Virus record (IMG/VR): IMGVR_UViG_3300044832_000053 | Span: 1-64,000 of that record | From: a virus | Direction: 5' to 3' (one strand) | Length of the DNA: 64,000 bases | Shown here: positions 1 through 64,000 of the stretch, one piece after another | Layout of the letters: each line of letters starts with the position of its first letter | Numbering within the stretch: position 1 is the stretch's first letter | Position numbers and translations under genes: made by a program | The notes under the pieces: model-generated | Databases searched by the model: none | Told to the model about the DNA's origin: nothing | Seen by the model: the letters and a program-made list of their open reading frames with translations, nothing else

Positions 1-878
1 TCAAGGCCAGCAAGGTCGATGACGTGGTCAACGACCGGCTGGCCAAGTTCCTGGCCATGCGCGCCGCCGATGACCGGCTGCACGCGACGATCAACACCTG
101 CCGGGCCCGGACCAGCCGGATGAGCGTCACCGATCCGTCGCTCCAGAACCTGGACCGGGACGAGACCGTGGTGCGCGGGGCGTTCATCCCTTCCCCGGGC
201 AATGTGTTCGTCACCGTGGACGCCGACCAGATCGAGGCCCGGCTCGGCGCGCACTTCTCCGGCGACCAGCGGATGATCGCCATGTTCGCGGAGGCTGACC
301 GGACCGGGATCGACTTCTTCCGCCAGATGGCCGCGCAAATCCACGGGACCACCATCGGAGACATGCCCAAGTCCGATCAGCGCCGTCAGGTGACCAAGAA
401 CGCTGCCTACTCCTGGCAGTTCGGGGCCGGGCTGGAGAAGATGGCGGTCACCGCAGGGGTGACCGTCGATCAGATGCGCCCGGTGCACTCCGGTCTCAAC
501 GTGCTCTACCCGGGCATCGGCGCGCTGATGAAGAAGCTGATCCGCCAGGGCCGGGCCAGCGGCGGGATGCCCTCCGTGGTCACCCCCACCGGGCGTCGGC
601 TGTTCTCCAGCCCCGGCAAGGAGTACACCCTGCTCAACACCCTGATCCAGGGACACGCCGGGGAAATCCTCAAGCAGGACGCGGTCAACCTGGACGCGGC
701 TGGCTATGGACCCTACATGCGCCTGTTCGTGCACGACGAGATCCTCTTCGAGTTCCCCCGCGAGCACGCTGAGCAGGCGCTGTCGGACATCACCCGTATC
801 CTGACCGACCGGGAGAACTACGCCGTCCCGATCACCTGGGGCGGGACGATCATGGAAGAGAGATGGGCAAAAGTCTGA
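1..878 (+). CDS. polA: Family A DNA polymerase, C-terminal part (5' end outside window)
   Basis: Motif A DADQIEAR, motif B RQVTKNAAYSWQFG, NTLIQG, motif C VHDE; frame open to window edge. Confidence 0.95.
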   Translation, partial: KASKVDDVVNDRLAKFLAMRAADDRLHATINTCRARTSRMSVTDPSLQNLDRDETVVRGAFIPSPGNVFVTVDADQIEARLGAHFSGDQRMIAMFAEADRTGIDFFRQMAAQIHGTTIGDMPKSDQRRQVTKNAAYSWQFGAGLEKMAVTAGVTVDQMRPVHSGLNVLYPGIGALMKKLIRQGRASGGMPSVVTPTGRRLFSSPGKEYTLLNTLIQGHAGEILKQDAVNLDAAGYGPYMRLFVHDEILFEFPREHAEQALSDITRILTDRENYAVPITWGGTIMEERWAKV

Positions 879-1333
879 TGCTGCCGCCAGCCGTGCTGTG
901 GCTCGATCCCGGGGGCATGACCGGGTTCGCCCTGCTGGAGCGGGGCAAGTTCAGCACCTACGAGCTGCCATTCCAGGAAACCGGCAACCGGATCTACGCC
1001 GAGTGCTCGATCTGGAAGACCGCACTGGCCATCGGCTGGGAGCGCTGGCGGATCAGCGAGGACACCCACAAGACCACGCCCGAGCCCGAGGCCATGCACG
1101 TCATCGGGGTGGCCAGGTGGCTGTCTGCGACCTGGCACTGCCAGGTGCTCCAGCCTGCCGCGCCCGGGGACCGCGACGTCGCCACCCCGGCGATGCTTCA
1201 CCTGATCGGCTGGTGGCGGCCGGGCCTGGACGACGCCCAGAGCGCCAGCCAGCACATGCTGGCATGGCTGCTTCGCACCGGGAACCTTCCGCCCGAGCAA
1301 GCGCGTATCCTGGCCGCAGCACGTCAACACTGA
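878..1333 (+). CDS. RuvC-like Holliday junction resolvase
   Basis: LWLDPGGMTG start, central E (WERW), C-terminal DDAQSA; TGATG coupling to polymerase. Confidence 0.75.
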   Translation: MLPPAVLWLDPGGMTGFALLERGKFSTYELPFQETGNRIYAECSIWKTALAIGWERWRISEDTHKTTPEPEAMHVIGVARWLSATWHCQVLQPAAPGDRDVATPAMLHLIGWWRPGLDDAQSASQHMLAWLLRTGNLPPEQARILAAARQH

Positions 1334-1359
1334 TCAAGATCGAGAAGGATGTCAACAAT

Positions 1360-1650
1360 ATGCGCACCGTGCACCGCTTTGTGATCACCGCCGATGACAC
1401 AGCCCAGCCAGCCATGCTGATGCCAGCCCGCGAGGGCGAGTTCCCGCTGGCGATCGGCAACGCCGAGATAGACCGGGTTGAGTTCTGGGCCGAGGTGGAC
1501 ACCACCCGGACCGTTCCGCGCTACTTCCAGATCTTCGGCACCGGCCACCCCGTTCCCGAGGGGTCCGCGAGGTATGCGGGCACCGCGCCGCGCAACCAGC
1601 AGGGCCTGGTGTGGCACCTGTTCGAGGTCCCGGAGCCCCGGCATGCCTGA
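1360..1650 (+). CDS. Conserved small phage protein (DUF7352-like)
   Basis: WAEVD...FGTGH...YAGT...LVWHLFE pattern; AAGGA RBS. Confidence 0.65.
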   Translation: MRTVHRFVITADDTAQPAMLMPAREGEFPLAIGNAEIDRVEFWAEVDTTRTVPRYFQIFGTGHPVPEGSARYAGTAPRNQQGLVWHLFEVPEPRHA

Positions 1651-1960
1651 GCGCTACCAGCGCAAGCCCGAGCCGCCGACGACGGACAAGCTCTACGTTG
1701 CCCAGTACCATGCGGGCACCGATCTTGCGGGAGTCCGCGAGGTCGCGGCCATGGCCTACGGGGGGGAAGCAGGCGAATGCGAGCTGCCGGAGACCGGGAA
1801 AGTCCTGCTGGCCCGCTACATCTACGTAGGTGATCACGGGTCGCACCCTGATTATGCGGTGGTCCGGGACGGGAAGTTCCTGTGCTACAGCGAGAAGCAC
1901 GGGAACCTGACCGAGGACAGCCAGCCGGACCTTGATCACTTCTATGAGCGGGCTGACTGA
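1643..1960 (+). CDS. Hypothetical protein
   Basis: Overlaps both neighbours; GC3-rich codons. Confidence 0.6.
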   Translation: MPERYQRKPEPPTTDKLYVAQYHAGTDLAGVREVAAMAYGGEAGECELPETGKVLLARYIYVGDHGSHPDYAVVRDGKFLCYSEKHGNLTEDSQPDLDHFYERAD

Positions 1961-3825
1961 TGACCTGGGCCGAGATCCTGGCTGAGGACACCGAGCACAT
2001 CATCATCGGCGCGGAGATGGCCGAGCACCACCTGGCCCAGCAGCTCCCGGGCTGTAATTACAGCAAGGAGCGCAACACCTGGAAGGCCCCGCTGTCCTGG
2101 GCTACCTACGTGTCCATGCAGACCCTGTGGGCTGCCCAGGGCATCGAGCTGGGCCCGAACCTGACTGGATGGGCCTGGGACGCCTGGAAGCGCGTGGAGC
2201 GCGCCTACGAGCAGCGGGCTGCACTGGATGAGTCGGCCGCGCCCGAGCCGCTGCGCAGCCAGCTCATGGCCCTGGAGGAGGGCAGCGTCAAGAAGCTGTA
2301 CCCGCCGCAGCGCGGGGGCGCGGTCTGGCTGGCGATGAACCGGGCGGTGATCCTCAACGACCCCCAGGGCGGGGGCAAGACCCCGCAGGTGATCCGGGCC
2401 ATCCAGCTCCTGCATGCCTATGGCTCGGCCTGCCCGGCACTGATCATCGGCACCGTCTCGGCGCTGCGCGGCTGGGAGAAGGAGCTATCCGACTGGGCTC
2501 CTGAGCTGTCGGTGCGGATCATCGAGGGCAGCGCGGCGCGGAGGCGCAAGCTCCTGGTGGACGAGCCGCCCGCCGACGTGACCCTGATCTCCTGGGCCAG
2601 CGCCAGGGCCCACTCGCGCCTGGCCTCCTTCCCGGGCGTCCGGTTCAAGCGGTGCACCGCGTGCGGCGGCACCGATGAGCAGGTCAAGCCGGGCTCGTGC
2701 CAGGTGCACCGCAAGGAGCTGAACGAGATCCCCTGGGTGACGGTGGTCGCGGACGAGGCCCACCGGCTGGGCAACGCCAAGAGCCAGCAGACCCGCGCGG
2801 TGTGGTGGCTGATGCACGAGGCACGTAACCGCTGGCCGGTCACCGGCACCCTGATCGCGGACAACATCGGCAACTTCTGGCCGATCGGCCGGGCCCTGGA
2901 CCCGGCGAGTTTCCCGGCCAAGAGCCGTTACCTGGACCTGTTCGCGATCAAGAACTACTCCTTCAACGGCGGCACCGAGATCCTGGACATCCGCCCGGAC
3001 ACCGCCCCGGCGTTCCATGCTTTCGTGCAGCCGCTGATCCGGCGCATTCCCCGGGAGATCGCACTGCCGTGGCTGCCGAAGAGGATGCCGCCGGTCTTCC
3101 GCTACCCGGAGATGACCCCGAAGCAGAAGACCGCCTACAGCCAGCTCGCGAAAGAAGCGCTGGCTGACCTGGAGATGGCTGACACCGCCGGGAACACCAT
3201 GATCCCGGCCAACACCGTGGTCAGGTTCGGGCGGCTGTGCCAGCTCGCGGGCTCCATGATCGAGCTGGCCGAGGGCGAGGATGCAGAAGGGTTCACCCGC
3301 CAGGACGTCCGGCTGGTGCTCCCTTCATCGAAGGTCGATGACCTGGTCGAATTCCTGGAGGACAACCCAGGCCCCCTGGTCGTGGCAGCCAACTCACCCA
3401 GGCTGGTCGAGCTGGCCGAGCACAAGTTCGCCCTGGAGAAGATCACCAGCGCGAAAATCACCGGGGACATGCCCGGGATGGCCCGTGAGCAGGCCATCGA
3501 GAACTTCCAGGCGGGCCGGGTGCGGGTCATCTTCATCACCAGCGCGGGCGGGGAATCGATCACGCTGACCGCCGCCAACACGATCTACTTCCTCCAGCCT
3601 GACCCCAGCTTCCTGGGCCGCGAGCAGAAAATCAGCCGGGTGGACCGGATCGGGTCGGAAATCCACGACTCCATCCGGGTCGTGCACGCGATCACCCCGG
3701 GCACCGTGGAGGAGCGGCTCTACCAGCTCGGCACCGAGAAGGAGGAGCGGGCGAACAGCCTGACCAACGACCGGCAGTTGATGTTCTGGCTGATCGCGGG
3801 CGGCGAGCGGGCGGCGACCACGTGA
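1960..3825 (+). CDS. SNF2-family (SF2) DNA helicase
   Basis: Walker A GGGKT, DEAH, TGT motif III, GGESITLT, QKISRVDRIG motif VI. Confidence 0.92.
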   Translation: MTWAEILAEDTEHIIIGAEMAEHHLAQQLPGCNYSKERNTWKAPLSWATYVSMQTLWAAQGIELGPNLTGWAWDAWKRVERAYEQRAALDESAAPEPLRSQLMALEEGSVKKLYPPQRGGAVWLAMNRAVILNDPQGGGKTPQVIRAIQLLHAYGSACPALIIGTVSALRGWEKELSDWAPELSVRIIEGSAARRRKLLVDEPPADVTLISWASARAHSRLASFPGVRFKRCTACGGTDEQVKPGSCQVHRKELNEIPWVTVVADEAHRLGNAKSQQTRAVWWLMHEARNRWPVTGTLIADNIGNFWPIGRALDPASFPAKSRYLDLFAIKNYSFNGGTEILDIRPDTAPAFHAFVQPLIRRIPREIALPWLPKRMPPVFRYPEMTPKQKTAYSQLAKEALADLEMADTAGNTMIPANTVVRFGRLCQLAGSMIELAEGEDAEGFTRQDVRLVLPSSKVDDLVEFLEDNPGPLVVAANSPRLVELAEHKFALEKITSAKITGDMPGMAREQAIENFQAGRVRVIFITSAGGESITLTAANTIYFLQPDPSFLGREQKISRVDRIGSEIHDSIRVVHAITPGTVEERLYQLGTEKEERANSLTNDRQLMFWLIAGGERAATT

Positions 3826-4307
3826 GCGGGCCGGTGATCGACAGATTCACGGGTGAGTACCACTTCCTGTCCAACTTCGCTGCCACCCCGTTCGAGATGC
3901 CCGGGATGGCGGGCGGCCTGGTCTGGCCGACCGCCGAGCACTGCTACCAGGCGGCAAAGTCCCCGACGCTGACCGGGATGGAGATGATCCGCAACGCCCC
4001 CACGCCAGCCGCAGCCAAGGGGATGGGCCGGGCCGCTGAGCTGCCCGCTGGCTGGGACCGGGTGAAGAAGACGGTCATGATGCAGATAATTCTGGCCAAG
4101 TTCAGCCGCAACCCGGAGCTGACCGCGATGCTCTGCGCGACCCGGGGCCGGGAGCTGATTGAGGGCAACACCTGGGGCGACGACTACTGGGGCGCGGTCC
4201 AGGGCGGGGCACCGCCGATGTGGCACTGGGGCCATGGCTGGTACGGGAACAACTGGCTCGGCCGGATTCTGATGATGGCCCGCGACGTCATGGACCCGCT
4301 GGCATGA
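3822..4307 (+). CDS. NADAR (YbiA-like) family hydrolase
   Basis: FLSNF, WPTAEHCYQAAK, AKF..NPEL, LIEGNTWGDDYWG, GNNWLGRILM. Confidence 0.92.
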   Translation: MSGPVIDRFTGEYHFLSNFAATPFEMPGMAGGLVWPTAEHCYQAAKSPTLTGMEMIRNAPTPAAAKGMGRAAELPAGWDRVKKTVMMQIILAKFSRNPELTAMLCATRGRELIEGNTWGDDYWGAVQGGAPPMWHWGHGWYGNNWLGRILMMARDVMDPLA

Positions 4308-4519
4308 GCAGCGGATACCTGCTGGTAATCAGGCTGTCCCGGCCGTTCTCCGGCACCGAGATCGTGGAGGAGGCCGGGCTGATCACCATCCCGTTCGCGG
4401 ACGAGGAGTCGGCTGCGGCGGCGATGCACACGACCAGGCTGTCGGTGGAGGCTGCTAGACCTCTGACTATCCCCGGCGAAGTGGTGAGGGAAGAAGATCA
4501 TGATCCAGGAAGGCAGTGA
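4304..4519 (+). CDS. Hypothetical protein
   Basis: ATGA overlap with NADAR stop. Confidence 0.45.
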   Translation: MSSGYLLVIRLSRPFSGTEIVEEAGLITIPFADEESAAAAMHTTRLSVEAARPLTIPGEVVREEDHDPGRQ

Positions 4520-5525
4520 CCTGATCCAGGTCAGCAACAGCGAGATCAGCACCTGGCAGCGGTGCCGCCGCAAGTGGTTCGTCCTGTACTACCTGTGCTT
4601 CGCGCCAGCCGGGGAGAGCCCGGTCTCGAACATGGCCCTGGGCAGCCGGGTGCACCTGGGCCTGGAGGGCTTCTACGGCTACGGCCTTGACCCGGTGACC
4701 GTGCTGCGGGTGGTCTACGCGGCCGAGCGCCAGGCGCACCCCGACTACGACGCTGAGCTGGCCGCTGAGGAAGACCTGGCCCTGGCCATGGTGAGCGGCT
4801 ACCCGGACTGGCTGTCCGAGACCGGGTCAGACGCCGGGCTGGAGGTGATCGGCACCGAGACCGAGGTGACCGTGGGCCTGCCCACGCTGCCCGGCGTGGT
4901 GCTGCGCTGCCGCCTCGATCAGCTAGCCAGGCGTGCTGCTGACGGGTCGGTGCTGTTCATGGATTACAAGACGGCGGCCAACTTCGAGCGGCACGAGATG
5001 CTGCGGATGGACCCGCAGATGAAGACCTACCAGGTGGCCCAGCACCTGGACGCGGCGCGGCGCACCGCCGCCGGGGAGGCCGATGTCCCGGTGGTCTCCG
5101 GCGGGCTGATCACTACGCTACGCCGGGTGAAGCGCTCGGCCAAGGCCGTGCCGCCGTTCTACGACCGGACCCCGGTCTTCATGTTCAACCCGGACGAGGC
5201 CCGATCGACGTACCTGAGAATTGTGGGGGTAGCCCGTGAGATAGTGGCGGCCCGGCGTGCGCTCGATGCGATCTACGAGGAGCAGGGAGGTGCCCTGGCC
5301 GCGATCAATGACCAGCAGCGGGAGTTCCTGTACCCGACCCAGATCATCGACCGATGCAAGTGGGACTGCCCCCTGGCGGGGGGCACCTGCCCGGCCATGG
5401 ACGATGGCAGCGACTGGCCGGGTATCCTCACCAGCAGCGGGCGGTTCATGCAGGTCGATCCCTACAGCCATTACCGGGACCAGACCGTCCAGACGATCAA
5501 AGATCAACTGGAGAAGATCAGGTGA
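4500..5525 (+). CDS. Cas4/RecB-like PD-(D/E)XK exonuclease
   Basis: SNSEISTWQRC, GSRVH, RLD, DYKT, QMKTY, C-terminal CKWDCP...C. Confidence 0.88.
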   Translation: MIQEGSDLIQVSNSEISTWQRCRRKWFVLYYLCFAPAGESPVSNMALGSRVHLGLEGFYGYGLDPVTVLRVVYAAERQAHPDYDAELAAEEDLALAMVSGYPDWLSETGSDAGLEVIGTETEVTVGLPTLPGVVLRCRLDQLARRAADGSVLFMDYKTAANFERHEMLRMDPQMKTYQVAQHLDAARRTAAGEADVPVVSGGLITTLRRVKRSAKAVPPFYDRTPVFMFNPDEARSTYLRIVGVAREIVAARRALDAIYEEQGGALAAINDQQREFLYPTQIIDRCKWDCPLAGGTCPAMDDGSDWPGILTSSGRFMQVDPYSHYRDQTVQTIKDQLEKIR

Positions 5526-6355
5526 TGATCCAGCCTTACGCACCCCAGCAGGTCGTTCCTGGCCTGTATCTCCCGCCTGCGCCGGTTTACGTTCCCGCGC
5601 TCCCTCAGGGTCTTTCCTTCCTGATCCATGGCGGGGCTAAGGCGGGTAAGTCCAGCCTGGGCGACACCGTGCCCGCTCCCCGGCTGATCCTGGACGTCGA
5701 GGGAGGCTCCCGGTTCACCCACTCCCGCAAGCGCTACTGGGACCCATCCCGCGAGGGCGTCCCACAGCAGGGCCAGCACCTGACCGCCGGGTATGGCCAG
5801 CCGTCGGTCACCCCGGACTGGGAGAGCGCCATTGTGATGGTGCGCGAGGCCAGGCAGGTGGACGCGGTCTACCGCATCATGAACTCCGGCCAGCACCCAT
5901 TCAACGGGCTCACCATGGACAGCCACACCGAAGTGCAGCAGCGGATGATGGACGACCTGGCCGGTGGCCAGCAGCTCAGCCGGGACAACTGGGGCGCGCT
6001 GCTGCGCAAGATGAACAACATGACCCGGCAGTTCCGGGACCTGATCACCCACCCGGTGAAGCCGATCTGGGGGATGTGCTTCATCACCGGCTCCCACCTG
6101 GACAGCCGCACCAGCCGCTGGCGGCCGATGCTCCAGGGGCAGACGGCGGACTACCTGCCTTATTACGTGGACGTGCTCGGGTACATCTCCCCGGCCCCCG
6201 ACGGCACGCGCCATCTGCTGATCGGACCGCACCAGCAGTACGAGACCGGCGAGCGGATCGGCGGACGGCTGCCGATGTCCATGCAGCTCGCCTACCCGCA
6301 GTACGGAATCCCCGGATACGACATCAGCAACATGATCACCCAGGTGATCGGTTAG
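5525..6355 (+). CDS. Sak4-like (AAA_24) ATPase / recombinase
   Basis: Walker A GGAKAGKS, LILDVEGG, MDSHTE; sits between exonuclease and DUF669-like gene. Confidence 0.8.
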   Translation: MIQPYAPQQVVPGLYLPPAPVYVPALPQGLSFLIHGGAKAGKSSLGDTVPAPRLILDVEGGSRFTHSRKRYWDPSREGVPQQGQHLTAGYGQPSVTPDWESAIVMVREARQVDAVYRIMNSGQHPFNGLTMDSHTEVQQRMMDDLAGGQQLSRDNWGALLRKMNNMTRQFRDLITHPVKPIWGMCFITGSHLDSRTSRWRPMLQGQTADYLPYYVDVLGYISPAPDGTRHLLIGPHQQYETGERIGGRLPMSMQLAYPQYGIPGYDISNMITQVIG

Positions 6356-6366
6356 GAGCACGGATC

Positions 6367-7455
6367 GTGACCCAGTACGACTTCAACACCCTGTACGGGG
6401 CTGCTGACCACTCGATGCAGCTCTATGACAAGGGCACCTACGACGCCGTGGTCACCGAGGCCACCTGGGGCCGGACCCAGGACGGCGCGAAGGGCCAGTG
6501 GAGCCAGAAGTTCACCTTCACCACCGGCCCGTACGCGGGCAAGACCCAGAAGAACACCATCACCGTGAGCCCGGACAGTGACAAGGCGCTGGGGATCATG
6601 TTCCGCGAGATGGACGCCATGCAGGTCCCCTGGCAGCAGTGCTCCAGCGAGGAGCAGATGGCCCAGTACATGATCGGCAAGCCGGTCCAGCTCCAGATCA
6701 TCCACGACACCTACAACGACATCACCCGGTCCAAGGTCGGCGCGATCCGGCCGCCGCGCCCGGGAGCCCCGACGCAGGCCCCGCCGCCCCAGCAGCAGAA
6801 CGGGATGGCCCAGGGCTACCCGGGCCAGGCGCAGCCTCAGTACGGCCAGCCGCAGGGTTCGGCGTATGGCCCGCAGCAGGGGCAGTGGGGCCAGGCTCAG
6901 GGCGGCTACCCGCAGTACCCGCCACAGCCACAGCAGCCCATGGCCCCGACGCCCTACCAGCAGGCGACCGGCCAGGCCCAGCCGCCCCAGCAGCAGTGGC
7001 AGAGCCCGGCTGGCCAGGCCCAGCCGCCGCAGCAGGCCCCGCCGCCTGCCAACCCGGCCGCACCGCCGTGGGCCCAGCCGCCGACGCCCGGCCAGGGCGG
7101 CCAGGGCGAGTTCACCCAGCAGGGCCAGTCCTACCAGCCCAACATCATGGGCTCGCAGGGCGGACCGCAGCAGCCAGCCGGTACGCAGCCCCAGCCGCCC
7201 GCCAGCGCGCCACAGCCGCCGTGGGGTACCCAGCAGCCCGGCCAGGCCCCGCAGTGGCAGCAGGGGGCTCCTCCGGCCGCTCCGCCGGGTGCCCCGGGCC
7301 AGCCGCCCGCTGGCCCGTGGACTCCGCAGCAGGCCGCGCCGAACGGGTACCCGCAGCAGCCCCAGGGTCAGCAGCCCCAGCAGGGTCAGCCTCAGCAGGC
7401 CCCGCCGCAGCAGGGTCAGGTGCCCCCGCCGCCGCAGCCGCCCTGGGCCCAGTGA
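6367..7455 (+). CDS. DUF669-like putative ssDNA-binding protein with long Gln/Pro/Gly-rich C-terminal tail
   Basis: GTYDAVV...F...GPYAGK N-terminal domain; AGGAG RBS before GTG; ~230-aa low-complexity tail. Confidence 0.75.
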   Translation: MTQYDFNTLYGAADHSMQLYDKGTYDAVVTEATWGRTQDGAKGQWSQKFTFTTGPYAGKTQKNTITVSPDSDKALGIMFREMDAMQVPWQQCSSEEQMAQYMIGKPVQLQIIHDTYNDITRSKVGAIRPPRPGAPTQAPPPQQQNGMAQGYPGQAQPQYGQPQGSAYGPQQGQWGQAQGGYPQYPPQPQQPMAPTPYQQATGQAQPPQQQWQSPAGQAQPPQQAPPPANPAAPPWAQPPTPGQGGQGEFTQQGQSYQPNIMGSQGGPQQPAGTQPQPPASAPQPPWGTQQPGQAPQWQQGAPPAAPPGAPGQPPAGPWTPQQAAPNGYPQQPQGQQPQQGQPQQAPPQQGQVPPPPQPPWAQ

Positions 7456-7461
7456 GAACGT

Positions 7462-7495
7462 GCCCCCCGGCTTGATATGCGCTCGGCCGGGGGGC
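7462..7495 (+). terminator. GC-rich hairpin after DUF669-like gene
   Basis: GCCCCCCGGC / GCCGGGGGGC 10-bp stem; no U-tract. Confidence 0.5.
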
Positions 7496-7503
7496 GCTCA
7501 GAA

Positions 7504-7617
7504 GTACCCGGGGCTGGGCAGTCGGGTGAGGGACCTGACCTTTGCACCGGCATCCAGCTCCACGGGGATGCGCGCAGCAGATACACAGGTGAAGCTCCGT
7601 AACCCGGCCCCGGGTAC
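7504..7617 (+). ncRNA. Candidate rod-shaped structured RNA
   Basis: 15-bp closing stem with one G-U pair, plus nested helices ACCTG/CAGGT and GCATCC/GGATGC; intergenic. Confidence 0.4.
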
Positions 7618-7660
7618 CCGCAGGTAAAGATCCAACCCAGTGAAGGGAATGACCCGAATC

Positions 7661-8359
7661 ATGCCAACCGCTATTCAGGAGACCCCGGTCACCGGCCTGC
7701 CCGGCCGCACCCCCCGGGAGAGCATCGAGGCCCCCCTGACCGGGGGCCGTGAGATCGAGCCCGCGCTGCTGCTGGACGTCTCCAGCTCCAACGAGGAGGC
7801 CGCTGGCCCGGACAGCGACATGACCAAGCACCAGCTCGTTGAGGTGGCGCTGCCGCTGCTGGTCGGCTCGATGGAGGGCGACGACAGCCAGGCGAAGAAC
7901 GAGGAATCTGGCGGCGGCGTGCGTGGTTTCGCGTTCTCCGACCGGAACGCTGCCCAGGATCTGGATGACCTGAACACCGCCCGGATCAAGGAGCAGCTCA
8001 AGGCCATCCGCTGGGGTGGCATGACCTACGCCATGGATGCGGTCAGGATGGCCGAGGCCGCCTACCAGGAGGAGTTCGGGGACCGCCCGCTGCGCAACCG
8101 GCCCGCCCTGGAGCTGGCGATCCTGACCGACGGCATGCTCAACGATGCCGACGAGTTCGAGGCATGGGTCGCCCAGGCTGACGAGACCTGCGTGATCTGC
8201 GCGGCGATCATCGGTTACGGCACCGGCCACGACCGGGCGGTGGAGCACTACCAGAAGATCGCCAAGGGCAACAAGTTCGTGACGGTGGACGCGCTGACCG
8301 GCGTGTCCGACCCGACCGAGATCGCGTTCGACCTGCGCCTGCTGATGGGCCTGGCCTGA
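7661..8359 (+). CDS. Stand-alone vWA (MIDAS) domain protein
   Basis: LLLDVSSS (DxSxS), GGMT, ILTDG. Confidence 0.8.
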   Translation: MPTAIQETPVTGLPGRTPRESIEAPLTGGREIEPALLLDVSSSNEEAAGPDSDMTKHQLVEVALPLLVGSMEGDDSQAKNEESGGGVRGFAFSDRNAAQDLDDLNTARIKEQLKAIRWGGMTYAMDAVRMAEAAYQEEFGDRPLRNRPALELAILTDGMLNDADEFEAWVAQADETCVICAAIIGYGTGHDRAVEHYQKIAKGNKFVTVDALTGVSDPTEIAFDLRLLMGLA

Positions 8360-8365
8360 TAGCTC

Positions 8366-8415
8366 CCCCTGGCGCGGGGCGCATCCAGAAGTGCGAGTCA
8401 CACCCGCGCCAGGGG
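8366..8415 (+). terminator. Hairpin after vWA gene
   Basis: CCCCTGGCGCGGG / CCCGCGCCAGGGG 13-bp stem. Confidence 0.55.
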
Positions 8416-8438
8416 TCCCGGCCCCGGGGGGGAACATT

Positions 8439-8470
8439 TCTGTTGACATCCTTGTTGGAAGGAGTAGCCT
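8439..8470 (+). promoter_or_regulatory. Putative sigma70-type promoter containing the repeated TGTTGACATCCTT motif
   Basis: TTGACA (8443) -16 bp- TAGCCT (8465). Confidence 0.55.
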
Positions 8471-8506
8471 GGTAAACAGGCACCAAGATCAAGATCAAGG
8501 AGAATC

Positions 8507-9526
8507 ATGTCCCAGGAAACCAGCGTCTGGCTGAACACCATGACGCTCATCGGCTTCACCGACAAGCGCGGGACCGCCTGGCACTACCGGGAGTCCGAGC
8601 AGGGTGAGCGGCCGAACCACTACCCGGGTGCGATCCCCGAGGCCGACGTCATCGAGCGCCTGTTCGACTGGGAGCCTGAGGTCGGATTCGGTGAGACCAC
8701 GGTCCGGCGAGGCGGCCAGGATGTCCGCATCGTGGACACCAGCCGCAAGACCATCGTGCACCCCAAGACCGATGCCATCCTCGGCCAGTTCATGGACAGC
8801 TACCAGCCGCACGGCTACAAGCAGTGGCTGCTGACCAACCTGCGGCTGCTGCTCCAGGGCGGCGGGCTGGGCCTGTCATCGGCTGGCCTGCTCAAGGCCG
8901 GTGCCCAGGGATGGGTGCAGGCCGAGCTGGAGGAGACCCAGGAAGTCGCCGGTATCCAGTTCCGGCCCTTCGTGACCGCGTTCACCTCGCTGGATGGGTC
9001 GCTGGCCACCAACTACATCACCGGGGCCCAGCTCGTGGTGTGCGACAACACCCTGGGCCGGGCGCGCTCCAGCGCCGCAGCCAAGTACCGGGTGAAGCAC
9101 TCCAGCCGCTCGCTGGGGCGCATCCCGGAGATCCAGGACGCCCTCGGCCTGGCCAGCGACACCGCTGACGAGATCACTTCCGAGCTGGAGAACCTGATCG
9201 CCACCGACGTGGACGAGAAGGCATGGCAGCGGTTCCTGGACCTGGAGGCCCCGGTGCCCGCAGACCTGCCGAAGGGCCGGAAGCGGACCAACGCCGAGAA
9301 CCACCGGGACGCGCTGATCAACCTCTACCACAATGACCTGCGCGTCCAGCCCTGGGCGGGCACTGCGTTCGGCGTGGTGCAGGCGGTCAACACCTACGAC
9401 ACCCACGTCAGGACGGTCAAGGGCTCCGAGCGGGCCGAGCGGAACGCCGACAAGATGGTGACCGGCGCATTCGGCAAGCTGACTGCTGACACGATCGAGA
9501 AGGTCAACCTGGCCCTCGTGGCCTGA
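8507..9526 (+). CDS. DUF932 family protein (TIGR03299-like)
   Basis: AWH, SAGLLKAG, SLDGS, VVCDNTL, VKH, GTAFGVVQAVNTY..H. Confidence 0.88.
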   Translation: MSQETSVWLNTMTLIGFTDKRGTAWHYRESEQGERPNHYPGAIPEADVIERLFDWEPEVGFGETTVRRGGQDVRIVDTSRKTIVHPKTDAILGQFMDSYQPHGYKQWLLTNLRLLLQGGGLGLSSAGLLKAGAQGWVQAELEETQEVAGIQFRPFVTAFTSLDGSLATNYITGAQLVVCDNTLGRARSSAAAKYRVKHSSRSLGRIPEIQDALGLASDTADEITSELENLIATDVDEKAWQRFLDLEAPVPADLPKGRKRTNAENHRDALINLYHNDLRVQPWAGTAFGVVQAVNTYDTHVRTVKGSERAERNADKMVTGAFGKLTADTIEKVNLALVA

Positions 9527-9533
9527 CCAGACC

Positions 9534-9571
9534 GGCCCGGCGCACCTGTCCCGCTCCCCGTGCGCCGGGCC
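9534..9571 (+). terminator. Hairpin after DUF932 gene
   Basis: GGCCCGGCGCAC / GTGCGCCGGGCC 12-bp stem. Confidence 0.5.
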
Positions 9572-9595
9572 GCTTATGCGTTGAGAGGAGGACCC

Positions 9596-9886
9596 ATGGC
9601 CGGATTCCCGAAGGGCACCGTGCTCTACGGGGAGCACCATGGCCTGGGCTCCTTCGCGGCCACGGCCGCGTTCCTGAACGACCGCTACAGCCCCGACCCG
9701 CCGCTCAAGCGCCAGCACATTCACAACTGGTGGAAGCGCGGCACGGTGAACAAGGCGGGCCAGCCGTTCCCCCAGCCGGTCCGCGAGAGCAGGCGGGGGC
9801 CCAAAACCGTGCGCGAGTTCGCGCTCGGGGACGTCTCGATCTGGTACTCCGCCGGGGTCAACCTCGGCCGCCGGACCCGGGAATAG
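9596..9886 (+). CDS. Putative HTH/excisionase-like DNA-binding protein
   Basis: GAGGAG RBS; RQHIHNWWKRG...FPQP...REF...DV..WY resembles AlpA/Xis wHTH. Confidence 0.55.
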   Translation: MAGFPKGTVLYGEHHGLGSFAATAAFLNDRYSPDPPLKRQHIHNWWKRGTVNKAGQPFPQPVRESRRGPKTVREFALGDVSIWYSAGVNLGRRTRE

Positions 9887-9904
9887 TCTGTTGACATCCT
9901 TGTT
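9887..9904 (+). promoter_or_regulatory. Copy of TCTGTTGACATCCTTGTT motif
   Basis: 18-bp identity with 8439-8456; intergenic. Confidence 0.6.
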
Positions 9905-9953
9905 ATACCAGGTGGAAGGCCCCGGAAACACCGGGACCGGGAAGATCAAGATC

Positions 9954-10250
9954 ATGATTCCGAACTATCCGTACCCTGAGGACACCGGCCAGGACATCAC
10001 CGTCCCGGCGGGCATGACTGAGGTCCGGTCGATCTCTGCCATCGCGATAGAGATCATGAACGACTGGTCAAAGGTCTACTTCGGGGCCGAGCCCTACCTG
10101 GGCGCGATGCTCCGGCTGGACAAGGTGACCGACCGCTACGGTCATGAGACAGGTGCGGAAATAATCCTCCGCTTCCTGGTCAACGCCAAAACCTGGCGAG
10201 GCGAGACCGCCCGGCGCATCAAGGCCGAGCTGAAAGAGATGATCAAGTGA
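9954..10250 (+). CDS. Conserved phage hypothetical protein
   Basis: DWSKVYFGAEPYLGAM...FLVNAKTWRGETARRIKAELK is a recognisable widespread phage family. Confidence 0.75.
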   Translation: MIPNYPYPEDTGQDITVPAGMTEVRSISAIAIEIMNDWSKVYFGAEPYLGAMLRLDKVTDRYGHETGAEIILRFLVNAKTWRGETARRIKAELKEMIK

Positions 10251-10666
10251 CCCTGGAGGACCGGCGGGCGCAACTGGCCAGCCAGATCGCTGAGCCAGGC
10301 CCCGCCGACCGTGCCGACCTGGACCGCTGGCTGGACGACTGCCGGGCGCAGAGCGAGCGGCTGGACGAGGAACACCGGCTGCTCGGGATCGGCCGCACTG
10401 CGGCGGTCTGCATGACGCATGAGATCACCGGCTCCTGGGCCTCTGCCACAGCCAGCCGGTGGTATCTGGCCCTGCCTGAGCGATACATGACCCTGGACAG
10501 CATGTCCCGGCCGGACTGGAATCACAGCCACTATCCGCACGACGAGCACGGGCACATCGGCCGGGTGACCACCCGCCAGCGCCCAGAGACCGAGGCAGAC
10601 ACCAGGACGGAGCAACTGGTAGCCGTCATCCTGGCGGACCTGGCCGAGAAGGGGGGGTCAGCCTGA
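10247..10666 (+). CDS. Hypothetical protein
   Basis: GTGA overlap; GC3-rich. Confidence 0.6.
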   Translation: MTLEDRRAQLASQIAEPGPADRADLDRWLDDCRAQSERLDEEHRLLGIGRTAAVCMTHEITGSWASATASRWYLALPERYMTLDSMSRPDWNHSHYPHDEHGHIGRVTTRQRPETEADTRTEQLVAVILADLAEKGGSA

Positions 10667-10926
10667 TGAGGATCTGGGCGGGCACCCGGCACCTGGGGTT
10701 CAGCTTCAAGGCCCCGCACTGGGGCTTCTGGCGGTTCTTCTGGACCTACGCAGCCGTCATCCTGGTCGCGGGCTGGCCGTGGGGAGTCTTCCACGGCTGG
10801 CTCGCGTGGGTAATCGGCCTGGCGTGGATCGCGGTCATAGCAATCATCGCCACCCTGGTACTGACCGCCCGCTGGACCGGGGCGCACCCGAAGGACGAGG
10901 ACACCGAGAACGTCGCCGGGCACTGA
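10666..10926 (+). CDS. Small Trp-rich membrane protein
   Basis: Two hydrophobic segments; TGATG coupling. Confidence 0.65.
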   Translation: MRIWAGTRHLGFSFKAPHWGFWRFFWTYAAVILVAGWPWGVFHGWLAWVIGLAWIAVIAIIATLVLTARWTGAHPKDEDTENVAGH

Positions 10927-10981
10927 CCCGGCGGTGAAGTTGCACAACCACGATCAAGATCAAGAGACAAGGATCACAAGC

Positions 10982-11404
10982 ATGCGTATCGAGCAGGCAG
11001 TTGCGTTCGTGAACGACCTGGTCTTCCGCCCCGGCTGGAAGATCTCAGCCCGGCCCAGCTACCCGATGCGGGGCGGCGACTGGCAGGCCGGGGCCTGGGA
11101 CAGGATCATGGTGACCCTCCGGGTTGAGACGGTGGACACCAACCAGGAGCACGCTCCCGAGTACCGCAAGGCCAAGATCATCGAGCACGACTTCGAGGTG
11201 ATCATCCCCCAGCTCGATGAGGATGACCTGCTGTACGAGGTGCTGCGGGGAATCGCGGATCTCAACGACCACGAGGACCGCGAGTTCCTCCGCCAGCGCA
11301 GCAAGGACTACTACGCCCCGCTGCACCCGCACAAGATGGATGGCCAGCTCAGGCTGATGTCCGCCAAGGTCCGGCACGCCGACCGCGCGTTCGCCAGCCG
11401 GTGA
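10982..11404 (+). CDS. Hypothetical protein
   Basis: AAGGA RBS and GATCAAGATCAAG leader; FRPGW...HEDREF. Confidence 0.7.
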   Translation: MRIEQAVAFVNDLVFRPGWKISARPSYPMRGGDWQAGAWDRIMVTLRVETVDTNQEHAPEYRKAKIIEHDFEVIIPQLDEDDLLYEVLRGIADLNDHEDREFLRQRSKDYYAPLHPHKMDGQLRLMSAKVRHADRAFASR

Positions 11405-11541
11405 GCGAGCTGGCCAGCGGGACGGGCACCGATCCGGCAACGGACCGCTGCCCGTCCTGCGGGCACCTGTGGGAAGAACCCTGCTGGTGCCTGTGCTGCG
11501 GCCTTGGCCGCGACGATGATCAAGATCAAGGAGGAGACACG

Positions 11542-11943
11542 GTGGAGACCACCACCAGGCAGTTCAGTGCGGACGAGATCCGCAGCTACATCGGGGCCAA
11601 GTACGGCCCCGGGACCGGCCGCGTCATCGAGCGGCTCAACACCTGGCTGGCCCGGGGCGACGGGGTAGCCGTCTACGAGAATGCCGACCTGGGTCACCGC
11701 GAGTTCGGCTGGCCCCAGCTCGCCTCGTTCGGGTCGATCAACTCCCAGCTCGAACCCCGGTGCGGCACCTGCGGGATGTCCGCCGAGGAGGACGAGTCCG
11801 GCAACTGGGTTCACTGCGTGGTGCGTGTTCCAGACGACCACGCCGTGGACTACCCAGGCCCGCCGCAGAAGATGCCCGACGTGGGCGGGCGGATCAATTT
11901 CCGCTACCAGCTCCAGGGCATCTACCGGGGTGATCAGCTCTGA
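11542..11943 (+). CDS. Hypothetical protein (frame open from 11401)
   Basis: AAGGAGGAG RBS before GTG at 11542; CxxC...W.H insert. Confidence 0.65.
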   Translation: METTTRQFSADEIRSYIGAKYGPGTGRVIERLNTWLARGDGVAVYENADLGHREFGWPQLASFGSINSQLEPRCGTCGMSAEEDESGNWVHCVVRVPDDHAVDYPGPPQKMPDVGGRINFRYQLQGIYRGDQL

Positions 11944-12167
11944 TGGAGAAGATCAAGATCGTCTGGATGGACGACCAGGTCAAGACCTTCTTCGTCCAGA
12001 CCGGCACCATGTTCGTGAAGGATGGCGTGCTCTACATGAACGTGATGGATGAGACCCAGGCTGACCGCGAGCACGGCCGTGCCCCGAAGTCAGGGCCACG
12101 CCGCGTCCGCTATCCGCTGTCCAACATCCGCTGGTATGGCGACCCCGGGAAGGAGATCACGTGGTGA
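11943..12167 (+). CDS. Hypothetical protein
   Basis: TGATG coupling. Confidence 0.65.
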   Translation: MEKIKIVWMDDQVKTFFVQTGTMFVKDGVLYMNVMDETQADREHGRAPKSGPRRVRYPLSNIRWYGDPGKEITW

Positions 12168-12529
12168 ACGGGTACTCGAACCGGGAGCACCAGAATGCCG
12201 ACCAGGCGGCCCGCAGGCGGGCCCTGACGGCCATTGACCACATGAAGCAGGAACTGTCTTCCCTGGAGCGCCGGATCACTTACAGCGGCACTCACGTGGA
12301 CGCCAGCGAGACTCAGCGCCTGGCCAGCCTGGTCCGGGACCTGACCGAGTACCTGGCCGTCCAGGAGACCCTGCGCGAGGTGCGCGAGTGGGATGCGGCC
12401 GATCAGGCTGAGGCTGCTGCGAACCTGGCTGGTGAGCCCAGGGGCGTTCAGGACGTGGTCCAGGGCAGGGCGGGTCGCAGCTCCGACCCAGCCCTGGCGG
12501 CCAGGCGGAAAGCCAGAGGATCATCCTGA
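12164..12529 (+). CDS. Hypothetical helical protein
   Basis: AAGGAG RBS; GTGA overlap. Confidence 0.65.
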   Translation: MNGYSNREHQNADQAARRRALTAIDHMKQELSSLERRITYSGTHVDASETQRLASLVRDLTEYLAVQETLREVREWDAADQAEAAANLAGEPRGVQDVVQGRAGRSSDPALAARRKARGSS

Positions 12530-12537
12530 CCCGCGCA

Positions 12538-12568
12538 CAGAGGGCCCGGCCAGTGGCCGGGCCCTCTG
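12538..12568. terminator. Probable bidirectional terminator between convergent arms
   Basis: CAGAGGGCCCGGCCA-G-TGGCCGGGCCCTCTG perfect inverted repeat where + and - operons meet. Confidence 0.7.
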
Positions 12569-12596
12569 CCTGCAACCCCCAGCGCAGGATTGTGGG

Positions 12597-13355
12597 TCAG
12601 GTATGCGCGAGCCCGTTCACGCCGACGGAGAACGAGGTGCCCGCACCCGAGATAGAGGGGACCAGGACCGGCGTGGTGCCGATGACACCCTCAACTGGCT
12701 GCGTGGTGAACCAGCTATTGAACCCGTTCACCTTCCCGTTCGCGGTGGTCAGTCCCACATTCGTGAAGGCCGCGAGCTTGCCGCCAGGCTGCGGGGAGGC
12801 CGCATTGCGGTCCTCGGCACCAGCACCTGCCAGCCGGAACACCAGGCCGGATGCGACACCGTGCTCGGTCCGGTTGGTCTGGATGGCCTGGGTAACGTCG
12901 CGCAGGGTGAAGACGATCGTCCCGGCCGCCGAGTTGTAGCTCACCGCGTAGGTCACGGTGTCGCCCCGGTGAATCGTGAAGGCGGAGTGCGACATCAGCG
13001 ACGGGGAGCCGCCGAGCTGGGTCCAGAAGACGTCATAGTCGGTCAGGCCCGGGTTGGCGGTGATGCCGATGGCAGCCTCGGGGCCGCCGTGGTAGCGCTG
13101 GAGGTGAACGCCCAGGGACACGTTGTTGTCGTCGGTCGCCCGGCGCAGGTACGTGCTGGCGGTGACCGCCTTGAAGTTCGCACCGGAGTTGACCACCTCG
13201 TAGCCAGCCTGGCAGCCGCCAGCCGGTGCCGGGCAGGCCGTGGTGCGGTCCCCGACGATGGAAGCTCCCGCGCCCGTGGCGAATATCCCGAGCAATGACA
13301 GCGCGAACGTTGCGGCTACCGCACCGGCCGCAGCCAGTCTCATCCTGAGATGCAT
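12597..13355 (-). CDS. Secreted beta-rich protein, possibly G1 peptidase-like fold
   Basis: Signal peptide MHLRMRLAAAG...AGA; AGYEV...FKAVTAS; GDTV. Confidence 0.6.
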   Translation of the reverse strand: MHLRMRLAAAGAVAATFALSLLGIFATGAGASIVGDRTTACPAPAGGCQAGYEVVNSGANFKAVTASTYLRRATDDNNVSLGVHLQRYHGGPEAAIGITANPGLTDYDVFWTQLGGSPSLMSHSAFTIHRGDTVTYAVSYNSAAGTIVFTLRDVTQAIQTNRTEHGVASGLVFRLAGAGAEDRNAASPQPGGKLAAFTNVGLTTANGKVNGFNSWFTTQPVEGVIGTTPVLVPSISGAGTSFSVGVNGLAHT

Positions 13356-13470
13356 GGTTGGTGATCCTTCCGATCTTGGGTCCTGATCAAAGGGGGGCAG
13401 CAGCTCTGCCGCCCCGTGCGTGGACCACCCTAGACCCCGACAGCCCAGGGTGCACAGGGTCTCCGGTCCG

Positions 13471-13785
13471 TCAGTTGGACATGCCCCGGACCGACGGGTC
13501 ATCCATCAGGTCGCGGTGAGCCTGCTCGCGGGCCTCATCAGCCCGCTTGACTACCAGGCCCTGGACGGCCATCACGCCCGCCTGCTCGGAGTTCAGCCGG
13601 ACCTTGTCCCCGATCTTGTGCCTCTTGCCGTCCGGGCCGTTGTGGTCCATGACCACCTCGTACTCTTCGAGGTCAGCCACGCCGTCCGCGAACGTGCCGG
13701 GCTCGGGCTGCCTACCCCGCTCAGCCTCCTCCGCCGCGTCCTTCTCCGCTGCCTTCTGCTCTGTCTTCGCCCTGGAATCAGTCAT
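13471..13785 (-). CDS. Hypothetical protein
   Basis: AGGAGG RBS; charged composition. Confidence 0.7.
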   Translation of the reverse strand: MTDSRAKTEQKAAEKDAAEEAERGRQPEPGTFADGVADLEEYEVVMDHNGPDGKRHKIGDKVRLNSEQAGVMAVQGLVVKRADEAREQAHRDLMDDPSVRGMSN

Positions 13786-13807
13786 GGGAATCGCCTCCTG
13801 GGGACGA

Positions 13808-14287
13808 TCATGCCCCAGGCGGGGGCGTGACGGGAGGATCTGGCGGCCGGGCCGTGACCGGGTAAGTGCCCAGGATCGGGTCAGGCTCGCCAGCCGGGTG
13901 GGGTTCCTCTGGTGGCGGTCCGACCGCCGCGAAGGAGTGTGACCACATCCCGTGCGGGTCCAGCAGGTCAGCTATCTGCTGGACGTTGACCCGGGCGTAT
14001 CTGTCGTGCTTCTGGTACTCATGGACGGTTGCCAGCGTCCTGGTCACGGCCGCGATGGCGTCCGCGCCAGCCGGGCTGTGGGTATGCGGCGCGAGGTAGG
14101 CCGTGATGAAGTAGGCGATCAGGGCGACCGCTGCGGGCACCGCCGCCTTGACCGGGTCAGGAACCGAGGCGGGAAGCAGGCTCACGATGAGGGCCGCGAT
14201 GGCTCCCGTGGACAGCCCGGCGATCCCGCCGCGCTTGACCTTGGCCTCCAGGGGGGCACGCGGCGCGGCTGGCGAGGGAGCGCTCAT
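13808..14287 (-). CDS. Holin
   Basis: Two TM helices ending YLAPHT; directly downstream of endolysin. Confidence 0.7.
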   Translation of the reverse strand: MSAPSPAAPRAPLEAKVKRGGIAGLSTGAIAALIVSLLPASVPDPVKAAVPAAVALIAYFITAYLAPHTHSPAGADAIAAVTRTLATVHEYQKHDRYARVNVQQIADLLDPHGMWSHSFAAVGPPPEEPHPAGEPDPILGTYPVTARPPDPPVTPPPGA

Positions 14288-15366
14288 GACCAGCCGTACC
14301 CGGCCTGGCCGCCCGGGGTGGTGATCTCCAGCGAGACCACGTCGTGCCCGTCACAGGGCACCTGGACCAGCGGGCTGTCGATGGTGATCTTCGGTGTGGA
14401 GATGTCCCACTGGTGCCCGCCGGGCTTGTGCAGGGCAACCCGGACGTCCACCTCCTGGAGGCTCTGCGCACCCGGGTCACTGACCAGCACCAGGTGCTTG
14501 GCGGACGAGGGCACGACGTCGCAGTGCGGGCTTCGGATGATGGCGGACACGTTGTCTCCCTTGAGTTGAGGCTGGCCGGGCGGAACTGGGACAGGACCCG
14601 GACCGGGCCCTGGGTTCAGCATCCCGGTCATGGCCACTGACTTGAACTGGGCCAGGCAGGAGGCGACGTCTGCCGCGCTCTGCCTGCCCGCGTAGCTGCC
14701 CCGGAAGGCATTGAAGTCGATCTTCGAGCCATTGAAGTCCATCGTGTCGGTGTACTGGCCGACGGTCGCGTGGGTGTACCCGCCGTAGCCCTGCCACAGC
14801 GTGAAGGAGTCGTTGTCGGAGTACCCGGCGTACCCCGATGTCCACAGCAGAACGCCCCGGCTGATCAGGGGCTCCAGGCTGGGCGAGCCCAGCGCCAGCC
14901 AGTACCAGTGCGGGAGATAGGCGAGATGGAGCACCCCGCCAAGGTGCCGGTAGGCGTCGATGAACTGGGTGGCGGTGCCGATGCCGGGGGCAGAGAAGTA
15001 GGCCGAGACAGGGGCGGCCCGCAGCGCCGTGGCCACGGCGCTGACCGAGTGCCCGAGATCATGTCCCTCGCCGTCTCCCTCGGACAGCTTGAGGGCCGAC
15101 CCGACGGGCTCGATGTCAAGCATCAGCGGGGTGCCGGACCCGACGATCGTGTGGGCCAGCTTCGCCTGGCTGGCCGGGTCCGAGCGGGACTCCAGGAAGT
15201 GGTAGCCGAGCTGGAAAGCGTTGTGCTGGCGGGCCTGGAGGACATGGCCTCCGTAGGCAATGTCAGTCAGCCAGTTCCCCTCGCTGGAGCGGGCACATAC
15301 CGCCACCGCGCCGGAGAGGCTGATCCCCCGCTGGAACTGGGACACGTCAGGGAAGAAGATCGTCAT
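14284..15366 (-). CDS. Endolysin, GH25 muramidase-like
   Basis: DVSQFQ, RSSEG, GYHF, LDIE, LWTSGY, QYT, DFN; Pro linker and C-terminal domain. Confidence 0.88.
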   Translation of the reverse strand: MTIFFPDVSQFQRGISLSGAVAVCARSSEGNWLTDIAYGGHVLQARQHNAFQLGYHFLESRSDPASQAKLAHTIVGSGTPLMLDIEPVGSALKLSEGDGEGHDLGHSVSAVATALRAAPVSAYFSAPGIGTATQFIDAYRHLGGVLHLAYLPHWYWLALGSPSLEPLISRGVLLWTSGYAGYSDNDSFTLWQGYGGYTHATVGQYTDTMDFNGSKIDFNAFRGSYAGRQSAADVASCLAQFKSVAMTGMLNPGPGPGPVPVPPGQPQLKGDNVSAIIRSPHCDVVPSSAKHLVLVSDPGAQSLQEVDVRVALHKPGGHQWDISTPKITIDSPLVQVPCDGHDVVSLEITTPGGQAGYGWS

Positions 15367-15405
15367 CAGTTCTCCTGGTCTTGGATCGTGCTCTGGCCCC
15401 GCAGC

Positions 15406-15825
15406 CTACGCTCCTGAGCAATTGGGCGGGTCCGGGACCGGATGGGCGGAGCGCTGCTGGGTGACGACTTTCAGGACGTGCTGGTAATCGTGGTAAGCGG
15501 ACAGGTCAGCAGCATCCCGCTGCGCCTGGGTCTGCCCTGGCACGATGGTGAACACCGTCGTGATCAGCTTGCTGGTCGCGTTGTTGATGTCATTGGCCAG
15601 CGTCGTCCTGATCTTCTGGACATGTGAATAGGCGGTGTTGTACCTGACCTGGCACCGGGTCACCGCCGCGAGATGGCCGGTTGAGTCCGCGAGGTTCTGC
15701 TGCCGCCAGGTCAGCCAGCCGGTGGCCACGGCGATCAGCAGCACGAGGGCCGACTCGATGAGGACGATCCGCATGATCCTGGAGGCTTCCTCATGGACCT
15801 CCGCGATGCCCGGGGGCACGGTCAT
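15406..15825 (-). CDS. Membrane protein (lysis region)
   Basis: Single TM helix then helical region with two Cys. Confidence 0.65.
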   Translation of the reverse strand: MTVPPGIAEVHEEASRIMRIVLIESALVLLIAVATGWLTWRQQNLADSTGHLAAVTRCQVRYNTAYSHVQKIRTTLANDINNATSKLITTVFTIVPGQTQAQRDAADLSAYHDYQHVLKVVTQQRSAHPVPDPPNCSGA

Positions 15826-15844
15826 CTCAAGGTTCCCCTTTTGT

Positions 15845-16186
15845 TCAGTGGAATAGGGTCAGGAAAATGCTTATGACGGTAATGACCGACGCAAGACCGG
15901 CGGCAGCGGCGAATACCTTCTGGAAATTCGCCCATTTCCTCGCCGCAATATCCCGCTGGGCGTCATCAGCGTCTTTCAGGGCCTCAGCGGTGGCCAGTGT
16001 CGTGCTGTCCCGGGACCGTGCCTCGTCCCGGATCGCCTGCATAGTCAGGTTCATCTGGTGCATCTCGTTACCGAGACGCTCGATGCTGCCATTGATGGCA
16101 GTGAAATGCCGGTCATGCTGCGCGAGTTTCTCCGCAACAGTTCCTGCGTCTCTCCCGCGCTGGAACTCGGAGCCATCTGCCGTCAA
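15845..16186 (-). CDS. Coiled-coil membrane protein (lysis region)
   Basis: TTG start with GGAGG RBS; C-terminal TM helix. Confidence 0.65.
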   Translation of the reverse strand: MTADGSEFQRGRDAGTVAEKLAQHDRHFTAINGSIERLGNEMHQMNLTMQAIRDEARSRDSTTLATAEALKDADDAQRDIAARKWANFQKVFAAAAGLASVITVISIFLTLFH

Positions 16187-16205
16187 CCCCCCGTCCCTCC
16201 TGCTT

Positions 16206-18692
16206 CTAGTAGACCGGGAGAACCCCGGCGAACTTCCTGGGCTGCTCGGGGCTTCCGAGGATCTCGGACCAGACGTCGTACGACTGCCCCGGAGTCAGGG
16301 TCACAACCCCGCCGGGGCCGACCAGGCACTGCGCGATATAGCCCTTCCCGGTGCCCCCGGCCAGCCAGGTGGCGGCGTACCAGGTGACCGGCTGGGCCGG
16401 GCGGTTCACGTTGCCGCTGGAGACGGGGAAGGCCGTCATCACCACGAGCCCCCCGGCGACCGGGTCGATCTTCGTGCCGTCCAGGTCAGAGGTCCAGGCA
16501 ACGTTGACTTCTTCCAGGCTGACGGAGGCTATGGGGTCGAAGTTAGTCATGATCACCTTCCACCTGAATTCTGCGGTAACGGCTGCCCATCGTCCACTTG
16601 CCGCGCTGGCCTGCCAGGCCGCCCGGGTCGCCTGGGCCGCCCACCTGGCAAATGCCGGTTGCACTTTCCAGCGTGGCGGGCCTGGACCGGCGGCCCAGGT
16701 GACCGTTCCGGTGACCCCGATGGCAACGAAGAACCCGGAGGCCCCCGAGGCTGAGAAGGCCGTAGCGGTCATGGAGACCGTCAGGGTCATAGTGCCCTGG
16801 GCGGCGCTGGGCGTGGCCGCTGTGCCCGCCAGGGCCTGCGCCAGGGCCAGAATCCCGGAGCCGCCCGAGGTACTGGATGCTGTCCCCGCCAGCGCCCAGG
16901 TGGTGCTGCCCGTGACGATCGTGAGCGCCCCGGTTCCCTCGCTGGCCGTGGCCGATGTTCCGGCCAGCGTCATGGGGGCGAAGGCACCTGAGGCCAGGCT
17001 GGCTGATGCTGCGGTCCCGGCCATGGCCATCAGCAGCGTGAGCGCCCCGGACGCCGCGCTGGCGCTGGCTGCCGTTCCCGCTGCCGGGATGAGCTGGGTG
17101 AGCGTGCCCGAGGCCCCGCTCGCGGCAGCCGCTGTCCCGGCCATGGCCTGGGTGAGCGTGAGCAGGCCCGAGGCCGAGCTGGCCGAGGCCGCTGTGCCCG
17201 CGATGACCGCCGGGCGCAGCGTGGTATCACCGGAGGCCGTGCTGGTGCTCGCGGCCGTGCCCGCCAGTGTCCAGGTCTGCGGGCCGGAGGTGAGCGTGAT
17301 CGCCCCGGTGGCGGAGCTGGTGGTGCTGGCCGTGCCCGCCAGTGTCATGGGGGTGAACGCGCCGGTAGCCGAGCTGGACGAGACAGATGTCCCGGCGAGG
17401 GCCATCAGCAGGGTCAGCGTGCCCGAGGCTGCACTGGCGTTCGATGCCGTGCCAGCCGCCGGGATGCGCTGGGTGATCGTGCCGGAGGCGGTGCTTGTGC
17501 TCGACGCCGTCCCGGAGATCAGCATCGGCGCGAGATTCAGCGTGCCCGAGGCTGAGCTGGGCGTGCTGGCCGTCCCGGCGATCACCGCCGGGGTGAGGGT
17601 CAGGTTGCCGCTGGCCGTGCTGGGCGTGCTGGCCGTGGCCGCCGCAGCCTCGATGAGATTCAGGGACCCGCTGGCAGAACTGGGCGTGCTCGCGGTCCCG
17701 GCCATGGTCTGCGGGGTGAAGGACCCGGACGCAGAGCTGGCTGAGCTGGCCGTCCCGGCCAGGGCCATGCCCAGGGTCAGGGTCCCGGATGCGGAGCTGG
17801 CATTGGCCGCCGTGCCAGCCGCAGGCACGGCCAGGTTCAGGGTCCCGCTGGCCGCAGACGTGTTCGAGGCGGTTCCGGCCAGGTCCCAGGTAACCGCCGA
17901 CGGGCCTGGATCTGCTGGCGGGGGCGTATAGAACGGGGTGACCCCGGGCAGGCCGGGCAGGCCCGGACGCCATCCGGGAGCCACGATGAGCCGGGGAGAC
18001 ACCATGGGCGCAGCCGTGCCAGCCGGGCCAAGGTAGCCCGTGGTGGACACACCGAAGTCGTCTATCCAGTACGGGCCGACCGCCGAGACTGGCGAGTTGG
18101 AGATCCCCCATCCGATGCTGCCAACCGACGCGCCCGTGTTCTGGGTTGCGGCGGATGTCTGGGTGTCCGAGGCGGTGGGATCGTCCAGCGTCGGGAACAG
18201 CTTGAACTCAAGCTGCCCCACGGTGGCCGAGGGGATGATGAAGCCCTCGATGCGGAACATCTGGTTGAGCGGGAACGTCGCGGCAGATGTCAGGATCGTG
18301 GAAGACCCCGAGTTCTGCATGATGATCTTGCCAGCGGTGTTGATCAGCAGCGCGCCGCACTGTGTCCCGGCCGAGGTGGTGGTCCAGAACGTCACCACCC
18401 GGGCGTTCGCCGCCGGGGACCCTGTGGCGTACAGGTAGACGCGGAACCATGTCTGGGCCTGCCCTGCGCCGAGTGAGGGCCCCCAGTAGGCGAAGCTGAA
18501 TGTGCCCGCCGCCGCCGAGCACTGGAGAGCCATTCCGCCGTGCGCGGTGTGCGCGCTGTCGGACGCCAGGACCGAGCCCGCGCCGATCGACGCCGTATCG
18601 ATGGCGTTCCCCGACGCGCCGCCCGAGTTTCCGGGGCTGATCGTGGTGCCGCTGGGGGTGATGCCCTCAAGGCTGTTGAGCAGGACAGGCAC
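16206..18692 (-). CDS. Virion fibre/adhesin-like protein: N-terminal beta-sandwich, ~19 Ala/Ser/Thr repeats, C-terminal domain
   Basis: 828 aa; AGTAxxxSxAxGxLTL repeats; tail-region position. Confidence 0.75.
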   Translation of the reverse strand: MPVLLNSLEGITPSGTTISPGNSGGASGNAIDTASIGAGSVLASDSAHTAHGGMALQCSAAAGTFSFAYWGPSLGAGQAQTWFRVYLYATGSPAANARVVTFWTTTSAGTQCGALLINTAGKIIMQNSGSSTILTSAATFPLNQMFRIEGFIIPSATVGQLEFKLFPTLDDPTASDTQTSAATQNTGASVGSIGWGISNSPVSAVGPYWIDDFGVSTTGYLGPAGTAAPMVSPRLIVAPGWRPGLPGLPGVTPFYTPPPADPGPSAVTWDLAGTASNTSAASGTLNLAVPAAGTAANASSASGTLTLGMALAGTASSASSASGSFTPQTMAGTASTPSSASGSLNLIEAAAATASTPSTASGNLTLTPAVIAGTASTPSSASGTLNLAPMLISGTASSTSTASGTITQRIPAAGTASNASAASGTLTLLMALAGTSVSSSSATGAFTPMTLAGTASTTSSATGAITLTSGPQTWTLAGTAASTSTASGDTTLRPAVIAGTAASASSASGLLTLTQAMAGTAAAASGASGTLTQLIPAAGTAASASAASGALTLLMAMAGTAASASLASGAFAPMTLAGTSATASEGTGALTIVTGSTTWALAGTASSTSGGSGILALAQALAGTAATPSAAQGTMTLTVSMTATAFSASGASGFFVAIGVTGTVTWAAGPGPPRWKVQPAFARWAAQATRAAWQASAASGRWAAVTAEFRWKVIMTNFDPIASVSLEEVNVAWTSDLDGTKIDPVAGGLVVMTAFPVSSGNVNRPAQPVTWYAATWLAGGTGKGYIAQCLVGPGGVVTLTPGQSYDVWSEILGSPEQPRKFAGVLPVY
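16730..17890 (-). repeat. Coding tandem repeat, ~60-bp unit, ~19 copies
   Basis: Counted from translation; boundaries approximate. Confidence 0.8.
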
Positions 18693-18725
18693 GGGGTCAC
18701 CGCCTCCCGTTCAGGCCGGGAGGGG

Positions 18726-19322
18726 CTAGCCGACTAGCTGGCAGGTGAATTCGTCTGCGGTGACACTGGTCAGCCCGGTGTTGGTGGCTACGGTCATGCC
18801 GAGCTGGGCGACCAGGTTGCCCTGCGTGTTCAGGCCGGTGATGGTGGCTGTCTGGGTCACGGTGCGTCCCGCGACAGTCGCTGGCAGGGGCTGGATAGCG
18901 AACGCCGTGAGTGAGGTTCCGGTCATGCACCAGCCCTGGCCGGTGATCTTGCCGGTGGTGGCGTTCTGCCCAACGGCGATCTCGTTGACCACGCCCCAGT
19001 AATCCATGATCCACGGGATGCCGGACACCGCGACGGCGGCCAGCGGGTTCGTCTCGGCCAGGATCGCGGCGGTCGCGGCCCCGATCAGCCCGCCCGGCGG
19101 AGACAGGTAGAAGCCCCACTTGAGAGTCGATGCCGTGGTGGTGGCGATGTAGCTACCCGAGGCATGCAGGTGGATTCGGGTGGACGAGATCAGCGCCCCG
19201 CCGGGAATCAGGTTCTGGATTGGCGAGATGTCGGTCAGGGTGGCCGTGGTGAACGAGGATGTGACCAGGCTGGAGTCGTTCTGCTCGGGCGAGGCCGGGG
19301 CGGTCCAGGAGGCAACAGGCAT
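18726..19322 (-). CDS. Putative minor virion protein
   Basis: Thr/Gly beta-rich; GGAGG RBS; TGATG coupling. Confidence 0.65.
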   Translation of the reverse strand: MPVASWTAPASPEQNDSSLVTSSFTTATLTDISPIQNLIPGGALISSTRIHLHASGSYIATTTASTLKWGFYLSPPGGLIGAATAAILAETNPLAAVAVSGIPWIMDYWGVVNEIAVGQNATTGKITGQGWCMTGTSLTAFAIQPLPATVAGRTVTQTATITGLNTQGNLVAQLGMTVATNTGLTSVTADEFTCQLVG

Positions 19323-19618
19323 CAGGAACCTCCTGCGTGGCCGAGCAGGATCAGGTCTGCCGGGCTGATCATCGCCTGGGCGCTGGTGCCCTTGTCCAGG
19401 CATTCGGTGCAGGCCACCAGGCCCCGGGTGGTCATGGCCGCATGGGTGCCGCACAGCCGCACCCGGCGGCGGTGGTTGTTCAGGCAGTACCGCAGCCACA
19501 GGCTGGCCGGGGTCGCACCGCACTCCTGCGCACCGGGCCCGGTTCCGCCAGCGCGGCATGGCTCCATGCGCGGCTCGTCCAGGCTGGGGACCCTGAAATC
19601 GAGATGCTGGATGCTCAT
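19322..19618 (-). CDS. Small Cys-rich protein
   Basis: Multiple Cys/His including CxxH and CxxC. Confidence 0.55.
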   Translation of the reverse strand: MSIQHLDFRVPSLDEPRMEPCRAGGTGPGAQECGATPASLWLRYCLNNHRRRVRLCGTHAAMTTRGLVACTECLDKGTSAQAMISPADLILLGHAGGS

Positions 19619-19621
19619 TGG

Positions 19622-20071
19622 TCAGACCTGGGCGGTGAAGGCGTTGGCAGCGGCCTGGACGGAGTCGCCCAGCAGCGGGGTACGCGGGGTGGTGACCAGG
19701 AACGCGCAGATCAGCTTGGCGGTGGTGCCCGACCCGGCCCCGGTGTTGTCGGTCAGCATGCCCCAGTTGATCGTCGTGCCGGGGGCGCTGGTGGTCGGGC
19801 CGAACGTGATCGTGCCCGTGTTCTTGATCACCGACGGGGATGCGGCGGTCGGGGTAACCGGGCCGAATGCGATCCGGGCATAGCCGGTCGCACCGTACTC
19901 GGTGGCTGCCGCCATGGTGGTGAAGGTGTTGTCCAGCGACCCGGAGGTGGCGTTGGTCAGCAGCGCCAGCCAGGCGGTGGACGCGGCCGGTCCCTGGGTG
20001 AGCCGGAATGTCTGGGCCAGGGCCTCCTGCTCCGCGAACGTCATGAGCTGCCCGGCAGAGATGGTGCTCAC
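19622..20071 (-). CDS. Tail fibre-associated structural protein
   Basis: LALLT...EY..TGYARIA...N...ITF...GTT. Confidence 0.75.
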   Translation of the reverse strand: MSTISAGQLMTFAEQEALAQTFRLTQGPAASTAWLALLTNATSGSLDNTFTTMAAATEYGATGYARIAFGPVTPTAASPSVIKNTGTITFGPTTSAPGTTINWGMLTDNTGAGSGTTAKLICAFLVTTPRTPLLGDSVQAAANAFTAQV

Positions 20072-20412
20072 GGGGTCACCTCACGGAAGTTCGCGGCGAA
20101 GAAATCAGGCTCGATGCTGGTGCGGCGCGGGTCCCCGTGCTTGTCGGACCACTCCACGATCTCCAGGTTGCGGCCCTCGTCCCGGCCGGTGTGCTCCACC
20201 TCGGTGCCGTGGGTCATGTCCAGGTCTTCCATCGTGCGGGAAAGGAACGCATCGAGTTCGGCCCGCTGCTCGTCGGTGGGGTTCATCACGTCCGCCACGG
20301 CCCGCAGTGCGTCCCCCCCGATCGGCTCCGCCAGCCGGTTGCCCAGGTGCTCGTCCGCATGGTGCTGGCCGAGGCCCAGCTCCATCGGGTGCTCGTACAC
20401 GTACCGGGTCAT
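20068..20412 (-). CDS. Hypothetical acidic protein
   Basis: GAGG RBS; coupled to next gene. Confidence 0.65.
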   Translation of the reverse strand: MTRYVYEHPMELGLGQHHADEHLGNRLAEPIGGDALRAVADVMNPTDEQRAELDAFLSRTMEDLDMTHGTEVEHTGRDEGRNLEIVEWSDKHGDPRRTSIEPDFFAANFREVTP

Positions 20413-20437
20413 GGCCTCACCCTAAGTCCTCTCATGA

Positions 20438-21586
20438 TCATCGGCCCTTCTTCTTCTTGTGCGTTGGCTGAGCCCGGACCGGCAGCCGGTCGATCGCTGC
20501 GGACAGCAGCGAGGCGAAGTCGTGCCGCATGCTCTCGAACGGGGTGACGGTGGCCACCCGCGCGGCGTCGTCCCACTCGTAATGCCCGACCAGGAACGTG
20601 ACCGGGCCCTTGGCCACCTCACCGGAGAAGGCGAAGTCGGACAGCAGTGCCCGGCACAGCATGACCGAGGCACCGTCCTGGTAGAAACACCCCGGGTCCA
20701 CCGGGACCCCGCCCATGTTGGTGAGCTGGCCGTACCTGAGGGTGAATGGGGCGGTGAAGCCAGCCCGGGTGAACCTCTTGAGCACCTGGTTGCCGACGCC
20801 CTGCGCAGACCCGGCGGTTTGCACCCCGGCGCTGGACAGGTCCGTGTAGTCCTCGATCCGGCCCTGGGCATCAATCCGGGCCTGGTTCACCACGCTGGTC
20901 AGGCCGTAAACGGCCTTGGCCGCGCCGTCGGCGGAGGACTGGTAGCGGAGGTAGATCGCGTCCGCACCCGAGGCGATCGTCTGGGCCTCGGGTGCGGTGG
21001 CGATCAGGATGCGGTTAGCCGTCGTGGGCAGCGCGAAGACGCTCAGCACGTTGCCCCGGCCGGTGGTGGTGACCTGCCAGGTCAGCCCGCCCTTGGAGCA
21101 GACCAGGTTGAGCAGGTCGGTGACCGTCTGTGAGCCGGAGTCAATCTGCTGGCCCATCCACATGCCAGAGGGGGAGCCGATACCTGGATTTACCCAGTTC
21201 AGGCCCCTTGCTATCGCCGCGTTGACCACGTTGTCCGGGGTGCCTGTGCCCCAGGTCCCGGTCCAGATAGCCCGGTAGTCAGCCCCGGTCGTGCCGTCGC
21301 CATGCGCGGTGATCGTCCAGCCGGTGTCGGAGGGTGATGGCTCATCCAGAATGCCGCTCCACACGATCGACCCGCCCCGGTAGGCCAGCACCGTGCGCCC
21401 TGTGTTGAGAGCTTCCGCGCGTACCCGGGGCGGCTTGTCCAGGGTGAGGCTCAGGGAATCGCATCCGCCGGGCGTGGTGAAACTGTAGACGGGCGGGGAG
21501 ACGTGCCCGAGGTGGGACAGCGACCGGCCGCTGATCGCCCCGCCACCGGGCGGGAAGGTCACGACATGGGTCAGCCCCGGCTGCAT
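20438..21586 (-). CDS. Minor tail (hub-like) protein
   Basis: YRGGSIVWSGILDEP; position after tape measure and distal-tail genes. Confidence 0.75.
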   Translation of the reverse strand: MQPGLTHVVTFPPGGGAISGRSLSHLGHVSPPVYSFTTPGGCDSLSLTLDKPPRVRAEALNTGRTVLAYRGGSIVWSGILDEPSPSDTGWTITAHGDGTTGADYRAIWTGTWGTGTPDNVVNAAIARGLNWVNPGIGSPSGMWMGQQIDSGSQTVTDLLNLVCSKGGLTWQVTTTGRGNVLSVFALPTTANRILIATAPEAQTIASGADAIYLRYQSSADGAAKAVYGLTSVVNQARIDAQGRIEDYTDLSSAGVQTAGSAQGVGNQVLKRFTRAGFTAPFTLRYGQLTNMGGVPVDPGCFYQDGASVMLCRALLSDFAFSGEVAKGPVTFLVGHYEWDDAARVATVTPFESMRHDFASLLSAAIDRLPVRAQPTHKKKKGR

Positions 21587-21589
21587 GTC

Positions 21590-21880
21590 TCAGATGCCGA
21601 TGAAGTGGTTGAGGTACAGCCGGTAGTCCTTGGGAGGCAGGGTCTGGGAATTCTGGACGGCCTGGTAGACCGCATGGATGTCATCGAGCATGCCCAGGAT
21701 GTTGGACTTCCCGGGCACGTCGCCCTGGTAGAACGCGGGCAGGTCCAGCGTCCCGGAGGCCAGCTCGGCGGCGCACCTGTCCCGGAGCTTCTCGGCCCGG
21801 TCACGCAGCAGCAGGAAGTCGGTGGCGATCTGGACGGCCGTGGATTCCAGGTTCGCCTTGGTGAAATTGTCCGTGGTCAT
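21590..21880 (-). CDS. Hypothetical protein
   Basis: AAGGAG RBS. Confidence 0.6.
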   Translation of the reverse strand: MTTDNFTKANLESTAVQIATDFLLLRDRAEKLRDRCAAELASGTLDLPAFYQGDVPGKSNILGMLDDIHAVYQAVQNSQTLPPKDYRLYLNHFIGI

Positions 21881-21890
21881 GCAGGGCTCC

Positions 21891-22361
21891 TTACAGATCG
21901 AGCGGGATGAGGACGTTGCAGTCAACCCGGGACGAGTTCACGAAGACCCCGAAGGTGTGGATCGTGCCATCCGCCTGCAACTCGAACCCGGCCATCTCCG
22001 CCGGGCCAGCCGTCGGGGTCCCGGGACCGCCCTTGACGTCGTAGGTCCATACCGGGAACCGCACGGCGGTGGCGGGCTGGTAGAAGGAGGCCAGCGCCGT
22101 GGTGACGATCTGGGTGCCATCCGCCACGGTGCCCGGGGTCAGCAGCTTCGCGGACAGGTACAGCCAGTTGGTCCCGTTGATGGTCCAGTGCTGGTACTTA
22201 AACCAGCCAGAGCCCTTGCCCCAGCCGTTGGACATGGCCGAGGTGTCATTCCAGTTCCCGATGGTCACGGTCGGCCCGGCCGGGGCGGCCTCCAGCGCGG
22301 CCACCCGGGCCACCAGCGCGTCGATCCGGGCGGCGTTGTCGTAACTCTTCTCGCTGGTCAT
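21891..22361 (-). CDS. Minor tail protein (coiled coil plus beta tip)
   Basis: RIDALVARVAALE heptads; NGW...YQP; ATGA overlap. Confidence 0.65.
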   Translation of the reverse strand: MTSEKSYDNAARIDALVARVAALEAAPAGPTVTIGNWNDTSAMSNGWGKGSGWFKYQHWTINGTNWLYLSAKLLTPGTVADGTQIVTTALASFYQPATAVRFPVWTYDVKGGPGTPTAGPAEMAGFELQADGTIHTFGVFVNSSRVDCNVLIPLDL

Positions 22362-25300
22362 GCCAGCCGCTCCGTCCACCACTGCGGCGGGTAGAACGCG
22401 GTGAGCCCGGGTGCACCCTGGGCGGAGTAGGCGAACAGCCGGTTGCTGGAGTCCGGGTAGACCGCCAGCGGCCCGCCGGAGAACCGCTCGGCGTACTGGA
22501 GGATCGAGGCGGCCTGGTCCCGGTCGGCGTTGGACCCGAGGATGCGGCCCAGGTCCCGGGTGGCGTCCGGCTGGTCGATCCAGATGTTGTTGTAGATCGT
22601 CGCCCCGCCGATGTTGACCAGCACCAGGGACCCCTTGGTGTCGATCAGGATCAGGTCCAGGAAGCGGTCCGCAGTCAGGGTGGATGTCACGGTCGCCGCG
22701 AAGTAGGCCGACACTGAGCCGGGGGGCAGATCAGCCAGCGGGAGGGTGACCGGGCCCATGTCCACGAAGGTCTGGGTGCCGGTCAGGTCGGTGGTCGGGG
22801 TCAGGCCCTTGCGGGACACGTTGAGGGTGGCCGCCGTGCCCCCGGTGTAGGGGTACTGGCGGATCTGCACGGTCAGGTCCCGGGAGCTGGACGGGGCGGA
22901 GAACGTGCTGGCCACCAGGTACATCGTGTAGGTGCCGTCGTAGCGGGCGTTCAGGTTCCCGATGTCCGGGATCGGGTATTCCGTGGCCCCGTTGGGGGTG
23001 TCAGCGCCGTTACCCACCGGGCACAGCGGGTTGAACAGGTCGGGGGCATCCCGGGGCGGGGAGTGGATCAGCAGGCTCTGGAGTGGCAGCAGGCCGGTCG
23101 CGCCATAGGACAGCCGGACCCGGCCATCACGCCCGGCCGCCCCGGCGTTGGACCCGGAGATCTTTGCCCCGCCGCCGCCGCCGCCGCCGGGGCCCTTGCT
23201 GGGCTGGCTGCCCGCGTGCGGGGAACCTGAGACCGTGAACCCGCCCTCGCCGCCGGGCCCGCCATCGAACACGGCCGTGGCAGCGGAGCGGTCCGTCGCG
23301 TCCCGGCCGCCTGAGGCCGACCCGCCGGAGGACCCGCCGCCGCCGCCCCGGTTCCCGTTCCCGTTGACGTTGTTCTGCGCGCCATCCCCGCCGTCGTAGT
23401 GGGAATAGTTGGACGAGCCGGTTCCCCCCTTGCCGCCGCCCCAGGTCGCGGACTGCCAGCCACCCCGGCCGCCATGGCCGCGCACGGTCGGCCCGGAGTC
23501 CCCGGCGAACGTGGAGTCCCCGGCGTTGTTTCCCCCGTTGCCCACAGAGCCACCGGACCCGGCCGCACCGACCACCGGGTGATAGGTGGCCAGCGCGGTG
23601 ACCGGGATGTTGAGGTCCATGGCATACTCGCCCGCGCCGCCGCCTCCGCCTCCGCCCGTGCCGGAGCCCTCGCCAGCCCCGCCAGCGCCGCCTCCCCACG
23701 TCTCGGCCTTGTCCACCTTGGTGAGCCCGGCAGGCGCGGTCCAGTTCTGGGTGCCGCCCGTGATGAAGTCGGCCACGGTGCTGAACGAGCTGGGCCCCGG
23801 GGCGGCCTGGATGGCCAGGGGGGCCCTCGCAGTGCCGACCACGCCGGGCAGGAAGTACCAGCCGCCCCGGGGGCCTGGTGTCCCGGTGGTCGTCGGCACG
23901 GCCTGCACCAGGTTGAAGTAGGCCCCGGACTGGAGAACCTGCTGGCCAGAGAGACCCGTGTCGGGATTGACCTTGGGGTTCCACAGGTTCCACGCCTTGA
24001 TCACGTACCGGGACACGGTGGTGTAGTCGAACCCGCTGGCCATCTGGGGTACATGCACGGAGACGTACTGCCAGTGCGGGCTGTTCTCCAGCGCGCTGGC
24101 GTGGCAGACCCGCTTAACCCCGAACGACAGTGAGGCCCCGGCGGCGTCGTACAGGGTGATCGCGAAATGCACGGTGCCCCGGTGCCAGACCGGCCACTGG
24201 TTGGAGCTGGTTCCGAGCCCGAACCAGAAGCCCCACTTGGTCCGGCCGGTGATGTCTACGGCGGCGGCCAGCACGTGGTCATAGACCGGGTAGTCCTTCC
24301 AGCGCCGGGTCCACTTGGCGCTGAACGAGCCGAACGCGGCGGTGCCAGCGCGGGACCAGGACCAGGAGTCGTTGGAGCTGTAGACCGCGCCCCGGTCCAT
24401 GGTCACGTCGTCTGTGAAGTGCTGCTCACCGCCTGCGGCGGTGGACACTACCTGCGGGTTGGCCCGCGCGTAGGCTGTCCCGCCCGGGGCGGTGACCGCA
24501 GCGGTTGCCTGGGTCTGCCCCACGGTGGTGTCGGTGATGTTCGAGCCGCGCAGGGTGGACCCGATCTGGGTGCCGTTGATGTCGTAGAAGTCGGCCCCGA
24601 TGTTGCATGAGCGGCCCACGGTGGCGGCCCGGAACCACGCCTTGAGGTTGACCGTGTCGCCCGCGTTGCACTTCATGCCCAGCCCGGGAACGCCAGTCAG
24701 GGTGTCGAACACCTGCGCAGCCCCGCAGGATGCGGCCTGCATGTTCCCGGCCGCCACCGACGTCAGGCTCAGGCTGGCCACGCCGGAGTGGAACTGGGCC
24801 GTGGACCGTGCAATGGTCGCGTTGCCTGCGCCGGTCCAGTTGGCGATCCCGGCCTCGAAGGTGGAGGCATCCCCGGTCAGGAAGCTGGAGGCCACGGAGT
24901 GGTCGTCAATGAGCACCGTGCTCGGCGGGGCGGTCCACACCTGGGATGGCGAGTTGAACTGGACAACTTCCTGGGTGTCGCTGCGGCCGTAGGGGAACGC
25001 CTGGAAAGTGACGTCCACCAGGGAGAACAGGGCTTCCTCGGTGAGGATCGAGTAGTGGACCACCACGGTGGACAGCCCCATGCAGTCCATGATCAGCGGC
25101 TCCGCGCCATCCCGGGTCCAGGTCAGCTCCCAGTTGTCCTGGGACACGGTCTGGAGCAGCAGCTCGCGGGCCCCGGCCAGGGTGGCGCGGTCGGCCTGGG
25201 CGTTGCCGGTGGACGGGACGTACATCACCACGGGGATGGTGGGCGTGCGGTTGGAGGCCCGGACCCCCGTGACCACCTCGCCGTCGAGCAGCAGCCCGGC

Positions 25301-25444
25301 CACCTGCTCGTTGGTGAGCTGCGGCGCGGACAGGTCGAACGAGGTGCCGAGCCGGAAGTACGCGCCGGGGCACTGCGGGTGGACCGAGGCCACGCCGCCG
25401 CCGAGCAGCTCGATGACGCCGCCGAGGACCAGGGAGTCAGTCAC
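22358..25444 (-). CDS. Large minor tail protein (distal-tail-like, with carbohydrate-binding-like and glycine-rich inserts)
   Basis: Directly after tape measure; FQAFPYGRS; STFEAGIANW CBM-like segment; WGGGAGG...G.DG.VRLSY Gly-rich domain. Confidence 0.8.
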   Translation of the reverse strand: MTDSLVLGGVIELLGGGVASVHPQCPGAYFRLGTSFDLSAPQLTNEQVAGLLLDGEVVTGVRASNRTPTIPVVMYVPSTGNAQADRATLAGARELLLQTVSQDNWELTWTRDGAEPLIMDCMGLSTVVVHYSILTEEALFSLVDVTFQAFPYGRSDTQEVVQFNSPSQVWTAPPSTVLIDDHSVASSFLTGDASTFEAGIANWTGAGNATIARSTAQFHSGVASLSLTSVAAGNMQAASCGAAQVFDTLTGVPGLGMKCNAGDTVNLKAWFRAATVGRSCNIGADFYDINGTQIGSTLRGSNITDTTVGQTQATAAVTAPGGTAYARANPQVVSTAAGGEQHFTDDVTMDRGAVYSSNDSWSWSRAGTAAFGSFSAKWTRRWKDYPVYDHVLAAAVDITGRTKWGFWFGLGTSSNQWPVWHRGTVHFAITLYDAAGASLSFGVKRVCHASALENSPHWQYVSVHVPQMASGFDYTTVSRYVIKAWNLWNPKVNPDTGLSGQQVLQSGAYFNLVQAVPTTTGTPGPRGGWYFLPGVVGTARAPLAIQAAPGPSSFSTVADFITGGTQNWTAPAGLTKVDKAETWGGGAGGAGEGSGTGGGGGGGAGEYAMDLNIPVTALATYHPVVGAAGSGGSVGNGGNNAGDSTFAGDSGPTVRGHGGRGGWQSATWGGGKGGTGSSNYSHYDGGDGAQNNVNGNGNRGGGGGSSGGSASGGRDATDRSAATAVFDGGPGGEGGFTVSGSPHAGSQPSKGPGGGGGGGAKISGSNAGAAGRDGRVRLSYGATGLLPLQSLLIHSPPRDAPDLFNPLCPVGNGADTPNGATEYPIPDIGNLNARYDGTYTMYLVASTFSAPSSSRDLTVQIRQYPYTGGTAATLNVSRKGLTPTTDLTGTQTFVDMGPVTLPLADLPPGSVSAYFAATVTSTLTADRFLDLILIDTKGSLVLVNIGGATIYNNIWIDQPDATRDLGRILGSNADRDQAASILQYAERFSGGPLAVYPDSSNRLFAYSAQGAPGLTAFYPPQWWTERLA

Positions 25445-25448
25445 GGGT

Positions 25449-28400
25449 TCACCTGGCCGTGTACGCGGATCGGTAGGCTGCGCCCCGCGCGGCGCTGTTG
25501 AGTGCGTCGGCCATGGCCCCGCCCGTGCGGGCCGAGCTGGCTTCCACGGTCCTGATCAGCCGGTCCAGCTTCCGCTCGATGGCATCGGTGGACAGCAGCC
25601 CGCCGGGCCCCGGCTTGCTGACCGCGTCCGCGAGCGCGAGGAACGCATCGGACTGGCCAGGGTTTAGCACGGCCTCCCGGCGGCCGGTGCCGTTCATCAT
25701 CCCGGGCTCCAGCCAGCCGCCCGTGTCGTACCAGTTGTGGGCCTGGTGGAACGCCCACGCCGAATTGGGGTCGTGGAAATTGTGGTTGAACCGGATGTAC
25801 TCCATCATCCAGCGGAGCTGCGTGTACGGGCTGGTCCGCCAGTCGGCCCCGGCACTGGCCATCTTGTTGCCGGGCAGGGCCTGGGGGATGCCATAGGCCC
25901 CGGACGACGGGTTGGAGATCAGCGGGTTCCAGCCGGATTCGGACATGACCAGGGAGTTGAACGCCGACCACTCGCCACCCCACCCGAACGAGGAGAGCAG
26001 CCTGCGGGCGAACTGCTGCACCGGGCCCTTGGCGGCTACTCCGCTGCCCGCCCCGAATCCTCCGGGCGGGGTGCCGGTCCACAGCAGGGGCAGTCCGTGC
26101 ATGGCCATGACCTGGGGTCCCATGCCTCCGCCCTGGCTGATCACCGACGCGGCATTCCTGATGATCGCCACGTGCCCGGGGTCCGGGCCGCCGGGCGGGG
26201 AGTGGTAGAAGGCCAGCCCGCCAGCCTGCGGTGATCCCCGCTTCACCCACGCTCCCTGCTCCTCCGAGGTGCGCGGGGCGTCGATCCCGAAGTGCTTGTA
26301 GATGGCCTGGACAAAGCCTGAGCAGTCTGCCCCGCCCGGGACCGTCGTGCCGCCCCAGACGTACGGGACCCTGCCGATGAAGCGCTGGGCGTAGCTCACG
26401 ATGTCAGCGCCGCTGCCGGAGACCCCGCCGAGCCCGATCAGGGTGCTTACCGCGTCCTTGATCAGCGTCTTGGGGATGTCAACCAGCAGGCTGGCCATGT
26501 CGGCCACCGCGCCGCCGGTCCCGCCGGGGATCAGGTCGGTGATCGCATTGGTCAGCGCCCTGGTGTTGCCGCTGAACACCGCAGCCATGATCCGGGCCGT
26601 GTCCGTGGCCGTGTGGACGATCCCGCCGATGATCGAGCCGATCCCGCCTCCCGGGCTGGCCTGGCCATGGGGCAGGTGAGGGTTGCCTGTCTGGCCGACA
26701 TGCCCGCCCGCCTGCATGCCCGGGATGCCCACGGCCTTGGCCCAGGCCCGGAACCCGGGGTCGCGGCTGCCCTCCTTGTGCACCACTGTCTCGCCGGACT
26801 CCAGCATGGCCAGGTGCTGGTCGCCGCCGCCGTACCCGGGCAGGTGCCCGCCCTTGGCCAGCCCGAATGGGTGAATTGGCTTGATGTTCGGGCCGCCGAC
26901 TTTGCCGGAGATCCAGTCGAAAGCGCTGATCAGCCCGTTGACCACGTGGTCGATGACCCAGGCAACCGGGACACGGACAGCATCCTTGATGGCGCTCCAT
27001 GCCCGGCCGATGCCCCGCACGGCTGAGTCGAAGATCCCGGGAATGGTGACCGTGAACAGGTCTTTTACATCATTGCCCCAGGTCTTGAGGTCCCCCCACA
27101 GGGTGTTGAACCCGCTCTTGATGGGGTTCCACAGCCTGCGGTTGGTGAACCCGATGAAGCTGTCCCACAGGCCGGGAAGGGTGTGCGTGAAGAAGTTGAG
27201 GATCTTGGCCCCGAAGTCGGTCCACAGCCAGGTCCAGAAGTCCCTCCCGATCTGGGTCATGGTATTCCAGGCGGCCCGCCAGTGGTCCCGCACGAATGCC
27301 ACGGCCATGCGGATCAGGGTCAGCCCCGGGACCAGGTACTGGCCCCAGCCGTGGGTAAGGAACTCCCAGGCGTCCTTGGCCCAGTTCCTGACGTCGTTCC
27401 AGACCTGCTTCCAGTGCGTGGACAGGTAGATGATCGCGGCCACCAGCAGGGCGATCCCGGCGATGATGCCCAGGGTGGCCGCGTTCTCCGCGATGAACGC
27501 GGCCGTGGCCGCAGCCGCGTTGGCGATCCAGGCGGTGGTCTGCGCCCAGATCGAGGCGATGGTGGTCCCGATGGCCACCATCACCTTGCGGATGTTGCCC
27601 CCGATGGTGCCCATGACCCCGCTGGCGGCGTCCTCGGCCTTGGCGCTGTCCAGGAACCCGCCCGCCAGCATGCCCAGCCCGCCGACCGTCGAGGCGATGG
27701 CCCCGCCGAACGTGCCCATGATCCCGGTGGCCTTGGAGGCAGCCGCATCGCTGTCACGGATGCCCTTGGACAGGTTGGAGATCCCGGTCGCCGCGTCCTT
27801 CCCGGTGCTGATCAGCGGGGACATCTTGGAAACCAGGCCGCCAAGTGCCAGCCCGTACAGCAGCAGCCTGGTGACGTCGGAGTTCTTGGAGATGGACAGC
27901 AGCACCGGGGAGATCTGGAGCAGGAGCTGGAGCAGCGCCTTGGAGTTTCCGACCCCCGACAGCCCGGTCAGTGACTTGCCCAGGTTGATGACCACCTCAC
28001 CGAGCTGGGTGATCAGCTTGACCGCCAGTGGGGTCTCGGTCTTGAACATGGTCATCAGCGACTGGAATCCGGTATGGCTCTGGAGGGTCTGACCCCAGGT
28101 GGCGAACTTGGCCGTGGCCCCGTCCAGCCAGGCCAGCATCTTGAGGCCCTCGGGCAGGAAGGCATGGAGCACCCCGACAAACCCCTCGAACAGGTGCCCG
28201 ACGATGCCCATGATCGATGCCAGGGCCGGTCCGCTGGCCCTGGCGAAATCGCCCATCTCCTTGGAGAAGACGGTGCCCGGGGCGATGCCGTCCTTGAGAT
28301 GCCCGATCACCATGCCCAGGGCCTTCTCTACCGGGCCGAGGAACGGCTGCATCAGCTTGAGGATTTCCGGCAGCAGCCCCAGGCCCTTGGATAGCACGGT

Positions 28401-29270
28401 GGCCACCCCGGGGGTGTTCAGCGAGATGAAATGCTTCCATTCCGCGTCGGCCGCCTTGAGCGCGGTCAGCATCCCCATCTGCGCGGTGGTCAGGTGAGCC
28501 GTGGACGCGGCCAGCGCGGCCTGGGCGGATGCGGCCTGGGCAGGCGTGGAGGCATTGGACAGCGCGGTCTGGGCAGCCGTCTGCTTGGCCATGGCGGCGG
28601 TCACGGGGCTGATCGCGCCCTTGGCCACCGCTCCGAAGACACCCAGGCCCATCAGCCCGGCGGAACCTGCTGCGGCCAGGCCGCCGCCCGCCACAAGCCC
28701 TCCCGCCAGCAGCGGTTCCCCGAGCCCGGTGGCCAGGTTCAGTGCCGCGAGCGCGCCAGCCGGGGTCTTGCTGATGGCCCCGATGCCGAGCGCGGACCCG
28801 GCCCCGCCGACCAGCCCCCTGGCCGCGTTGCCGAAGAACGATCCTGAGGGGCTATTCCCGCCCGCTGAGGCGGACTGCCTGGCGATGGAGCTGGACGTGG
28901 AGTTGCCGACCAGCGCGCCCAGGACCCCGCCGCTGGAGTTCCCGCCGCCCACGAGCTGCGCAGCCGCAGAATCGCCCAGGAGCGATCCGATGATGCCGTA
29001 CCTGCTGGACCGTGCCGACGCGGCTGCTGAGCCGCCTCCGGCCGCCCCGGGACCGCCGCCGGTCACATTGGCGCGGATGGTCATCGTGCGGTCGCGGGTG
29101 ATCTTCGCTATCTGCGCCTCGATCTGCGAGGCGTTGCCCAGCTTCGCCGTGAAGGTGACCGAGCGGGGCTTCTCGAAATCGTGGACGCGGCGCTCGGCCG
29201 TGGTCATGTCCCGGTCGAACTGCTGGAGGCTGACACGGAGCTGGGCCTCTATCGCACCGGCATCAAAGAT
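25449..29270 (-). CDS. Tape measure protein with NlpC/P60 and lytic transglycosylase domains (start uncertain: 29270 or 29207)
   Basis: Long Ala/Gly helical region with periodic Trp; PYVWGG..DCSGF..GHV; ESGWNP..AYGIPQ..QLRW..YI. Confidence 0.92.
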   Translation of the reverse strand: MFDAGAIEAQLRVSLQQFDRDMTTAERRVHDFEKPRSVTFTAKLGNASQIEAQIAKITRDRTMTIRANVTGGGPGAAGGGSAAASARSSRYGIIGSLLGDSAAAQLVGGGNSSGGVLGALVGNSTSSSIARQSASAGGNSPSGSFFGNAARGLVGGAGSALGIGAISKTPAGALAALNLATGLGEPLLAGGLVAGGGLAAAGSAGLMGLGVFGAVAKGAISPVTAAMAKQTAAQTALSNASTPAQAASAQAALAASTAHLTTAQMGMLTALKAADAEWKHFISLNTPGVATVLSKGLGLLPEILKLMQPFLGPVEKALGMVIGHLKDGIAPGTVFSKEMGDFARASGPALASIMGIVGHLFEGFVGVLHAFLPEGLKMLAWLDGATAKFATWGQTLQSHTGFQSLMTMFKTETPLAVKLITQLGEVVINLGKSLTGLSGVGNSKALLQLLLQISPVLLSISKNSDVTRLLLYGLALGGLVSKMSPLISTGKDAATGISNLSKGIRDSDAAASKATGIMGTFGGAIASTVGGLGMLAGGFLDSAKAEDAASGVMGTIGGNIRKVMVAIGTTIASIWAQTTAWIANAAAATAAFIAENAATLGIIAGIALLVAAIIYLSTHWKQVWNDVRNWAKDAWEFLTHGWGQYLVPGLTLIRMAVAFVRDHWRAAWNTMTQIGRDFWTWLWTDFGAKILNFFTHTLPGLWDSFIGFTNRRLWNPIKSGFNTLWGDLKTWGNDVKDLFTVTIPGIFDSAVRGIGRAWSAIKDAVRVPVAWVIDHVVNGLISAFDWISGKVGGPNIKPIHPFGLAKGGHLPGYGGGDQHLAMLESGETVVHKEGSRDPGFRAWAKAVGIPGMQAGGHVGQTGNPHLPHGQASPGGGIGSIIGGIVHTATDTARIMAAVFSGNTRALTNAITDLIPGGTGGAVADMASLLVDIPKTLIKDAVSTLIGLGGVSGSGADIVSYAQRFIGRVPYVWGGTTVPGGADCSGFVQAIYKHFGIDAPRTSEEQGAWVKRGSPQAGGLAFYHSPPGGPDPGHVAIIRNAASVISQGGGMGPQVMAMHGLPLLWTGTPPGGFGAGSGVAAKGPVQQFARRLLSSFGWGGEWSAFNSLVMSESGWNPLISNPSSGAYGIPQALPGNKMASAGADWRTSPYTQLRWMMEYIRFNHNFHDPNSAWAFHQAHNWYDTGGWLEPGMMNGTGRREAVLNPGQSDAFLALADAVSKPGPGGLLSTDAIERKLDRLIRTVEASSARTGGAMADALNSAARGAAYRSAYTAR

Positions 29271-29276
29271 GGCCCA

Positions 29277-29606
29277 TCACCTCCCGCTGTCCCGCTTCCG
29301 GCGCTGGGCTTCCAGCTCCTCCCGCATGGCCGTCAGGTCGATCACGCCCACCCCGGCATCGACGCCCTCGCGAACCGCCGGGCCTTCCAGGCCCATTTCG
29401 CCGGGCTCGGGCCCGGCTTCCCGGAACTCGAAGATCCCCTCGGCCTCCAGGCCCTCCAGGTATGCCTTCTGCACGTACCAGGGCTCGGCGTCCCACTGTC
29501 CCGGCGACATCCCGAAGTAGCGCCGGGCGATGTAGATGATTACCCGGCGGCTGCGCCTGGCAGGCGAATTACCTGCGCGGTCCCAGCGCCGGGCCCGGCT
29601 TCCGGG
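29277..29606 (-). CDS. Tail assembly chaperone, frameshifted C-terminal extension (GT)
   Basis: -1 frame relative to upstream chaperone, lacking a good own start; YFGMSPGQWDAEPWY. Confidence 0.65.
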   Translation of the reverse strand, partial: PGSRARRWDRAGNSPARRSRRVIIYIARRYFGMSPGQWDAEPWYVQKAYLEGLEAEGIFEFREAGPEPGEMGLEGPAVREGVDAGVGVIDLTAMREELEAQRRKRDSGR

Positions 29607-29977
29607 TTGAGTACCTCCTTGGAGATCCACTGGAAGAAACGGTTGCGGATGCGCTGCGGGAGCAGGCGGATCTCATCAGCCGTCGGTTTCCCCGAGCACA
29701 GCAGGGCATAGACGTCAGCCATCTGGTCCATCTGGGCCCGGATCTTGGCCGGGTCCAGCGAGTCGAGCGCCTCCAGGAACTTCTCCGGCCCTTCATCCCC
29801 CGTCATGCCCGGCATGTCGGTGGACGCCTGGACCTCCTTCATCAGGGACTGCATCGCCCCGGTGAATGCCTCGATCTGGTCGTCGGTGGGCTCGGGAATG
29901 GTGCCGTGCGAGGCAACGTGCGGCTCGAACGTGTAGTCGAGCGGGTCTACGACAGTTGCGGCATCGAAGCCAGCCAT
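29540..29977 (-). CDS. Tail assembly chaperone (G)
   Basis: Between major tail and tape measure genes; AGGAGG RBS. Confidence 0.8.
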   Translation of the reverse strand: MAGFDAATVVDPLDYTFEPHVASHGTIPEPTDDQIEAFTGAMQSLMKEVQASTDMPGMTGDEGPEKFLEALDSLDPAKIRAQMDQMADVYALLCSGKPTADEIRLLPQRIRNRFFQWISKEVLNPEAGPGAGTAQVIRLPGAAAG

Positions 29978-29989
29978 GTGACCTCCTGG

Positions 29990-30598
29990 TCAGCTCGTGG
30001 CGATAGCGGTCAGGTCCGTCCAGGTGATCTGGTTGTACGGGCAGACCGCGTTGAGGGTCAGGGGATAGATCCGCTGGCTGGCCGCGCGGCGGTAATCCGT
30101 CTGCACCTGGCCAGCCGAGACGAGCTGCGGGATGAACAGCACCCGGGCGAAGCCGAGCTGGTTCTTCCCGATGACCACCGCCGCCACCTGGGCGAAGTTG
30201 GTGGACAGGGTCAGCACGGACTTGCCGGGCTGGCCAGCGCCGGGCGCGGTGACCGCGACGGTGCCCGCGTTGCCCCAGGCCAGGTTGACGTTGGTCAGCG
30301 TCTCCTCGGACAGGTTCGAGGTGACGGTGAGATCGGCCGTCTGCACGGCCACGCCGACAGGGGTGGGCTGCTCCTCGATCATGATGTTGGTGGTGTGCGG
30401 GTTGAACGTCACCCGCACGCCGTCGGTGGTCGCCCCGATGTAGCCCCAGCCCAGGCCGGTCCAGGCCGAGGCCACGCCCAGGTTCTGGTCCGAGGGCATG
30501 GCGGTGCCCACGATGGCGGTGAACAGGATGCCCGTGCCGTACAGGACGTTGTTGACGTTGTAAGCGGGCGGTGTGTAGACGAGCGGGGGTCCTGCCAT
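29990..30598 (-). CDS. Major tail (tube) protein
   Basis: GWGYIGATTDGV, LSEETLTN; size and position. Confidence 0.88.
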   Translation of the reverse strand: MAGPPLVYTPPAYNVNNVLYGTGILFTAIVGTAMPSDQNLGVASAWTGLGWGYIGATTDGVRVTFNPHTTNIMIEEQPTPVGVAVQTADLTVTSNLSEETLTNVNLAWGNAGTVAVTAPGAGQPGKSVLTLSTNFAQVAAVVIGKNQLGFARVLFIPQLVSAGQVQTDYRRAASQRIYPLTLNAVCPYNQITWTDLTAIATS

Positions 30599-30602
30599 GG
30601 GT

Positions 30603-30926
30603 TCAGCCCTCCTGGATCAGTTCGACGCCCGCGTCCGCAGCCGCCTGGCTGAGAGCGGCCTGGTGATGCACGGGCACGTCGGAGAACTCGCTGGTGATGG
30701 TCACCCCGCCGTAGCTCATGGATGAGTGCGGCCCGCCTACCCTGAGCCGGACAGTCTTGCCACCCCCGGCTGCCGCCTTGAGCTGCGCGGCAGCCAGCTC
30801 CCGGTTGAGCCGCTCTACCTCGGCCAGCGGGTCCCCGGCGGCCTTGGCCGCTGCTGCCTCGTCCTTGATTGCCGCCTCGTCCCTGACCACCGGGTCAGGA
30901 GCTGGGGCCTTGTCTGCTGCTGCCAT
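30603..30926 (-). CDS. Hypothetical virion-region protein
   Basis: AAGGAG RBS. Confidence 0.65.
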   Translation of the reverse strand: MAAADKAPAPDPVVRDEAAIKDEAAAAKAAGDPLAEVERLNRELAAAQLKAAAGGGKTVRLRVGGPHSSMSYGGVTITSEFSDVPVHHQAALSQAAADAGVELIQEG

Positions 30927-30936
30927 GCCTGGCTCC

Positions 30937-31398
30937 TTATGGGGTCACGGGGACGAGTTGCATGAGGCGCACCGCGAGGGTGCCTGTTGCGGAGAAGTCG
31001 ATGCAGGTCAGGCCCACACCGGCGGCCCCGATCACACCGCCGGGGGAAGCAGTGTGGATAGCCGCGTCCTGCTGGTTGTACGCCGCCGGGGACCAGGGAC
31101 CCAGCCAGCCGTACCCGGTGGTGTTCAGCACTACCTGGACGGTGCTCCACAGCACGGGCTGCCCGGCAGCCTTGTCACCTACCAGGTAGCTGGCTGTGCA
31201 GGCGGTCGCGCCGTTGTAGTACCAGAGCCACAGCAGGCCGTTGTTGGAGAACTGGACACCTGTGGCCGCGCCCGCCCAGGCCGTGGCGAAGGTGGTGCCC
31301 ACGGCTGCGGCGTCGATGCCGGTGGCAGGCGCGGTAGGGAATGTCCCGCCGACCACTGAGTTGAGGGTGACCGGCTGGATGATGGTCCGAGCAGCCAT
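30937..31398 (-). CDS. Putative virion structural protein
   Basis: QFSNNG..L...NG, GPW...YNQ. Confidence 0.65.
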   Translation of the reverse strand: MAARTIIQPVTLNSVVGGTFPTAPATGIDAAAVGTTFATAWAGAATGVQFSNNGLLWLWYYNGATACTASYLVGDKAAGQPVLWSTVQVVLNTTGYGWLGPWSPAAYNQQDAAIHTASPGGVIGAAGVGLTCIDFSATGTLAVRLMQLVPVTP

Positions 31399-31402
31399 GG
31401 GT

Positions 31403-31828
31403 TCAGACTCCCGTCGTCATGGTGTAGTCGCACGTGTACTCCCAGCGCAGGGCATCATCGGGCCCCGAGCCGAGAGGGGACGGGCCGCTGCCGAACCGGC
31501 TGATCAGGACGATCTTCACGCCGTCAACCAGGGCCGGGTACAGCGCGCTGTAGATGAGGAAATCGAGCTTCTCGGCGGCCAGCTCGGCGGAGAACTGGTC
31601 GTTCTGGCCGCCCCGGACGCGGGCCTGGAAGTTGCTGGCGTCTGCGGCTCCGTCCAGCACGTATCCAGGCCCGCCGGCCCCGGTGATGAACACGGCCTTG
31701 TCGGGGCTGCGCTCGATGAACGGGCCTGGGAACAGCGGGAAACCCAGTTCCTGCCGGTCATCCCAGCCCTGCCCGGCGATGAAGTCCATGATCACCTGGG
31801 TCTGCGCTACCAGTGGCATGCTCATCAC
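31403..31828 (-). CDS. Tail terminator / tail completion protein
   Basis: GPG...FQARVRG...A...A; RWEYTCDY; position. Confidence 0.75.
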   Translation of the reverse strand: MMSMPLVAQTQVIMDFIAGQGWDDRQELGFPLFPGPFIERSPDKAVFITGAGGPGYVLDGAADASNFQARVRGGQNDQFSAELAAEKLDFLIYSALYPALVDGVKIVLISRFGSGPSPLGSGPDDALRWEYTCDYTMTTGV

Positions 31829-32331
31829 GGCCTCCGGGGAGGCGGCTTGGTGTTATGCATGACGTGCCACCAGATCCAGCCCAGGAGCTGCGGGGGCATG
31901 GGCCGCAGCCGGGACTTGGCCGCCAGCTCGGCCTCGGTCAGGCGGCGCACGTGAGGCTCGCGGTCAAAGATGACCCGCTCGCCCAGCCGCACGCTCGGGT
32001 GCCCGCTTTTGCGCAGGTCCCCGAACTCCACCGGGGCGTGGGTGGCGACCCCCCCGTTCCCGGCCAGGTCTTCCACGGCGTGGATCATCTCGCCCTGCCC
32101 GCCGTCGTCTAGGGCGGTGCGGGCGATGTGGGCCAGGTAGCTGCGGAAATTGTGCAGCAGCGGGGCGGTGAGGTACTTGGCCTGGCCGCCCCGGGGGTGA
32201 TGCAGGTCCAGGCCCTCGTGCTGGTAGTGCGCGTAGACCTGGTCCACGATCACGCTGCCCACCAGCCAGCCGCTGGCGCTGCCGGTCTTACGGCGCAGCT
32301 CCTCCATCCGCCGCTCGAAGATCCCGCTCAT
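31825..32331 (-). CDS. Neck / tail completion protein
   Basis: YAHYQHE..HHPRGGQAKYL, APVEFGDLRKSG. Confidence 0.7.
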   Translation of the reverse strand: MSGIFERRMEELRRKTGSASGWLVGSVIVDQVYAHYQHEGLDLHHPRGGQAKYLTAPLLHNFRSYLAHIARTALDDGGQGEMIHAVEDLAGNGGVATHAPVEFGDLRKSGHPSVRLGERVIFDREPHVRRLTEAELAAKSRLRPMPPQLLGWIWWHVMHNTKPPPRRP

Positions 32332-32840
32332 GCGAAGTCCGGCCCGAGCCCGGAGATCAGGCTCTGGTTCTCGCCAGCCACCTCGCGCCGCCCGGTGAAC
32401 GGGTCGTAGAAGGTGTTCGAGTCGTCGTCGGAGAACACGCCCGGGATGCGGTTGATGACCCGCCCGGATTCCAGCACCGCTCCGCCAGTTTGCGGGTCCA
32501 GGCGCACCTTGCCGTCGCGGACGTCGTTGAGCACCTTCATGGCGTCCATGTACGCCAGCCGCACCGGGTCATCAGCGCCCAGCGGCTTGCCCTTGAGGTA
32601 GGTCAGCGTGGCGTAGTAGCAGGCCAGGGACAGGGCCAGGTCCGACACCAGCGGAGGGACCGGGATGGTGAGATCAGCCGAGTCGTAGACCGTGCCCGCA
32701 TAGGCGGACACCATGTCGCTGCCCCGCACCGTGGCCTGGACGAGCTGGGCATCGCTGAGCTGGGCGGCCGTGCCCGTGCCCGCATCCGTCCCGCCCAGGG
32801 CGTTGCGGATGTCTGCTGGCAGGCAGTAGGGCGCGACCAT
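32328..32840 (-). CDS. Head-tail adaptor (Mu gp36/DUF1320-like)
   Basis: YC..ADI, VPPLV..LA..LACY, Y.DAM..L..V.DG. Confidence 0.8.
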   Translation of the reverse strand: MVAPYCLPADIRNALGGTDAGTGTAAQLSDAQLVQATVRGSDMVSAYAGTVYDSADLTIPVPPLVSDLALSLACYYATLTYLKGKPLGADDPVRLAYMDAMKVLNDVRDGKVRLDPQTGGAVLESGRVINRIPGVFSDDDSNTFYDPFTGRREVAGENQSLISGLGPDFA

Positions 32841-33121
32841 CAGTTGCTGAGCCCGTCCCTTCCGACCACATCAGCCGCCGTGGCGGCCCGCAGGTTAGCC
32901 GTGCCGATCGCGTTCTCCAGCGCCGAGCCGACCGCGACGTCCAGCAGCGAGCCCTTCTTCCAGAGCGCGCCGGGGACCGTGTAGTTGGTGCCGGTCACGC
33001 CAGCCGCGCCGACCACGGTGGTGGTGGTCTTCCCCCCGTTGCCGACACCGGACGTGGTGTCCTGGACGACCGTCCCCGACGGGGGAATCGTGACGTCGCT
33101 GGTGACCACCCGCAGGGTCAT
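32840..33121 (-). CDS. Small virion-region protein
   Basis: GAGGAG RBS; similar to 35632-35859. Confidence 0.65.
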   Translation of the reverse strand: MTLRVVTSDVTIPPSGTVVQDTTSGVGNGGKTTTTVVGAAGVTGTNYTVPGALWKKGSLLDVAVGSALENAIGTANLRAATAADVVGRDGLSN

Positions 33122-33131
33122 GGCGCTCTCC

Positions 33132-33305
33132 TCAGTTGCTGACCGACGCGCCGGACAGGCCGGGCATGCCCCCGACAGAATGGACGGTCTCGGTGACCGG
33201 GGTGGTTTCCTCATCGCCCATGCGGATGCTGTCCGTGCCCTCATCCGGGACTGCTGCCCCGTCCCCGGCCGGGGCCGCGTCCTTGCTGGCTGGCTTGGTG
33301 GCCAT
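33132..33305 (-). CDS. Small hypothetical protein (MATKPASK...ASVSN)
   Basis: Fills the gap in the operon; hand-translated. Confidence 0.5.
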   Translation of the reverse strand: MATKPASKDAAPAGDGAAVPDEGTDSIRMGDEETTPVTETVHSVGGMPGLSGASVSN

Positions 33306-33308
33306 GGG

Positions 33309-33752
33309 TCATCCCCCTGTCAGGTTGGGCGAGAGCGGGTACTGGGCCTGGACCTGCTCAGTCCCGTACCCGGCGGCCACCGTGGCCCCGTAGGTCAGGG
33401 CGAAGGCGAGCTGGCCGAACGTGGCCCCGGTGAGGTGGGCCTTGAGCGCGGCGGAGACCGGGATGTTGGTGCCGGTCGCGCCCGCGCCGACGGTCAGGAT
33501 CTCCGCCAGGGCCCCGGTGTCGTACAGCACCTGCATGCCAGCCGTGAAGCTTGCGCCGCCCGCTGCCACCGTGATCGCGGTGCCGCCGAGTGCCAGCAGC
33601 GCGGTCGCCGCGCCAGTGGGTGCCTGGGTGGCGAGTGTCGAGCTGAACGAGCAGCCCGAGCACTGCCCCAGGGTGCCGGTGAGGTTGACGAACATCCTGG
33701 TCACCCGGCAGCGCGGGCATACCAGGTTCAGGCTGACCGGGATGAACACCAT
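33309..33752 (-). CDS. Hypothetical protein with N-terminal Zn ribbon
   Basis: CPRC...CSGC; GGAGG RBS. Confidence 0.65.
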   Translation of the reverse strand: MVFIPVSLNLVCPRCRVTRMFVNLTGTLGQCSGCSFSSTLATQAPTGAATALLALGGTAITVAAGGASFTAGMQVLYDTGALAEILTVGAGATGTNIPVSAALKAHLTGATFGQLAFALTYGATVAAGYGTEQVQAQYPLSPNLTGG

Positions 33753-33755
33753 GGC

Positions 33756-34193
33756 CTACCTCCGGCGGGTCGCGGGACCGCGCGTGGGCGGGATGTCGAT
33801 CGCGTCTGACAGCTCACTGCGCGGATGCGGGTCATTGGCCTCCGGCGCGCGGTTGGCGCGGGCACCCTGGAGTGCGCCCACCCGCTCCAGGATCTCCGGC
33901 TGGGACACGATCAGCTCCGAACTGCCATCCGGGTCCGGCCGTGCCGGGACCCCGCCCACAGCGAAGGTCTCGGCCCGGGGCCGGTCGTTGTAGAGCATCC
34001 GGCCGGTCAGCCTGGGCATGGGCTCGCCCGCCTGGGCAGCCTTCCGCAGCACAGGGACACGGTGGCGGCGGTTGATCGCCTCGGCGTCCGCGTCGGGATA
34101 CTCGAACGTCTCGCCCGCGAAGACCAGGTCGGTCTGCTTGTCCGGCCCCTTCTGCGGGATCGAGATGTTGTTCATCGCCTGCCACTTGCTCAC
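33756..34193 (-). CDS. Hypothetical protein downstream of capsid gene
   Basis: Operon position; codon bias. Confidence 0.65.
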   Translation of the reverse strand: MSKWQAMNNISIPQKGPDKQTDLVFAGETFEYPDADAEAINRRHRVPVLRKAAQAGEPMPRLTGRMLYNDRPRAETFAVGGVPARPDPDGSSELIVSQPEILERVGALQGARANRAPEANDPHPRSELSDAIDIPPTRGPATRRR

Positions 34194-34196
34194 GGC

Positions 34197-35108
34197 TCAC
34201 ACCCCCGAGAGCAGGCAGATGGACAGCGGCTGGTCCAGGCCGATGGCGCTGGCCCGCTGCGTGTCGGAGCGGAAGGTCTTCTTGGGCTCGTCGCGGTACA
34301 GCGGGCCCGCCATGAACGGCAGCTCGTCGGCGTAAAAGCCGCAGCGCTTGCGCTGCATGATGATCGCGTTGCCCGCCGGGAGCTGGCGGGAGACCATCAC
34401 GTCCAGGTTGAAGATCTTGTTCGGCAGGACCCCGGTGTACTGGAGGTTCTCCGACGCGATGTCACCGATGTACGGCGCGGCGAACGTGCTGCTCTGGAGC
34501 AGGGTGTTCTTCGTGCCGTGGTTGATGATCAGCGTGTCGGCCTCGAAGCCCAGCCACTGCGTGATACCCAGCGGGCTCACGATATTGGCGTTCTCCACGA
34601 GGAAAACGCCTTGTGCCAGGTCGGCCCGGATGGTAGCGGCGGCGCTGGCCCAGGCGTTGGCCACCGAGAGGGTCTGGATCGAGGCGTTCGCGATCACCGC
34701 CGAGAAGAAGGCGGTGTTCCACGAGTAGACCATCGTGTTCTTGACCTGGAGCAACTGCCGGGTCACGGGGTCGATGGACTGCCTGCGGCGCATCTCGTCG
34801 GAGACCATGATCGCCATGGCCCGCTCATGGGTGAACACCACCCGGGGGATGCCGAGGCTGGTCGGCACGACGGGGACCTCACCGAACTCGGGACGGATCT
34901 CGGGGAAGTCGTCCGCGTACAGAGGCGTGCTCTCGCTGTAGCGCACGGCACCGCTGGTCGCGGCCCCGCCATCGCGCAGCACCGAGTCCACGATGAACTC
35001 GTTCTCCGTCATGTCGAGGATCAGCGCCGGGATGACCAGCGGGTCCTTGAGCAGCTCGCTGACAGTGATCCGTGGGGAATCACTGACGCTGGTTGCCGTG
35101 GTGGGCAT
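34197..35108 (-). CDS. Major capsid protein (HK97 fold)
   Basis: SGAVRY, EFGEVP, VSDEMRRR, DQP; follows scaffold and decoration genes. Confidence 0.9.
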   Translation of the reverse strand: MPTTATSVSDSPRITVSELLKDPLVIPALILDMTENEFIVDSVLRDGGAATSGAVRYSESTPLYADDFPEIRPEFGEVPVVPTSLGIPRVVFTHERAMAIMVSDEMRRRQSIDPVTRQLLQVKNTMVYSWNTAFFSAVIANASIQTLSVANAWASAAATIRADLAQGVFLVENANIVSPLGITQWLGFEADTLIINHGTKNTLLQSSTFAAPYIGDIASENLQYTGVLPNKIFNLDVMVSRQLPAGNAIIMQRKRCGFYADELPFMAGPLYRDEPKKTFRSDTQRASAIGLDQPLSICLLSGV

Positions 35109-35121
35109 CGGTCACGTCCTC

Positions 35122-35613
35122 TCAGAAGATCCGCACTCGTGCGAGGCGGAAGGTAGCGCCACCGATCCCGCCGATCGCCTGGTTGAGCATGGCGGCGGAC
35201 ACGCCGCCGGGGTGCACGCAGCGTCCGACGACCTGGTCGAACGTGCCTGCGCCTACCACAACCAGGGTTCCGTTGGCCCCGGCTACCACGAGCGATCCCT
35301 GCGGGACGGCCCCGGAGTACCAGGCCCAGATGTCCACCCCGCCGAAGTAGACCGGCACGTAGTCCTGGAGGACCGAGATGTCGATCAGCGGCTGGCCGTA
35401 GGTGTTGGGTGCGCCGGTCTGCGCGGCGAGCACGTTGCCGTCGGCCCCGGCGATGCCGAGCGCGAACTTGGTGCCCGCTGCGGCTGGCTTGACCGTGAGG
35501 TCAGTGGTCGGGTTGGTGACGGTGGTGTACTCGACAAGCTGGCCGCCGAAGATCAGCGTGCTGACCTGCGCGTTCTGTGGTCCGGTCTTGTAGTGCGGAA
35601 GCGTTCCGGGCAT
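35122..35613 (-). CDS. Capsid decoration/cement protein
   Basis: Gly-rich beta protein between scaffold and capsid genes; GGQLV, ALGIA..D. Confidence 0.7.
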   Translation of the reverse strand: MPGTLPHYKTGPQNAQVSTLIFGGQLVEYTTVTNPTTDLTVKPAAAGTKFALGIAGADGNVLAAQTGAPNTYGQPLIDISVLQDYVPVYFGGVDIWAWYSGAVPQGSLVVAGANGTLVVVGAGTFDQVVGRCVHPGGVSAAMLNQAIGGIGGATFRLARVRIF

Positions 35614-35631
35614 GTCTGGCGTTCCTTCCTG

Positions 35632-35859
35632 TCAGCTTGAGTTCGAGACGGCGAACGCCAGGCCCTGCTGCTCGCGCAGCCCGCCCCCGTAGCCGGTGAT
35701 AGACGGGTCACGCATGTTGCCCGAGCCGATCGCGGCGATGATCGCGGTGGCCGTCGCCCCGGAGCCGACGTCGATGATCGCCCCGGCCTTGAGCACCTCG
35801 GTCTTGCCACCCCAGGTGAACGAGGTGGTAGCGAGGATGACCCGCTTCTGGCTGGCCAT
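35632..35859 (-). CDS. Small virion-region protein
   Basis: Similar to 32840-33121. Confidence 0.55.
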   Translation of the reverse strand: MASQKRVILATTSFTWGGKTEVLKAGAIIDVGSGATATAIIAAIGSGNMRDPSITGYGGGLREQQGLAFAVSNSS

Positions 35860-35860
35860 C

Positions 35861-37078
35861 TCAGACGCCCGTCTGCTGGCGGTAGCGGGCCACCAGGGAG
35901 GCCCGGCCCTGGTGGGCGGCGGCGGCGTCCTCGCCAGGCTCGGCCCCGAGGGCGGACCCCAGCTCGTTGCCGAGGTCCAGCATCTTGGCCATCTTCCCGA
36001 ACTCGGAGAAGATCTGGCGGACGATCGCGCCCGCGTCCACCTCGGTGCCGTTGGACAGCTCCACGGTGCGCCCGGTGCCCTCCAGCAGCGGCCGGGCCAG
36101 GTCGCAGATGTAGGGCGCGATGCCGTAGGTGGCCATGAACCCGTGGCGCTCGGTCTCGTACCGCTGGGCGTCGAGCTGGTCGGTGACCGCACGGAGCTGG
36201 CGCTCGTTCTCCTCGCTCCGGGCGTTGGCCAGCTCGATGGCGAGCTGGGCGGACCCCGAGAGCTGGGCCCCGGCCCCGGCCTCCTGACCGGCGAGCAGCT
36301 CCGCGAGCTGCTCGTCAGACAGGGGACCGCTGTCGGCCGGGCCGTCGAGGGCCTCGGCTGCGGCGATCAGCTCGGCCAGCTCCTCGTCGGTCAGCTCGGC
36401 GTCCGCCGCCGGGCCAGCCGTGGGACCGGCCGGTGGCGTGGTGTCGAGGCTGGCGATGAGCTTATCCATCTTGTCGTCGGGAACGTCCAGGAGCCTGGCC
36501 AGCCGGGCCTGCTGCTCCGCGTTCAGCTCGGGCATCATGTCTCCTTCTGAATCGGGAGCGTCAAACGTGGCGTCGGAAAGGTCGATGACCGGGAGGTCAT
36601 CGTTGGCAAGGTCCACCTGCTGCCACGGCCCGAGGCCAGGCAGGCGGGGGTCGAGGGTGCCGAGGACGTGCTGGATGGCGGCCGGGAAGAACTGGCCGTC
36701 GGCGCGCTGGTAGTCCTCCACGATCCGGGCACTCACGCCCAGCCGTGGGTTGTCCTTGAGGATCTTGGAGCCCTCGTCCGTGGTGGACAGGGTGAGCCAG
36801 AGCCCGTCGGGCTCGGCGGTCATGGCGGCTACTTCCCCGCCGAAATTGCGGACATCGTTATTGTGCTTGTTGTCCGCCGACGCGAGCTGGAAGGGCACCT
36901 GGCCATAGGCCCGCTGGTGGAATGTCTCAGCCAGCCCGGCCAGGTAGTCCGCCGTGAAGTCGATCTTGCGGCCCTTGTAGTCGATGGAGCCCACCGGCAG
37001 CACCCGCTTGCGCCAGAAGCGCGGCCCGGCGACCCTGGCCGGGGAGCGGGTGTACGGCGTGAGGACGGCGGCTGTCAC
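35861..37078 (-). CDS. Mu gpI-like capsid maturation protease with C-terminal scaffold
   Basis: LPVG.I, KH, DGLW, GVSARI, HVLGTLDPRLPGL; acidic helical C-terminus. Confidence 0.82.
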   Translation of the reverse strand: MTAAVLTPYTRSPARVAGPRFWRKRVLPVGSIDYKGRKIDFTADYLAGLAETFHQRAYGQVPFQLASADNKHNNDVRNFGGEVAAMTAEPDGLWLTLSTTDEGSKILKDNPRLGVSARIVEDYQRADGQFFPAAIQHVLGTLDPRLPGLGPWQQVDLANDDLPVIDLSDATFDAPDSEGDMMPELNAEQQARLARLLDVPDDKMDKLIASLDTTPPAGPTAGPAADAELTDEELAELIAAAEALDGPADSGPLSDEQLAELLAGQEAGAGAQLSGSAQLAIELANARSEENERQLRAVTDQLDAQRYETERHGFMATYGIAPYICDLARPLLEGTGRTVELSNGTEVDAGAIVRQIFSEFGKMAKMLDLGNELGSALGAEPGEDAAAAHQGRASLVARYRQQTGV

Positions 37079-37710
37079 GAGCTGCCCCCGAAGCTCTGGG
37101 CCCGGCGGGCGAACGCCAGCGCGCGGGCGGCGGGCATCTTCTTGATCAGCTTCTTGTAGATGGCCACGCCCTTGGGATTCAGCCCGGCCACGGACCCGCC
37201 GGAGTCCGAGCTGCCCGAGTCGTCGCTGCCGGAGTCGGTGGTGCGCGGCCCGTCCGAGGATGAGTTCGCCGCCGTGGCCAGGGCGATGGCCCGGTGCTGG
37301 CCATTGGAGAAGGTCTGCACGGCCGGGATGCCGAACTGCCCCATCAGGGGGGTCTGGACCGCCCGGGGCTGCACCTCGCTCGGCGGGCGGCTCACCTCCT
37401 GGTTGTGCGTCCCGATCAGCTCATACAGCGCGGCCCGCTGCTGGGTATGCGGGCTCAGCACCCGCTCCCCGAGCTTGCCCGCGTACCTGCCGTCCGCGAG
37501 CTTGATCATCTCCCCGATCTTCTGGCCAGCCCGGCGGTGCACCACGATGGCCCGGCCATCAGCACCCCGGGTCACGTGCAGGTCGAACGGGGAGGTCACC
37601 TTGGTCCGTCCCGGCTGGGACCTGGCCCGCTGCCCGGCAGTCATCGAGCGGACAATCGCCGCCCTGCTGGCACTATCCACGACAGAGCCTCCGTTATCCG
37701 GCTGGTTCAT
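37075..37710 (-). CDS. Hypothetical head-region protein
   Basis: Coupled to protease gene; basic C-terminus. Confidence 0.7.
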   Translation of the reverse strand: MNQPDNGGSVVDSASRAAIVRSMTAGQRARSQPGRTKVTSPFDLHVTRGADGRAIVVHRRAGQKIGEMIKLADGRYAGKLGERVLSPHTQQRAALYELIGTHNQEVSRPPSEVQPRAVQTPLMGQFGIPAVQTFSNGQHRAIALATAANSSSDGPRTTDSGSDDSGSSDSGGSVAGLNPKGVAIYKKLIKKMPAARALAFARRAQSFGGSS

Positions 37711-37868
37711 TCGCCCTCCCCGGCCACGGCCCGCCTGACCAGGTCATCGGCCATCTTGGCGGCCAGGTCAGTGGCCATTCCCTTGCTGATGAGCAGTTTC
37801 CCCAGGATCTCGGTCGCCCTGGCCTGCTGGTCGTCCGTGGCGTCTGCGGCCCGGGGCAGGGGAGCCAT
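37707..37868 (-). CDS. Small hypothetical protein
   Basis: 53 aa; overlaps both neighbours; hand-translated. Confidence 0.5.
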   Translation of the reverse strand: MAPLPRAADATDDQQARATEILGKLLISKGMATDLAAKMADDLVRRAVAGEGE

Positions 37869-38425
37869 CACAGCTTCTTCGCGGCGTCGGTGAGTTCCAT
37901 GATCACTAGCGGGCCGAACGAGGCACCCAGGCCCAGCAGGAGCGGAGCGCCGAACGTGGTGGCCAGGGCAACCAGGATCGCGGCGGCCACGATGGTCCCG
38001 ATGTGGACAGCGAGCTTGATCCGGGCCTTCCTGGCTTCCTTCTCGGCAGCCAGCCTCTCCAGCTTCTGCTTGTCCATCTCGATCGCAGCGAGCTTTTTCG
38101 CCACGTCTGAGGCATGTGCCTCGCGGGCGGCTTCCTCGGCCCTGACTTCCTTGAGGACGGGGGCCTGCATGGCCGTGATGGCTATCAGGGACTGGAGCTG
38201 TGCCGCTCCCTGGGCCCTGGCAGCCTGGCTGGCCATGGCAGCGCGCGGGGTTGAGCCGCCCTTGATCCAGCGGCCGTGTGAATCCCGCAGCTCCAGTTCC
38301 ATCTGGGCCAGCTCAATGGCTTCCCGCTCTGTCTCAAGAACGTCAACAGCCATGAGAAACGGGAGGCCAGCGGCGGTGAGGGTGCGGAAATCACGGAGCT
38401 GTCGCTGCGTGATCTGCGTGGGCAT
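37868..38425 (-). CDS. Membrane protein carrying the IELA...ELRDSHGRW tag
   Basis: Tag, then coiled coil, then two C-terminal hydrophobic helices. Confidence 0.7.
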   Translation of the reverse strand: MPTQITQRQLRDFRTLTAAGLPFLMAVDVLETEREAIELAQMELELRDSHGRWIKGGSTPRAAMASQAARAQGAAQLQSLIAITAMQAPVLKEVRAEEAAREAHASDVAKKLAAIEMDKQKLERLAAEKEARKARIKLAVHIGTIVAAAILVALATTFGAPLLLGLGASFGPLVIMELTDAAKKL

Positions 38426-38464
38426 CAGTGGTGACCCTCTCACTTGATCACTGATGCTACGCGC

Positions 38465-38737
38465 CTAGCCTGCTGTATGCATGCCCACAGAAGCGGCAGT
38501 AGCCAGGACACGGTACTGATCTGCCGTGATCCGGCCCGCGTTGAATGCCAGCTCGACCTCGTACCATGATCCTTCACCGGGCCACGGGCGTCCAGTCAGA
38601 TCGCTGGCAATTGTCTCGTGATACCCGGCCGCCGGGGTGGTCTTTTCCCAGCTCAGGTGCGCGAATTTCACCGCTGCCTCAGCCAGGTCCATGTTCCCCG
38701 AGGTCAGGGCATCAAGGATGTCCCTCACATTGCCCAT
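38465..38737 (-). CDS. Small helical protein, candidate antitoxin to the zeta domain
   Basis: Overlaps the end of the zeta-containing ORF; function inferred from position. Confidence 0.55.
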   Translation of the reverse strand: MGNVRDILDALTSGNMDLAEAAVKFAHLSWEKTTPAAGYHETIASDLTGRPWPGEGSWYEVELAFNAGRITADQYRVLATAASVGMHTAG

Positions 38738-41700
38738 GAGAACTCCAGGCCCTGGCCGGAGCTGGACACGAGCTGCGGCTCGCGGCCGGTCACGGAGTTG
38801 TCGAACTTGTCCCAGGAGTCGAACAATGGCAGGGCCATGGCGAATGTCATCTCGTTCACCGAGATCTCCGGGTCTGAGGTTCCCCAGATCTTCACGATGT
38901 CCGCCGGGGGGACATGCCGCCCGCCGAGCCCCTTGCCCGCCAGCCAGCTCTCCAGCCCCGCGCGGTAGCGGGCCAGCGCCCGGTCGATCGAGACCTGGAG
39001 CGGGACGTCAACATAGACGCCGTGCACATGCCCGTAGCCAGCCGACCGCAGCCGGGCGATGTGCCCGGCCATGTCATCGGCCGGGAGCATGGTCAGGTCC
39101 ACGATGATGTTCTTGCGCATCGCCATCGAGCGGTCCAGCGCCATCTGGGCCAGGTGATGTGCCTCGTCGCTCACCAGCGGGCTGGCTTCCATGGGTGACA
39201 GGTTCCCGACGTGGGGCACCAGCCCGCGCTTGGCCAGCTCGGCCTTGAAATCATCCGGGGCGATGGGCAGGTAGTCGTCCATGTTCATGCCGGGCAGCTT
39301 GCCCAGTGCGGTGGTCTTGCCCGCGCCTGGCAGGCCGCCGCCGAAGATCGCCCGGCCCCCGTTGGGCACTGCGGCCGAGCGCGCCATGACCGCGTCGATG
39401 ATCTCCTTGTGGATCGCGGCGCGCTCGGGGGTGTAGATCTGCCCGTCCCCGCTCACGGACTGGGTAACCGCCGTGTTCTGCCCGGCCGCGAAGGCGTCAG
39501 TCAGGGTCTGCTCCACTACGTGCTGCCGTCCCGTGAACTCGGCGTCCGTCAGCGGCCGGGCTGCCTGGCCGCTGATCCCGTGCGCGACCGTGGGTGATTC
39601 CTCGTAGTCGAGGTTGTCGTCTTCCTCGTCCCAGCGGTGGGTGTAGGCGGACGGCGTGATGTACGGGCCAGCGGAGATCAGGCCCTTGTCCCCGGCCGGG
39701 GGCGGCCCGGCCTTGACCGGCTTCCAGCCGTGCGTGTAGACGAAGGGCGTGCCCGGGATGTGACGGCCATGGCCGTCGCCGGTCAGGTCTAGCTGGGCGC
39801 TGACCGTGGCAGTGCCGCGACCGAGTCCGCCAGGGCCCGTGCGATCTCCAGCCGCCTGGCCTCCGGCAGCTCGCGATAGCTGGACGGGACCGGCCCCGCC
39901 ACCACCTTGGGCGTGGGCTCCGCTGGCTGCTCCACCGCTACCTCCTGCCTGGATCTCCCGGCCGCCGGTCACGTCCCAGATAGCCGCCTGGCCGCGCTTC
40001 CTGCCCTCCGCGAGCGCCTGCTCCCGGCTGGCAATGTTGTCGCTCGGCTCCAGCCAGAGCTTACCGTCGTGCACCCATCCGCCCAGGTAGGTGTCTTTCC
40101 CGGCGAACGCCTGGTGCTCGCTCATGATCATGCCGTCAATGGCACGGGCCAGCTTCTCCCGGTCATCGAGGATCTCAGCCGGGAAGGTGTGCGTGTGCCC
40201 GGCCTGGGCAACCATGAACCCGCTGGCTGGCTTGCCGCCGGTCCGCATGCTGACCGAGAATCCTCCCCGGTTCTGCGCGGCCGAGGCTGCCTTGCTGCGG
40301 ATGGTGAACGGGCCGGGCCGGGGCGGCCCGGGTGAGGGGCGGAACATGCCCGCGATGGCCTGCTGCATCCGGGGGGGTTCCCCGCTGGGCAGGTTCACCC
40401 AGCGGCCCCGGAAGTCACGGGGCTCGTGAGCACTGAACGCCAGGTCGATGCCCGCTGCCTGGCCGCTCAGTGTGGTAGTCCCCGGGACCACCGGAACGTG
40501 ATGGGCAGCGGCGAACTTCTTCCAGATCCCCCAGTCCCGGGCGGTGTTGGCGGTGCGCCCGCGCTCCCGGGCCGTGACCGCTGCCGCGTCGGCCGCCTGG
40601 TTGGCGGCCTGCTGGTGCAGCCAGGTGATCGCCTGGAGCTGGGATGGGGTGACCAGGTGACCCTGCCGGGACAGCTCCGCAGCCGCCAGCCGGTAGGTGT
40701 CCGCGACGTGCTCGTAGTAGCGCTTGTCCCCGATGGGCGAGGCGTCGATCTCCTCCGTGGTCACCCGGTGCCCGGCCGCGACGGACAGGGCGTGCCGGTC
40801 AATGACCACCTGGCCGAGCCGGTCGGAGGATGCGTCCCCGCCGTGAGCGATCAGCTTCGCGAACGCCCGGGTCTTGGGGGACTTGAGGGCGTCGATACTG
40901 CCGGTGTCCATGGCCCGCTGCGCGGCCCGCTGCTCGGGGCGGCTGATGAAGCCCTCACCGGGGCCCAGGGCGCGGCCCAGCTCCAGCGAGCGGGCCGCGT
41001 TGAACAGGTTCTCCGGCCAGTTCACCTGCGGGGAGAACGCGGCCAGCACCGCCGCGCCCTTCTCCGCATCCCCGCCCGCGATGGACCGGGCCACCATCTG
41101 TGCGTCGGCGTACCAGCGCATCCCCTGGGCCTTCTCAGCCGGGGCAGCCGCGCTGTAGGCGGCAACGATGTTCGCCGGGCTGACCGGCACCGACTTGAAG
41201 AACGGGTGATCCGCCGGGCTCACGATGGAGCTGCGCGGGTTGGCCAGCCGGGAGGGGTCCGGGGCCGCGTACTCATGGCCGCTCACGCTCCACCGGCCAT
41301 GAGGGTCCCGCAGCTCGGCGGGGTTGTAGTGCCAGCCGCCCGCCAGGTCAACGCTGAACTCCCGGAACTGGCCCAGCGCCACCCGGTCCGCGTGCGTGTA
41401 TCCCTTCACCGGCTTGTAGGAGTGGATGAACTCCGGGGGCAGCGGCTTGCGGATCGCCCGGTATCCCATGTGGCTGGTGCTGGGATACAGGAACTCAGCT
41501 TCCCTGGCCTTGGGCACCCGGATGTCGATCAGCATGCCCGGCTTAGACGGCCATTCAAGATCATCGTGCCGCTCGTACGCGACGATCTGCGACTCGTTGC
41601 TGTCTGGGGACAGCACTGGGTCGTACCCGTCATACCCGGCTGCGTGCAGGCCCTGGTCCCGGATCGACCGGGCGGCCTCCGGCGTGGTGCCGTGGAAGAA

Positions 41701-43980
41701 CTGGGTGTAGCTGGACGGGTCAGCCTCCGGCCCGCCCCGGGTCCACTCGCCATGCTCGTTGCGCAGCTCGTGCACCCAGTTGCCTGCGCTGGGCCTGGGG
41801 CTGGGGCTGCCGGAATCCTTCTTATTCCACCAGCTCAGCTCAACACTGAACTCCCCGCCGCCGGGTCCCAGCTCACCGGCCCGCTCCATCATGTCCGAGT
41901 ACCACATCTGGTGACCCAGCCGCTCGAACTGGGGCTCCAGCTTGGCCAGCTCCGCCCGGATCTTGTTGGCGTAGTCCTGCGGGATGTTCGAGGGCTCCTC
42001 ATTCCAGAACGTGGTAGAAGCCGCGCCATCTCCGGCATATATGAAGCCCGAGCTGTTGTCGATGGCCACCGGGCTGCCGGACGGGGTGACCATCCAGTTA
42101 TTGGAGTGGCGGTCCGGGTTCTGGATCAGGAAGTCCAGCAGCCCGATCTTCTGGCCGTCCTCTGACTGGGTCAACTCGCTCTGGGCTCCGTAAGGTGCAT
42201 CAGCCAGGTACCGCGAGGCGGTCGTGCCCGGGACAAAGCCCATGACCTCCTCAGCAGGATCACCCCCGCTGACGCGGGCGATGGGCGGTGAGGGTGCCCC
42301 GATGGCCTGGGCGACGTAGTAGGCCAGCTCGTCGGTGTCCGCCATCTCCTCATAACCGGAGTGGTAGATCTTGTGCACCACCTTCTCGCCATTGGGCAGG
42401 GTCACGATGTCCACATTGCCCTGGACCCCCTGCTGAGGGTGCATGGACTCGCCCTCTGCGAGCTGATCCGGGGTAGCGATCTGCTCCAGGTGCTGTACGG
42501 CCGGGCTGGACGGTCCCAGCCCTCCCGGCTGCGGCATGCCCGGCAGCAGGTATTGCTTGACGCCCGTCGTGACCATCACCCCGGGGGCGGTCTGCCGGGG
42601 AGGCTCAGGCAGTCCCGCCAGGATCTTGGACGCCGGGACCGGGGTGCCCAGCAGGCCGTTGACCCGCCTGACCAGTTCAGGTCCGGCCTGGTACTCCCCG
42701 CCCGCGACAAACTGCCGGGCAAGCTGCTGGGCCCGGCCCTCGTTGATCGCCTGGTGCCGCTCCGCTCCTGCGGCGCGGGCGGATACCCGGTGCTCCATGA
42801 CCGCAGCCCAGGTCTGCCCCTGGATACTGGGCGGGATCTGGGATAGCTGCTGGGCCTGGAGGACGTTACCCCCGTTCCGCCAGTCCACCAGGTAGCGGTT
42901 CCCGTCATCGGATTCGACCACCACGTTGCTGCTGGTCATGGCGGTGACCCGGCCTACCCCGCCATGGCCGTCGCGGGCCATGTCCCCGAGCTTCGGCTCC
43001 CGGTTGCCGGGCAGGAAGGCGGCCCCGGCCCCGCTGCCGTGCGGGCCGATGAATTCCCACTGCTTCCCGCCCGGGGATGGGCTGGGCGTCTCCGCCTGCG
43101 GGTTGAATGCGGGCCGGGGCGTGCCCATCTTCATCCCGCCCAGTCGCGGGCCAGCCTGGCTGAGCGGGACGGTGTGCACGGGGGCACCACCGTTGCGCCA
43201 GTCCACCAGGTGACGCTTCTGGTCGTTGGCGTCGATCACCGCATGGCCGCCGCCTTTGTTGACGACCCTCCCCCAAACGCCCTGGCTGTTGCGTGCCTGG
43301 TCATTGACCTGCGGCTCCGCCACTACCTGGGAGCCACCCCGGATGAACTGCCAGCGGCCGAGGATCGCGGGCCCGGCGACCTCATCCGCCAGCAGCGCCC
43401 GGTGCAGCCTGGATTCCTGGTTCAGGGCACTTACCTGGGCAGCGGTGCCTGAAACCTGCCGGAAATCAGCACCGTGCACGGGCTGGAGCTGGGCCGCGAC
43501 CGAGTCCGGTGCCTGGCCGTGTATTCCCGGGTGTGCGCCCCGGATGATCTGGCCCTGCTCATCCACTGTCCAGGTGTCGAGATTCTCCCGGCGGTTGTTG
43601 TGCTGGACCCGCCGCAGTCTCTGGGCGTTGACCAGCCGGTCCTCGCCTATCTGATCCCGGATCGACTCCGGCCCCATCCCACGGGCCCGCAGGACCCGGG
43701 CCCGGTTAATCTCCGCCCCGTCGCGGAGGCCCTTGGGGGTCGGGGCCTGCTTCATCCGGTCTGCCCGCTCCTGGGCCGCCGCCGCGTCATGCTTGGCCTG
43801 CCACATGATCCCGTTGATGGCGGTCGGGCCGTAACCCCGTGCCGCGAGTGCAACGCGCTTGCGCTGGTCCTCCAGGGCCGTGGCGGAGAATCCGGGCCTC
43901 TTCGCCCAGCGCCCGTGGGTGTCACGGAGCTGATTGGGCTGGAAGTGCCAGGCCAGGTCCACCTGCTCGCTGATGCTCAC
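38725..43980 (-). CDS. 1751-aa polyvalent effector protein: tandem SH3/KOW-like, PI3/4K-HipA-like kinase, ART-like, HhH glycosylase-like (DUF7178-like), unknown domain, zeta toxin
   Basis: DFLIQNPDRHSNN..IDNS; FFHGT..AARSI..QGL; WY..AAFSPQ..PKT..IDRHA..QAITW; GGLPGAGKTT..PDDFK..GRHVP. Confidence 0.85.
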   Translation of the reverse strand: MSISEQVDLAWHFQPNQLRDTHGRWAKRPGFSATALEDQRKRVALAARGYGPTAINGIMWQAKHDAAAAQERADRMKQAPTPKGLRDGAEINRARVLRARGMGPESIRDQIGEDRLVNAQRLRRVQHNNRRENLDTWTVDEQGQIIRGAHPGIHGQAPDSVAAQLQPVHGADFRQVSGTAAQVSALNQESRLHRALLADEVAGPAILGRWQFIRGGSQVVAEPQVNDQARNSQGVWGRVVNKGGGHAVIDANDQKRHLVDWRNGGAPVHTVPLSQAGPRLGGMKMGTPRPAFNPQAETPSPSPGGKQWEFIGPHGSGAGAAFLPGNREPKLGDMARDGHGGVGRVTAMTSSNVVVESDDGNRYLVDWRNGGNVLQAQQLSQIPPSIQGQTWAAVMEHRVSARAAGAERHQAINEGRAQQLARQFVAGGEYQAGPELVRRVNGLLGTPVPASKILAGLPEPPRQTAPGVMVTTGVKQYLLPGMPQPGGLGPSSPAVQHLEQIATPDQLAEGESMHPQQGVQGNVDIVTLPNGEKVVHKIYHSGYEEMADTDELAYYVAQAIGAPSPPIARVSGGDPAEEVMGFVPGTTASRYLADAPYGAQSELTQSEDGQKIGLLDFLIQNPDRHSNNWMVTPSGSPVAIDNSSGFIYAGDGAASTTFWNEEPSNIPQDYANKIRAELAKLEPQFERLGHQMWYSDMMERAGELGPGGGEFSVELSWWNKKDSGSPSPRPSAGNWVHELRNEHGEWTRGGPEADPSSYTQFFHGTTPEAARSIRDQGLHAAGYDGYDPVLSPDSNESQIVAYERHDDLEWPSKPGMLIDIRVPKAREAEFLYPSTSHMGYRAIRKPLPPEFIHSYKPVKGYTHADRVALGQFREFSVDLAGGWHYNPAELRDPHGRWSVSGHEYAAPDPSRLANPRSSIVSPADHPFFKSVPVSPANIVAAYSAAAPAEKAQGMRWYADAQMVARSIAGGDAEKGAAVLAAFSPQVNWPENLFNAARSLELGRALGPGEGFISRPEQRAAQRAMDTGSIDALKSPKTRAFAKLIAHGGDASSDRLGQVVIDRHALSVAAGHRVTTEEIDASPIGDKRYYEHVADTYRLAAAELSRQGHLVTPSQLQAITWLHQQAANQAADAAAVTARERGRTANTARDWGIWKKFAAAHHVPVVPGTTTLSGQAAGIDLAFSAHEPRDFRGRWVNLPSGEPPRMQQAIAGMFRPSPGPPRPGPFTIRSKAASAAQNRGGFSVSMRTGGKPASGFMVAQAGHTHTFPAEILDDREKLARAIDGMIMSEHQAFAGKDTYLGGWVHDGKLWLEPSDNIASREQALAEGRKRGQAAIWDVTGGREIQAGGSGGAASGAHAQGGGGAGPVQLSRAAGGQAAGDRTGPGGLGRGTATVSAQLDLTGDGHGRHIPGTPFVYTHGWKPVKAGPPPAGDKGLISAGPYITPSAYTHRWDEEDDNLDYEESPTVAHGISGQAARPLTDAEFTGRQHVVEQTLTDAFAAGQNTAVTQSVSGDGQIYTPERAAIHKEIIDAVMARSAAVPNGGRAIFGGGLPGAGKTTALGKLPGMNMDDYLPIAPDDFKAELAKRGLVPHVGNLSPMEASPLVSDEAHHLAQMALDRSMAMRKNIIVDLTMLPADDMAGHIARLRSAGYGHVHGVYVDVPLQVSIDRALARYRAGLESWLAGKGLGGRHVPPADIVKIWGTSDPEISVNEMTFAMALPLFDSWDKFDNSVTGREPQLVSSSGQGLEFSWAM

Positions 43981-44198
43981 GGGTGCACCCAGACGTACCC
44001 GTTGCTCCAGCCGTCCAGGGACTCGAACGCGATCTCCGCATCACCGCCAGCCCGGCGCAGCGCTGAGTCCGCGATGGCCTGGCTGGACTCGCTGCTGCCG
44101 GTCAGGCGGTCCGTGTCCAGCCTGATGGTGCCGAGCTGGCCCTGCTCATCGAAGACCCCCAGCGTCAGCGGCTCACCGGCCTGGCTGGAGATGCTCAC
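43977..44198 (-). CDS. Small acidic protein
   Basis: GTGA overlaps at both ends; starts MSISSQ like the giant ORF (MSISEQ). Confidence 0.65.
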   Translation of the reverse strand: MSISSQAGEPLTLGVFDEQGQLGTIRLDTDRLTGSSESSQAIADSALRRAGGDAEIAFESLDGWSNGYVWVHP

Positions 44199-46114
44199 AG
44201 CTTGCTGGCCGCGAAAGTGAGCTGGGCGGCCTGGGTACGGAGCTGGGAGATCTGCTTGCGGACCGCCAGGATACGGCTGGTCAGGTTAGCCGTGGCACTG
44301 GCCTTCGTGGTCTTGGACGCGGCCCTGGTCACGGCCTTCTTCGCGCTCGCGGCCGTGGTCTTCTTCGAGGTGGCAGCCTTCCTCGCCGCTGCCGCCGTGG
44401 TCTTCTTCGACCCGGTGGTGTGCTGCTTGGTGTGCGCCGCGTGCTGGGCCCTGAGCTGTGCTTCCAGCCCCTTGAGAACGATGGACAGTGCGTTGGCCTT
44501 CTGCCGGTCCGCCTTGGCCCGGGATAGCAGCTTGCGCTTCTTCACCTGCTTCGAGCCCCCGGCCGGGGCCGCGCCACCCGCGCCCCAGGTCCCGCCAGCG
44601 GTCCGGGGCTCAGCCGGGTTGAATCCGGCCAGCTCGACGGACTCATACCACTCATTGGAATGGCTGGAATCCTGGGCATGAGCCCGTGCGGACATCGAGG
44701 CCAGCCCGGCCAGGGCCTTCACCGCAGCCGCCCTGACCTCGGGGTGCACGCTGCCGCCTCCGGCCGCCCACTTGCGGATCGAGCCCCAGGTGATCGCCGT
44801 GGCCGACCCCTCGCTGTGCCCGGCCCGGATCAGTGCGTTGCGGACGTTCTGGAAGTAGGGCGGGAACTCCATGCCCTTGACGTGGTAGGCCCCCGGCCCG
44901 CCTGGCTTCCCGATCGGGGCGGGCGTGACCGCCAGCCGGGCGGTGTCGGCGGACATCTCCAGGGCCTGGGAACTGATGGTTGAGTACCCCTGCGGAGGGG
45001 GTGCCTGGGTGTGGGCAGCCATGGAGTACGGGGCGGTCATCCCCGGCCCGGTGACCCGGTAGTCATGAGTTATCGCGCCCACCCCGGCGGGCACGCCTGC
45101 CAGGCTGGCGCGGACCGCCCGGACATCCTGGACCGCCAGCGGGCTGGTGTGCCGGGCGGCCCACTCGGCCGAGTCCAGCGCCTTGCGTGCGTGCCCCATC
45201 TTGCGCATCGCGGTGAACCGGGCGGCGGCGCGCATCGAGGTGCGCAGCATCTCAGCCGCCGGTCCGGGACTTGCGTTGTTGCGCAGCTCGCCCTGGGGCT
45301 GGTACTTGTCACCGACGCCCTCGATGGCCCGGATATGCGAGAACCCGCCGGGTGCACCGGAGTAGCTGAATGAGCTGTGCCCGCCCGGCCCGAGGACCCA
45401 CCGCCCGTCCGGGCCCCGGAGCTGGTCAGGGTGGAAGGCCAGCTCGATGCTGTAGTCCTGCTGGCCGGTGCCGGTTCCGTTCAGGTTCGCGATGTCAAAA
45501 CCCCCGGGCTGGTCCCCGGCCGCCCCGGGCCGTATCCCGCTGCCTTTCACGTCGGCCCTGGCCGCCGCCTGCTGGTCGCGGTACGCCTGGTTGGATGCCT
45601 CAGCGTCCTCGATGTCCTTGATCAGCAGGCAGTGCCGGTTGATCATGTCCATGTGCCGCTTGGCGTGGGCGTGCCCGTCATCGTCGGTGATGCCGTGCCG
45701 GTACAGCGACAGCGGGGCCAGGGTGTGCATCGCGGCGGCCAGGTGCCTCCCGGCCGACTCGGTCTTGCCCCGGTGCATCGAGTTCGCCGCGTCCCGCAGG
45801 TGATCCCCGACGCCCAGCTCGGGCAGCACCTGGTCGGTGCGATGGGCCACGCCCCGGATGGATGTGGCCACGGCCTGCTTCATGCCGCCGGTCGCGATCA
45901 GCCTGCTGCCTACGCGGCCAGGCGCACCAGGGTTGGCAGGAGCGGCGCTCCCCTGAACGGGGCCACCGGGTGGCACCGGCAGTGCGGGTGCACCGTTCCC
46001 GGGTACCCGATTGCCGGGGGGATTGCGGCCAGGAAGTTGCGGCCGTCCGCTGCCTTGCACTCGGGCGACGTCCGGGCGTCGTGTACTGACTGCCATCCGA
46101 GAACCTTTCCCCAT
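44195..46114 (-). CDS. Multi-module head-region protein with repeated tags and Lys/Ala-rich C-terminus (start uncertain)
   Basis: IELAFHPDQLRGPDGRW, VELAGFNPAEPRTAGGTW; 5' end overlaps MuF gene. Confidence 0.75.
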   Translation of the reverse strand: MGKGSRMAVSTRRPDVARVQGSGRPQLPGRNPPGNRVPGNGAPALPVPPGGPVQGSAAPANPGAPGRVGSRLIATGGMKQAVATSIRGVAHRTDQVLPELGVGDHLRDAANSMHRGKTESAGRHLAAAMHTLAPLSLYRHGITDDDGHAHAKRHMDMINRHCLLIKDIEDAEASNQAYRDQQAAARADVKGSGIRPGAAGDQPGGFDIANLNGTGTGQQDYSIELAFHPDQLRGPDGRWVLGPGGHSSFSYSGAPGGFSHIRAIEGVGDKYQPQGELRNNASPGPAAEMLRTSMRAAARFTAMRKMGHARKALDSAEWAARHTSPLAVQDVRAVRASLAGVPAGVGAITHDYRVTGPGMTAPYSMAAHTQAPPPQGYSTISSQALEMSADTARLAVTPAPIGKPGGPGAYHVKGMEFPPYFQNVRNALIRAGHSEGSATAITWGSIRKWAAGGGSVHPEVRAAAVKALAGLASMSARAHAQDSSHSNEWYESVELAGFNPAEPRTAGGTWGAGGAAPAGGSKQVKKRKLLSRAKADRQKANALSIVLKGLEAQLRAQHAAHTKQHTTGSKKTTAAAARKAATSKKTTAASAKKAVTRAASKTTKASATANLTSRILAVRKQISQLRTQAAQLTFAASKL

Positions 46115-46533
46115 CTGTAAGCCGCGCCGTCGATGGCCGACCCGGCCATGATGCGCCCCTGGTTGGCCTCGAAGTGCTGGCCGAAGTAGCGGGATTCGGT
46201 CTCGGCCAGCCGGTCAAGCGCCTCGGCACGTGGCTCGCCCCGGCTGGCGGCCCCGGCCAGGCCGTCCTGGATGCGGTGGGCGGCGGCCACGAAGAACGCT
46301 GAGCGCCGGGCGATGTTGGCGTGCGCAGCCCATCGGGTGGCCGGGCCGACGCCCTCGATCCGGTCAGGCGGGTAGCGGGTCTCGATGGCGATCACCGCGC
46401 GCAGCGCCGGGCCGCTGATGCCCGCGCCATGGAACGTCCCGGCGATCTGCGTGAAGATGCCAGCCGCCGACGGGTAGGCCGCGAACGCCCGCGCTGCGGT
46501 AAGCGCGAGCATGGCATCGCTGCGGGCGCTCAT
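45910..46533 (-). CDS. MuF (phage minor head / gp30-like) protein
   Basis: W.SVHDARTSPEC...G...PG.VHPHCRC; after portal. Confidence 0.85.
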   Translation of the reverse strand: MSARSDAMLALTAARAFAAYPSAAGIFTQIAGTFHGAGISGPALRAVIAIETRYPPDRIEGVGPATRWAAHANIARRSAFFVAAAHRIQDGLAGAASRGEPRAEALDRLAETESRYFGQHFEANQGRIMAGSAIDGAAYRWGKVLGWQSVHDARTSPECKAADGRNFLAAIPPAIGYPGTVHPHCRCHPVAPFRGAPLLPTLVRLAA

Positions 46534-46727
46534 ACCGGGTGGACCGTCCCGTCCCGGGCGAAGTGCTCGTCCACGGTGTGCCCGTACTCCATCGCGTGCA
46601 TCGCGGCGTCGTTGAGCACCCCGGGGATGGTCATGGGGTAGCTGGTGGTGCTGGCGGTCTCGGTGAAATCGCCGTCCTGGCAGGTCACGGTCATGGTCTC
46701 GGTTGAGTCGATCCTGATGGGGGTCAT
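46530..46727 (-). CDS. Small hypothetical protein
   Basis: ATGA overlaps at both ends. Confidence 0.55.
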   Translation of the reverse strand: MTPIRIDSTETMTVTCQDGDFTETASTTSYPMTIPGVLNDAAMHAMEYGHTVDEHFARDGTVHPV

Positions 46728-48292
46728 GCCATCTTCCCGGGTGGCGGCACCATGGGCGGCTTGCCCGGCGGCCGTGGCGGCCCGGCAGCACTCTGGCGCG
46801 GTGGCATCTGCCCGGGGGCGGGGACCTGGCCACCCGTGGCCTGGTGGGCGATGCCCAGCGCGGTGCTGGCCATGCCGTTGAGCGCGCCCACCCCGGCCAG
46901 GGCCGAGGGGGGCATGCCGGGAGGGGCCCCGGCGGCCCCGGCGAGCTGGGCGGCCCGCTGGGACGCTGAGTTGACCAGCGCGGTGTGCACCTGGTCGATG
47001 TCGAGCTGGAGGACCGAGGCCATCCGCTCGGCCAGCAGGTCCACGAACTCGATGGGGATGTGCAGCGCGGGGGCGGCGACGATCTGCCCGAACAGGGTCA
47101 GCAGCGCCTGGATCTGCTCGTCCTGGAGCGGCCCGAACTTGAACTTGGGGAAGGCGGCGTCGGGCCCGAAGTTCAGGATGATCATGGGAGCGATGACGTC
47201 GTGGCTGATCCACCCGGCCATCTCCTTGGCCACAGCCTGCCGGGACTTGAGGTAGAAGCTGGACTGGTCCTGGGACAGCGCGTAGCTTCCCTTGCCGCCC
47301 GTGGATGCCCCGGTCAGGCCCATGAACCCGGCCAGTACCGAGCCGATCTGCCACTGCTCCAGGAAGCCCAGGGCCTCCTTGAAGATCGCGCCGCCCTCGC
47401 CAGCCGCCGGGATGGTCTCGAACGACTTCTGGCCCGCCTCGGGATGGACCAGGCCCACCACGCCGGAGGACCGCAGCGAGGCAATGTCATCCGCGCGGGT
47501 GTTGGCCTCGGGCTGGTCATTGCCGTAGACGATCGTGCGCGGCAGGGCCAGGTTTTCGAGGTAGTTGTACCAGAGGAACAGCAGCTTCATCTTGGTCTGG
47601 TAGCACCAGTAGGCGATCTCCATCTCGCTGACCCCGACCAGGGGCTCGCGGTGGGTGCCGTGGGTGTAGATGGCGCTGCGGATCTTGGGGATGTCCACGT
47701 ACCCGGGGACCTTGGACTTGGCCTGGAGGGTGTTGGCCTGGCCGAACATCCACACGAGCTGGCGGAACCCGTTCGGGTTCCCGCTCCGCTCGTTGAACGC
47801 GCTCTGGCAGGTGGACGGCGGCCGGTAAGCGAGCTTGTCAAGCACCACCCGCTCGTCGCTGGCCCGGATCTTCCAGACCTTCTCGAAGAACGCCTTCTTG
47901 TAGATCTGCCCGGACGTGACCTGGCCGATGAACTGCTCGATGGGCGTCTGCATGCCGCCCTCGGTGTCCGGGGTCATCAGCACCGAGTTGGCCAGGTCGG
48001 CCTCGCCCTTGTCGCCCTTGGCGGGCTCGATGGACTGGTCAGCCTCGCGGACGGGCAGGGTCAGCACCATCTCGATGGCCGAGCACTGGCCATCGCGGCG
48101 GAACATGGTTTTCATGTCCCGCGCGCCCCACTCGCCATAGTCGAAGACGTCGCCGGAGCCGAAGTAGGCGAACAGCTTCTGGCCGTAGTCGAACGCGGTC
48201 CCGATCTCCGGGCCCATCAGGTCCCGGCGGTCACCGGGCTTGAGGTCGGGGAACTTGAGGATGCGGGCGGTGGACGGGTCGCGGGCTGCCAT
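46724..48292 (-). CDS. Portal protein (DUF935 / Mu gp29-like)
   Basis: FFEKVW, LAYRP, SVLAGF, GSYALS, I.P.I.LNFG..A.FP. Confidence 0.9.
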   Translation of the reverse strand: MAARDPSTARILKFPDLKPGDRRDLMGPEIGTAFDYGQKLFAYFGSGDVFDYGEWGARDMKTMFRRDGQCSAIEMVLTLPVREADQSIEPAKGDKGEADLANSVLMTPDTEGGMQTPIEQFIGQVTSGQIYKKAFFEKVWKIRASDERVVLDKLAYRPPSTCQSAFNERSGNPNGFRQLVWMFGQANTLQAKSKVPGYVDIPKIRSAIYTHGTHREPLVGVSEMEIAYWCYQTKMKLLFLWYNYLENLALPRTIVYGNDQPEANTRADDIASLRSSGVVGLVHPEAGQKSFETIPAAGEGGAIFKEALGFLEQWQIGSVLAGFMGLTGASTGGKGSYALSQDQSSFYLKSRQAVAKEMAGWISHDVIAPMIILNFGPDAAFPKFKFGPLQDEQIQALLTLFGQIVAAPALHIPIEFVDLLAERMASVLQLDIDQVHTALVNSASQRAAQLAGAAGAPPGMPPSALAGVGALNGMASTALGIAHQATGGQVPAPGQMPPRQSAAGPPRPPGKPPMVPPPGKMA

Positions 48293-48295
48293 CAC

Positions 48296-49885
48296 TCACC
48301 GCCAGGAGCGGACGTTCGGCCGTTCGGGACGATCTTGATCATCCCCCTCACCGTCTTTGGGCGCGAAGGATTCGAGATCCCAGCGCTGGTCCTGATCGTA
48401 GGCCCCTCCGTGCGCGTAGGCGAGCCGCCGGGACGGTAGCTGCCCAAGCGGCTTGCTGAATTCCTCCAGATCCTGGCTCGCTGCCCACCGCCGCACGGAC
48501 GCCGGGACCCCCCGGGTGTCGAAGCTGCTCTTGAGAAACGGGTGCACTGCCCAGCACAGCGAATCGAGCCGGTCAGGGCTGCGCTCGTTGGCCGCCCCGG
48601 TGAAGGAGCACATCTGGTCCTCCAGCTCCACGAACGGCCCGTAAGCGTGCCGGACCAGGCCCCGCTCGTACAGCGCGGCGGCGGGCTCGGCCCGGGTCCG
48701 CTTGCCGAGGCTGGCGTGCACGGTCTTCACGTGCGGGACATGGTCCGCCAGCCGCCCGGCCTTGGTCAGCTTCTTCTTGACCTGGGAGAACACCTCGGCC
48801 AGCCAGGCCCCGCCGTGGTTCTTCTCCACCACCAGGCTGGCTCTCCACTCGTGGGCCGCCAGCAGGGCCTTCTCCGCGAACTGGGCCGGGCCGATCCGGC
48901 CGCCCCAGCTATCAAGGATGTAAACAAATCCGTCGTTGCCCATCCCGGCCACCGTGTACGCCTGCTCATCGGAGTCCTCGGTGCCGTCCGAGGGGTCAAC
49001 ACCGACGTAGATAGTGAGCATGGAGACCGGGCGGCCGTCGTCCAGCATGGGCTTGCCTACCTGGATGGACTCCAGCAGGTCCCGGGTCCACAGCGCATTC
49101 TCGACGTCATCGAGCAGCTCGCCTTCCAGCTCCTGGCGTTCCAGCCGGGTGCCCTTGGCCAGCGCGATGACGCCCTGGAAGAACGCCTCGGACAGGTTGG
49201 CGATGTTGTCGATGGTCCGCAGGCGGCGGATGACCATGCCGGGCTCGTCGCCCCGCAGGAACCGGCGGATCAGCGCGGCGGCGGGCCGGGAAACCTTGGG
49301 TGTCCCGGTGGTGATGATCTTGGACGCGCCGAGCCGGACCGCGAACTTGATTGACTCGTCCCAGGCGATGGCCCACTTCTGCCAAAGCCCGATCTCATCC
49401 CCCCACAGGCCCTTGAGGTTCTTGCCCTGGACCCGCAGCGCACCGTCGTCGGCGGAGTCCACGAAGATGATGTGACCGTTGCGGAGCCCGATCTCGCCGT
49501 AGCTGCGGTGTGCATAGGCAACCTGCTTGGAGCTGTGGTCCTTGACCTCCCCGGCCGAGGTTCCCAGTGCGGCCAGAATGCCAGCCCGGCCCTCCACGCA
49601 GACGGTCCAGGCGTCCCGGTAGGTGGGCGCGACGATGCCCCACTCCCCATCGGCCTCGCCGTCGTCCAGGATGAGCTGAGCGAGGCCCTGAGCCCCCGCA
49701 CGGGTCTTCCCGCTGCCACGGCCGCCCTGGTAGTACACCTTGGACCATGGCTCCTCAGGGAGCCGCTGGGACGGCCGGGCGGTGTCCAGCCAGGCCATCC
49801 GGGGATCGACGGCAACCGAGTCGAGCGCGTCCGCGACCGCGCTGAGCAGATCCTGGTCAGCCGGTGGGACGTAGATGGCGGACAA
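48296..49885 (-). CDS. terL: Terminase large subunit
   Basis: GGRGSGKT, WGDE, TGTP, QELEGE, GVDP, EKNHGG, SPDRLDS. Confidence 0.95.
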   Translation of the reverse strand: MSAIYVPPADQDLLSAVADALDSVAVDPRMAWLDTARPSQRLPEEPWSKVYYQGGRGSGKTRAGAQGLAQLILDDGEADGEWGIVAPTYRDAWTVCVEGRAGILAALGTSAGEVKDHSSKQVAYAHRSYGEIGLRNGHIIFVDSADDGALRVQGKNLKGLWGDEIGLWQKWAIAWDESIKFAVRLGASKIITTGTPKVSRPAAALIRRFLRGDEPGMVIRRLRTIDNIANLSEAFFQGVIALAKGTRLERQELEGELLDDVENALWTRDLLESIQVGKPMLDDGRPVSMLTIYVGVDPSDGTEDSDEQAYTVAGMGNDGFVYILDSWGGRIGPAQFAEKALLAAHEWRASLVVEKNHGGAWLAEVFSQVKKKLTKAGRLADHVPHVKTVHASLGKRTRAEPAAALYERGLVRHAYGPFVELEDQMCSFTGAANERSPDRLDSLCWAVHPFLKSSFDTRGVPASVRRWAASQDLEEFSKPLGQLPSRRLAYAHGGAYDQDQRWDLESFAPKDGEGDDQDRPERPNVRSWR

Positions 49886-50591
49886 GCGCCTTGCGTGCCT
49901 TCACCTGCCCTTCAAGCGGCACGCCCGCCTCGTTCAGCGCCAGGTCCAGGGCGCGCTCGAACAGCCGCACCTGCTCGGCCCTGATCTTCGCCAGCCGGGC
50001 CTCGATGTTCAGCTTGATCAGCGAGATCAGGATGCCCGCCAGCCGCTCCTGGGACCGCTCGTACAGCAGCACCTCGGCTCGGACCTGCTCCCCGATCCGT
50101 GAGCGGGTGTACCGCCAGCTCGCGATGTCGATCTTGCTGACCATCTCGCGCAGCAGGTCTTTCAGCGCCTTGATCTCGGCCGCGACGGCCAGCAGCTCGG
50201 TCAGCGGGTCGTCCATGGGCGGCGGGGACATCAGCTTCGCCCCGTGCTCGGTCATGATCTCGGCCAGCCGCCCGCTAGCGTTGGACTGGACCACGTTCGC
50301 CGCCGCCCGCTTGGACCGCACGCTCCCGGCGTTCGCCCCGTGGTCCTTGCAGACCGGGGGCTCGGTGCCGGTGGTGGCGGTCTTCCGGCAGCGGTCGATC
50401 GTCCCGCTTACCCGGGTGGCATTCGTGCAGCGCCGCATTCCGGTAATCTGCTCAGCCTCGTCCAGCATCTCCTCGGGGACGTGGGTGAAGCAGAACTCCA
50501 TGCCCTCGATCTCGGGATAGCCGCATGCCGTGCCGTCCCGGTTGGTGCCGGTGCACGGCTCGGTGCCTTCCCAGGAGTGCAGCTCGCGCAT
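49857..50591 (-). CDS. Probable terminase small subunit
   Basis: Immediately upstream of terL; Cys/His knuckles (CKDHGA) then helices. Confidence 0.7.
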   Translation of the reverse strand: MRELHSWEGTEPCTGTNRDGTACGYPEIEGMEFCFTHVPEEMLDEAEQITGMRRCTNATRVSGTIDRCRKTATTGTEPPVCKDHGANAGSVRSKRAAANVVQSNASGRLAEIMTEHGAKLMSPPPMDDPLTELLAVAAEIKALKDLLREMVSKIDIASWRYTRSRIGEQVRAEVLLYERSQERLAGILISLIKLNIEARLAKIRAEQVRLFERALDLALNEAGVPLEGQVKARKALVRHLRPTG

Positions 50592-50614
50592 ACCAGGAAG
50601 GATAGACGCACGTC

Positions 50615-51244
50615 GTGATCAAGGACCTGATCTCACCGGCCAAGGTTCTCGCTGCGGCCCTGGCCGCAATGACCGTGGCGACGGTCTCCAGCTTCGCCGG
50701 GGACCTCGGCACGATCCTGGGCGCGGGCCTGACCGCCGTGGTCGGGGGGACGGCGGCGGCGCTGTACGAGCACGCTGCGCGCAGGGCCCCGGTGATGCTG
50801 CGCCGCCGGGGACTGTGGTTCACCCTGCGTCACATGCGCAGGCCCGGCCGCCAGGTGGTCCTGGCCGCGCTGGCCAGCTCAGCCGTGGTCGCCGGGGGCT
50901 CCTACGCGGTGATCACCGTGGTCACGGCGTCCGCCGGTCAGTCCCTGCACACGATCGTCACGGGTGATCATGCTGGCAGGGCGGCCCCTGGTCCTGGCGG
51001 TGACGCCCCAGCACCCACAGTCCCGCCAGCGCCGCGAAAGTCGCGGTCACCCAGCCCCAGCGCCTCACCTTCGGCCACGCCATCCTCAGTTGCTCCCTCA
51101 GATACCAGCGCACCACCGTCTGTCCCGCCCTCACCGTCGCCCTCAGCCAGCACGACTGCGCCGCAGGTTACGCCGTCAGCTTCCCCGGATGCCAGCCCTG
51201 GCGTCCCGCTGGCCAGCCCGGTGCCGTCTCAGGCTCCGTCGTAG
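50615..51244 (+). CDS. Membrane protein with Pro/Ser-rich tail
   Basis: Three hydrophobic segments; GTILGAGL..V. Confidence 0.65.
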   Translation: MIKDLISPAKVLAAALAAMTVATVSSFAGDLGTILGAGLTAVVGGTAAALYEHAARRAPVMLRRRGLWFTLRHMRRPGRQVVLAALASSAVVAGGSYAVITVVTASAGQSLHTIVTGDHAGRAAPGPGGDAPAPTVPPAPRKSRSPSPSASPSATPSSVAPSDTSAPPSVPPSPSPSASTTAPQVTPSASPDASPGVPLASPVPSQAPS

Positions 51245-51519
51245 CGGGTCTTGATACTGATCTCCAGGTACGGGACCTGGGCCTCGCCGCTGTGCCCGTG
51301 GGCGGATACCTCAAAGCGGATTCGCTCGTCGGCGGATGCATCGCTGATGATGCCGCGCACGAGCTGGCGGGCCTTCTCCCCGTCCGGCTGGGTGAGCGGG
51401 GCAGACAGTGACTTGAGGGTCTCGGCCCTGGTGCCGCCTGCGTTGAACGAGAAGCTCACGGGGTTCCCTTCATCGAGCTGATCCGGCGGCGGGACCGCCG
51501 CTTCCGCATATTCCACCAC
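51229..51519 (-). CDS. Hypothetical protein
   Basis: Codon bias; start uncertain. Confidence 0.5.
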   Translation of the reverse strand: MVEYAEAAVPPPDQLDEGNPVSFSFNAGGTRAETLKSLSAPLTQPDGEKARQLVRGIISDASADERIRFEVSAHGHSGEAQVPYLEISIKTRYDGA

Positions 51520-51592
51520 CAGCAGCGCCAGCAGAGCCTCCGGGTGCAGAGGAGCTGGACAGCCCGGTCATCCATCGGGACACGCCGGTACC

Positions 51593-52192
51593 TCATCCCA
51601 GGCCCAGTACCTTCTCAGCGGTCAGCCAGTCACGGGCGATGGCTAGCTGCGCGGTGAGCAGGGGCACCTCGCCGGAGCACACTGCCGCCCGCAGTGCGGA
51701 CTCGACACCATCCTTGGGGTTGGGGATGGTGCCGGTCTCGGGCCACAGGTTGGCCGCGTCATTGGCCCCGCCCAGCTCCAGTGGCACCAGGTGGTCCAGC
51801 TCACTCTTCGCGCGGGCCGGGATGCCGTAGGCCGGGTAGGCCACGTTGAACTTGAACGCCGACGTCTGCGTCTCCGGCGGGCGGACCGTGGCCGTCCAGC
51901 CGTGCACGCAGATTGTCGCGAAGATCGTTTTCGGGTTCACGGCCGGGTCGATCGCGCCGGGCGTGCAGGCCGGGTCGGGCAGGACGGAGGTTCCCGAGCC
52001 CCGGACCTGGCAGTGCAACGGCTCGGAGCCGGTCACCTGGCCCGGGTCGTGGACCTCCTTGAGCGCACCCGACGACGGGGCCGGGCTGGACGGGGACAAC
52101 GTGGGCCGGGTCACGGCCGGGGGTACCGACGTGCAGGCGGCCAGTGCGAGTGCCGCCAGCACTGCTGCGGCTGCCTGCCTGATCATGATCAT
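51593..52192 (-). CDS. Lipoprotein with HNH-like domain
   Basis: Lipobox LAAC; ELDHLVPLELGGAND..NLWPE..NPKD. Confidence 0.8.
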   Translation of the reverse strand: MIMIRQAAAAVLAALALAACTSVPPAVTRPTLSPSSPAPSSGALKEVHDPGQVTGSEPLHCQVRGSGTSVLPDPACTPGAIDPAVNPKTIFATICVHGWTATVRPPETQTSAFKFNVAYPAYGIPARAKSELDHLVPLELGGANDAANLWPETGTIPNPKDGVESALRAAVCSGEVPLLTAQLAIARDWLTAEKVLGLG

Positions 52193-52314
52193 TTCCTTCC
52201 GGGGGTGCTCGGGCGGCTCCCCCCGGCGCGGGAGCGCACCAGGGGGAAGCCGTCCAGGGCGGGCCAGGCATCAGGAGAGACGGGGGTGACTCCCTCCGCC
52301 TGGCCAGCCCCTGC

Positions 52315-53343
52315 TCATCTGATGTAGCCGGTTTCGAGCAGGAGCTTCTTGCTGGCCTGGGCCATGGCCTTATTGAGCCCGTAGTGCCGTTCACGGGTCC
52401 AGGGCAGGGCCGTCCGAGACCAGTCAGCTACCGCGAGCGCCGGGTCCGCCCCCGGTGGTAGCGGCGGGGTGACCGGCGCTGGGACAGGGGCCGGGATCGG
52501 TGCCGGTGGCGGCGCGGGGACCGGAACCGGAAACACCTTCCCCGTGATCGAGGTGTAGGCCGAGGCCAGCGTCGGCACGTCAACTCCCGTCAGGAAGGCC
52601 GGGTGCTCCAGGTGGGCCTGGTAGATGACCGCGTAGCACTCGCTGTCCTGGTGGGCGATGAACGGGTCGGTCATCCCGACCGGCTGCTGCCAGGTGATAT
52701 TGGTGACGTCAGCCGCGTGGTCGCCCGGGGGCATCACGTACTTGCCGCCCATGGTGGCGTGCCCGCCCCAGTCGGGGGACGGCGTGTAGTCCCACAGGCC
52801 CGCGCTGGTCTGGGACTGCTGGGAAATCTCCAGGTCCAGCCCGAACAGCACCCCGCCCATGAGCGCGGTGACGTCCTTGATGTAGGCCAGCCCGTTCGGC
52901 TGGAGCGGGACGGAGGCGAACGCCAGCGGCTTCACCACCTGGGTGACCCCGCCCGGCAGGGTGATCTCCAGTCCTCCGGCCAGGGCCGCGCTCAGCATCA
53001 CGGTCATGTCCACGCCGCCGTCGCCGCGCCCGGTGGCCGGGTCAAAGGTGGGGTTGCCACTGCGCTGGTAGAGGTCGAAGATCGCCGCGTCGGAGACGGT
53101 GATGTCGATGCCGAGCAGGTACTTCCACACCATGATCGTGTAGTTGGCCAGGGCGCACGGGCCGCAGGTGCCGAACTTGATGTTGGTCCGGCCGTTCCAC
53201 TCCGCCACGTCGGCCAGGTGATCGTCCACGGGCGGGATGGCCGGGAGGGTCCCGGTCAGGAAGTCGGTCATCAGCAGGACGGGCCTGCTGCGGTCGGGCT
53301 TCCGGCGGCCCAGCCGCTGGCCGGGCAGGCGGTGCTCACTCAT
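52315..53343 (-). CDS. Papain-like cysteine peptidase
   Basis: GTCGPCALA, GDGG, WGGHA, ITW. Confidence 0.65.
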   Translation of the reverse strand: MSEHRLPGQRLGRRKPDRSRPVLLMTDFLTGTLPAIPPVDDHLADVAEWNGRTNIKFGTCGPCALANYTIMVWKYLLGIDITVSDAAIFDLYQRSGNPTFDPATGRGDGGVDMTVMLSAALAGGLEITLPGGVTQVVKPLAFASVPLQPNGLAYIKDVTALMGGVLFGLDLEISQQSQTSAGLWDYTPSPDWGGHATMGGKYVMPPGDHAADVTNITWQQPVGMTDPFIAHQDSECYAVIYQAHLEHPAFLTGVDVPTLASAYTSITGKVFPVPVPAPPPAPIPAPVPAPVTPPLPPGADPALAVADWSRTALPWTRERHYGLNKAMAQASKKLLLETGYIR

Positions 53344-53416
53344 CGCGCTCCTTGTTCATGATCAGTGATCTTCGGGCGGGCTGGCCCCCGGCACGAGGTT
53401 CCGGGGGCCAGCCTGA

Positions 53417-53581
53417 TCATAGGCCCCGTCGGAGGTACTGCCCGGGGATGATCCCGGCCAGTGCGATCAGCAGCCCGATGATCCCGATGAAGATCGCCAG
53501 TGCGTGCGCGGTGGAGACATCCCCCAGCCACAGCACCACGGCGACAATCACCAGGGCAATCCCGACGAGGATGGCGACCAT
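53417..53581 (-). CDS. Small two-TM membrane protein
   Basis: AGGAG RBS; hand-translated MVAILVGIALV... Confidence 0.6.
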   Translation of the reverse strand: MVAILVGIALVIVAVVLWLGDVSTAHALAIFIGIIGLLIALAGIIPGQYLRRGL

Positions 53582-53590
53582 GATCTTCTC

Positions 53591-54031
53591 CTAACGGATA
53601 CGCCAGTAGGTTGGCGAGCCCCACAGCCGGTGCCAGCCGACCCGGGTACCGGGCTGCTGTGCGCCGAAGCTGCCGTGCATCGTCACGAACTCGACGTGGT
53701 AGTTCCCCCAGAAGACAAGATCACCCCGCCGCCGCTGGCTGGCGGGAATCCGGTAGATCCGGCCACTGGACAGCATCTGGCCAGTGGTCCGGGGCATGCC
53801 GTATCCCGCGTGATTGAGGGCGGACATCACCAGGCCGGAGCAGTCATACCCCTGGGCACAGGACGTGCCGCCGTAGGAGTACCAGCAGCCCGCCTTGCCC
53901 TCGGCCCAGTTGAGGGCCGAGTAGCTGACCGAGCGGGCACTGGCACTGGCCGGGGCGGCCTGGCCGGGCCCTGCGGACATGAAGAGAACACCAGCCAGGA
54001 CCAGAGCCGCAAGCGCAGCCGTGCGCCTCAC
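53591..54031 (-). CDS. Secreted NlpC/P60 peptidase
   Basis: Signal peptide; YSYGG, YDCSGLV, PRT, RGDLVF, HV. Confidence 0.9.
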   Translation of the reverse strand: MRRTAALAALVLAGVLFMSAGPGQAAPASASARSVSYSALNWAEGKAGCWYSYGGTSCAQGYDCSGLVMSALNHAGYGMPRTTGQMLSSGRIYRIPASQRRRGDLVFWGNYHVEFVTMHGSFGAQQPGTRVGWHRLWGSPTYWRIR

Positions 54032-54510
54032 CGGGCCAGCTCCGACGCTATCTCGATCTGGGCCGCGAGCTGGCTGACGTTCAGGCCGCCCCAGCAGTTC
54101 ACGGAGGCCCAGGACGGTGACTCCGCCGGGCCCAGGTAGCTAGTGTCATCGACACTGATGTCATCCATCCAGAACCCGGGCCCCGGCTCGGGCTCCGCGT
54201 CGGTGGTGGTGCCTATCTCACTCCACCCGCGAGCAGCCCACGGCTCCGCGACCACGGGCTCGTTGCGGATCACCGGGAAGCTGACCGTCTCAGTCACCGG
54301 CATGAAGCTGTCCGGGACCGGCCGCTCAACCGGGACCGGGTGCGTGTCGTCGTCGGTCATCAGCGGGCCGGAGGGCACGTAGTTCCAGCGCCGCCAGCGG
54401 CGGTAGCGCCTGATAACGAACCAGGCGGCCTCGGCCAGGGTGACTGCCAGCCCGATCCCCAGCACCCACTGGGCGGTCAGCAGGACGTGCGGGGGAAGGT
54501 CAGCAGCCAT
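54028..54510 (-). CDS. Single-TM membrane protein
   Basis: TM helix followed by RRYRRWRR. Confidence 0.55.
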   Translation of the reverse strand: MAADLPPHVLLTAQWVLGIGLAVTLAEAAWFVIRRYRRWRRWNYVPSGPLMTDDDTHPVPVERPVPDSFMPVTETVSFPVIRNEPVVAEPWAARGWSEIGTTTDAEPEPGPGFWMDDISVDDTSYLGPAESPSWASVNCWGGLNVSQLAAQIEIASELAR

Positions 54511-55231
54511 CGTAAGCACTCCAGGCGCTCGTGCCGCCCGCCGCATACTCAGCCGCGAAGGCGGCGTTCTGGGTGGCCACGGAGGCGTTCTCAGGCAGCC
54601 CGGAGAAGCCCAGCCCGGCCCAGGTGGACGGGAGGAAGCCGTACAGGCCCCCGGCCCCGCTGGAGGCGTTGACGGCCGCCGGGTTGCCCCCGGACTCGGC
54701 CTGGATCACGCACGCCTGGAAGCTGCCCATCCCCGAAGTCCCAACAGACACCGTCGTTGAGTTGGAACCAGGGGCCGATGCTCCAACGGAAGTTGAGGGC
54801 TGCGCCGGGGCCGGGGATGTTTCACGTGGAACCGGCGGGGGAGCGGGGTGCGTATGCCGGGGAGGAGGAGGCACCGCGTCGGGCATGGCCGGGATAGTCA
54901 GCACCGTGCCAGCCGGGACGATGTCCGCCCAGTGCACGGGCGGGTGGTTGGCCCAGTAGATCACTGGCCAGGTGGCCGGGTTCCCGTACTGGGAGCCCGC
55001 GATCGAGGACAGCGTGTCGCCCTCGCGGACCTTGTAGGGGTGAGGGTAGATCACGGCTGCGGCAGCCGCCCGGCGGGGTGGTGCGTGATGGAAGATGATC
55101 TCGTTCCGGGCCTGTGCCGTATTCGCGATCTGCGCTACTACCGGAGCCGTGCTGCCCTGGGCCACAATGACCGCAGCGGCGGCTGCGGTGATCACGGGGG
55201 CAGCACTGAGAAAGATCTTGCGGGTCAGCAT
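54500..55231 (-). CDS. Secreted LysM plus Rpf-like transglycosylase
   Basis: YKVREGDTLSSIA..IYWAN; C...ESGGN..GGLYGF..STW..Q..W..C. Confidence 0.88.
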   Translation of the reverse strand: MLTRKIFLSAAPVITAAAAAVIVAQGSTAPVVAQIANTAQARNEIIFHHAPPRRAAAAAVIYPHPYKVREGDTLSSIAGSQYGNPATWPVIYWANHPPVHWADIVPAGTVLTIPAMPDAVPPPPRHTHPAPPPVPRETSPAPAQPSTSVGASAPGSNSTTVSVGTSGMGSFQACVIQAESGGNPAAVNASSGAGGLYGFLPSTWAGLGFSGLPENASVATQNAAFAAEYAAGGTSAWSAYDGC

Positions 55232-55405
55232 CGAGCTGCTTCCTGCCGTAGTTCGCCCTGCTGCGGCGAGACCCGCTGACCGGCGTGCAGGCCGGTTCAG
55301 CGGGCCTCGTCTGGGGGCCTTAATCCCGGGCTGGCGTCACCCGGTCAATCGAGTTGAGCCATGCGACCATCCGGGCCGCCTCCTCATCACCTGTCCACCA
55401 TTCCG

Positions 55406-55684
55406 CTAGGCGGCCTCGGGCTTCACGGGTGAACTGCCACGGAGCGGCGGCAGCGCGAGCCGCGCGGCGGCATCCACGGCCGCCACAGCGCCGGACAGCA
55501 TGGACCGCCCCATCCCTGACTGGGCCGGGGGGATGATCCCGATCTGCTCCACCACCAGGACTGGCTCCCCGCCCGCTGGCTCCAGCAAGGCGGTGATGCA
55601 GCCGGTGATAAGTGAGCCCGGCGGCAGCAAGCTGGCGTCGGACTCGATGCGGGACCCTTCGGAGTCCACGAACATGATCTTCAT
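55406..55684 (-). CDS. Hypothetical protein
   Basis: GATCAAGATGGAG leader. Confidence 0.55.
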   Translation of the reverse strand: MKIMFVDSEGSRIESDASLLPPGSLITGCITALLEPAGGEPVLVVEQIGIIPPAQSGMGRSMLSGAVAAVDAAARLALPPLRGSSPVKPEAA

Positions 55685-55975
55685 CTGTCTCCATCTTGAT
55701 CTTTCCCGTGAAAGGGGCTACCCCGGCACCAGCGTGGTTCAGCTCTGGTGCCCTGCCGGACGTGTCCGGGGCCGGGGACATGAACCGGACCCTAGCCCGG
55801 TCACCGGGTGTACGCCAGGGGGTTGCGGGTTCTCACGCTCCGCATCCGCTCGCAGGAGCAGGCCGTGCACCCGCAGGCGCACCCGGGCTCGCAGCCGCAT
55901 AGTTCCTGCTTGCGGCGGGTCTCCGCCGGGGGGCAGCACCGCACCGGCCACGGCCTGTGGCGCAGCCCCCGCCGG

Positions 55976-56299
55976 TTACGCCGGGGCATCCGCCATCAGC
56001 ACCCAGCTCCCGCCCTCGTTCCCGGTCAGCGTCCACTCGAACGTCTTGTGCGTGTCGGTGGTCCGCAGCAGGTCACCCGGCGCGGTGCCCTCGGCCTGGC
56101 CCATGTCCCGCTCCATGCAGTGCTGGAGATCCCGTCCCCGCCAGCCTGCCAGCTCGCCGGTCAGCGCCTCAACTTCGGCCTGCTTCTCGCTGATCACCCG
56201 CAGGGCCAGCTCCAGCATGTTCCGCATGCCGTGGCTCAGGCTGGCCTGGCGCATCGCCAGCAGCCGCTCGTAGTCCGTGGGCTCGCCGTTTACCGTCAT
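55976..56299 (-). CDS. Hypothetical protein
   Basis: Start adjoins the AGGATGTCAACA motif. Confidence 0.6.
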   Translation of the reverse strand: MTVNGEPTDYERLLAMRQASLSHGMRNMLELALRVISEKQAEVEALTGELAGWRGRDLQHCMERDMGQAEGTAPGDLLRTTDTHKTFEWTLTGNEGGSWVLMADAPA

Positions 56300-56395
56300 T
56301 GTTGACATCCTCTCGTATGACATGCAGACGGGGCAGCCGGTTCGTGTCATGGTGATCCCCGGCCGCCCCGTTCCCCTGGAGGGGGCTTCCTCGGG

Positions 56396-56767
56396 CTAGC
56401 TGCCCGCCTTCGCCATCTCGGCCAGCTTGTTCGACGTGTCCTTCTGGATGATGTCGAAGATCTCTGGGTCAAACCCATCGTGCGCCCCGTCGATCATCGC
56501 CTGCACGGCCTCCTGGCCGCCGCGCCTGGCCACCTCGGCCACCAGGTTCTGGGCGAAGAACCACAGCTCGTGGCCGAGCACGTCATGCGGCTGGAAACTG
56601 CCGCCCGCGTCACCCATGCGGATCTTGGGTGCCTGGCCGGGGACCTGCGGGGCCTTGCTGCGGATGAAGTACAGGCAGTCGCCTGCGTAGCTGGAGCAGA
56701 ACGTGATCGCGCCCTCGGGCAGGTTCAGCTTCTCCAGCGGCGACGGGACAGGCTGCTCAATTGCCAT
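56396..56767 (-). CDS. Hypothetical protein
   Basis: Start adjoins the AAGGATGTCAACA motif. Confidence 0.6.
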   Translation of the reverse strand: MAIEQPVPSPLEKLNLPEGAITFCSSYAGDCLYFIRSKAPQVPGQAPKIRMGDAGGSFQPHDVLGHELWFFAQNLVAEVARRGGQEAVQAMIDGAHDGFDPEIFDIIQKDTSNKLAEMAKAGS

Positions 56768-57131
56768 TGTTGACATCCTTCTCTTGATGCTCCGGGCCGG
56801 TCTGGCCGGGAGTTCCTTCCGGGCACGTGCGGCCCCGGCCAAGATCGTTGGCCTGGCGCTCGTGCTCGATGATCACGGCTGCCCACTCGGGCAGCCTGCT
56901 GTAGGGGAACTTGCTGGCCACCCGGCCTGCCTGGCCGATCTTGTCCCCGTGCACCAGGATGGCGATCGGGTCTTCCTCGCCCAGGCGGATCGTGAAGGTG
57001 ATCGTGTCCGGGGCCAGCCAGCGGGTCAGGGTGCCCCGGACCCGTTCCTTCTCCGGCCAGCCTTCGTCGCCCACGGCGCACTCGATGCGGACGAACCAGC
57101 TCTCGCTGTGCTGGACGGTGGTGTCGGGCAT
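56757..57131 (-). CDS. Hypothetical protein
   Basis: TGATG coupling. Confidence 0.55.
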   Translation of the reverse strand: MPDTTVQHSESWFVRIECAVGDEGWPEKERVRGTLTRWLAPDTITFTIRLGEEDPIAILVHGDKIGQAGRVASKFPYSRLPEWAAVIIEHERQANDLGRGRTCPEGTPGQTGPEHQEKDVNNGN

Positions 57132-57286
57132 CAGCGGATCTCCAGCATCGCGATGTCGAAGTCACCCTCCGGGCCGCTGGCCTCGTCCAGCTCAACAGTG
57201 ATGTTCAGCTCGTTTCCGTCGATGTCCGTCACGGGCGGGTCACCGGGGATCTCCTCCAGCCTGCGGATCAGCTCGCTCTTGCGCAT
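57131..57286 (-). CDS. Small acidic hypothetical protein
   Basis: MRKSELIRRLEEIPGD; coupled at both ends. Confidence 0.55.
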   Translation of the reverse strand: MRKSELIRRLEEIPGDPPVTDIDGNELNITVELDEASGPEGDFDIAMLEIR

Positions 57287-57810
57287 CAGGCACCGTCCTG
57301 GTCGGCGTCCACGGCCTCCTGGATGGCCTGGGTGACCGCAGCATCCAGCCGGGTCACCCGGCCCTTGCGGTAGGCGCTCAGGGCGTTCTGGGCCTCTGAG
57401 ACGGCCTCGGTCAGCCGGATGATCTCAGCCGCCTCGTCGTCGGTCAGCGGCGGCACGAAGTAGTCGGAGCTGTACCGCTCGGTGATCTGCTCGCTCTTGC
57501 CGCCCGCGCCGTCCCAGCGGGCCAGGACGTTGCCGTTGGCCTGGTGGATGCCGGTCGCGGTGCCGATGCGGTTGTAAAGGCTCCCGCCGCTGTAGCCGCC
57601 CTTGCGGTCGATCCGGCTGAACCGGACAGAGACCTTCGCGGCGGCCTTCTTGGTCAGCACCAGGAGCTGCTCACGCAGGTGCTCCTTGGTGTCGGATGCC
57701 CTCATCGCGTCCTGGTAGACGGCAAGCCAGCGGCCAGCGTCGTCCACGCGGACCTGGTACCTGGTGCCCCGGACCTCGATCTCGCCAGCCGGGTAGTCGT
57801 TGCTGCTCAT
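57286..57810 (-). CDS. Hypothetical protein
   Basis: GAGGAG RBS. Confidence 0.7.
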   Translation of the reverse strand: MSSNDYPAGEIEVRGTRYQVRVDDAGRWLAVYQDAMRASDTKEHLREQLLVLTKKAAAKVSVRFSRIDRKGGYSGGSLYNRIGTATGIHQANGNVLARWDGAGGKSEQITERYSSDYFVPPLTDDEAAEIIRLTEAVSEAQNALSAYRKGRVTRLDAAVTQAIQEAVDADQDGA

Positions 57811-58100
57811 GATCGTTCTCCTCGTCTTTGATCTTGATCTTGAAGGGGGTTGTCCCGGATCAGCGTCCAGTGGTAGGCCCCGGTGCCTGACATTACCCTG
57901 CGCGACACCCTGCCCTCGGCCAGCAGCGTCTTAAGGACACGGCGCACTCCAGGCAGCATGCCCGCAGTGTCCGGCTTCCCGGGGTGGTGGGGCTCCCGCC
58001 GGGCCAGTGCCTCCGCGATGCCCTTGGCGTCCTGGCCCCTGCTGGCCGGGTTGTAATTGGCCAGCTCAGCCAGGACCCTCTGGTACAAGTCGTCGCTCAT
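57807..58100 (-). CDS. Putative winged-HTH protein
   Basis: AKGIAEAL..VRRVLKTLLAEGRVSR..YHW. Confidence 0.55.
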   Translation of the reverse strand: MSDDLYQRVLAELANYNPASRGQDAKGIAEALARREPHHPGKPDTAGMLPGVRRVLKTLLAEGRVSRRVMSGTGAYHWTLIRDNPLQDQDQRRGERS

Positions 58101-58510
58101 GATCCGCTCATCCTGGCCAGCTCGCACTGGCCGGTGTTGTCAGCGTGGCTGGCCCGCCAGTGGGTGATCGTCTTGTCGGTCATCCCGCCTGGCCGCCCCA
58201 GCATCGTGACCGTCTCGAACTGCCACAGCCCCTTCTCCACGGCCATGGCCGCCAGAATCTCGGATACGTCCTGGGACAGGCGGCACTCGCGCTGGATGTC
58301 GCGGGCCAGCACCGTGCTGCCCGCCGAGGACCAGGTCTGGACAGCGACCCGCCGCCGCGCCCTGCGGGCCTCGCCGTCGGCGCGGCTCTGGCACTGCCTG
58401 GTCCCATCGGCGTGGCTCCACCTGCCAGCCGGGTCAGCCGTGTCTGGCTTCACGGGATCGCCGCAGTCACCGCATCGGGTGACGGGCTCGTACTCGTACT
58501 CCCCGGTCAT
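58097..58510 (-). CDS. Hypothetical protein with Zn knuckle
   Basis: CGDCG...WSH...C. Confidence 0.55.
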   Translation of the reverse strand: MTGEYEYEPVTRCGDCGDPVKPDTADPAGRWSHADGTRQCQSRADGEARRARRRVAVQTWSSAGSTVLARDIQRECRLSQDVSEILAAMAVEKGLWQFETVTMLGRPGGMTDKTITHWRASHADNTGQCELARMSGS

Positions 58511-58959
58511 GCCCAGTCACCTGCCCTCGGGGGCTCCCAGTCCAGGGCCAGGTCGCCGGTCCGCAGCTCGTCCACCAGCTCATACAGGGGCCAGAACGCT
58601 TCCATGCCCCCGGTGGTGGTCACCCAGAGGAAGGCGTCCCGGACGTCGTCCCGCTCGGTCAGGAAGTAGGCGTTCTGGGCGTCCTTGACCAGGGCCCGGA
58701 CGGTGCCGGTGACGATGCCAGCGGCGGTCATCCGGCCGACCTTGGCCTTGCGCTCGGCCGCGCCGAGGATGTCCCCGATCCGGCCCGCCTCGCTGATGCC
58801 GAGGGTCCGGCGGCCAGCCTGGCGCAGGTCCAGCGCGGGCCATGCCTCGCCGCGCACCGCGATGGTGGGCGACAGGCCCATCTCGCGGCCGTGCTCGGCC
58901 AGCTCGCCCTCCATGTTCTCGGCGTCCAGGTCGGCCATCTCGAACTGGTAGCTCCTCAT
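58507..58959 (-). CDS. Hypothetical protein
   Basis: ATGA overlaps. Confidence 0.6.
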   Translation of the reverse strand: MRSYQFEMADLDAENMEGELAEHGREMGLSPTIAVRGEAWPALDLRQAGRRTLGISEAGRIGDILGAAERKAKVGRMTAAGIVTGTVRALVKDAQNAYFLTERDDVRDAFLWVTTTGGMEAFWPLYELVDELRTGDLALDWEPPRAGDWA

Positions 58960-59549
58960 CGGGTGCCCCCGTAGTTCATGATCGCCTCGGCCGTCTCGTC
59001 GTAGCTCAGGCCGGGCTTGTAGATGTCCAGCCCCGCCAGTGCCTCGCCCAGGTCGCTCAGCGAGAGAGTGAGACGCCGCAGGGTCCCGGCCTCCTCATAC
59101 ACGGTGCCCCGGGCATCCTGGATGTTCTGGTAGATCCGCTCCTCATCGGCAGCGGTCATGGGCCCGTAATTGCCCTGGGCGTCCGGGATGAACAGGGGCT
59201 CAGGCCCAGGAGCGGGCCGCAGTGCCTTCCTGCCGGGGTTGTCGCGCTCGTACGCGGCCTCGGTCTCAGTCAGCGCCTCACGCGCCCGCTCCGCCACGTT
59301 GTCATCGGCCTCGGTGCGGAACAGCCACCAGCCCTTCTGGCCCTCATGCGTGTGGCGGGCGAAGGTACTGAACCGCCCATCCAGGGCAGGCACGCACTCA
59401 GCGTGCATCTGGCCGGGCCCGCTGGTGCACGCCGGGTCGCTGACCCCGGACGGGTACTGCTGCTCGTAGCCCTGCTCAGCGCGGGCGTCCCTCTCTTCAT
59501 CGGTCTCCGGCCGGATCTCCCGGCACGGGCAACCCAGGTTGTCAGGCAT
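58956..59549 (-). CDS. Hypothetical protein
   Basis: AAGGAAG RBS; CAAGATCAA leader. Confidence 0.65.
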   Translation of the reverse strand: MPDNLGCPCREIRPETDEERDARAEQGYEQQYPSGVSDPACTSGPGQMHAECVPALDGRFSTFARHTHEGQKGWWLFRTEADDNVAERAREALTETEAAYERDNPGRKALRPAPGPEPLFIPDAQGNYGPMTAADEERIYQNIQDARGTVYEEAGTLRRLTLSLSDLGEALAGLDIYKPGLSYDETAEAIMNYGGTR

Positions 59550-59591
59550 GTCTTCCTTCTTTGATCTTGGATCGTGGCTGAACTTGCACCT

Positions 59592-59617
59592 AGCATAACA
59601 CCTCTGTTGACATCCTT
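59592..59617 (-). promoter_or_regulatory. Putative promoter (TATGCT -10) with adjacent AAGGATGTCAACA motif
   Basis: Minus strand reads AAGGATGTCAACAGAGGTGTTATGCT; intergenic. Confidence 0.5.
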
Positions 59618-59628
59618 ATTCCCGCAGG

Positions 59629-60222
59629 TCAGCGCCGGTTCTGGAGCTTGATCAGGTCCAGGGCCTCGCCGTTCTCCAGCTCATACTGGGCCAGGAAGGC
59701 GTCGATGTCGCGGTCATGCTGGGCGTCATGCAGTGCATGGTGCTCGGCCGCCGGGTCCTGGTCCGGGACCGCCGGGCTGCCCAGCCGGTCGTTTTCCTGC
59801 TTGAGGTCCCGGGTCCACATCGGGATGCCCTCGGGCCGGTCGATCATGGACCCCCAGAGCTGCATCAGGGCCACGTGATCGTAGGCGGCGTACCAGGCAT
59901 TGAGCTGCGGCTCGCCAGCCGCAAGGATGAAGTCCCGGACCTCGTCCGCGATCTGCGGCTGGGGACGCACGGCGGCGAACTCGGGGTGCTCGGTGTCCCA
60001 GGCCCAGCCGCCATACCTGCTCTCATCGAAGACCACCGGCAGGTGCGGCAGCACGTTGGCGGCCAGCCACTTACGCCGGACTACCTGGTCCATGGTCATC
60101 CGGTCATCAGTGACCGCGTAATAGGCCAGGCCGTCCTCTCGGACCAGCCCGATGGAGACCAGCTCGATGGTGACCCCGTTCTCCACGAACTCGGTGTCGT
60201 AATAGATCCTGGTCATGATCAT
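59629..60222 (-). CDS. DEDDh 3'-5' exoribonuclease (RNase AS/DUF5051-like)
   Basis: YYDTEF, LVSIG, YAAYDHV.L.QLWG.M, HHALHDA. Confidence 0.88.
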   Translation of the reverse strand: MIMTRIYYDTEFVENGVTIELVSIGLVREDGLAYYAVTDDRMTMDQVVRRKWLAANVLPHLPVVFDESRYGGWAWDTEHPEFAAVRPQPQIADEVRDFILAAGEPQLNAWYAAYDHVALMQLWGSMIDRPEGIPMWTRDLKQENDRLGSPAVPDQDPAAEHHALHDAQHDRDIDAFLAQYELENGEALDLIKLQNRR

Positions 60223-60527
60223 TCCTTCCGTGCACCGGGCGGGGTCTCCTCCCCGCGCAGCCAGAACAGCTCAGGGTCGTGCTCGATCCGCCGCAGCAGC
60301 CCCGGGTCGATGCCCATCAGGGCCCCAGGGCGCGCGGCCTCCAGCAGCTCGCGGGCGATGCCGCGCGCCTGGTCCACCCAGCTCGGGATGACCTTGATGG
60401 TGCTGGTGAAGCCCATCTGGTGGCAGACATGCTGGCACGGCACGTCGCAGTATTTACAGCTCCGGCGGCAATCACCGCACTGTGCGTGGAAGCAGGCGGT
60501 GGAGACGTACTCGTGCCCGGCGGCCAT
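60219..60527 (-). CDS. Cys/His-rich Zn-binding protein
   Basis: YVSTACFH..CGDCRRSCKYCDVPCQHVCH. Confidence 0.65.
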   Translation of the reverse strand: MAAGHEYVSTACFHAQCGDCRRSCKYCDVPCQHVCHQMGFTSTIKVIPSWVDQARGIARELLEAARPGALMGIDPGLLRRIEHDPELFWLRGEETPPGARKE

Positions 60528-60964
60528 CAGGCAGGCTTGTTCTCGCCCTTGCGGCGCTCGGCGTCGTCGGCCAGCACTGCGCTGGCCGCCGCCTCCCAGG
60601 CGTCCCGGATGTCCCCGGGAACCAGGCCCCAGTCCGGCAGCTCCGCACCGCTGACCAGGCTCCTGCCGTCCGACTTGGCCAGGTACGCCTCGTAGGCGAC
60701 CTGGCCGGGTGACTTGTCCATTGCTGGCATCCTTTCGGCCGGGGTGATGTTCTTCCCGCTCAGCCCCGTTCCGCCGGGAGCGTGCCGGTGCCCGTACCAG
60801 TCCTCCCGCAGGCGGCTGGCGATCTCGAACGACTCCAGCGCCCTGACCATGTGCTCGGCCAGGATGAAGTCGGGGGTGTCGGACTCGTTCTCCGCACTCT
60901 GCTCGTTCAGCGCTGACTCGATGGCGCTGATCAGCCTGTCCCGGGCCAGGGGTGACCGGGTCAC
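60527..60964 (-). CDS. Hypothetical protein
   Basis: LNEQSAENESDTPDFILA; PGQVAYEAY...W. Confidence 0.7.
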   Translation of the reverse strand: MTRSPLARDRLISAIESALNEQSAENESDTPDFILAEHMVRALESFEIASRLREDWYGHRHAPGGTGLSGKNITPAERMPAMDKSPGQVAYEAYLAKSDGRSLVSGAELPDWGLVPGDIRDAWEAAASAVLADDAERRKGENKPA

Positions 60965-61176
60965 GGCTGGTCATCCCAGCGCTTGAGGGCATCCATCATC
61001 CCCAGCTCCGGGACGACGGTGTTCCCGTACTTCCCGGTGGTGGCGTGCGCGGCGACCCGGATGTAGCACCACATGACCAGCTTGCGCGGAAGATGCCAGA
61101 CGATCTTCATCAGGATCTTCTCCCGCTCCCGGGAGAGCAGGTAGCGGCGGTCCCGCCAGGCGTAGACGATGTTCAC
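60961..61176 (-). CDS. Hypothetical protein
   Basis: WHLPRKLVMWCYIRVAAHATTG; GTGA overlaps. Confidence 0.65.
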   Translation of the reverse strand: MNIVYAWRDRRYLLSREREKILMKIVWHLPRKLVMWCYIRVAAHATTGKYGNTVVPELGMMDALKRWDDQP

Positions 61177-61355
61177 GACGTGCCTACCTGGATGGGTCCC
61201 TGGCCAAGCTGGTCCACTTCCCAGCCGGGCATCGACACCGGGCACTGCTGGCCCCCGGCGGCTGACTCCGTGCACTGCCACAGGTCCCGGTCCTCGAAGT
61301 AAGACATCTTGGTCTTGTGCACGCCGCAGACCACCTCGACGTCAACGTGGGCCAC
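61173..61355 (-). CDS. Small Zn-ribbon-like protein
   Basis: CGVH...WQC...C. Confidence 0.5.
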   Translation of the reverse strand: MAHVDVEVVCGVHKTKMSYFEDRDLWQCTESAAGGQQCPVSMPGWEVDQLGQGPIQVGTS

Positions 61356-61755
61356 GGCGCGGCCCATCCAGGAGAACCGCTCCCGAGGGGGCCTGGGGCA
61401 TCTGGGCGGCCGTGGCCGGGAGCAGCCCGGAGGTCAGGGACAGGCCCATCATGTGGCTCCAGCACAGCGGCACCGGCAGCGGCATCATCCCGTTGCCGCC
61501 AAGGCCGGGCGGGCCCAGCGGAGGGTAGACCCCGACGCCCACCGCGATCTCGATAGGGATGGGGCAGGCCCCGGCAGCCTTGTTCAGGTCCACCACCACC
61601 TGGTCACCGTCCCCGGCCAGCGCCAGCCGCTTCTGGGTCTCGTCGTTCAGGGCCTGGGTAGTTGAGCCCTTGAAGACCGCCGCGCACACCGCGCAGAACT
61701 GCGCCCCGGGTGGCGGCTTAGGCCCTTTGAAGATCAGCGCTGCTGGCACGGGCAC
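61342..61755 (-). CDS. Hypothetical protein
   Basis: CAAGATCAAGGAG leader; CAVC...CWSH. Confidence 0.6.
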   Translation of the reverse strand: MPVPAALIFKGPKPPPGAQFCAVCAAVFKGSTTQALNDETQKRLALAGDGDQVVVDLNKAAGACPIPIEIAVGVGVYPPLGPPGLGGNGMMPLPVPLCWSHMMGLSLTSGLLPATAAQMPQAPSGAVLLDGPRRGPR

Positions 61756-62011
61756 TCTCCTTGATCTTGGCTTTGTACCGGAAGACCGTCCGCTGGCTCA
61801 CGCCGAGCAGCTCCGCCTGCTCGGCGGTGCTGAGAACCGCGACGGCGGGCCGGTTCAGCTCAGCCAGCCTGGATATCCTAGCGGCCTGCGAGCTGTCCAT
61901 GCGGGCCGTGATAGCCCCGCAGCGCATCAGTTTCTGGTAACAGCCGTGGCACCACCGGCTGCGCCGGAGGACCGCGCCCCGGCACCCGCATCTCTCACAG
62001 GTGCCGGTCAT
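61718..62011 (-). CDS. Zn finger plus HTH DNA-binding protein
   Basis: CERC..CHGCY; STAEQAELLGVSQRTVFRYK. Confidence 0.65.
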   Translation of the reverse strand: MTGTCERCGCRGAVLRRSRWCHGCYQKLMRCGAITARMDSSQAARISRLAELNRPAVAVLSTAEQAELLGVSQRTVFRYKAKIKESARASSADLQRA

Positions 62012-62069
62012 GGCTGCGGGCCTTTGCATAGCGGTCCAGCACGCCCCGCACGGCCGCCCTGGACGCAGG

Positions 62070-64000: not shown

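What the first reader, a model, noticed from the sequence alone, without database searches (positions are those of the whole stretch)
37868..46533. Candidate tagged-cargo system: a repeated cleavage plus packaging tag marks effector modules between MuF and the head protease
Seen: seven copies of a bipartite peptide in three separate genes. They are VDLAWHFQPNQLRDTHGRW (43906-43962), FSVELSW...WVHELRNEHGEW (41743-41853), FSVDLAGGWHYNPAELRDPHGRW (41290-41361), IDLAFSAHEPRDFRGRW (40399-40449), SIELAFHPDQLRGPDGRW (45398-45451), SVELAGFNPAEPRTAGGTW (44585-44641) and AIELAQMELELRDSHGRW (38267-38320). Each lies at or near a module boundary. Partial tags (LDLT, LEMS, terminal LEFS) mark other boundaries. 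The [IV][ED]L[AS] half also recurs in the protease/scaffold. Established: T4 and phiKZ head proteases cut cargo at short motifs, T4 internal proteins carry a capsid-targeting sequence, and MuF-linked toxins and polyvalent proteins are known. Inference: the prohead protease cuts at [IV][ED]L[AS], and the LRD..GRW peptide docks each module in the head or on DNA, so polyproteins are split into individually ejected effectors in a plug-and-play cassette.
Basis: partly seen in the sequence, partly recalled or inferred. Interest (0 to 1): 0.92.

Follow-up and report, generated by a model that had tools for sequence, protein, structure and literature searches.

The report
Repeated cut-site-plus-tag in phage cargo proteins
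An uncultured soil phage marks each enzyme module of its head-packaged proteins with a probable protease cut site plus a conserved 20-residue peptide, and that peptide also occurs, undescribed, in over a thousand families of giant phage head proteins.

Summary
All seven copies sit at the stated coordinates, and an eighth, degenerate copy follows LDLT. In the whole 78.9-kb virus record the tag occurs only in three head-module genes.

- Gene 35861-37078 encodes a prohead protease-scaffold. Its best structural match is T4 gp21 (Z 10.4). H72, S116 and H137 are invariant.
- The protease family keeps three h-[DE]-[LM]-[AST] sites. One, with invariant D-L, lies in the disordered linker after the protease domain.
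- In 79 related loci fetched through the protease alone, the tag occurs 112 times upstream of the protease and never downstream. 86% of distinct tags have the cut-site half 8-15 residues before them.
- Site plus tag are predicted disordered on both sides of a well-folded domain.

New here: the tag half, [FYW][DNS]Px[EQ]xRDx[HR]G[RE]W[TS]xGG, is not special to this clade. It matches 1,297 protein clusters, usually 2-9 copies per protein, beside MuF, portal, ADP-ribosyltransferase (ART), zeta-toxin and DUF7178 domains. No Pfam model, solved structure or searchable paper covers it.

Cleavage, loading and the tag's partner remain inference. Unchecked earlier notes of this scan describe similar tags on other DNA.

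The parts
46724..48295 (-). Portal protein (523 aa). It opens the head module, just downstream of the large terminase gene at 48296-49885.
   Evidence: PHROG portal phrog_113, E 5.5e-31. Terminase phrog_38 and phrog_2.
45910..46533 (-). Stand-alone MuF-like minor head protein (207 aa). It carries no tag.
   Evidence: Pfam Phage_Mu_F, E 3.3e-6, 28.2 bits against a cut-off of 29.6. TIGR01641 SPP1 gp7 family, E 7e-6. PHROG minor head and head morphogenesis families.
44195..46114 (-). Tagged cargo protein P0002. The ORF is 639 aa but the start is uncertain: it overlaps the MuF 3' end by 205 nt, and another ATG lies at 45883. It has two full site+tag copies, one site-only copy and a Lys/Ala/Thr-rich basic tail.
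   Evidence: No Pfam, PHROG or NCBIfam match.
45398..45451 (-). Site+tag copy (IELA ... RGPDGRW) in P0002; the R of the tag is residue 233.
44951..44974 (-). Site-only copy (S-S-Q-A-LEMS) in P0002. It has the cut-site half with its S-x-Q prefix but no tag.
44585..44641 (-). Site+tag copy (VELA ... RTAGGTW) in P0002. This is the most diverged tag.
38725..43980 (-). Polyvalent cargo protein P0001, 1751 aa. Modules in order:
- 26-712, with two SH3-like repeats and a PI3/4-kinase-like part
- 748-876, ART-HYD1-like (a lead only)
- 897-1177, DUF7178
- about 1195-1396
- about 1411-1744, zeta-toxin-like P-loop kinase
   Evidence: Pfam DUF7178 4e-37 (936-1121), Zeta_toxin 2e-14 (1544-1695), PI3_PI4_kinase 4e-5. 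phrog_17808 at 1261-1338. ESM Atlas lead Tox-ART-HYD1, score 0.90.
43906..43980 (-). N-terminal copy in P0001: a leader of about 8 residues (with I-S-E-Q), the VDLA site, then tag RDTHGRW (R19).
   Evidence: Two relatives (L006, L023) show the same layout at the start of their polyvalent ORFs; their exact start codons were not set.
41743..41853 (-). Site+tag copy with a long 27-residue spacer (VELS ... RNEHGEW, R740). It lies between the kinase-like and ART-like modules.
41290..41361 (-). Site+tag copy (VDLA ... RDPHGRW, R891), just before DUF7178.
   Evidence: AF2 pLDDT is below 50 over this stretch.
40399..40467 (-). Site+tag copy (S-G-Q ... IDLA ... RDFRGRW, R1188), just after DUF7178.
   Evidence: AF2 pLDDT is below 50.
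39751..39807 (-). Eighth, degenerate copy: S-A-Q-LDLT followed by G-D-G-H-G-R-H. It follows a Gly-rich stretch and precedes the zeta-toxin-like module.
   Evidence: LDLT lies at 39781-39792. Context read from the translation.
38737..38760 (-). Site-only copy (S-G-Q-G-LEFS), four residues before the stop of P0001. It overlaps the start of the next gene.
38465..38737 (-). Small 90-aa gene P0007. It overlaps the end of the zeta-toxin module and has a VELA site (38546-38557) followed by A-F-N-A-G-R but no GRW. It may be an immunity or partner protein.
   Evidence: No family match.
37868..38443 (-). Small tagged protein P0003 (191 aa): site+tag (38267-38320), then a coiled coil, then a hydrophobic C-terminus. 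Small tagged proteins sit at the same place in several relatives.
   Evidence: The 232-aa L006 counterpart has a similar C-terminus. Small tagged ORFs 1.4-2.4 kb upstream of the protease in L061, L065, L066, L084 and L124.
37075..37710 (-). Conserved 211-aa protein P0006 of unknown role, immediately upstream of the protease. It has no site and no tag.
   Evidence: No family match.
35861..37078 (-). Prohead protease-scaffold fusion P0005 (405 aa).
- Protease domain: residues 1-145 (36644-37078), with H72, S116 and H137.
- Disordered linker: 146-182, containing the V-I-D-L-S site (36575-36586).
- Helical C-terminal part with the IELA site (36227-36238) and the VELS site (36053-36064).
- The VDLA at 36605-36616 is not conserved.
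   Evidence: AF2 model with N-domain pLDDT above 90. Foldseek top hit T4 gp21 5jbl, E 6e-4, prob 1.0. VIA-align Z 10.4, rmsd 3.5 A, 130 residues aligned, then about 40 herpesvirus assemblins at Z 4.5-7.7. Family invariants. Site logos.
35122..35613 (-). 163-aa head protein (PHROG 'scaffolding' family) with a conserved P-L-I-D-[ILM]-S-V-L element (35374-35385).
   Evidence: phrog_673, E 8.6e-7. Conserved element in relatives.
34197..35108 (-). Major capsid protein (303 aa). Its N-terminal arm has a conserved L-I-L-D-[ML]-T (35007-35018, residues 31-34), which could be a maturation site.
   Evidence: phrog_1650, E 4.5e-68. Conserved element in 19 relatives.

Best explanation
The repeated peptide is a two-part junction that punctuates proteins packaged in the phage head.

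Part 1 (clade-specific, about 10 residues, [IL]-[ST]-x-Q-x-h-[ED]-L-[AGS]) is most likely the recognition and cleavage site of the phage's own gp21/assemblin-fold prohead protease. That protease is fused to a scaffold (35861-37078) and carries conserved sites of the same consensus.

Part 2 ([FYW][DNS]Px[EQ]x-R-D-x-[HR]-G-[RE]-W-[TS]-x-G-G) is a near-universal handle. It sits in a flexible linker at the front of each cargo module.

Proposed sequence of events:
1. The polyproteins (1751 aa and 639 aa) and a small tagged protein are built into the prohead next to portal, MuF and protease-scaffold.
2. The protease cuts itself, the scaffold and the cargo at part 1.
3. Each enzyme module (kinase-like, ART-like, DUF7178 glycosylase-like, zeta-toxin-like) is left free in the head with the tag at or near its new N-terminus.
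4. The tag then binds something common to many tailed phages, such as packaged DNA or the portal channel, so that the module is retained and leaves with the DNA.

Shown here: motif anatomy, restriction to head-cargo genes, position in disordered inter-domain linkers, the protease fold and invariant residues, shared site consensus, and the wide distribution of the tag.

Inferred: cleavage, the scissile bond, loading, and the tag's partner. The scissile bond could be after E/D, by analogy with T4, phiKZ and SPN3US, or after L, as in assemblin A|S sites.
For: Motif and its distribution in this genome:
- Seven full copies, one degenerate copy and two site-only copies, all in three head genes.
- Conservation is at protein level, with synonymous differences between copies.

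Clade-wide test independent of the motif:
- In 79 loci fetched by protease homology, with 429 kb on each side, there are 112 tags on the coding strand upstream of the protease, 0 downstream, and 5 and 2 on the opposite strand.
- 69 of 80 distinct tags have [ED][LMF] 8-15 residues upstream.

Position relative to domains:
- Tags precede DUF7178, Abhydrolase_8, Zeta_toxin and ART domains.
- In the AF2 model of P0001 870-1200, residues 1-31 and 305-331 (site plus tag) have pLDDT below 50, and the domain between has pLDDT about 90 with pTM 0.79.

Protease:
- Best fold match is T4 gp21 (Z 10.4), followed by about 40 assemblins.
- H72, S116, H137 and D143 are invariant in 36 homologues.
- V-I-D-L-S has an invariant D-L and lies in the disordered linker 146-182.
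- [IVL][ED][LM][AST] occurs 3.5 times per protease, against 0.35-1.0 for scrambled patterns.

Precedent:
- gp21-type proteases cut head cargo after short motifs, and a 10-residue N-terminal CTS ends in the cut site (PMC9026906; PMC10052503).
- P0001 starts with a leader of about 8 residues ending in the site.

Generality of the tag:
- 1,297 clusters at E<=1e-3, with 2-9 copies per protein.
- Of 30 hits scanned with Pfam, 6 have MuF; Portal_Mu, Peptidase_S78, ART, GNAT and Acb1 domains also occur among them.
- Tags also follow portal domains.

Upstream element varies with lineage:
- Outside the clade it is often K-[FY].
- Of the five tag-bearing records searched, one has an HK97-type S78 protease above the Pfam cut-off, and a second has only a sub-threshold match at 20.2 bits against 21.
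Against: - No experimental data exist: no cultured relative was found and no proteomics.
- The four-residue core of part 1 carries little information.
- Two of the three conserved protease-scaffold sites lie in confidently folded helix or strand. Their conservation may be structural.
- 11 of 80 tags lack the acidic residue.
- A site four residues from the C-terminus of P0001 and a site eight residues from its N-terminus are odd places for cuts, unless the leader works like a CTS.
- A polyprotein loaded before cleavage does not need one docking tag per module.
- The tag also occurs inside MuF and portal fusions, which are anchored already.
- No partner could be identified. MuF was not detected in one 88-kb tag-bearing phage.
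Confidence: 0.55

Rival explanations
1. The tag is the protease's docking site (exosite), or part of one long recognition sequence. In that case it serves processing only and has no role in loading or ejection.
For: - Site and tag are tightly coupled, with spacing of 8-15 residues in 86% of tags.
- The tag always lies on the primed side of the putative cut.
- All tailed-phage prohead proteases of this superfamily share a fold (PMC9026906), which could explain a tag shared across lineages.
Against: - The protease-scaffold's own three sites, and the site-only copies (LEMS, LEFS), have no tag.
- Outside the clade many tags have no recognisable upstream site.
- The tag-bearing phages appear to use different protease families, gp21-like here and S78 in at least one other record.
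Confidence: 0.15
2. The junction is mainly an evolutionary device. It would be a conserved, flexible boundary peptide that lets effector cassettes be swapped by recombination, like pre-toxin junction motifs of polymorphic toxins. It would have no specific binding partner.
For: - The tag-DUF7178-site-tag cassette is found as a separate gene, at different ordinal positions in polyproteins, and in a Bradyrhizobium genome.
- Module content differs between close relatives.
- Tags are followed by Gly-rich linkers.
Against: - Copies differ at synonymous sites, so DNA homology between copies is short and imperfect.
- R, G and W were fixed by the search pattern. The other positions are still strongly conserved in 594 copies from very different lineages (D 80%, E/Q 94%, F/Y 73%). 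That points to selection on the peptide itself, which a mere linker would not need.
Confidence: 0.12
3. The tag acts after ejection, inside the host. For example, it could hold each effector on the incoming DNA or on a conserved host machine, or set the life-time of the released module.
For: - The tag is shared by phages of Actinomycetota, Alphaproteobacteria and others. A conserved partner such as nucleic acid would fit.
- It is retained on the mature module if the cut is at part 1.
- If the cut is after E/D, the new N-terminus would be Leu, a bacterial N-degron residue. This rests on established N-end-rule knowledge and is my inference.
Against: - There is no direct evidence.
- Every occurrence examined lies in a head module. 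That is expected for any virion-delivered cargo and does not discriminate between the models.
Confidence: 0.12
4. Chance or compositional artefact of a GC-rich genome.
For: High-GC six-frame translations give many R...G.W strings: 41 unrelated ones in the window, and most of the 120 pattern hits in bacterial genomes were out of frame.
Against: - None of the 41 unrelated matches has the upstream site.
- 112 against 0 upstream versus downstream in 79 loci.
- 262 clusters at E<=1e-10.
Confidence: 0.01

Closest known systems
T4 internal proteins and Alt: capsid targeting sequence plus gp21 processing. Also the phiKZ and SPN3US inner-body and ejection proteins cut by gp21 homologues (PMC9026906, PMC10052503).
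   Same: - A prohead protease of the same fold (Z 10.4 to T4 gp21).
- A short site shared by the protease itself, scaffold-like proteins and ejected cargo.
- A leader of about 8-10 residues ending in the site at the N-terminus of the cargo.
- Cargo made of host-directed enzymes (ART in Alt).
   Different: - Here the site recurs inside polyproteins, so several enzymes would be released from one chain.
- A second conserved peptide follows the site and would stay on the product. In T4 the targeting peptide lies before the cut and is lost.
- The site consensus differs (h-[ED]-L-[AGS] against L/I-x-E or A-x-E).
- There is no sequence-level family match for the protease.
Polyvalent proteins of phages and conjugative elements (Iyer, Burroughs, Anand, de Souza, Aravind 2017, PMC5512222)
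   Same: - Multi-enzyme proteins encoded beside portal, MuF and terminase.
- Predicted to be packaged and injected.
- The same domain repertoire among tag-bearing proteins (MuF, ART-PolyVal, ADPrib_exo_Tox, GNAT, 2H/Acb1-like, Topo IB).
   Different: - Text searches of that paper for 'cleav', 'proteoly', 'linker', 'short motif', 'GRW', 'interdomain' and 'boundar' found no repeated junction peptide.
- It proposes processing by built-in metallopeptidase domains, not by the prohead protease.
- Here MuF is a separate small gene.
MuF polymorphic toxins of temperate phages (Jamet et al. 2017, PMC5576092)
   Same: - Toxin-like domains (ART, zeta-type kinase) linked to the MuF head gene.
- A small downstream gene that could be an immunity protein.
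- In one related viral contig the order is MuF, tag, ADPrib_exo_Tox in one protein.
   Different: - In the window the toxin-like domains are not fused to MuF.
- There are several effectors in a row rather than one variable C-terminal toxin.
- No junction motif is mentioned in that paper.
Herpesvirus assemblin maturation (R- and M-site) cleavage
   Same: - The same protease fold, with an H...S...H order of invariant residues.
- The protease is fused to a scaffold and releases itself at a site after the protease domain.
- The site pattern hydrophobic, polar, small-hydrophobic | small resembles V/L-x-A|S (from my own knowledge of assemblin sites).
   Different: - Assemblin processes only itself and the scaffold, not enzyme cargo.
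- Fold similarity is lower than to gp21 (Z 4.5-7.7).
Plasmodium PEXEL export element (PMC10653839; abstract seen). This is a functional analogy only.
   Same: A conserved motif is cut by a dedicated protease, and the new mature N-terminus then specifies where the effector goes.
   Different: It is an unrelated organism, protease and motif, listed only as a model for a 'cut, then the new N-terminus is the address' mechanism.

Membership tests
Phage polyvalent proteins (Iyer et al. 2017) | Two to fifteen distinct effector or enzyme domains in one polypeptide | tested here: met
   P0001 has a PI3/4-kinase-like part, DUF7178 (4e-37) and Zeta_toxin (2e-14), plus two further modules.
Phage polyvalent proteins (Iyer et al. 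2017) | Encoded in the virion (portal-terminase) gene context | tested here: met
   Gene order is TerL, portal, MuF, cargo genes, protease-scaffold, major capsid protein.
Phage polyvalent proteins (Iyer et al. 2017) | Packaged in the capsid and delivered with the DNA | not testable with these tools
   No cultured relative and no proteomics.
gp21 / assemblin-type prohead serine proteases | Herpesvirus-protease fold | tested here: met
   The AF2 model matches T4 gp21 5jbl at Foldseek E 6e-4 and VIA Z 10.4, rmsd 3.5 A, with 130 of 164 residues aligned. About 40 assemblin entries follow.
gp21 / assemblin-type prohead serine proteases | Conserved catalytic Ser and His residues | tested here: inconclusive
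   H72, S116 (in G-V-S-A-R-I), H137 and D143 are invariant in 36 homologues, in the H...S...H order. I could not superpose them on the gp21 or assemblin catalytic residues because no coordinates are returned.
gp21 / assemblin-type prohead serine proteases | Sequence membership in Pfam S77, S78 or related models | tested here: not met
   No Pfam, PHROG, NCBIfam or PDB sequence match, even at E<=10. It works like a gp21-type protease but forms a family of its own, with more than 746 metagenomic members.
T4-type capsid targeting sequence (CTS) system | Short N-terminal leader ending in the protease site | tested here: met
   In P0001 the leader is about 8 residues, then V-D-L-A. Two relatives show the same layout.
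T4-type capsid targeting sequence (CTS) system | The leader is necessary and sufficient for incorporation and is removed by the protease | not testable with these tools
   This needs packaging assays.
MuF polymorphic toxins (Jamet et al. 2017) | Toxin domain fused C-terminally to a MuF domain | tested here: not met
   MuF is a separate 207-aa gene. A fusion through a frameshift, suggested in another note, was not tested.
MuF polymorphic toxins (Jamet et al. 2017) | Cognate immunity gene directly downstream of the toxin | tested here: inconclusive
   A 90-aa gene overlaps the end of the zeta-toxin module, but it has no family match.

The most novel reading that the evidence does not exclude
The R-D-x-x-G-R-W peptide is a universal, portable address label of tailed-phage head cargo. 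After the prohead protease frees a module, the tag at its new N-terminus would bind a conserved virion component or the packaged DNA and decide whether the module is kept in the head and ejected into the host. The part before the tag would co-evolve with each lineage's protease: h-[ED]-L-[AGS] with the gp21-like protease here, K-[FY] with HK97-type S78 proteases elsewhere. If so, any protein could be loaded into, and delivered by, many phages by adding about 30 residues.
Probability: 0.3. Interest if true: 0.85.

Novelty: new variant of a known kind. Interest (0 to 1): 0.7.

Why it matters
Giant polyvalent and MuF-linked proteins are common in phage genomes and are thought to be injected counter-defence and takeover enzymes. 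How they are loaded, whether they are cut apart, and how they leave the head are all untested.

This locus offers a concrete, testable grammar: cut site, then tag, then module. It also supplies:
- a candidate protease and a defined set of substrates;
- a tag found in more than a thousand protein clusters, which no domain library, solved structure or paper I could search describes;
- a previously unclassified prohead protease-scaffold family with more than 746 members.

If the grammar holds, module boundaries in polyvalent proteins can be annotated automatically. The tag could also be used to load chosen proteins into phage heads.

Tried and rejected
- Cultured relatives: none by megablast. tblastn with P0001 found only single domains in unrelated early genes of mycobacteriophages. 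tblastn with a tag-rich protein and with a 26-aa tag gave nothing real; the phage Rey hit lies on the non-coding strand.
- Sequence-level protease identification failed in Pfam, PHROGs, NCBIfam and PDB profiles. Only the fold search worked.
- Literature: no hit for the motif strings, and none in the polyvalent or MuF-toxin papers.
- PDB profile search with the tag alignment gave only chance hits at E>0.2.
- MuF as the universal partner: MuF was found in only 1 of 5 tag-bearing records. Most of these are fragments, and one 88-kb record with terminal repeats lacks it. The result is inconclusive.
- The genome contigs pattern scan gave mostly out-of-frame noise. About 17 of 121 matches were real.
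- A self-cleaving Asn-Pro or Asp-Pro chemistry for the tag was considered and dropped, because the N/D-P pair is not conserved in all copies.
- Recent DNA duplication or gene conversion as the source of the copies was rejected on synonymous differences.
A larger test of upstream element against protease family could therefore not be run.
It was rerun with four-letter motifs.
- Co-folding the tag with portal, MuF, capsid or protease is not possible with the single-chain tool.

Full report
**Setting.** The window is the first 64 kb of a 78,925-bp IMG/VR virus record rated complete. GC content is about 0.69. No near relative exists among 50,697 cultured-phage records. The head module lies on the minus strand, in this order:
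- large terminase, 48296-49885
- portal, 46724-48295
- a small stand-alone MuF, 45910-46533
- a 639-aa ORF (P0002)
- a 1751-aa ORF (P0001)
- a 90-aa ORF (P0007)
- a 191-aa ORF (P0003)
- a 211-aa ORF (P0006)
- a 405-aa ORF (P0005)
- a possible 76-aa ORF, a 163-aa head protein and the major capsid protein

- Six frames of the window contain 49 R-x3-G-x-W strings. Only those in the three genes have [IV][ED]L[AS] within 32 residues upstream. These are the seven tags plus one overlapping match inside the spacer of tag 2. None of the other 41 has the site.
- In the whole record the tag occurs nowhere else. Ten of 12 [IV][ED]L[AS] sites in gene-like ORFs lie in the protease-scaffold and cargo genes.
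- The 'partial tags' are real relatives. LDLT follows an S-x-Q prefix and is followed by a decayed G-D-G-H-G-R-H, so it is an eighth copy. LEMS and the terminal LEFS have the S-x-Q prefix but no tag.
- Residues that are identical between copies use different codons about half the time. Selection therefore acts on the peptide.

**The neighbouring gene is a prohead protease, in a family of its own.** P0005 has no Pfam, PHROG, NCBIfam or PDB sequence match, even at E 10. It has more than 746 metagenomic homologues, all unnamed.
- An AF2 model built on 36 homologues gives a confident N-terminal domain (1-145), a disordered linker (146-182) and a helical C-terminal part.
- The N-domain matches T4 gp21 best: Foldseek E 6e-4 and VIA-align Z 10.4, rmsd 3.5 A, 130 residues. 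About forty herpesvirus assemblin entries follow.
- H72, S116, H137 and D143 are invariant.
- I read it as a protease-scaffold fusion. I could not superpose the catalytic residues.

**The family keeps three sites of the pattern h-[DE]-[LM]-[AST].**
- [VI]-[IL]-D-L-[ST] at 164-168, with D-L invariant, lies in the disordered linker.
- A-I-[ED]-[LM]-A-N at 280-285 is preceded by L-S-x-x-A-Q, which resembles the S-x-Q prefix of the cargo copies.
- [TV]-[VI]-[DE]-L-[SA]-N-G lies at 338-344.
- The pattern occurs 3.5 times per protease, against 0.35-1.0 for scrambled controls.
- Caveat: the second and third sites lie in confidently folded helix or strand. Only the first is a clean self-cleavage candidate.
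- Weak hints only: the capsid protein's N-arm has a conserved L-I-L-D-[ML]-T, and the 163-aa head protein a conserved P-L-I-D-[ILM]-S-V-L.

**Clade-wide test.** I fetched 79 further loci by protease homology alone, with up to 10 kb on each side.
- On the coding strand the tag pattern occurs 112 times upstream of the protease and 0 times downstream, over 429 kb on each side. The opposite strand gives 5 and 2.
- 69 of 80 distinct tags have [ED][LMF] 8-15 residues before the R. The others have near-variants at the same place.
- The first-half consensus is [IL]-[ST]-x-Q-x-h-[ED]-L-[AGS].
- The second half comes in two flavours: [FYW][NDH]Px[EQ]xRDxxGRW and W-R-D-A-W-x-x-E-x-R-G-P-H-G-E-W.

**Tags sit in linkers in front of modules.**
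- Pfam domains always begin after a tag. This holds for DUF7178 in P0001 and in four other proteins, Abhydrolase_8, Zeta_toxin and ADPrib_exo_Tox.
- The unit tag, DUF7178, site, tag is conserved end to end in more than 25 loci.
- In its AF2 model, site plus tag on both sides have pLDDT below 50. The domain between has pLDDT about 90 and pTM 0.79.
- The same cassette is a separate 611-aa gene in one relative and the second to fourth module of 1,800-2,100-aa polyproteins in others. This fits a plug-and-play array.

- A profile of 91 copies matches 1,297 clusters (50% identity representatives) at E<=1e-3 and 262 at E<=1e-10. Most are proteins of 500-3,849 aa with 2-9 copies.
- The 594 copies in the top 150 give the core [FY]-[DNS]-P-x-[EQ]-P-R-D-x-[HR]-G-R-W-T-x-G-G-G.
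- Thirty of these proteins carry MuF (6), DUF7178, ADPrib_exo_Tox, ART-PolyVal, GNAT, Portal_Mu, Peptidase_S78, Acb1 and topoisomerase IB, among others. They are the polyvalent proteins of Iyer et al. 2017.
- Tags also follow portal domains. Tags precede a REase toxin and a DUF7178 in Alphaproteobacteria genomes.
- Every context I examined is a phage head module.
- Outside the clade the residues before the tag are often K-[FY], not [ED]L[AS]. Of five tag-bearing records searched, one has an HK97-type S78 protease above the cut-off. A second has only a sub-threshold match. This hints that the upstream element follows the protease family, but the sample is tiny.

**Is it known?**
- T4's 10-residue CTS ending in an L/I-x-E cut site, and A-x-E cuts in SPN3US, are established (PMC9026906; PMC10052503).
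- Polyvalent proteins and MuF toxins are established (PMC5512222, PMC5576092). Term searches of those two papers found no repeated junction peptide.
- Motif strings give no hit in the library.
- No Pfam model covers the tag. No PDB chain contains it.
- Two earlier, unchecked notes of this scan describe tag-punctuated MuF polyvalent proteins on other DNA. I could not verify that theirs is the same peptide.

**Mechanism.**
- Most likely (about 0.55) the first half is the cut site of the gp21-like protease and the second half is a handle kept on each released module.
- By analogy with gp21, phiKZ and SPN3US, the cut would follow E/D. The higher conservation of L and the small next residue would also fit an assemblin-like L|A/S cut.
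- A tag per module is not needed for loading a polyprotein that enters before cleavage. I therefore favour a role after cleavage (retention or ejection, perhaps on DNA or in the portal channel). This is inference.
- Rivals: the tag as protease exosite; a junction kept mainly for cassette shuffling; a role inside the host. Chance is excluded.

Noticed in passing
window 40381-41373 (P0001 residues 870-1200); Pfam DUF7178: The DUF7178 module folds as an all-alpha domain. Its 22 best structural matches are all HhH-GPD-type base-excision enzymes or relatives: Ogg, MagIII, EndoIII, MutY, AlkA and queuine-salvage DUF2419, with Z up to 9.6. Foldseek alone found nothing significant. Some cluster-A mycobacteriophage homologues are annotated 'glycosylase'. 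This is the module most often flanked by tags.
   Followed up: partly
window 35861-37078 and 746+ homologues: The protease-scaffold belongs to a large, unnamed family with no Pfam, PHROG or NCBIfam model. It is found on 60-130 kb uncultured viral contigs and in Streptosporangiaceae MAG bins. It is a candidate for a new prohead-protease family entry.
   Followed up: partly
window 45910-46114: The 639-aa ORF overlaps the 3' end of MuF by 205 nt. An alternative ATG at 45883 lies 27 nt after the MuF stop, with only a weak G-rich stretch before it. Another first-stage note proposes a -1 frameshift fusing MuF to this ORF. I did not test it.
   Followed up: no
window 38465-38737: A 90-aa gene starts inside the last codons of the zeta-toxin-like module. 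It carries a V-E-L-A site followed by A-F-N-A-G-R, like the start of a tag, but no GRW. It could be an immunity or partner protein, or the remnant of a further module.
   Followed up: no
window 41854-43905 and 41362-41742: A PI3/4-kinase-like part (Pfam 4e-5; a weak TIGR03843 hint) is followed, across a site+tag junction, by a small module whose nearest ESM Atlas clusters are Tox-ART-HYD1 (score 0.90, a lead only). Earlier notes of this scan report a recurrent kinase-plus-ART pair in MuF polyvalent proteins of other genomes.
   Followed up: partly
L182 (uncultured proteobacterium MAG) 3990-5762; L026 4004-7462: Portal proteins carry the tag in a C-terminal extension after the portal domain. 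In L182 the next ORF carries a tag as well.
   Followed up: partly
loci L093, L095, L101, about 400 nt upstream of the protease; window 37075-37710: The conserved protein just upstream of the protease has its own R-[ND]-D-x-G-x-W-like turn. This matched my tag pattern by accident and is not a tag. The window's copy reads K-L-A-D-G-R-Y at that place.
   Followed up: no
window 44195-44560: The C-terminal 120 residues of P0002 are a Lys/Ala/Thr-rich basic low-complexity tail followed by a short helix-like end. It has the look of a DNA-binding tail.
   Followed up: no
window 3000-4900, plus strand: The only two [IV][ED]L[AS] sites in gene-like ORFs outside the head module lie in one 622-aa ORF (3259, 3406). 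I did not identify this ORF.
   Followed up: no

What the first reader, a model, noticed from the sequence alone, without database searches (positions are those of the whole stretch)
38725..43980. 1751-aa multi-effector protein in the head module
Seen, N to C: tandem SH3/KOW-like repeats; kinase-like domain (~41860-42460, NPDRHSNN..IDNS); ART/Tpt1-like domain (~41400-41710, HGT); HhH glycosylase-like DUF7178-type domain (~40600-41200); unknown domain (~39950-40270); zeta-toxin P-loop kinase (~38760-39560). Established: polyvalent proteins of phages are implicated in host takeover and counter-defence, and canonical zeta toxins phosphorylate UDP-GlcNAc. Inference: a co-injected arsenal acting on proteins, nucleic acids and cell-wall precursors.
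Basis: partly seen in the sequence, partly recalled or inferred. Interest (0 to 1): 0.82.

Follow-up and report, generated by a model that had tools for sequence, protein, structure and literature searches.

The report
Tagged multi-enzyme phage head cargo protein
A soil actinobacterial phage encodes, between its portal/MuF genes and its head protease, a 1751-residue protein made of five separately folding modules (two kinases, an ADP-ribosyltransferase fold, two domains of unknown function), each led by the same ~30-residue peptide tag; this looks like a plug-and-play way to load exchangeable enzymes into the capsid, but loading, cutting and injection are inferred, not shown.

Summary

The main added result is a bipartite ~30-aa tag (h-[DE]-L-[AG]-[WF] … R-[DG]-x-[HD]-G-[RKE]-W). 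It precedes every module, heads stand-alone versions of the same modules in about 30 syntenic IMG/VR phages, and also marks two neighbouring head-module genes. The head cassette is Mu-like: portal, MuF and a gpI-like protease/scaffold.

Best reading: capsid-loaded, probably protease-separated, co-injected cargo, that is, a new tag-coded variant of the known phage polyvalent proteins. Packaging, cleavage and injection remain inferred. The scan's earlier notes on this system are all on this same genome, none on other DNA.

The parts
38725..43980 (-). whole 1751-aa ORF (P0001)
43900..43980 (-). tag 1 (aa 1-27), at the very N-terminus: h-D-L-A-W … L-R-D-x-H-G-R-W
   Evidence: the same leader opens relatives P0003, P0005 and P0008
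43306..43899 (-). N-terminal region aa 28-225, with two short 'ARG-x-GP' repeats; unassigned
   Evidence: no Pfam hit; conserved in relatives
   Evidence: PDB profile search gives only E ~0.9 to eL14, so the fold is not verified
42796..42969 (-). beta-rich repeat 2 (aa 338-395), 39% identical to repeat 1
41836..42453 (-). PI3/PI4-kinase-like catalytic core (aa 510-715): K537, D623-R-H-x-x-N628, D641
41731..41850 (-). tag 2 (aa 711-750)
   Evidence: disordered in the AF2 model
41395..41721 (-). minimal ART-fold module (aa 754-862), invariant H763-G-T, Y783, D787-P788, E-x-E-[YF]-L-x-P
41272..41358 (-). tag 3 (aa 875-903)
40474..41271 (-). DUF7178 module (aa 904-1169), all-helical, pLDDT above 90
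40387..40467 (-). tag 4 (aa 1172-1198)
39940..40290 (-). domain 'G' (aa 1231-1347), alpha/beta, pLDDT 80-95, invariant G-F-S-V-S, H-T-H-T, Y-L-G-G-W-V-H-D; function unknown
39706..39939 (-). Gly-rich disordered linker plus divergent fifth tag (L-D-L-T-G-D-G-H-G-x-H … Y-x-H-G-W-x-P)
   Evidence: (shared with P0004)
38758..39426 (-). zeta-toxin-family P-loop kinase (aa 1519-1741): K1555, D1576, D1628, T1630, R1671, R1688
38728..38754 (-). C-terminal half-tag (…G-L-E-F-S-W-A-M, then stop)
44195..46114 (-). neighbouring 639-aa head-module protein carrying two of the same tags; its true start is probably downstream of the listed one
37868..38443 (-). neighbouring 191-aa protein with one tag, a coiled coil and a hydrophobic C-terminus
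35861..37078 (-). 405-aa Mu gpI-like putative prohead protease/scaffold; invariant H72, S116, H137; conserved [VIL]-[DE]-L-[AST] sites
45910..46533 (-). MuF-like head morphogenesis gene, separate from the cargo protein

Best explanation
P0001 is a genuine phage polyvalent cargo protein in a Mu-like head-assembly cassette (portal, MuF, gpI-like protease/scaffold, capsid protein) of an uncultivated soil actinophage.

It is a string of five independently folding modules:
1. N-terminal region, two beta-rich repeats and a PI3/PI4-kinase-like kinase.
2. A ~110-aa minimal ADP-ribosyltransferase fold.
3. DUF7178.
4. Domain G.
5. A zeta-toxin-family kinase.

Each module is introduced by a conserved, intrinsically disordered ~30-aa bipartite tag.

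Shown:
- The modules, their folds and their catalytic motifs.
- The same tag heads stand-alone copies of the same modules in related phages.
- Modules are fused, split and reshuffled between tags.
- The tag also marks two neighbouring head genes.

Inferred:
- The tag is an address label that recruits each module into the procapsid, by analogy with the T4 capsid-targeting sequence.
- Its first half, h-[DE]-L-[AG], is a site at which the gpI-like prohead protease separates the modules.
- The released enzymes are ejected with the DNA and act early on the host. The zeta kinase would act on a nucleotide-sugar or NAD-type substrate. The ART module would act on a protein or nucleic acid using NAD+. 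The PI4K-like kinase would act on a protein or lipid. DUF7178 and G would act together, probably on or near the incoming DNA.
For: Reality of the gene.

Head context:
- Portal_Mu E 2.9e-30, TerL, and MCP phrog_1650 at 4.5e-68.
- MuF.
- In the p405 family, 4 of 19 members hit PF10123 Mu-like_Pro, best 2.9e-8, with invariant H/S/H.

Modules:
- Kinase: 730 homologues; 35 of 41 hit PF00454; catalytic residues near-invariant.
- DUF7178 and G: confident AF2 domains.

Tag:
- In a six-frame scan of the genome, the motif falls within coding genes only in three head-module genes (the other three regex matches lie in off-frame, non-coding reading frames).
- The core regex occurs 147 times in 184 related proteins, against 2.0 in shuffles. 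46 of these lie within the first 35 residues.
- The tag always sits at protein N-termini or between modules.
- About 30 IMG/VR loci share the synteny. In them the modules are either fused or encoded as separate genes, each starting with the tag: L005 t-KIN, L033 t-ZETA, L031 and L046 t-MPT, L061 t-DUF7178.
- The tags are disordered in both AF2 models.

Sites: [VIL]-[DE]-L-[AST] sites occur at the tags, at the C-terminus and at three conserved positions of the protease/scaffold family (17, 22 and 18 of 27 sequences). They are absent from TerL, portal, MuF and MCP.

Precedents:
- Head-packaged polyvalent proteins and zeta-MuF fusions (PMC5512222; PMC9503650).
- Prohead-protease removal of targeting propeptides, and the T4 capsid-targeting sequence (PMC10052503).
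Against: - No direct evidence of virion packaging, cleavage or ejection. The phage is known only from metagenomes.
- The window's own p405 has no direct Pfam or PHROG hit. Its protease identity is transitive.
- The 4-residue half-site is short. One copy lies inside the zeta Walker-B strand.
- Fused versus split gene forms could reflect ordinary gene fusion and fission without any proteolysis.
- Most relatives end in a zincin-like HELxH module, the candidate processing peptidase in the polyvalent-protein literature. This genome has none. So processing may differ from the relatives or be absent.
- The tag was not found in any cultured phage or in the literature.
- No substrate of any module is known.
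Confidence: 0.55

Rival explanations
1. An uncleaved polyvalent protein. The tags are not cut sites but repeated flexible docking or linker elements, for example multivalent anchoring to portal, inner capsid, scaffold or DNA. The protein would be packaged and ejected as one 190-kDa chain.
For: The tags are disordered and repeated. [quoted passage not shown] This genome has no zincin-like peptidase module.
Against: Internal tags look exactly like the N-termini of stand-alone proteins. Split and fused forms are interchangeable in syntenic loci. The half-site is shared with conserved junctions in the protease/scaffold family. The protein ends in a half-tag.
Confidence: 0.2
2. A late protein that is not packaged. 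The enzymes would act inside the producing cell, for example on host shut-off, DNA or cell-wall remodelling before lysis, or exclusion of competitors. The tags would serve another purpose such as regulated degradation or assembly of an enzyme complex.
For: In about 38 of 45 actinomycete genome loci, DUF7178 and G occur as an untagged gene pair with no head genes nearby. So these modules can work without a capsid. Small DUF7178 genes sit in non-structural arms of cluster-A-type mycobacteriophages.
Against: The position between MuF and protease/scaffold/MCP is strictly conserved in about 30 loci. Tagging is restricted to head-module genes. Untagged cellular versions contrasted with tagged phage versions suggest the tag is the phage-head-specific addition.
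Confidence: 0.1
3. A MuF-type polymorphic toxin used for inter-bacterial competition, with the zeta module as the exchangeable C-terminal toxin and the overlapping 90-aa gene as its immunity protein.
For: It has a C-terminal zeta toxin domain with a small overlapping downstream gene. MuF lies nearby. MuF polymorphic toxins are an established family (PMC5576092, listed).
Against: MuF is a separate gene two genes upstream, not the N-terminus of this protein. The variable parts are internal as well as C-terminal. The 90-aa protein has no homologue next to zeta modules of relatives. No integrase or lysogeny evidence was sought.
Confidence: 0.07
4. An artefact: an assembly chimera or a spurious long ORF in high-GC DNA.
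For: High-GC genomes produce long spurious ORFs. The source-run Logan assembly breaks near 43030.
Against: GC3 is 0.87. There are five homologous modules with confident folds. An independent contig at 98.9% identity keeps the frame intact with an excess of synonymous changes. The break is bridged in two other runs.
Confidence: 0.01

Closest known systems
Phage and conjugative-element polyvalent proteins (Iyer, Burroughs, Anand, de Souza, Aravind 2017, PMC5512222)
   Same: One polypeptide joins several unrelated enzymatic domains. It is encoded beside portal and MuF. ART and zeta-like kinase domains are part of the repertoire. Relatives carry a zincin-like peptidase module. DUF7178 also occurs on a Streptomyces plasmid fused to an Arr-type ART.
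   Different: A single conserved ~30-aa tag precedes every module and also heads stand-alone versions. A text search of that paper found no mention of it, and no paper holds the motif strings searched. Word searches of the paper also found no mention of a phosphatidylinositol kinase, KptA/Tpt1 or a glycosylase; DUF7178 and domain G were not searched for in it, and 'DUF7178' occurs in no held paper. This genome lacks the peptidase module.
T4 internal proteins and Alt, with the capsid-targeting sequence and gp21 processing
   Same: Enzymes, including an ART, are loaded into the prohead through a short N-terminal peptide and are trimmed by the prohead protease after an acidic residue. They are injected with the DNA (PMC10052503; PMC9503650).
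   Different: This is analogy only. There is no sequence relation. Here the signal is repeated internally in a polyprotein, its second half (R-D-x-H-G-R-W) would stay on the cargo, and the head is Mu-like rather than T4-like. Nothing has been shown experimentally.
MuF polymorphic toxins (Jamet et al. 2017, PMC5576092)
   Same: A toxin-type enzymatic domain is genetically tied to the MuF head-morphogenesis gene, and the toxin modules are exchangeable.
   Different: MuF is a separate gene. There are several modules rather than one C-terminal toxin, and there is no demonstrated immunity gene.
Zeta/PezT/AvrRxo1 kinases (PDB 1gvn, 2p5t, 4z8q)
   Different: E116 is Asp here. It is embedded at the end of a 1751-aa protein. 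It has no epsilon/PezA-type antitoxin. The substrate is unknown: UDP-GlcNAc for zeta/PezT (PMC5512222) and NAD for AvrRxo1 (my own knowledge) show that the family is not tied to one substrate.
Tpt1/KptA RNA 2'-phosphotransferase (PDB 8tg4, 9ld4)
   Different: It has only about 110 aa. It has no N-terminal RNA-binding lobe, so it cannot carry the complete Arg-His-Arg-Arg tetrad. PF01885 gives no match.
Type II/III phosphatidylinositol 4-kinases (PF00454; PDB 4wtv, 6gl3)
   Same: The catalytic loop D-R-H-x-x-N, the metal-binding Asp and the ATP Lys are present. The family profile hits PI4K2B at E 1.3e-4.
   Different: The core is only about 200 aa with no helical or other accessory domains. It is a phage protein. 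Whether the substrate is lipid or protein is unknown.

Membership tests
Polyvalent proteins (Iyer et al. 2017) | Two or more unrelated catalytic domains in one polypeptide of a phage or conjugative element | tested here: met
   Kinase, ART fold and zeta kinase, plus two further domains; phage record
Polyvalent proteins (Iyer et al. 2017) | Genomic association with virion head or packaging genes (MuF, portal) | tested here: met
   conserved in about 30 loci
Polyvalent proteins (Iyer et al. 2017) | Zincin-like metallopeptidase module for processing | tested here: not met
   Absent from P0001 and from the whole genome, but present in most relatives. It is a frequent feature of the class, not an obligatory one.
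Polyvalent proteins (Iyer et al. 2017) | Packaged in the virion and injected | not testable with these tools
   Needs virion proteomics or infection assays
Zeta toxin (PF06414) | Pfam score above the gathering cut-off | tested here: met
   53.8 bits against 22.3; 57.3 bits on the isolated segment
Zeta toxin (PF06414) | Walker A Lys, catalytic Asp (zeta D67), and Arg158/Arg171 equivalents | tested here: met
   K1555, D1576, R1671 and R1688 from the alignment to 1gvn_B
Zeta toxin (PF06414) | Fold closer to zeta/PezT than to other P-loop kinases | tested here: met
Zeta toxin (PF06414) | Cognate epsilon/PezA-type antitoxin | tested here: inconclusive
   A 90-aa overlapping downstream gene exists, but it has no family and no homologues in the relatives
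Zeta toxin (PF06414) | UDP-GlcNAc 3'-kinase activity | not testable with these tools
   Biochemical assay needed
PI3_PI4_kinase (PF00454) | Pfam score above the gathering cut-off | tested here: inconclusive
   23.9 bits in the whole protein and 27.7 bits on the isolated segment, against a cut-off of 27.1. 35 of 41 relatives match, best 2.6e-14.
PI3_PI4_kinase (PF00454) | Catalytic loop DRHxxN, metal-binding Asp, ATP-binding Lys | tested here: met
   D623, R624, N628, D641 and K537 are near-invariant in the family
PI3_PI4_kinase (PF00454) | Lipid-kinase accessory architecture and lipid substrate | not tested
   The kinase module was not folded; there is no assay
Tpt1/KptA (PF01885) | Two-lobed enzyme with an N-terminal RNA-binding lobe carrying the Arg-His-Arg part of the catalytic tetrad | tested here: not met
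   The module is about 110 aa between two tags and matches only chain residues ~89-181 of Tpt1. PF01885 has no match in the genome.
ART superfamily (H-Y-E type) | ART fold | tested here: met
   All top Foldseek and VIA hits are ARTs
ART superfamily (H-Y-E type) | NAD-binding His on strand 1, Tyr on strand 2, catalytic Glu | tested here: inconclusive
   H763 (H-G-T) is invariant. Y783 and E828/E830 are conserved candidates, but no residue-level superposition was available.
Tox-ART-HYD1 (PF15633) and ART-PolyVal (PF18760) | Profile match | tested here: not met
   No match at E up to 10 in the genome. The only lead is an ESM-feature hit at 0.89.
HhH-GPD DNA glycosylases (PF00730) | Profile match, HhH hairpin and catalytic Asp | tested here: not met
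   No PF00730 match. hhalign of DUF7178 against actinomycete Nth/MutY gives probability 0.2%.
HhH-GPD DNA glycosylases (PF00730) | Shared fold | tested here: inconclusive
MuF polymorphic toxins | N-terminal MuF domain in the same polypeptide | tested here: not met
   MuF is a separate ORF at 45910-46533
Mu gpI prohead protease (PF10123), for the neighbour p405 | Profile match | tested here: inconclusive
   The window's own protein has no hit. 4 of 19 aligned family members match, best 2.9e-8. H72, S116 and H137 are invariant.

The most novel reading that the evidence does not exclude
The ~30-aa bipartite tag is a portable cargo code for an HK97-fold, Mu-like capsid. Any module that carries it, whether as its own gene or fused in a polyprotein, would be recruited into the procapsid, cut free at h-[DE]-L-[AG] by the gpI-like protease, and delivered with the DNA. 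A whole clade of soil actinophages could then swap injected enzymes like cassettes. One of those enzymes, the PI4K-like kinase, may target the phosphatidylinositol lipids that are characteristic of actinobacterial membranes.
Probability: 0.3. Interest if true: 0.85.

Novelty: new variant of a known kind. Interest (0 to 1): 0.66.

Why it matters
Proteins injected by phages are the first viral molecules a cell meets. They are increasingly recognised as counter-defence factors, yet outside T4, P1, P22 and N4 little is known about how cargo is chosen and loaded.

This locus offers a simple, sequence-readable rule (one tag, one module). The rule is conserved across dozens of uncultivated actinophages and shows clear natural module swapping.

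If the tag is a loading and processing signal, three things follow. It would explain how such phages diversify their injected arsenal. It would allow injected proteins to be predicted from sequence alone. It would also give a handle for loading chosen proteins into actinophage capsids.

The locus also links two domains of unknown function, DUF7178 and G. They form a functional pair shared by phages, plasmids and chromosomal mobile regions of Actinomycetota. Finally, it adds a PI4K-like kinase and a minimal Tpt1-like ART to the list of candidate phage effectors.

Tried and rejected
Contexts were obtained through the search for related loci instead.
- Megablast of the head module against cultured phages found no match.
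- Literature searches for the tag motif strings and for DUF7178 found nothing. A search for phage PI4K-like kinases found nothing relevant.
- A homologue search with the ART segment alone found nothing. ART relatives came only from the representative search.
- phmmer of the zeta segment against PDB found nothing. The profile search later succeeded.
- PDB profile searches for DUF7178, G, p405 and the beta-rich repeat gave nothing significant.
- Global MAFFT alignments of long multidomain relatives put non-homologous residues into the ART columns. They were not used for folding. A dedicated 7-sequence alignment was used instead.
- Complex prediction of the zeta module with the 90-aa downstream protein gave no verdict: score 0.18 against a mark of 0.32. 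This says nothing either way.
- My own reading that DUF7178's P-K-T…V-I-D-R-H-A mirrors the EndoIII G-R-K-T-A-N…V-D-T-H motif was not borne out by hhalign, and I withdraw it.
- Pfam families PF01885, PF15633, PF18760 and PF00730 gave no match in the genome.
- The tag peptide was not found by tblastn in 50,697 cultured phage records.
- No zincin-like module exists in this genome.
The multidomain model's hit lists were filled by the zeta domain. BFVD shows 120-140-aa actinophage proteins that probably match G.
- No look-alike stretch exists elsewhere in the scan's index.


Full report
**1. The observation**

The minus-strand ORF 38725-43980 exists as described: GTG start, 1751 aa. Its GC3 is 0.87, typical of the genes of this record.

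The window is part of a single 78,925-bp, 68.6% GC virus record that CheckV rates complete.

The gene order on the minus strand is:
- possible small terminase
- TerL
- Mu-type portal (PF06074, 2.9e-30)
- a MuF-like gene (PF04233, 1.3e-5; several head-morphogenesis PHROGs)
- a 639-aa protein
- a 73-aa protein
- the 1751-aa protein
- 90-aa, 191-aa, 54-aa and 211-aa proteins
- a 405-aa protein
- a 163-aa scaffold/decoration-like protein
- the major capsid protein (phrog_1650, 4.5e-68)

Of 19 aligned members of the 405-aa family, four match PF10123, the Mu gpI protease/scaffold (best 2.9e-8). The family has invariant His72, Ser116 and His137. The head cassette is therefore Mu-like, and the large ORF sits in an insertion between F and I.

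**2. Not a chimera**

IMG/VR contig L001 is 98.9% identical over 16.5 kb. It keeps the ORF without indels, with 29 synonymous and 19 non-synonymous codon changes.

Logan contigs of four soil-metagenome runs from four study codes tile the ORF. The only break in the likely source run falls near 43030, between the two internal repeats. It is bridged in two other runs.

**3. The modules**

*(a) Zeta kinase (aa ~1519-1741).*
- Pfam Zeta_toxin scores 2e-14.
- The AF2 domain has pLDDT 80-94.
- Foldseek gives PezT at 8e-6, zeta at 1.7e-5 and AvrRxo1 at 2.8e-5.
- A profile of the module hits zeta toxin at 1.1e-12. The printed alignment places K1555, D1576, D1628 (for E116), T1630, R1671 and R1688 on zeta K46, D67, E116, T118, R158 and R171.
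- It looks catalytically competent. The substrate is open.

*(b) Kinase-like module (aa 510-715).*
- The Pfam match to PI3_PI4_kinase is borderline in this protein: 23.9 bits in context and 27.7 bits alone, against a cut-off of 27.1.
- A full HMMER scan of 1.84 billion representatives found 730 relatives, many in giant proteins.
- 35 of 41 short relatives match PF00454, best 2.6e-14.
- The family profile hits type II and III PI4-kinases on the catalytic loop at E ~1e-4.
- K537, D616, D623-R624, N628 and D641 are near-invariant.

*(c) ART module (aa 754-862).*
- Only six relatives were found, and they share invariant H-G-T, Y, D-P and an E-x-E-[YF]-L-x-P stretch.
- The AF2 model of aa 715-915 has a confident core (pLDDT 78-91) and disordered tags.
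- Every leading Foldseek hit is an ART.
- It is not a Tpt1 family member. It has no N-lobe, and PF01885, PF15633 and PF18760 give no match.

*(d) DUF7178 (aa 904-1169).*
- Pfam scores 4e-37.
- It is all-helical with pLDDT above 90.
- PF00730 does not match.
- hhalign against Nth/MutY from actinomycete genomes is negative.
- "Glycosylase-like" is therefore a weak lead, not a finding.

*(e) Domain G (aa 1231-1347).*
- It is a confident alpha/beta fold.
- Invariant motifs are G-F-S-V-S, H-T-H-T and Y-L-G-G-W-V-H-D.
- It matches phrog_17808.
- It has no PDB or named-cluster match.

*(f) The two beta-rich repeats and the N-terminal 200 residues.*
- They are conserved in relatives.
- They remain unassigned. 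The SH3/KOW call could not be tested.

**4. The tag**

A six-frame scan of the genome for R-[DNE]-x(1,2)-G-[REK]-[WHF] hits eight times. Five of the hits are in three consecutive head-module genes: the 639-aa protein's motif fell outside that regex and was seen on translation. The other three hits lie in off-frame, non-coding reading frames.

The counts per gene are:
- 639-aa protein: two tags
- 1751-aa protein: four clear tags, one divergent tag, and a C-terminal half-tag
- 191-aa protein: one tag

The motif is bipartite: [ST]-I-[SG]-x-Q-h-[DE]-L-[AG]-[WF], then 3-8 residues, then [EP]-x-R-[DG]-x-[HD]-G-[RKE]-W-h-[RK]-x-G.

In 184 related proteins gathered by three searches, the core occurs 147 times, against 2.0 in shuffles (maximum 6). 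46 copies lie within the first 35 residues of a protein.

Mapping modules and tags shows that a tag always stands at a protein's N-terminus or between two modules. Each module type keeps its own tag flavour.

Among 80 IMG/VR loci with DUF7178, about 30 share the same synteny from TerL to MCP. In these, the same modules appear fused in different orders or as separate genes that each begin with the tag. Examples are L005 t-KIN, L033 t-ZETA, L031 and L046 t-MPT, L061 t-DUF7178, and L027 t-ART-t-DUF7178-t-ZETA-t.

Most relatives end in a zincin-like H-E-L-x-H … E-E-G-F-T-E module. This genome has none.

**5. Link to the protease**

The four-residue half-site [VIL]-[DE]-[LF]-[AST] occurs in the following places:
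- at all tags and at the C-terminus of the large protein
- once inside the zeta Walker-B strand
- at the tags of the 639-aa and 191-aa proteins
- once in the 90-aa protein
- once near the C-terminus of the possible small terminase
- five times in the 405-aa protein

It does not occur in TerL, portal, MuF or MCP.

In 27 distinct members of the 405-aa family, the site is conserved at three aligned positions (17, 22 and 18 of 27). One of these, the h-h-[DE]-L-A-N site, lies at the start of the C-terminal coiled-coil part.

Prohead proteases of the T4 and phiKZ type remove N-terminal propeptides from head and ejection proteins. The T4 capsid-targeting sequence both targets proteins to the prohead and permits their processing (PMC10052503). 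That those proteases cut after Glu in short motifs is my own background knowledge; the passages retrieved do not state the motif.

This is the basis for the mechanism I propose. It is inference.

**6. Wider distribution**

In genome collections, DUF7178 relatives are almost all in Actinomycetota: Pseudonocardiaceae and Streptomyces.

In about 38 of 45 loci, an untagged G gene (131-210 aa) directly precedes an untagged 271-aa DUF7178 gene. In Kutzneria this pair lies beside DUF4192, DUF932, a T2SSF-like gene and a CBASS pair. A Streptomyces plasmid carries a 1244-aa Arr-type-ART plus DUF7178 protein.

So DUF7178 and G are a functional pair of actinobacterial mobile DNA, and the tag is the addition specific to the phage head versions.

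The closest cultured capsids are only ~35-40% identical: Gordonia phages, M. abscessus prophages, Streptomyces phages, and a "Microcystis" phage with 74% GC. Streptomyces phage LazerLemon has, after MuF, a 1175-aa protein with a 639-aa-protein-like N-terminus and a C-terminal R-S-E ART, but no tag. The tag was not found in cultured phages.

**7. Comparison with what is known**

Head-associated multi-enzyme polyvalent proteins, head-packaged ARTs and zeta-kinase fusions to MuF are described (PMC5512222; PMC9503650). The finding as worded is therefore a member of a known kind.

New here, as far as the searched literature goes, are:
- the uniform tag code
- its use on both fused and stand-alone cargo
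- the conserved clade
- the module set: PI4K-like kinase, minimal Tpt1-like ART, and the DUF7178+G pair

I rate it a new variant of a known kind.

**8. Confidence**

| Claim | Confidence |
|---|---|
| Real multi-enzyme head-module protein | ~0.95 |
| Virion cargo | ~0.6 |
| Tag is a loading and/or processing signal | ~0.45 |
| Combined statement | 0.55 |

The scan's earlier notes on the tags and the protease idea were read. All are on this same genome, and they agree with what I had already seen and then tested across relatives.

Noticed in passing
window 45910-46114 (overlap of the MuF ORF and the 639-aa ORF): The MuF-like ORF and the 639-aa tagged ORF overlap by about 200 nt in different frames. 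In several relatives the MuF and p639-like ORFs also overlap (L006, L007, L011).
   Followed up: no
window 37868-38443 (-): The 191-aa protein has one tag, a coiled coil and a hydrophobic C-terminal stretch. A tagged small protein occupies the same position after the polyprotein in many relatives. It could be a membrane-active ejection protein.
   Followed up: partly
window 38465-38737 (-): The 90-aa gene overlaps the end of the zeta module by 13 nt. It contains a half-tag-like E-V-E-L-A-F-N. It has no homologue in any relative or family library.
   Followed up: partly
L084-L127 (actinomycete genomes), e.g. L111:7394-8792: Untagged G and DUF7178 genes are adjacent in about 38 of 45 loci, mostly Pseudonocardiaceae. 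In Kutzneria they sit next to DUF4192, DUF932, a T2SSF-like gene and a CBASS (SMODS and SAVED) pair.
   Followed up: partly
L091:5994-9728 (Streptomyces sp. cg35 plasmid pRLB1-9.1): A 1244-aa plasmid protein joins an Arr-type rifampin-ART-like domain to DUF7178. This is a polyvalent protein on a plasmid.
   Followed up: no
L081:4730-8257 (Streptomyces phage LazerLemon gp8): This 1175-aa protein after MuF has an N-terminus like the 639-aa protein, a long Lys/Ala/Glu-rich middle and a C-terminal R-S-E ART. It carries a [YF]-x-H-G-W-I-P motif twice, which recurs in the divergent fifth tag of P0001.
   Followed up: partly
L082 (Microcystis phage Mwe-JY05, PP395638.1): This is the closest cultured capsid (39.6%) and p405 homologue (43%). 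The head-module stretch examined (L082, 21 kb) is 73.7% GC, which is odd for a Microcystis host (low-GC by my own knowledge) and makes the host assignment look doubtful. Its 1669-aa head protein has no tags.
   Followed up: no
relatives P0003-P0006, P0027, P0041, P0056, P0063, P0066, P0100: They share a C-terminal ~300-aa zincin-like module (H-E-L-x-H-G … I-E-E-G-F-T-E-L … W-G-H-Y) with no Pfam family. It is often duplicated, and it is absent from this genome.
   Followed up: partly
window ~43030: The Logan assembly of the probable source run breaks between the two beta-rich repeats. Other runs bridge the break.
   Followed up: yes
L034, L040, L044-L080 (IMG/VR contigs up to 166 kb): DUF7178 also sits inside 800-2000-aa proteins of much larger phage contigs. 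In these proteins the tag core regex and the module searches seeded from P0001 and P0003 found nothing else.
   Followed up: no
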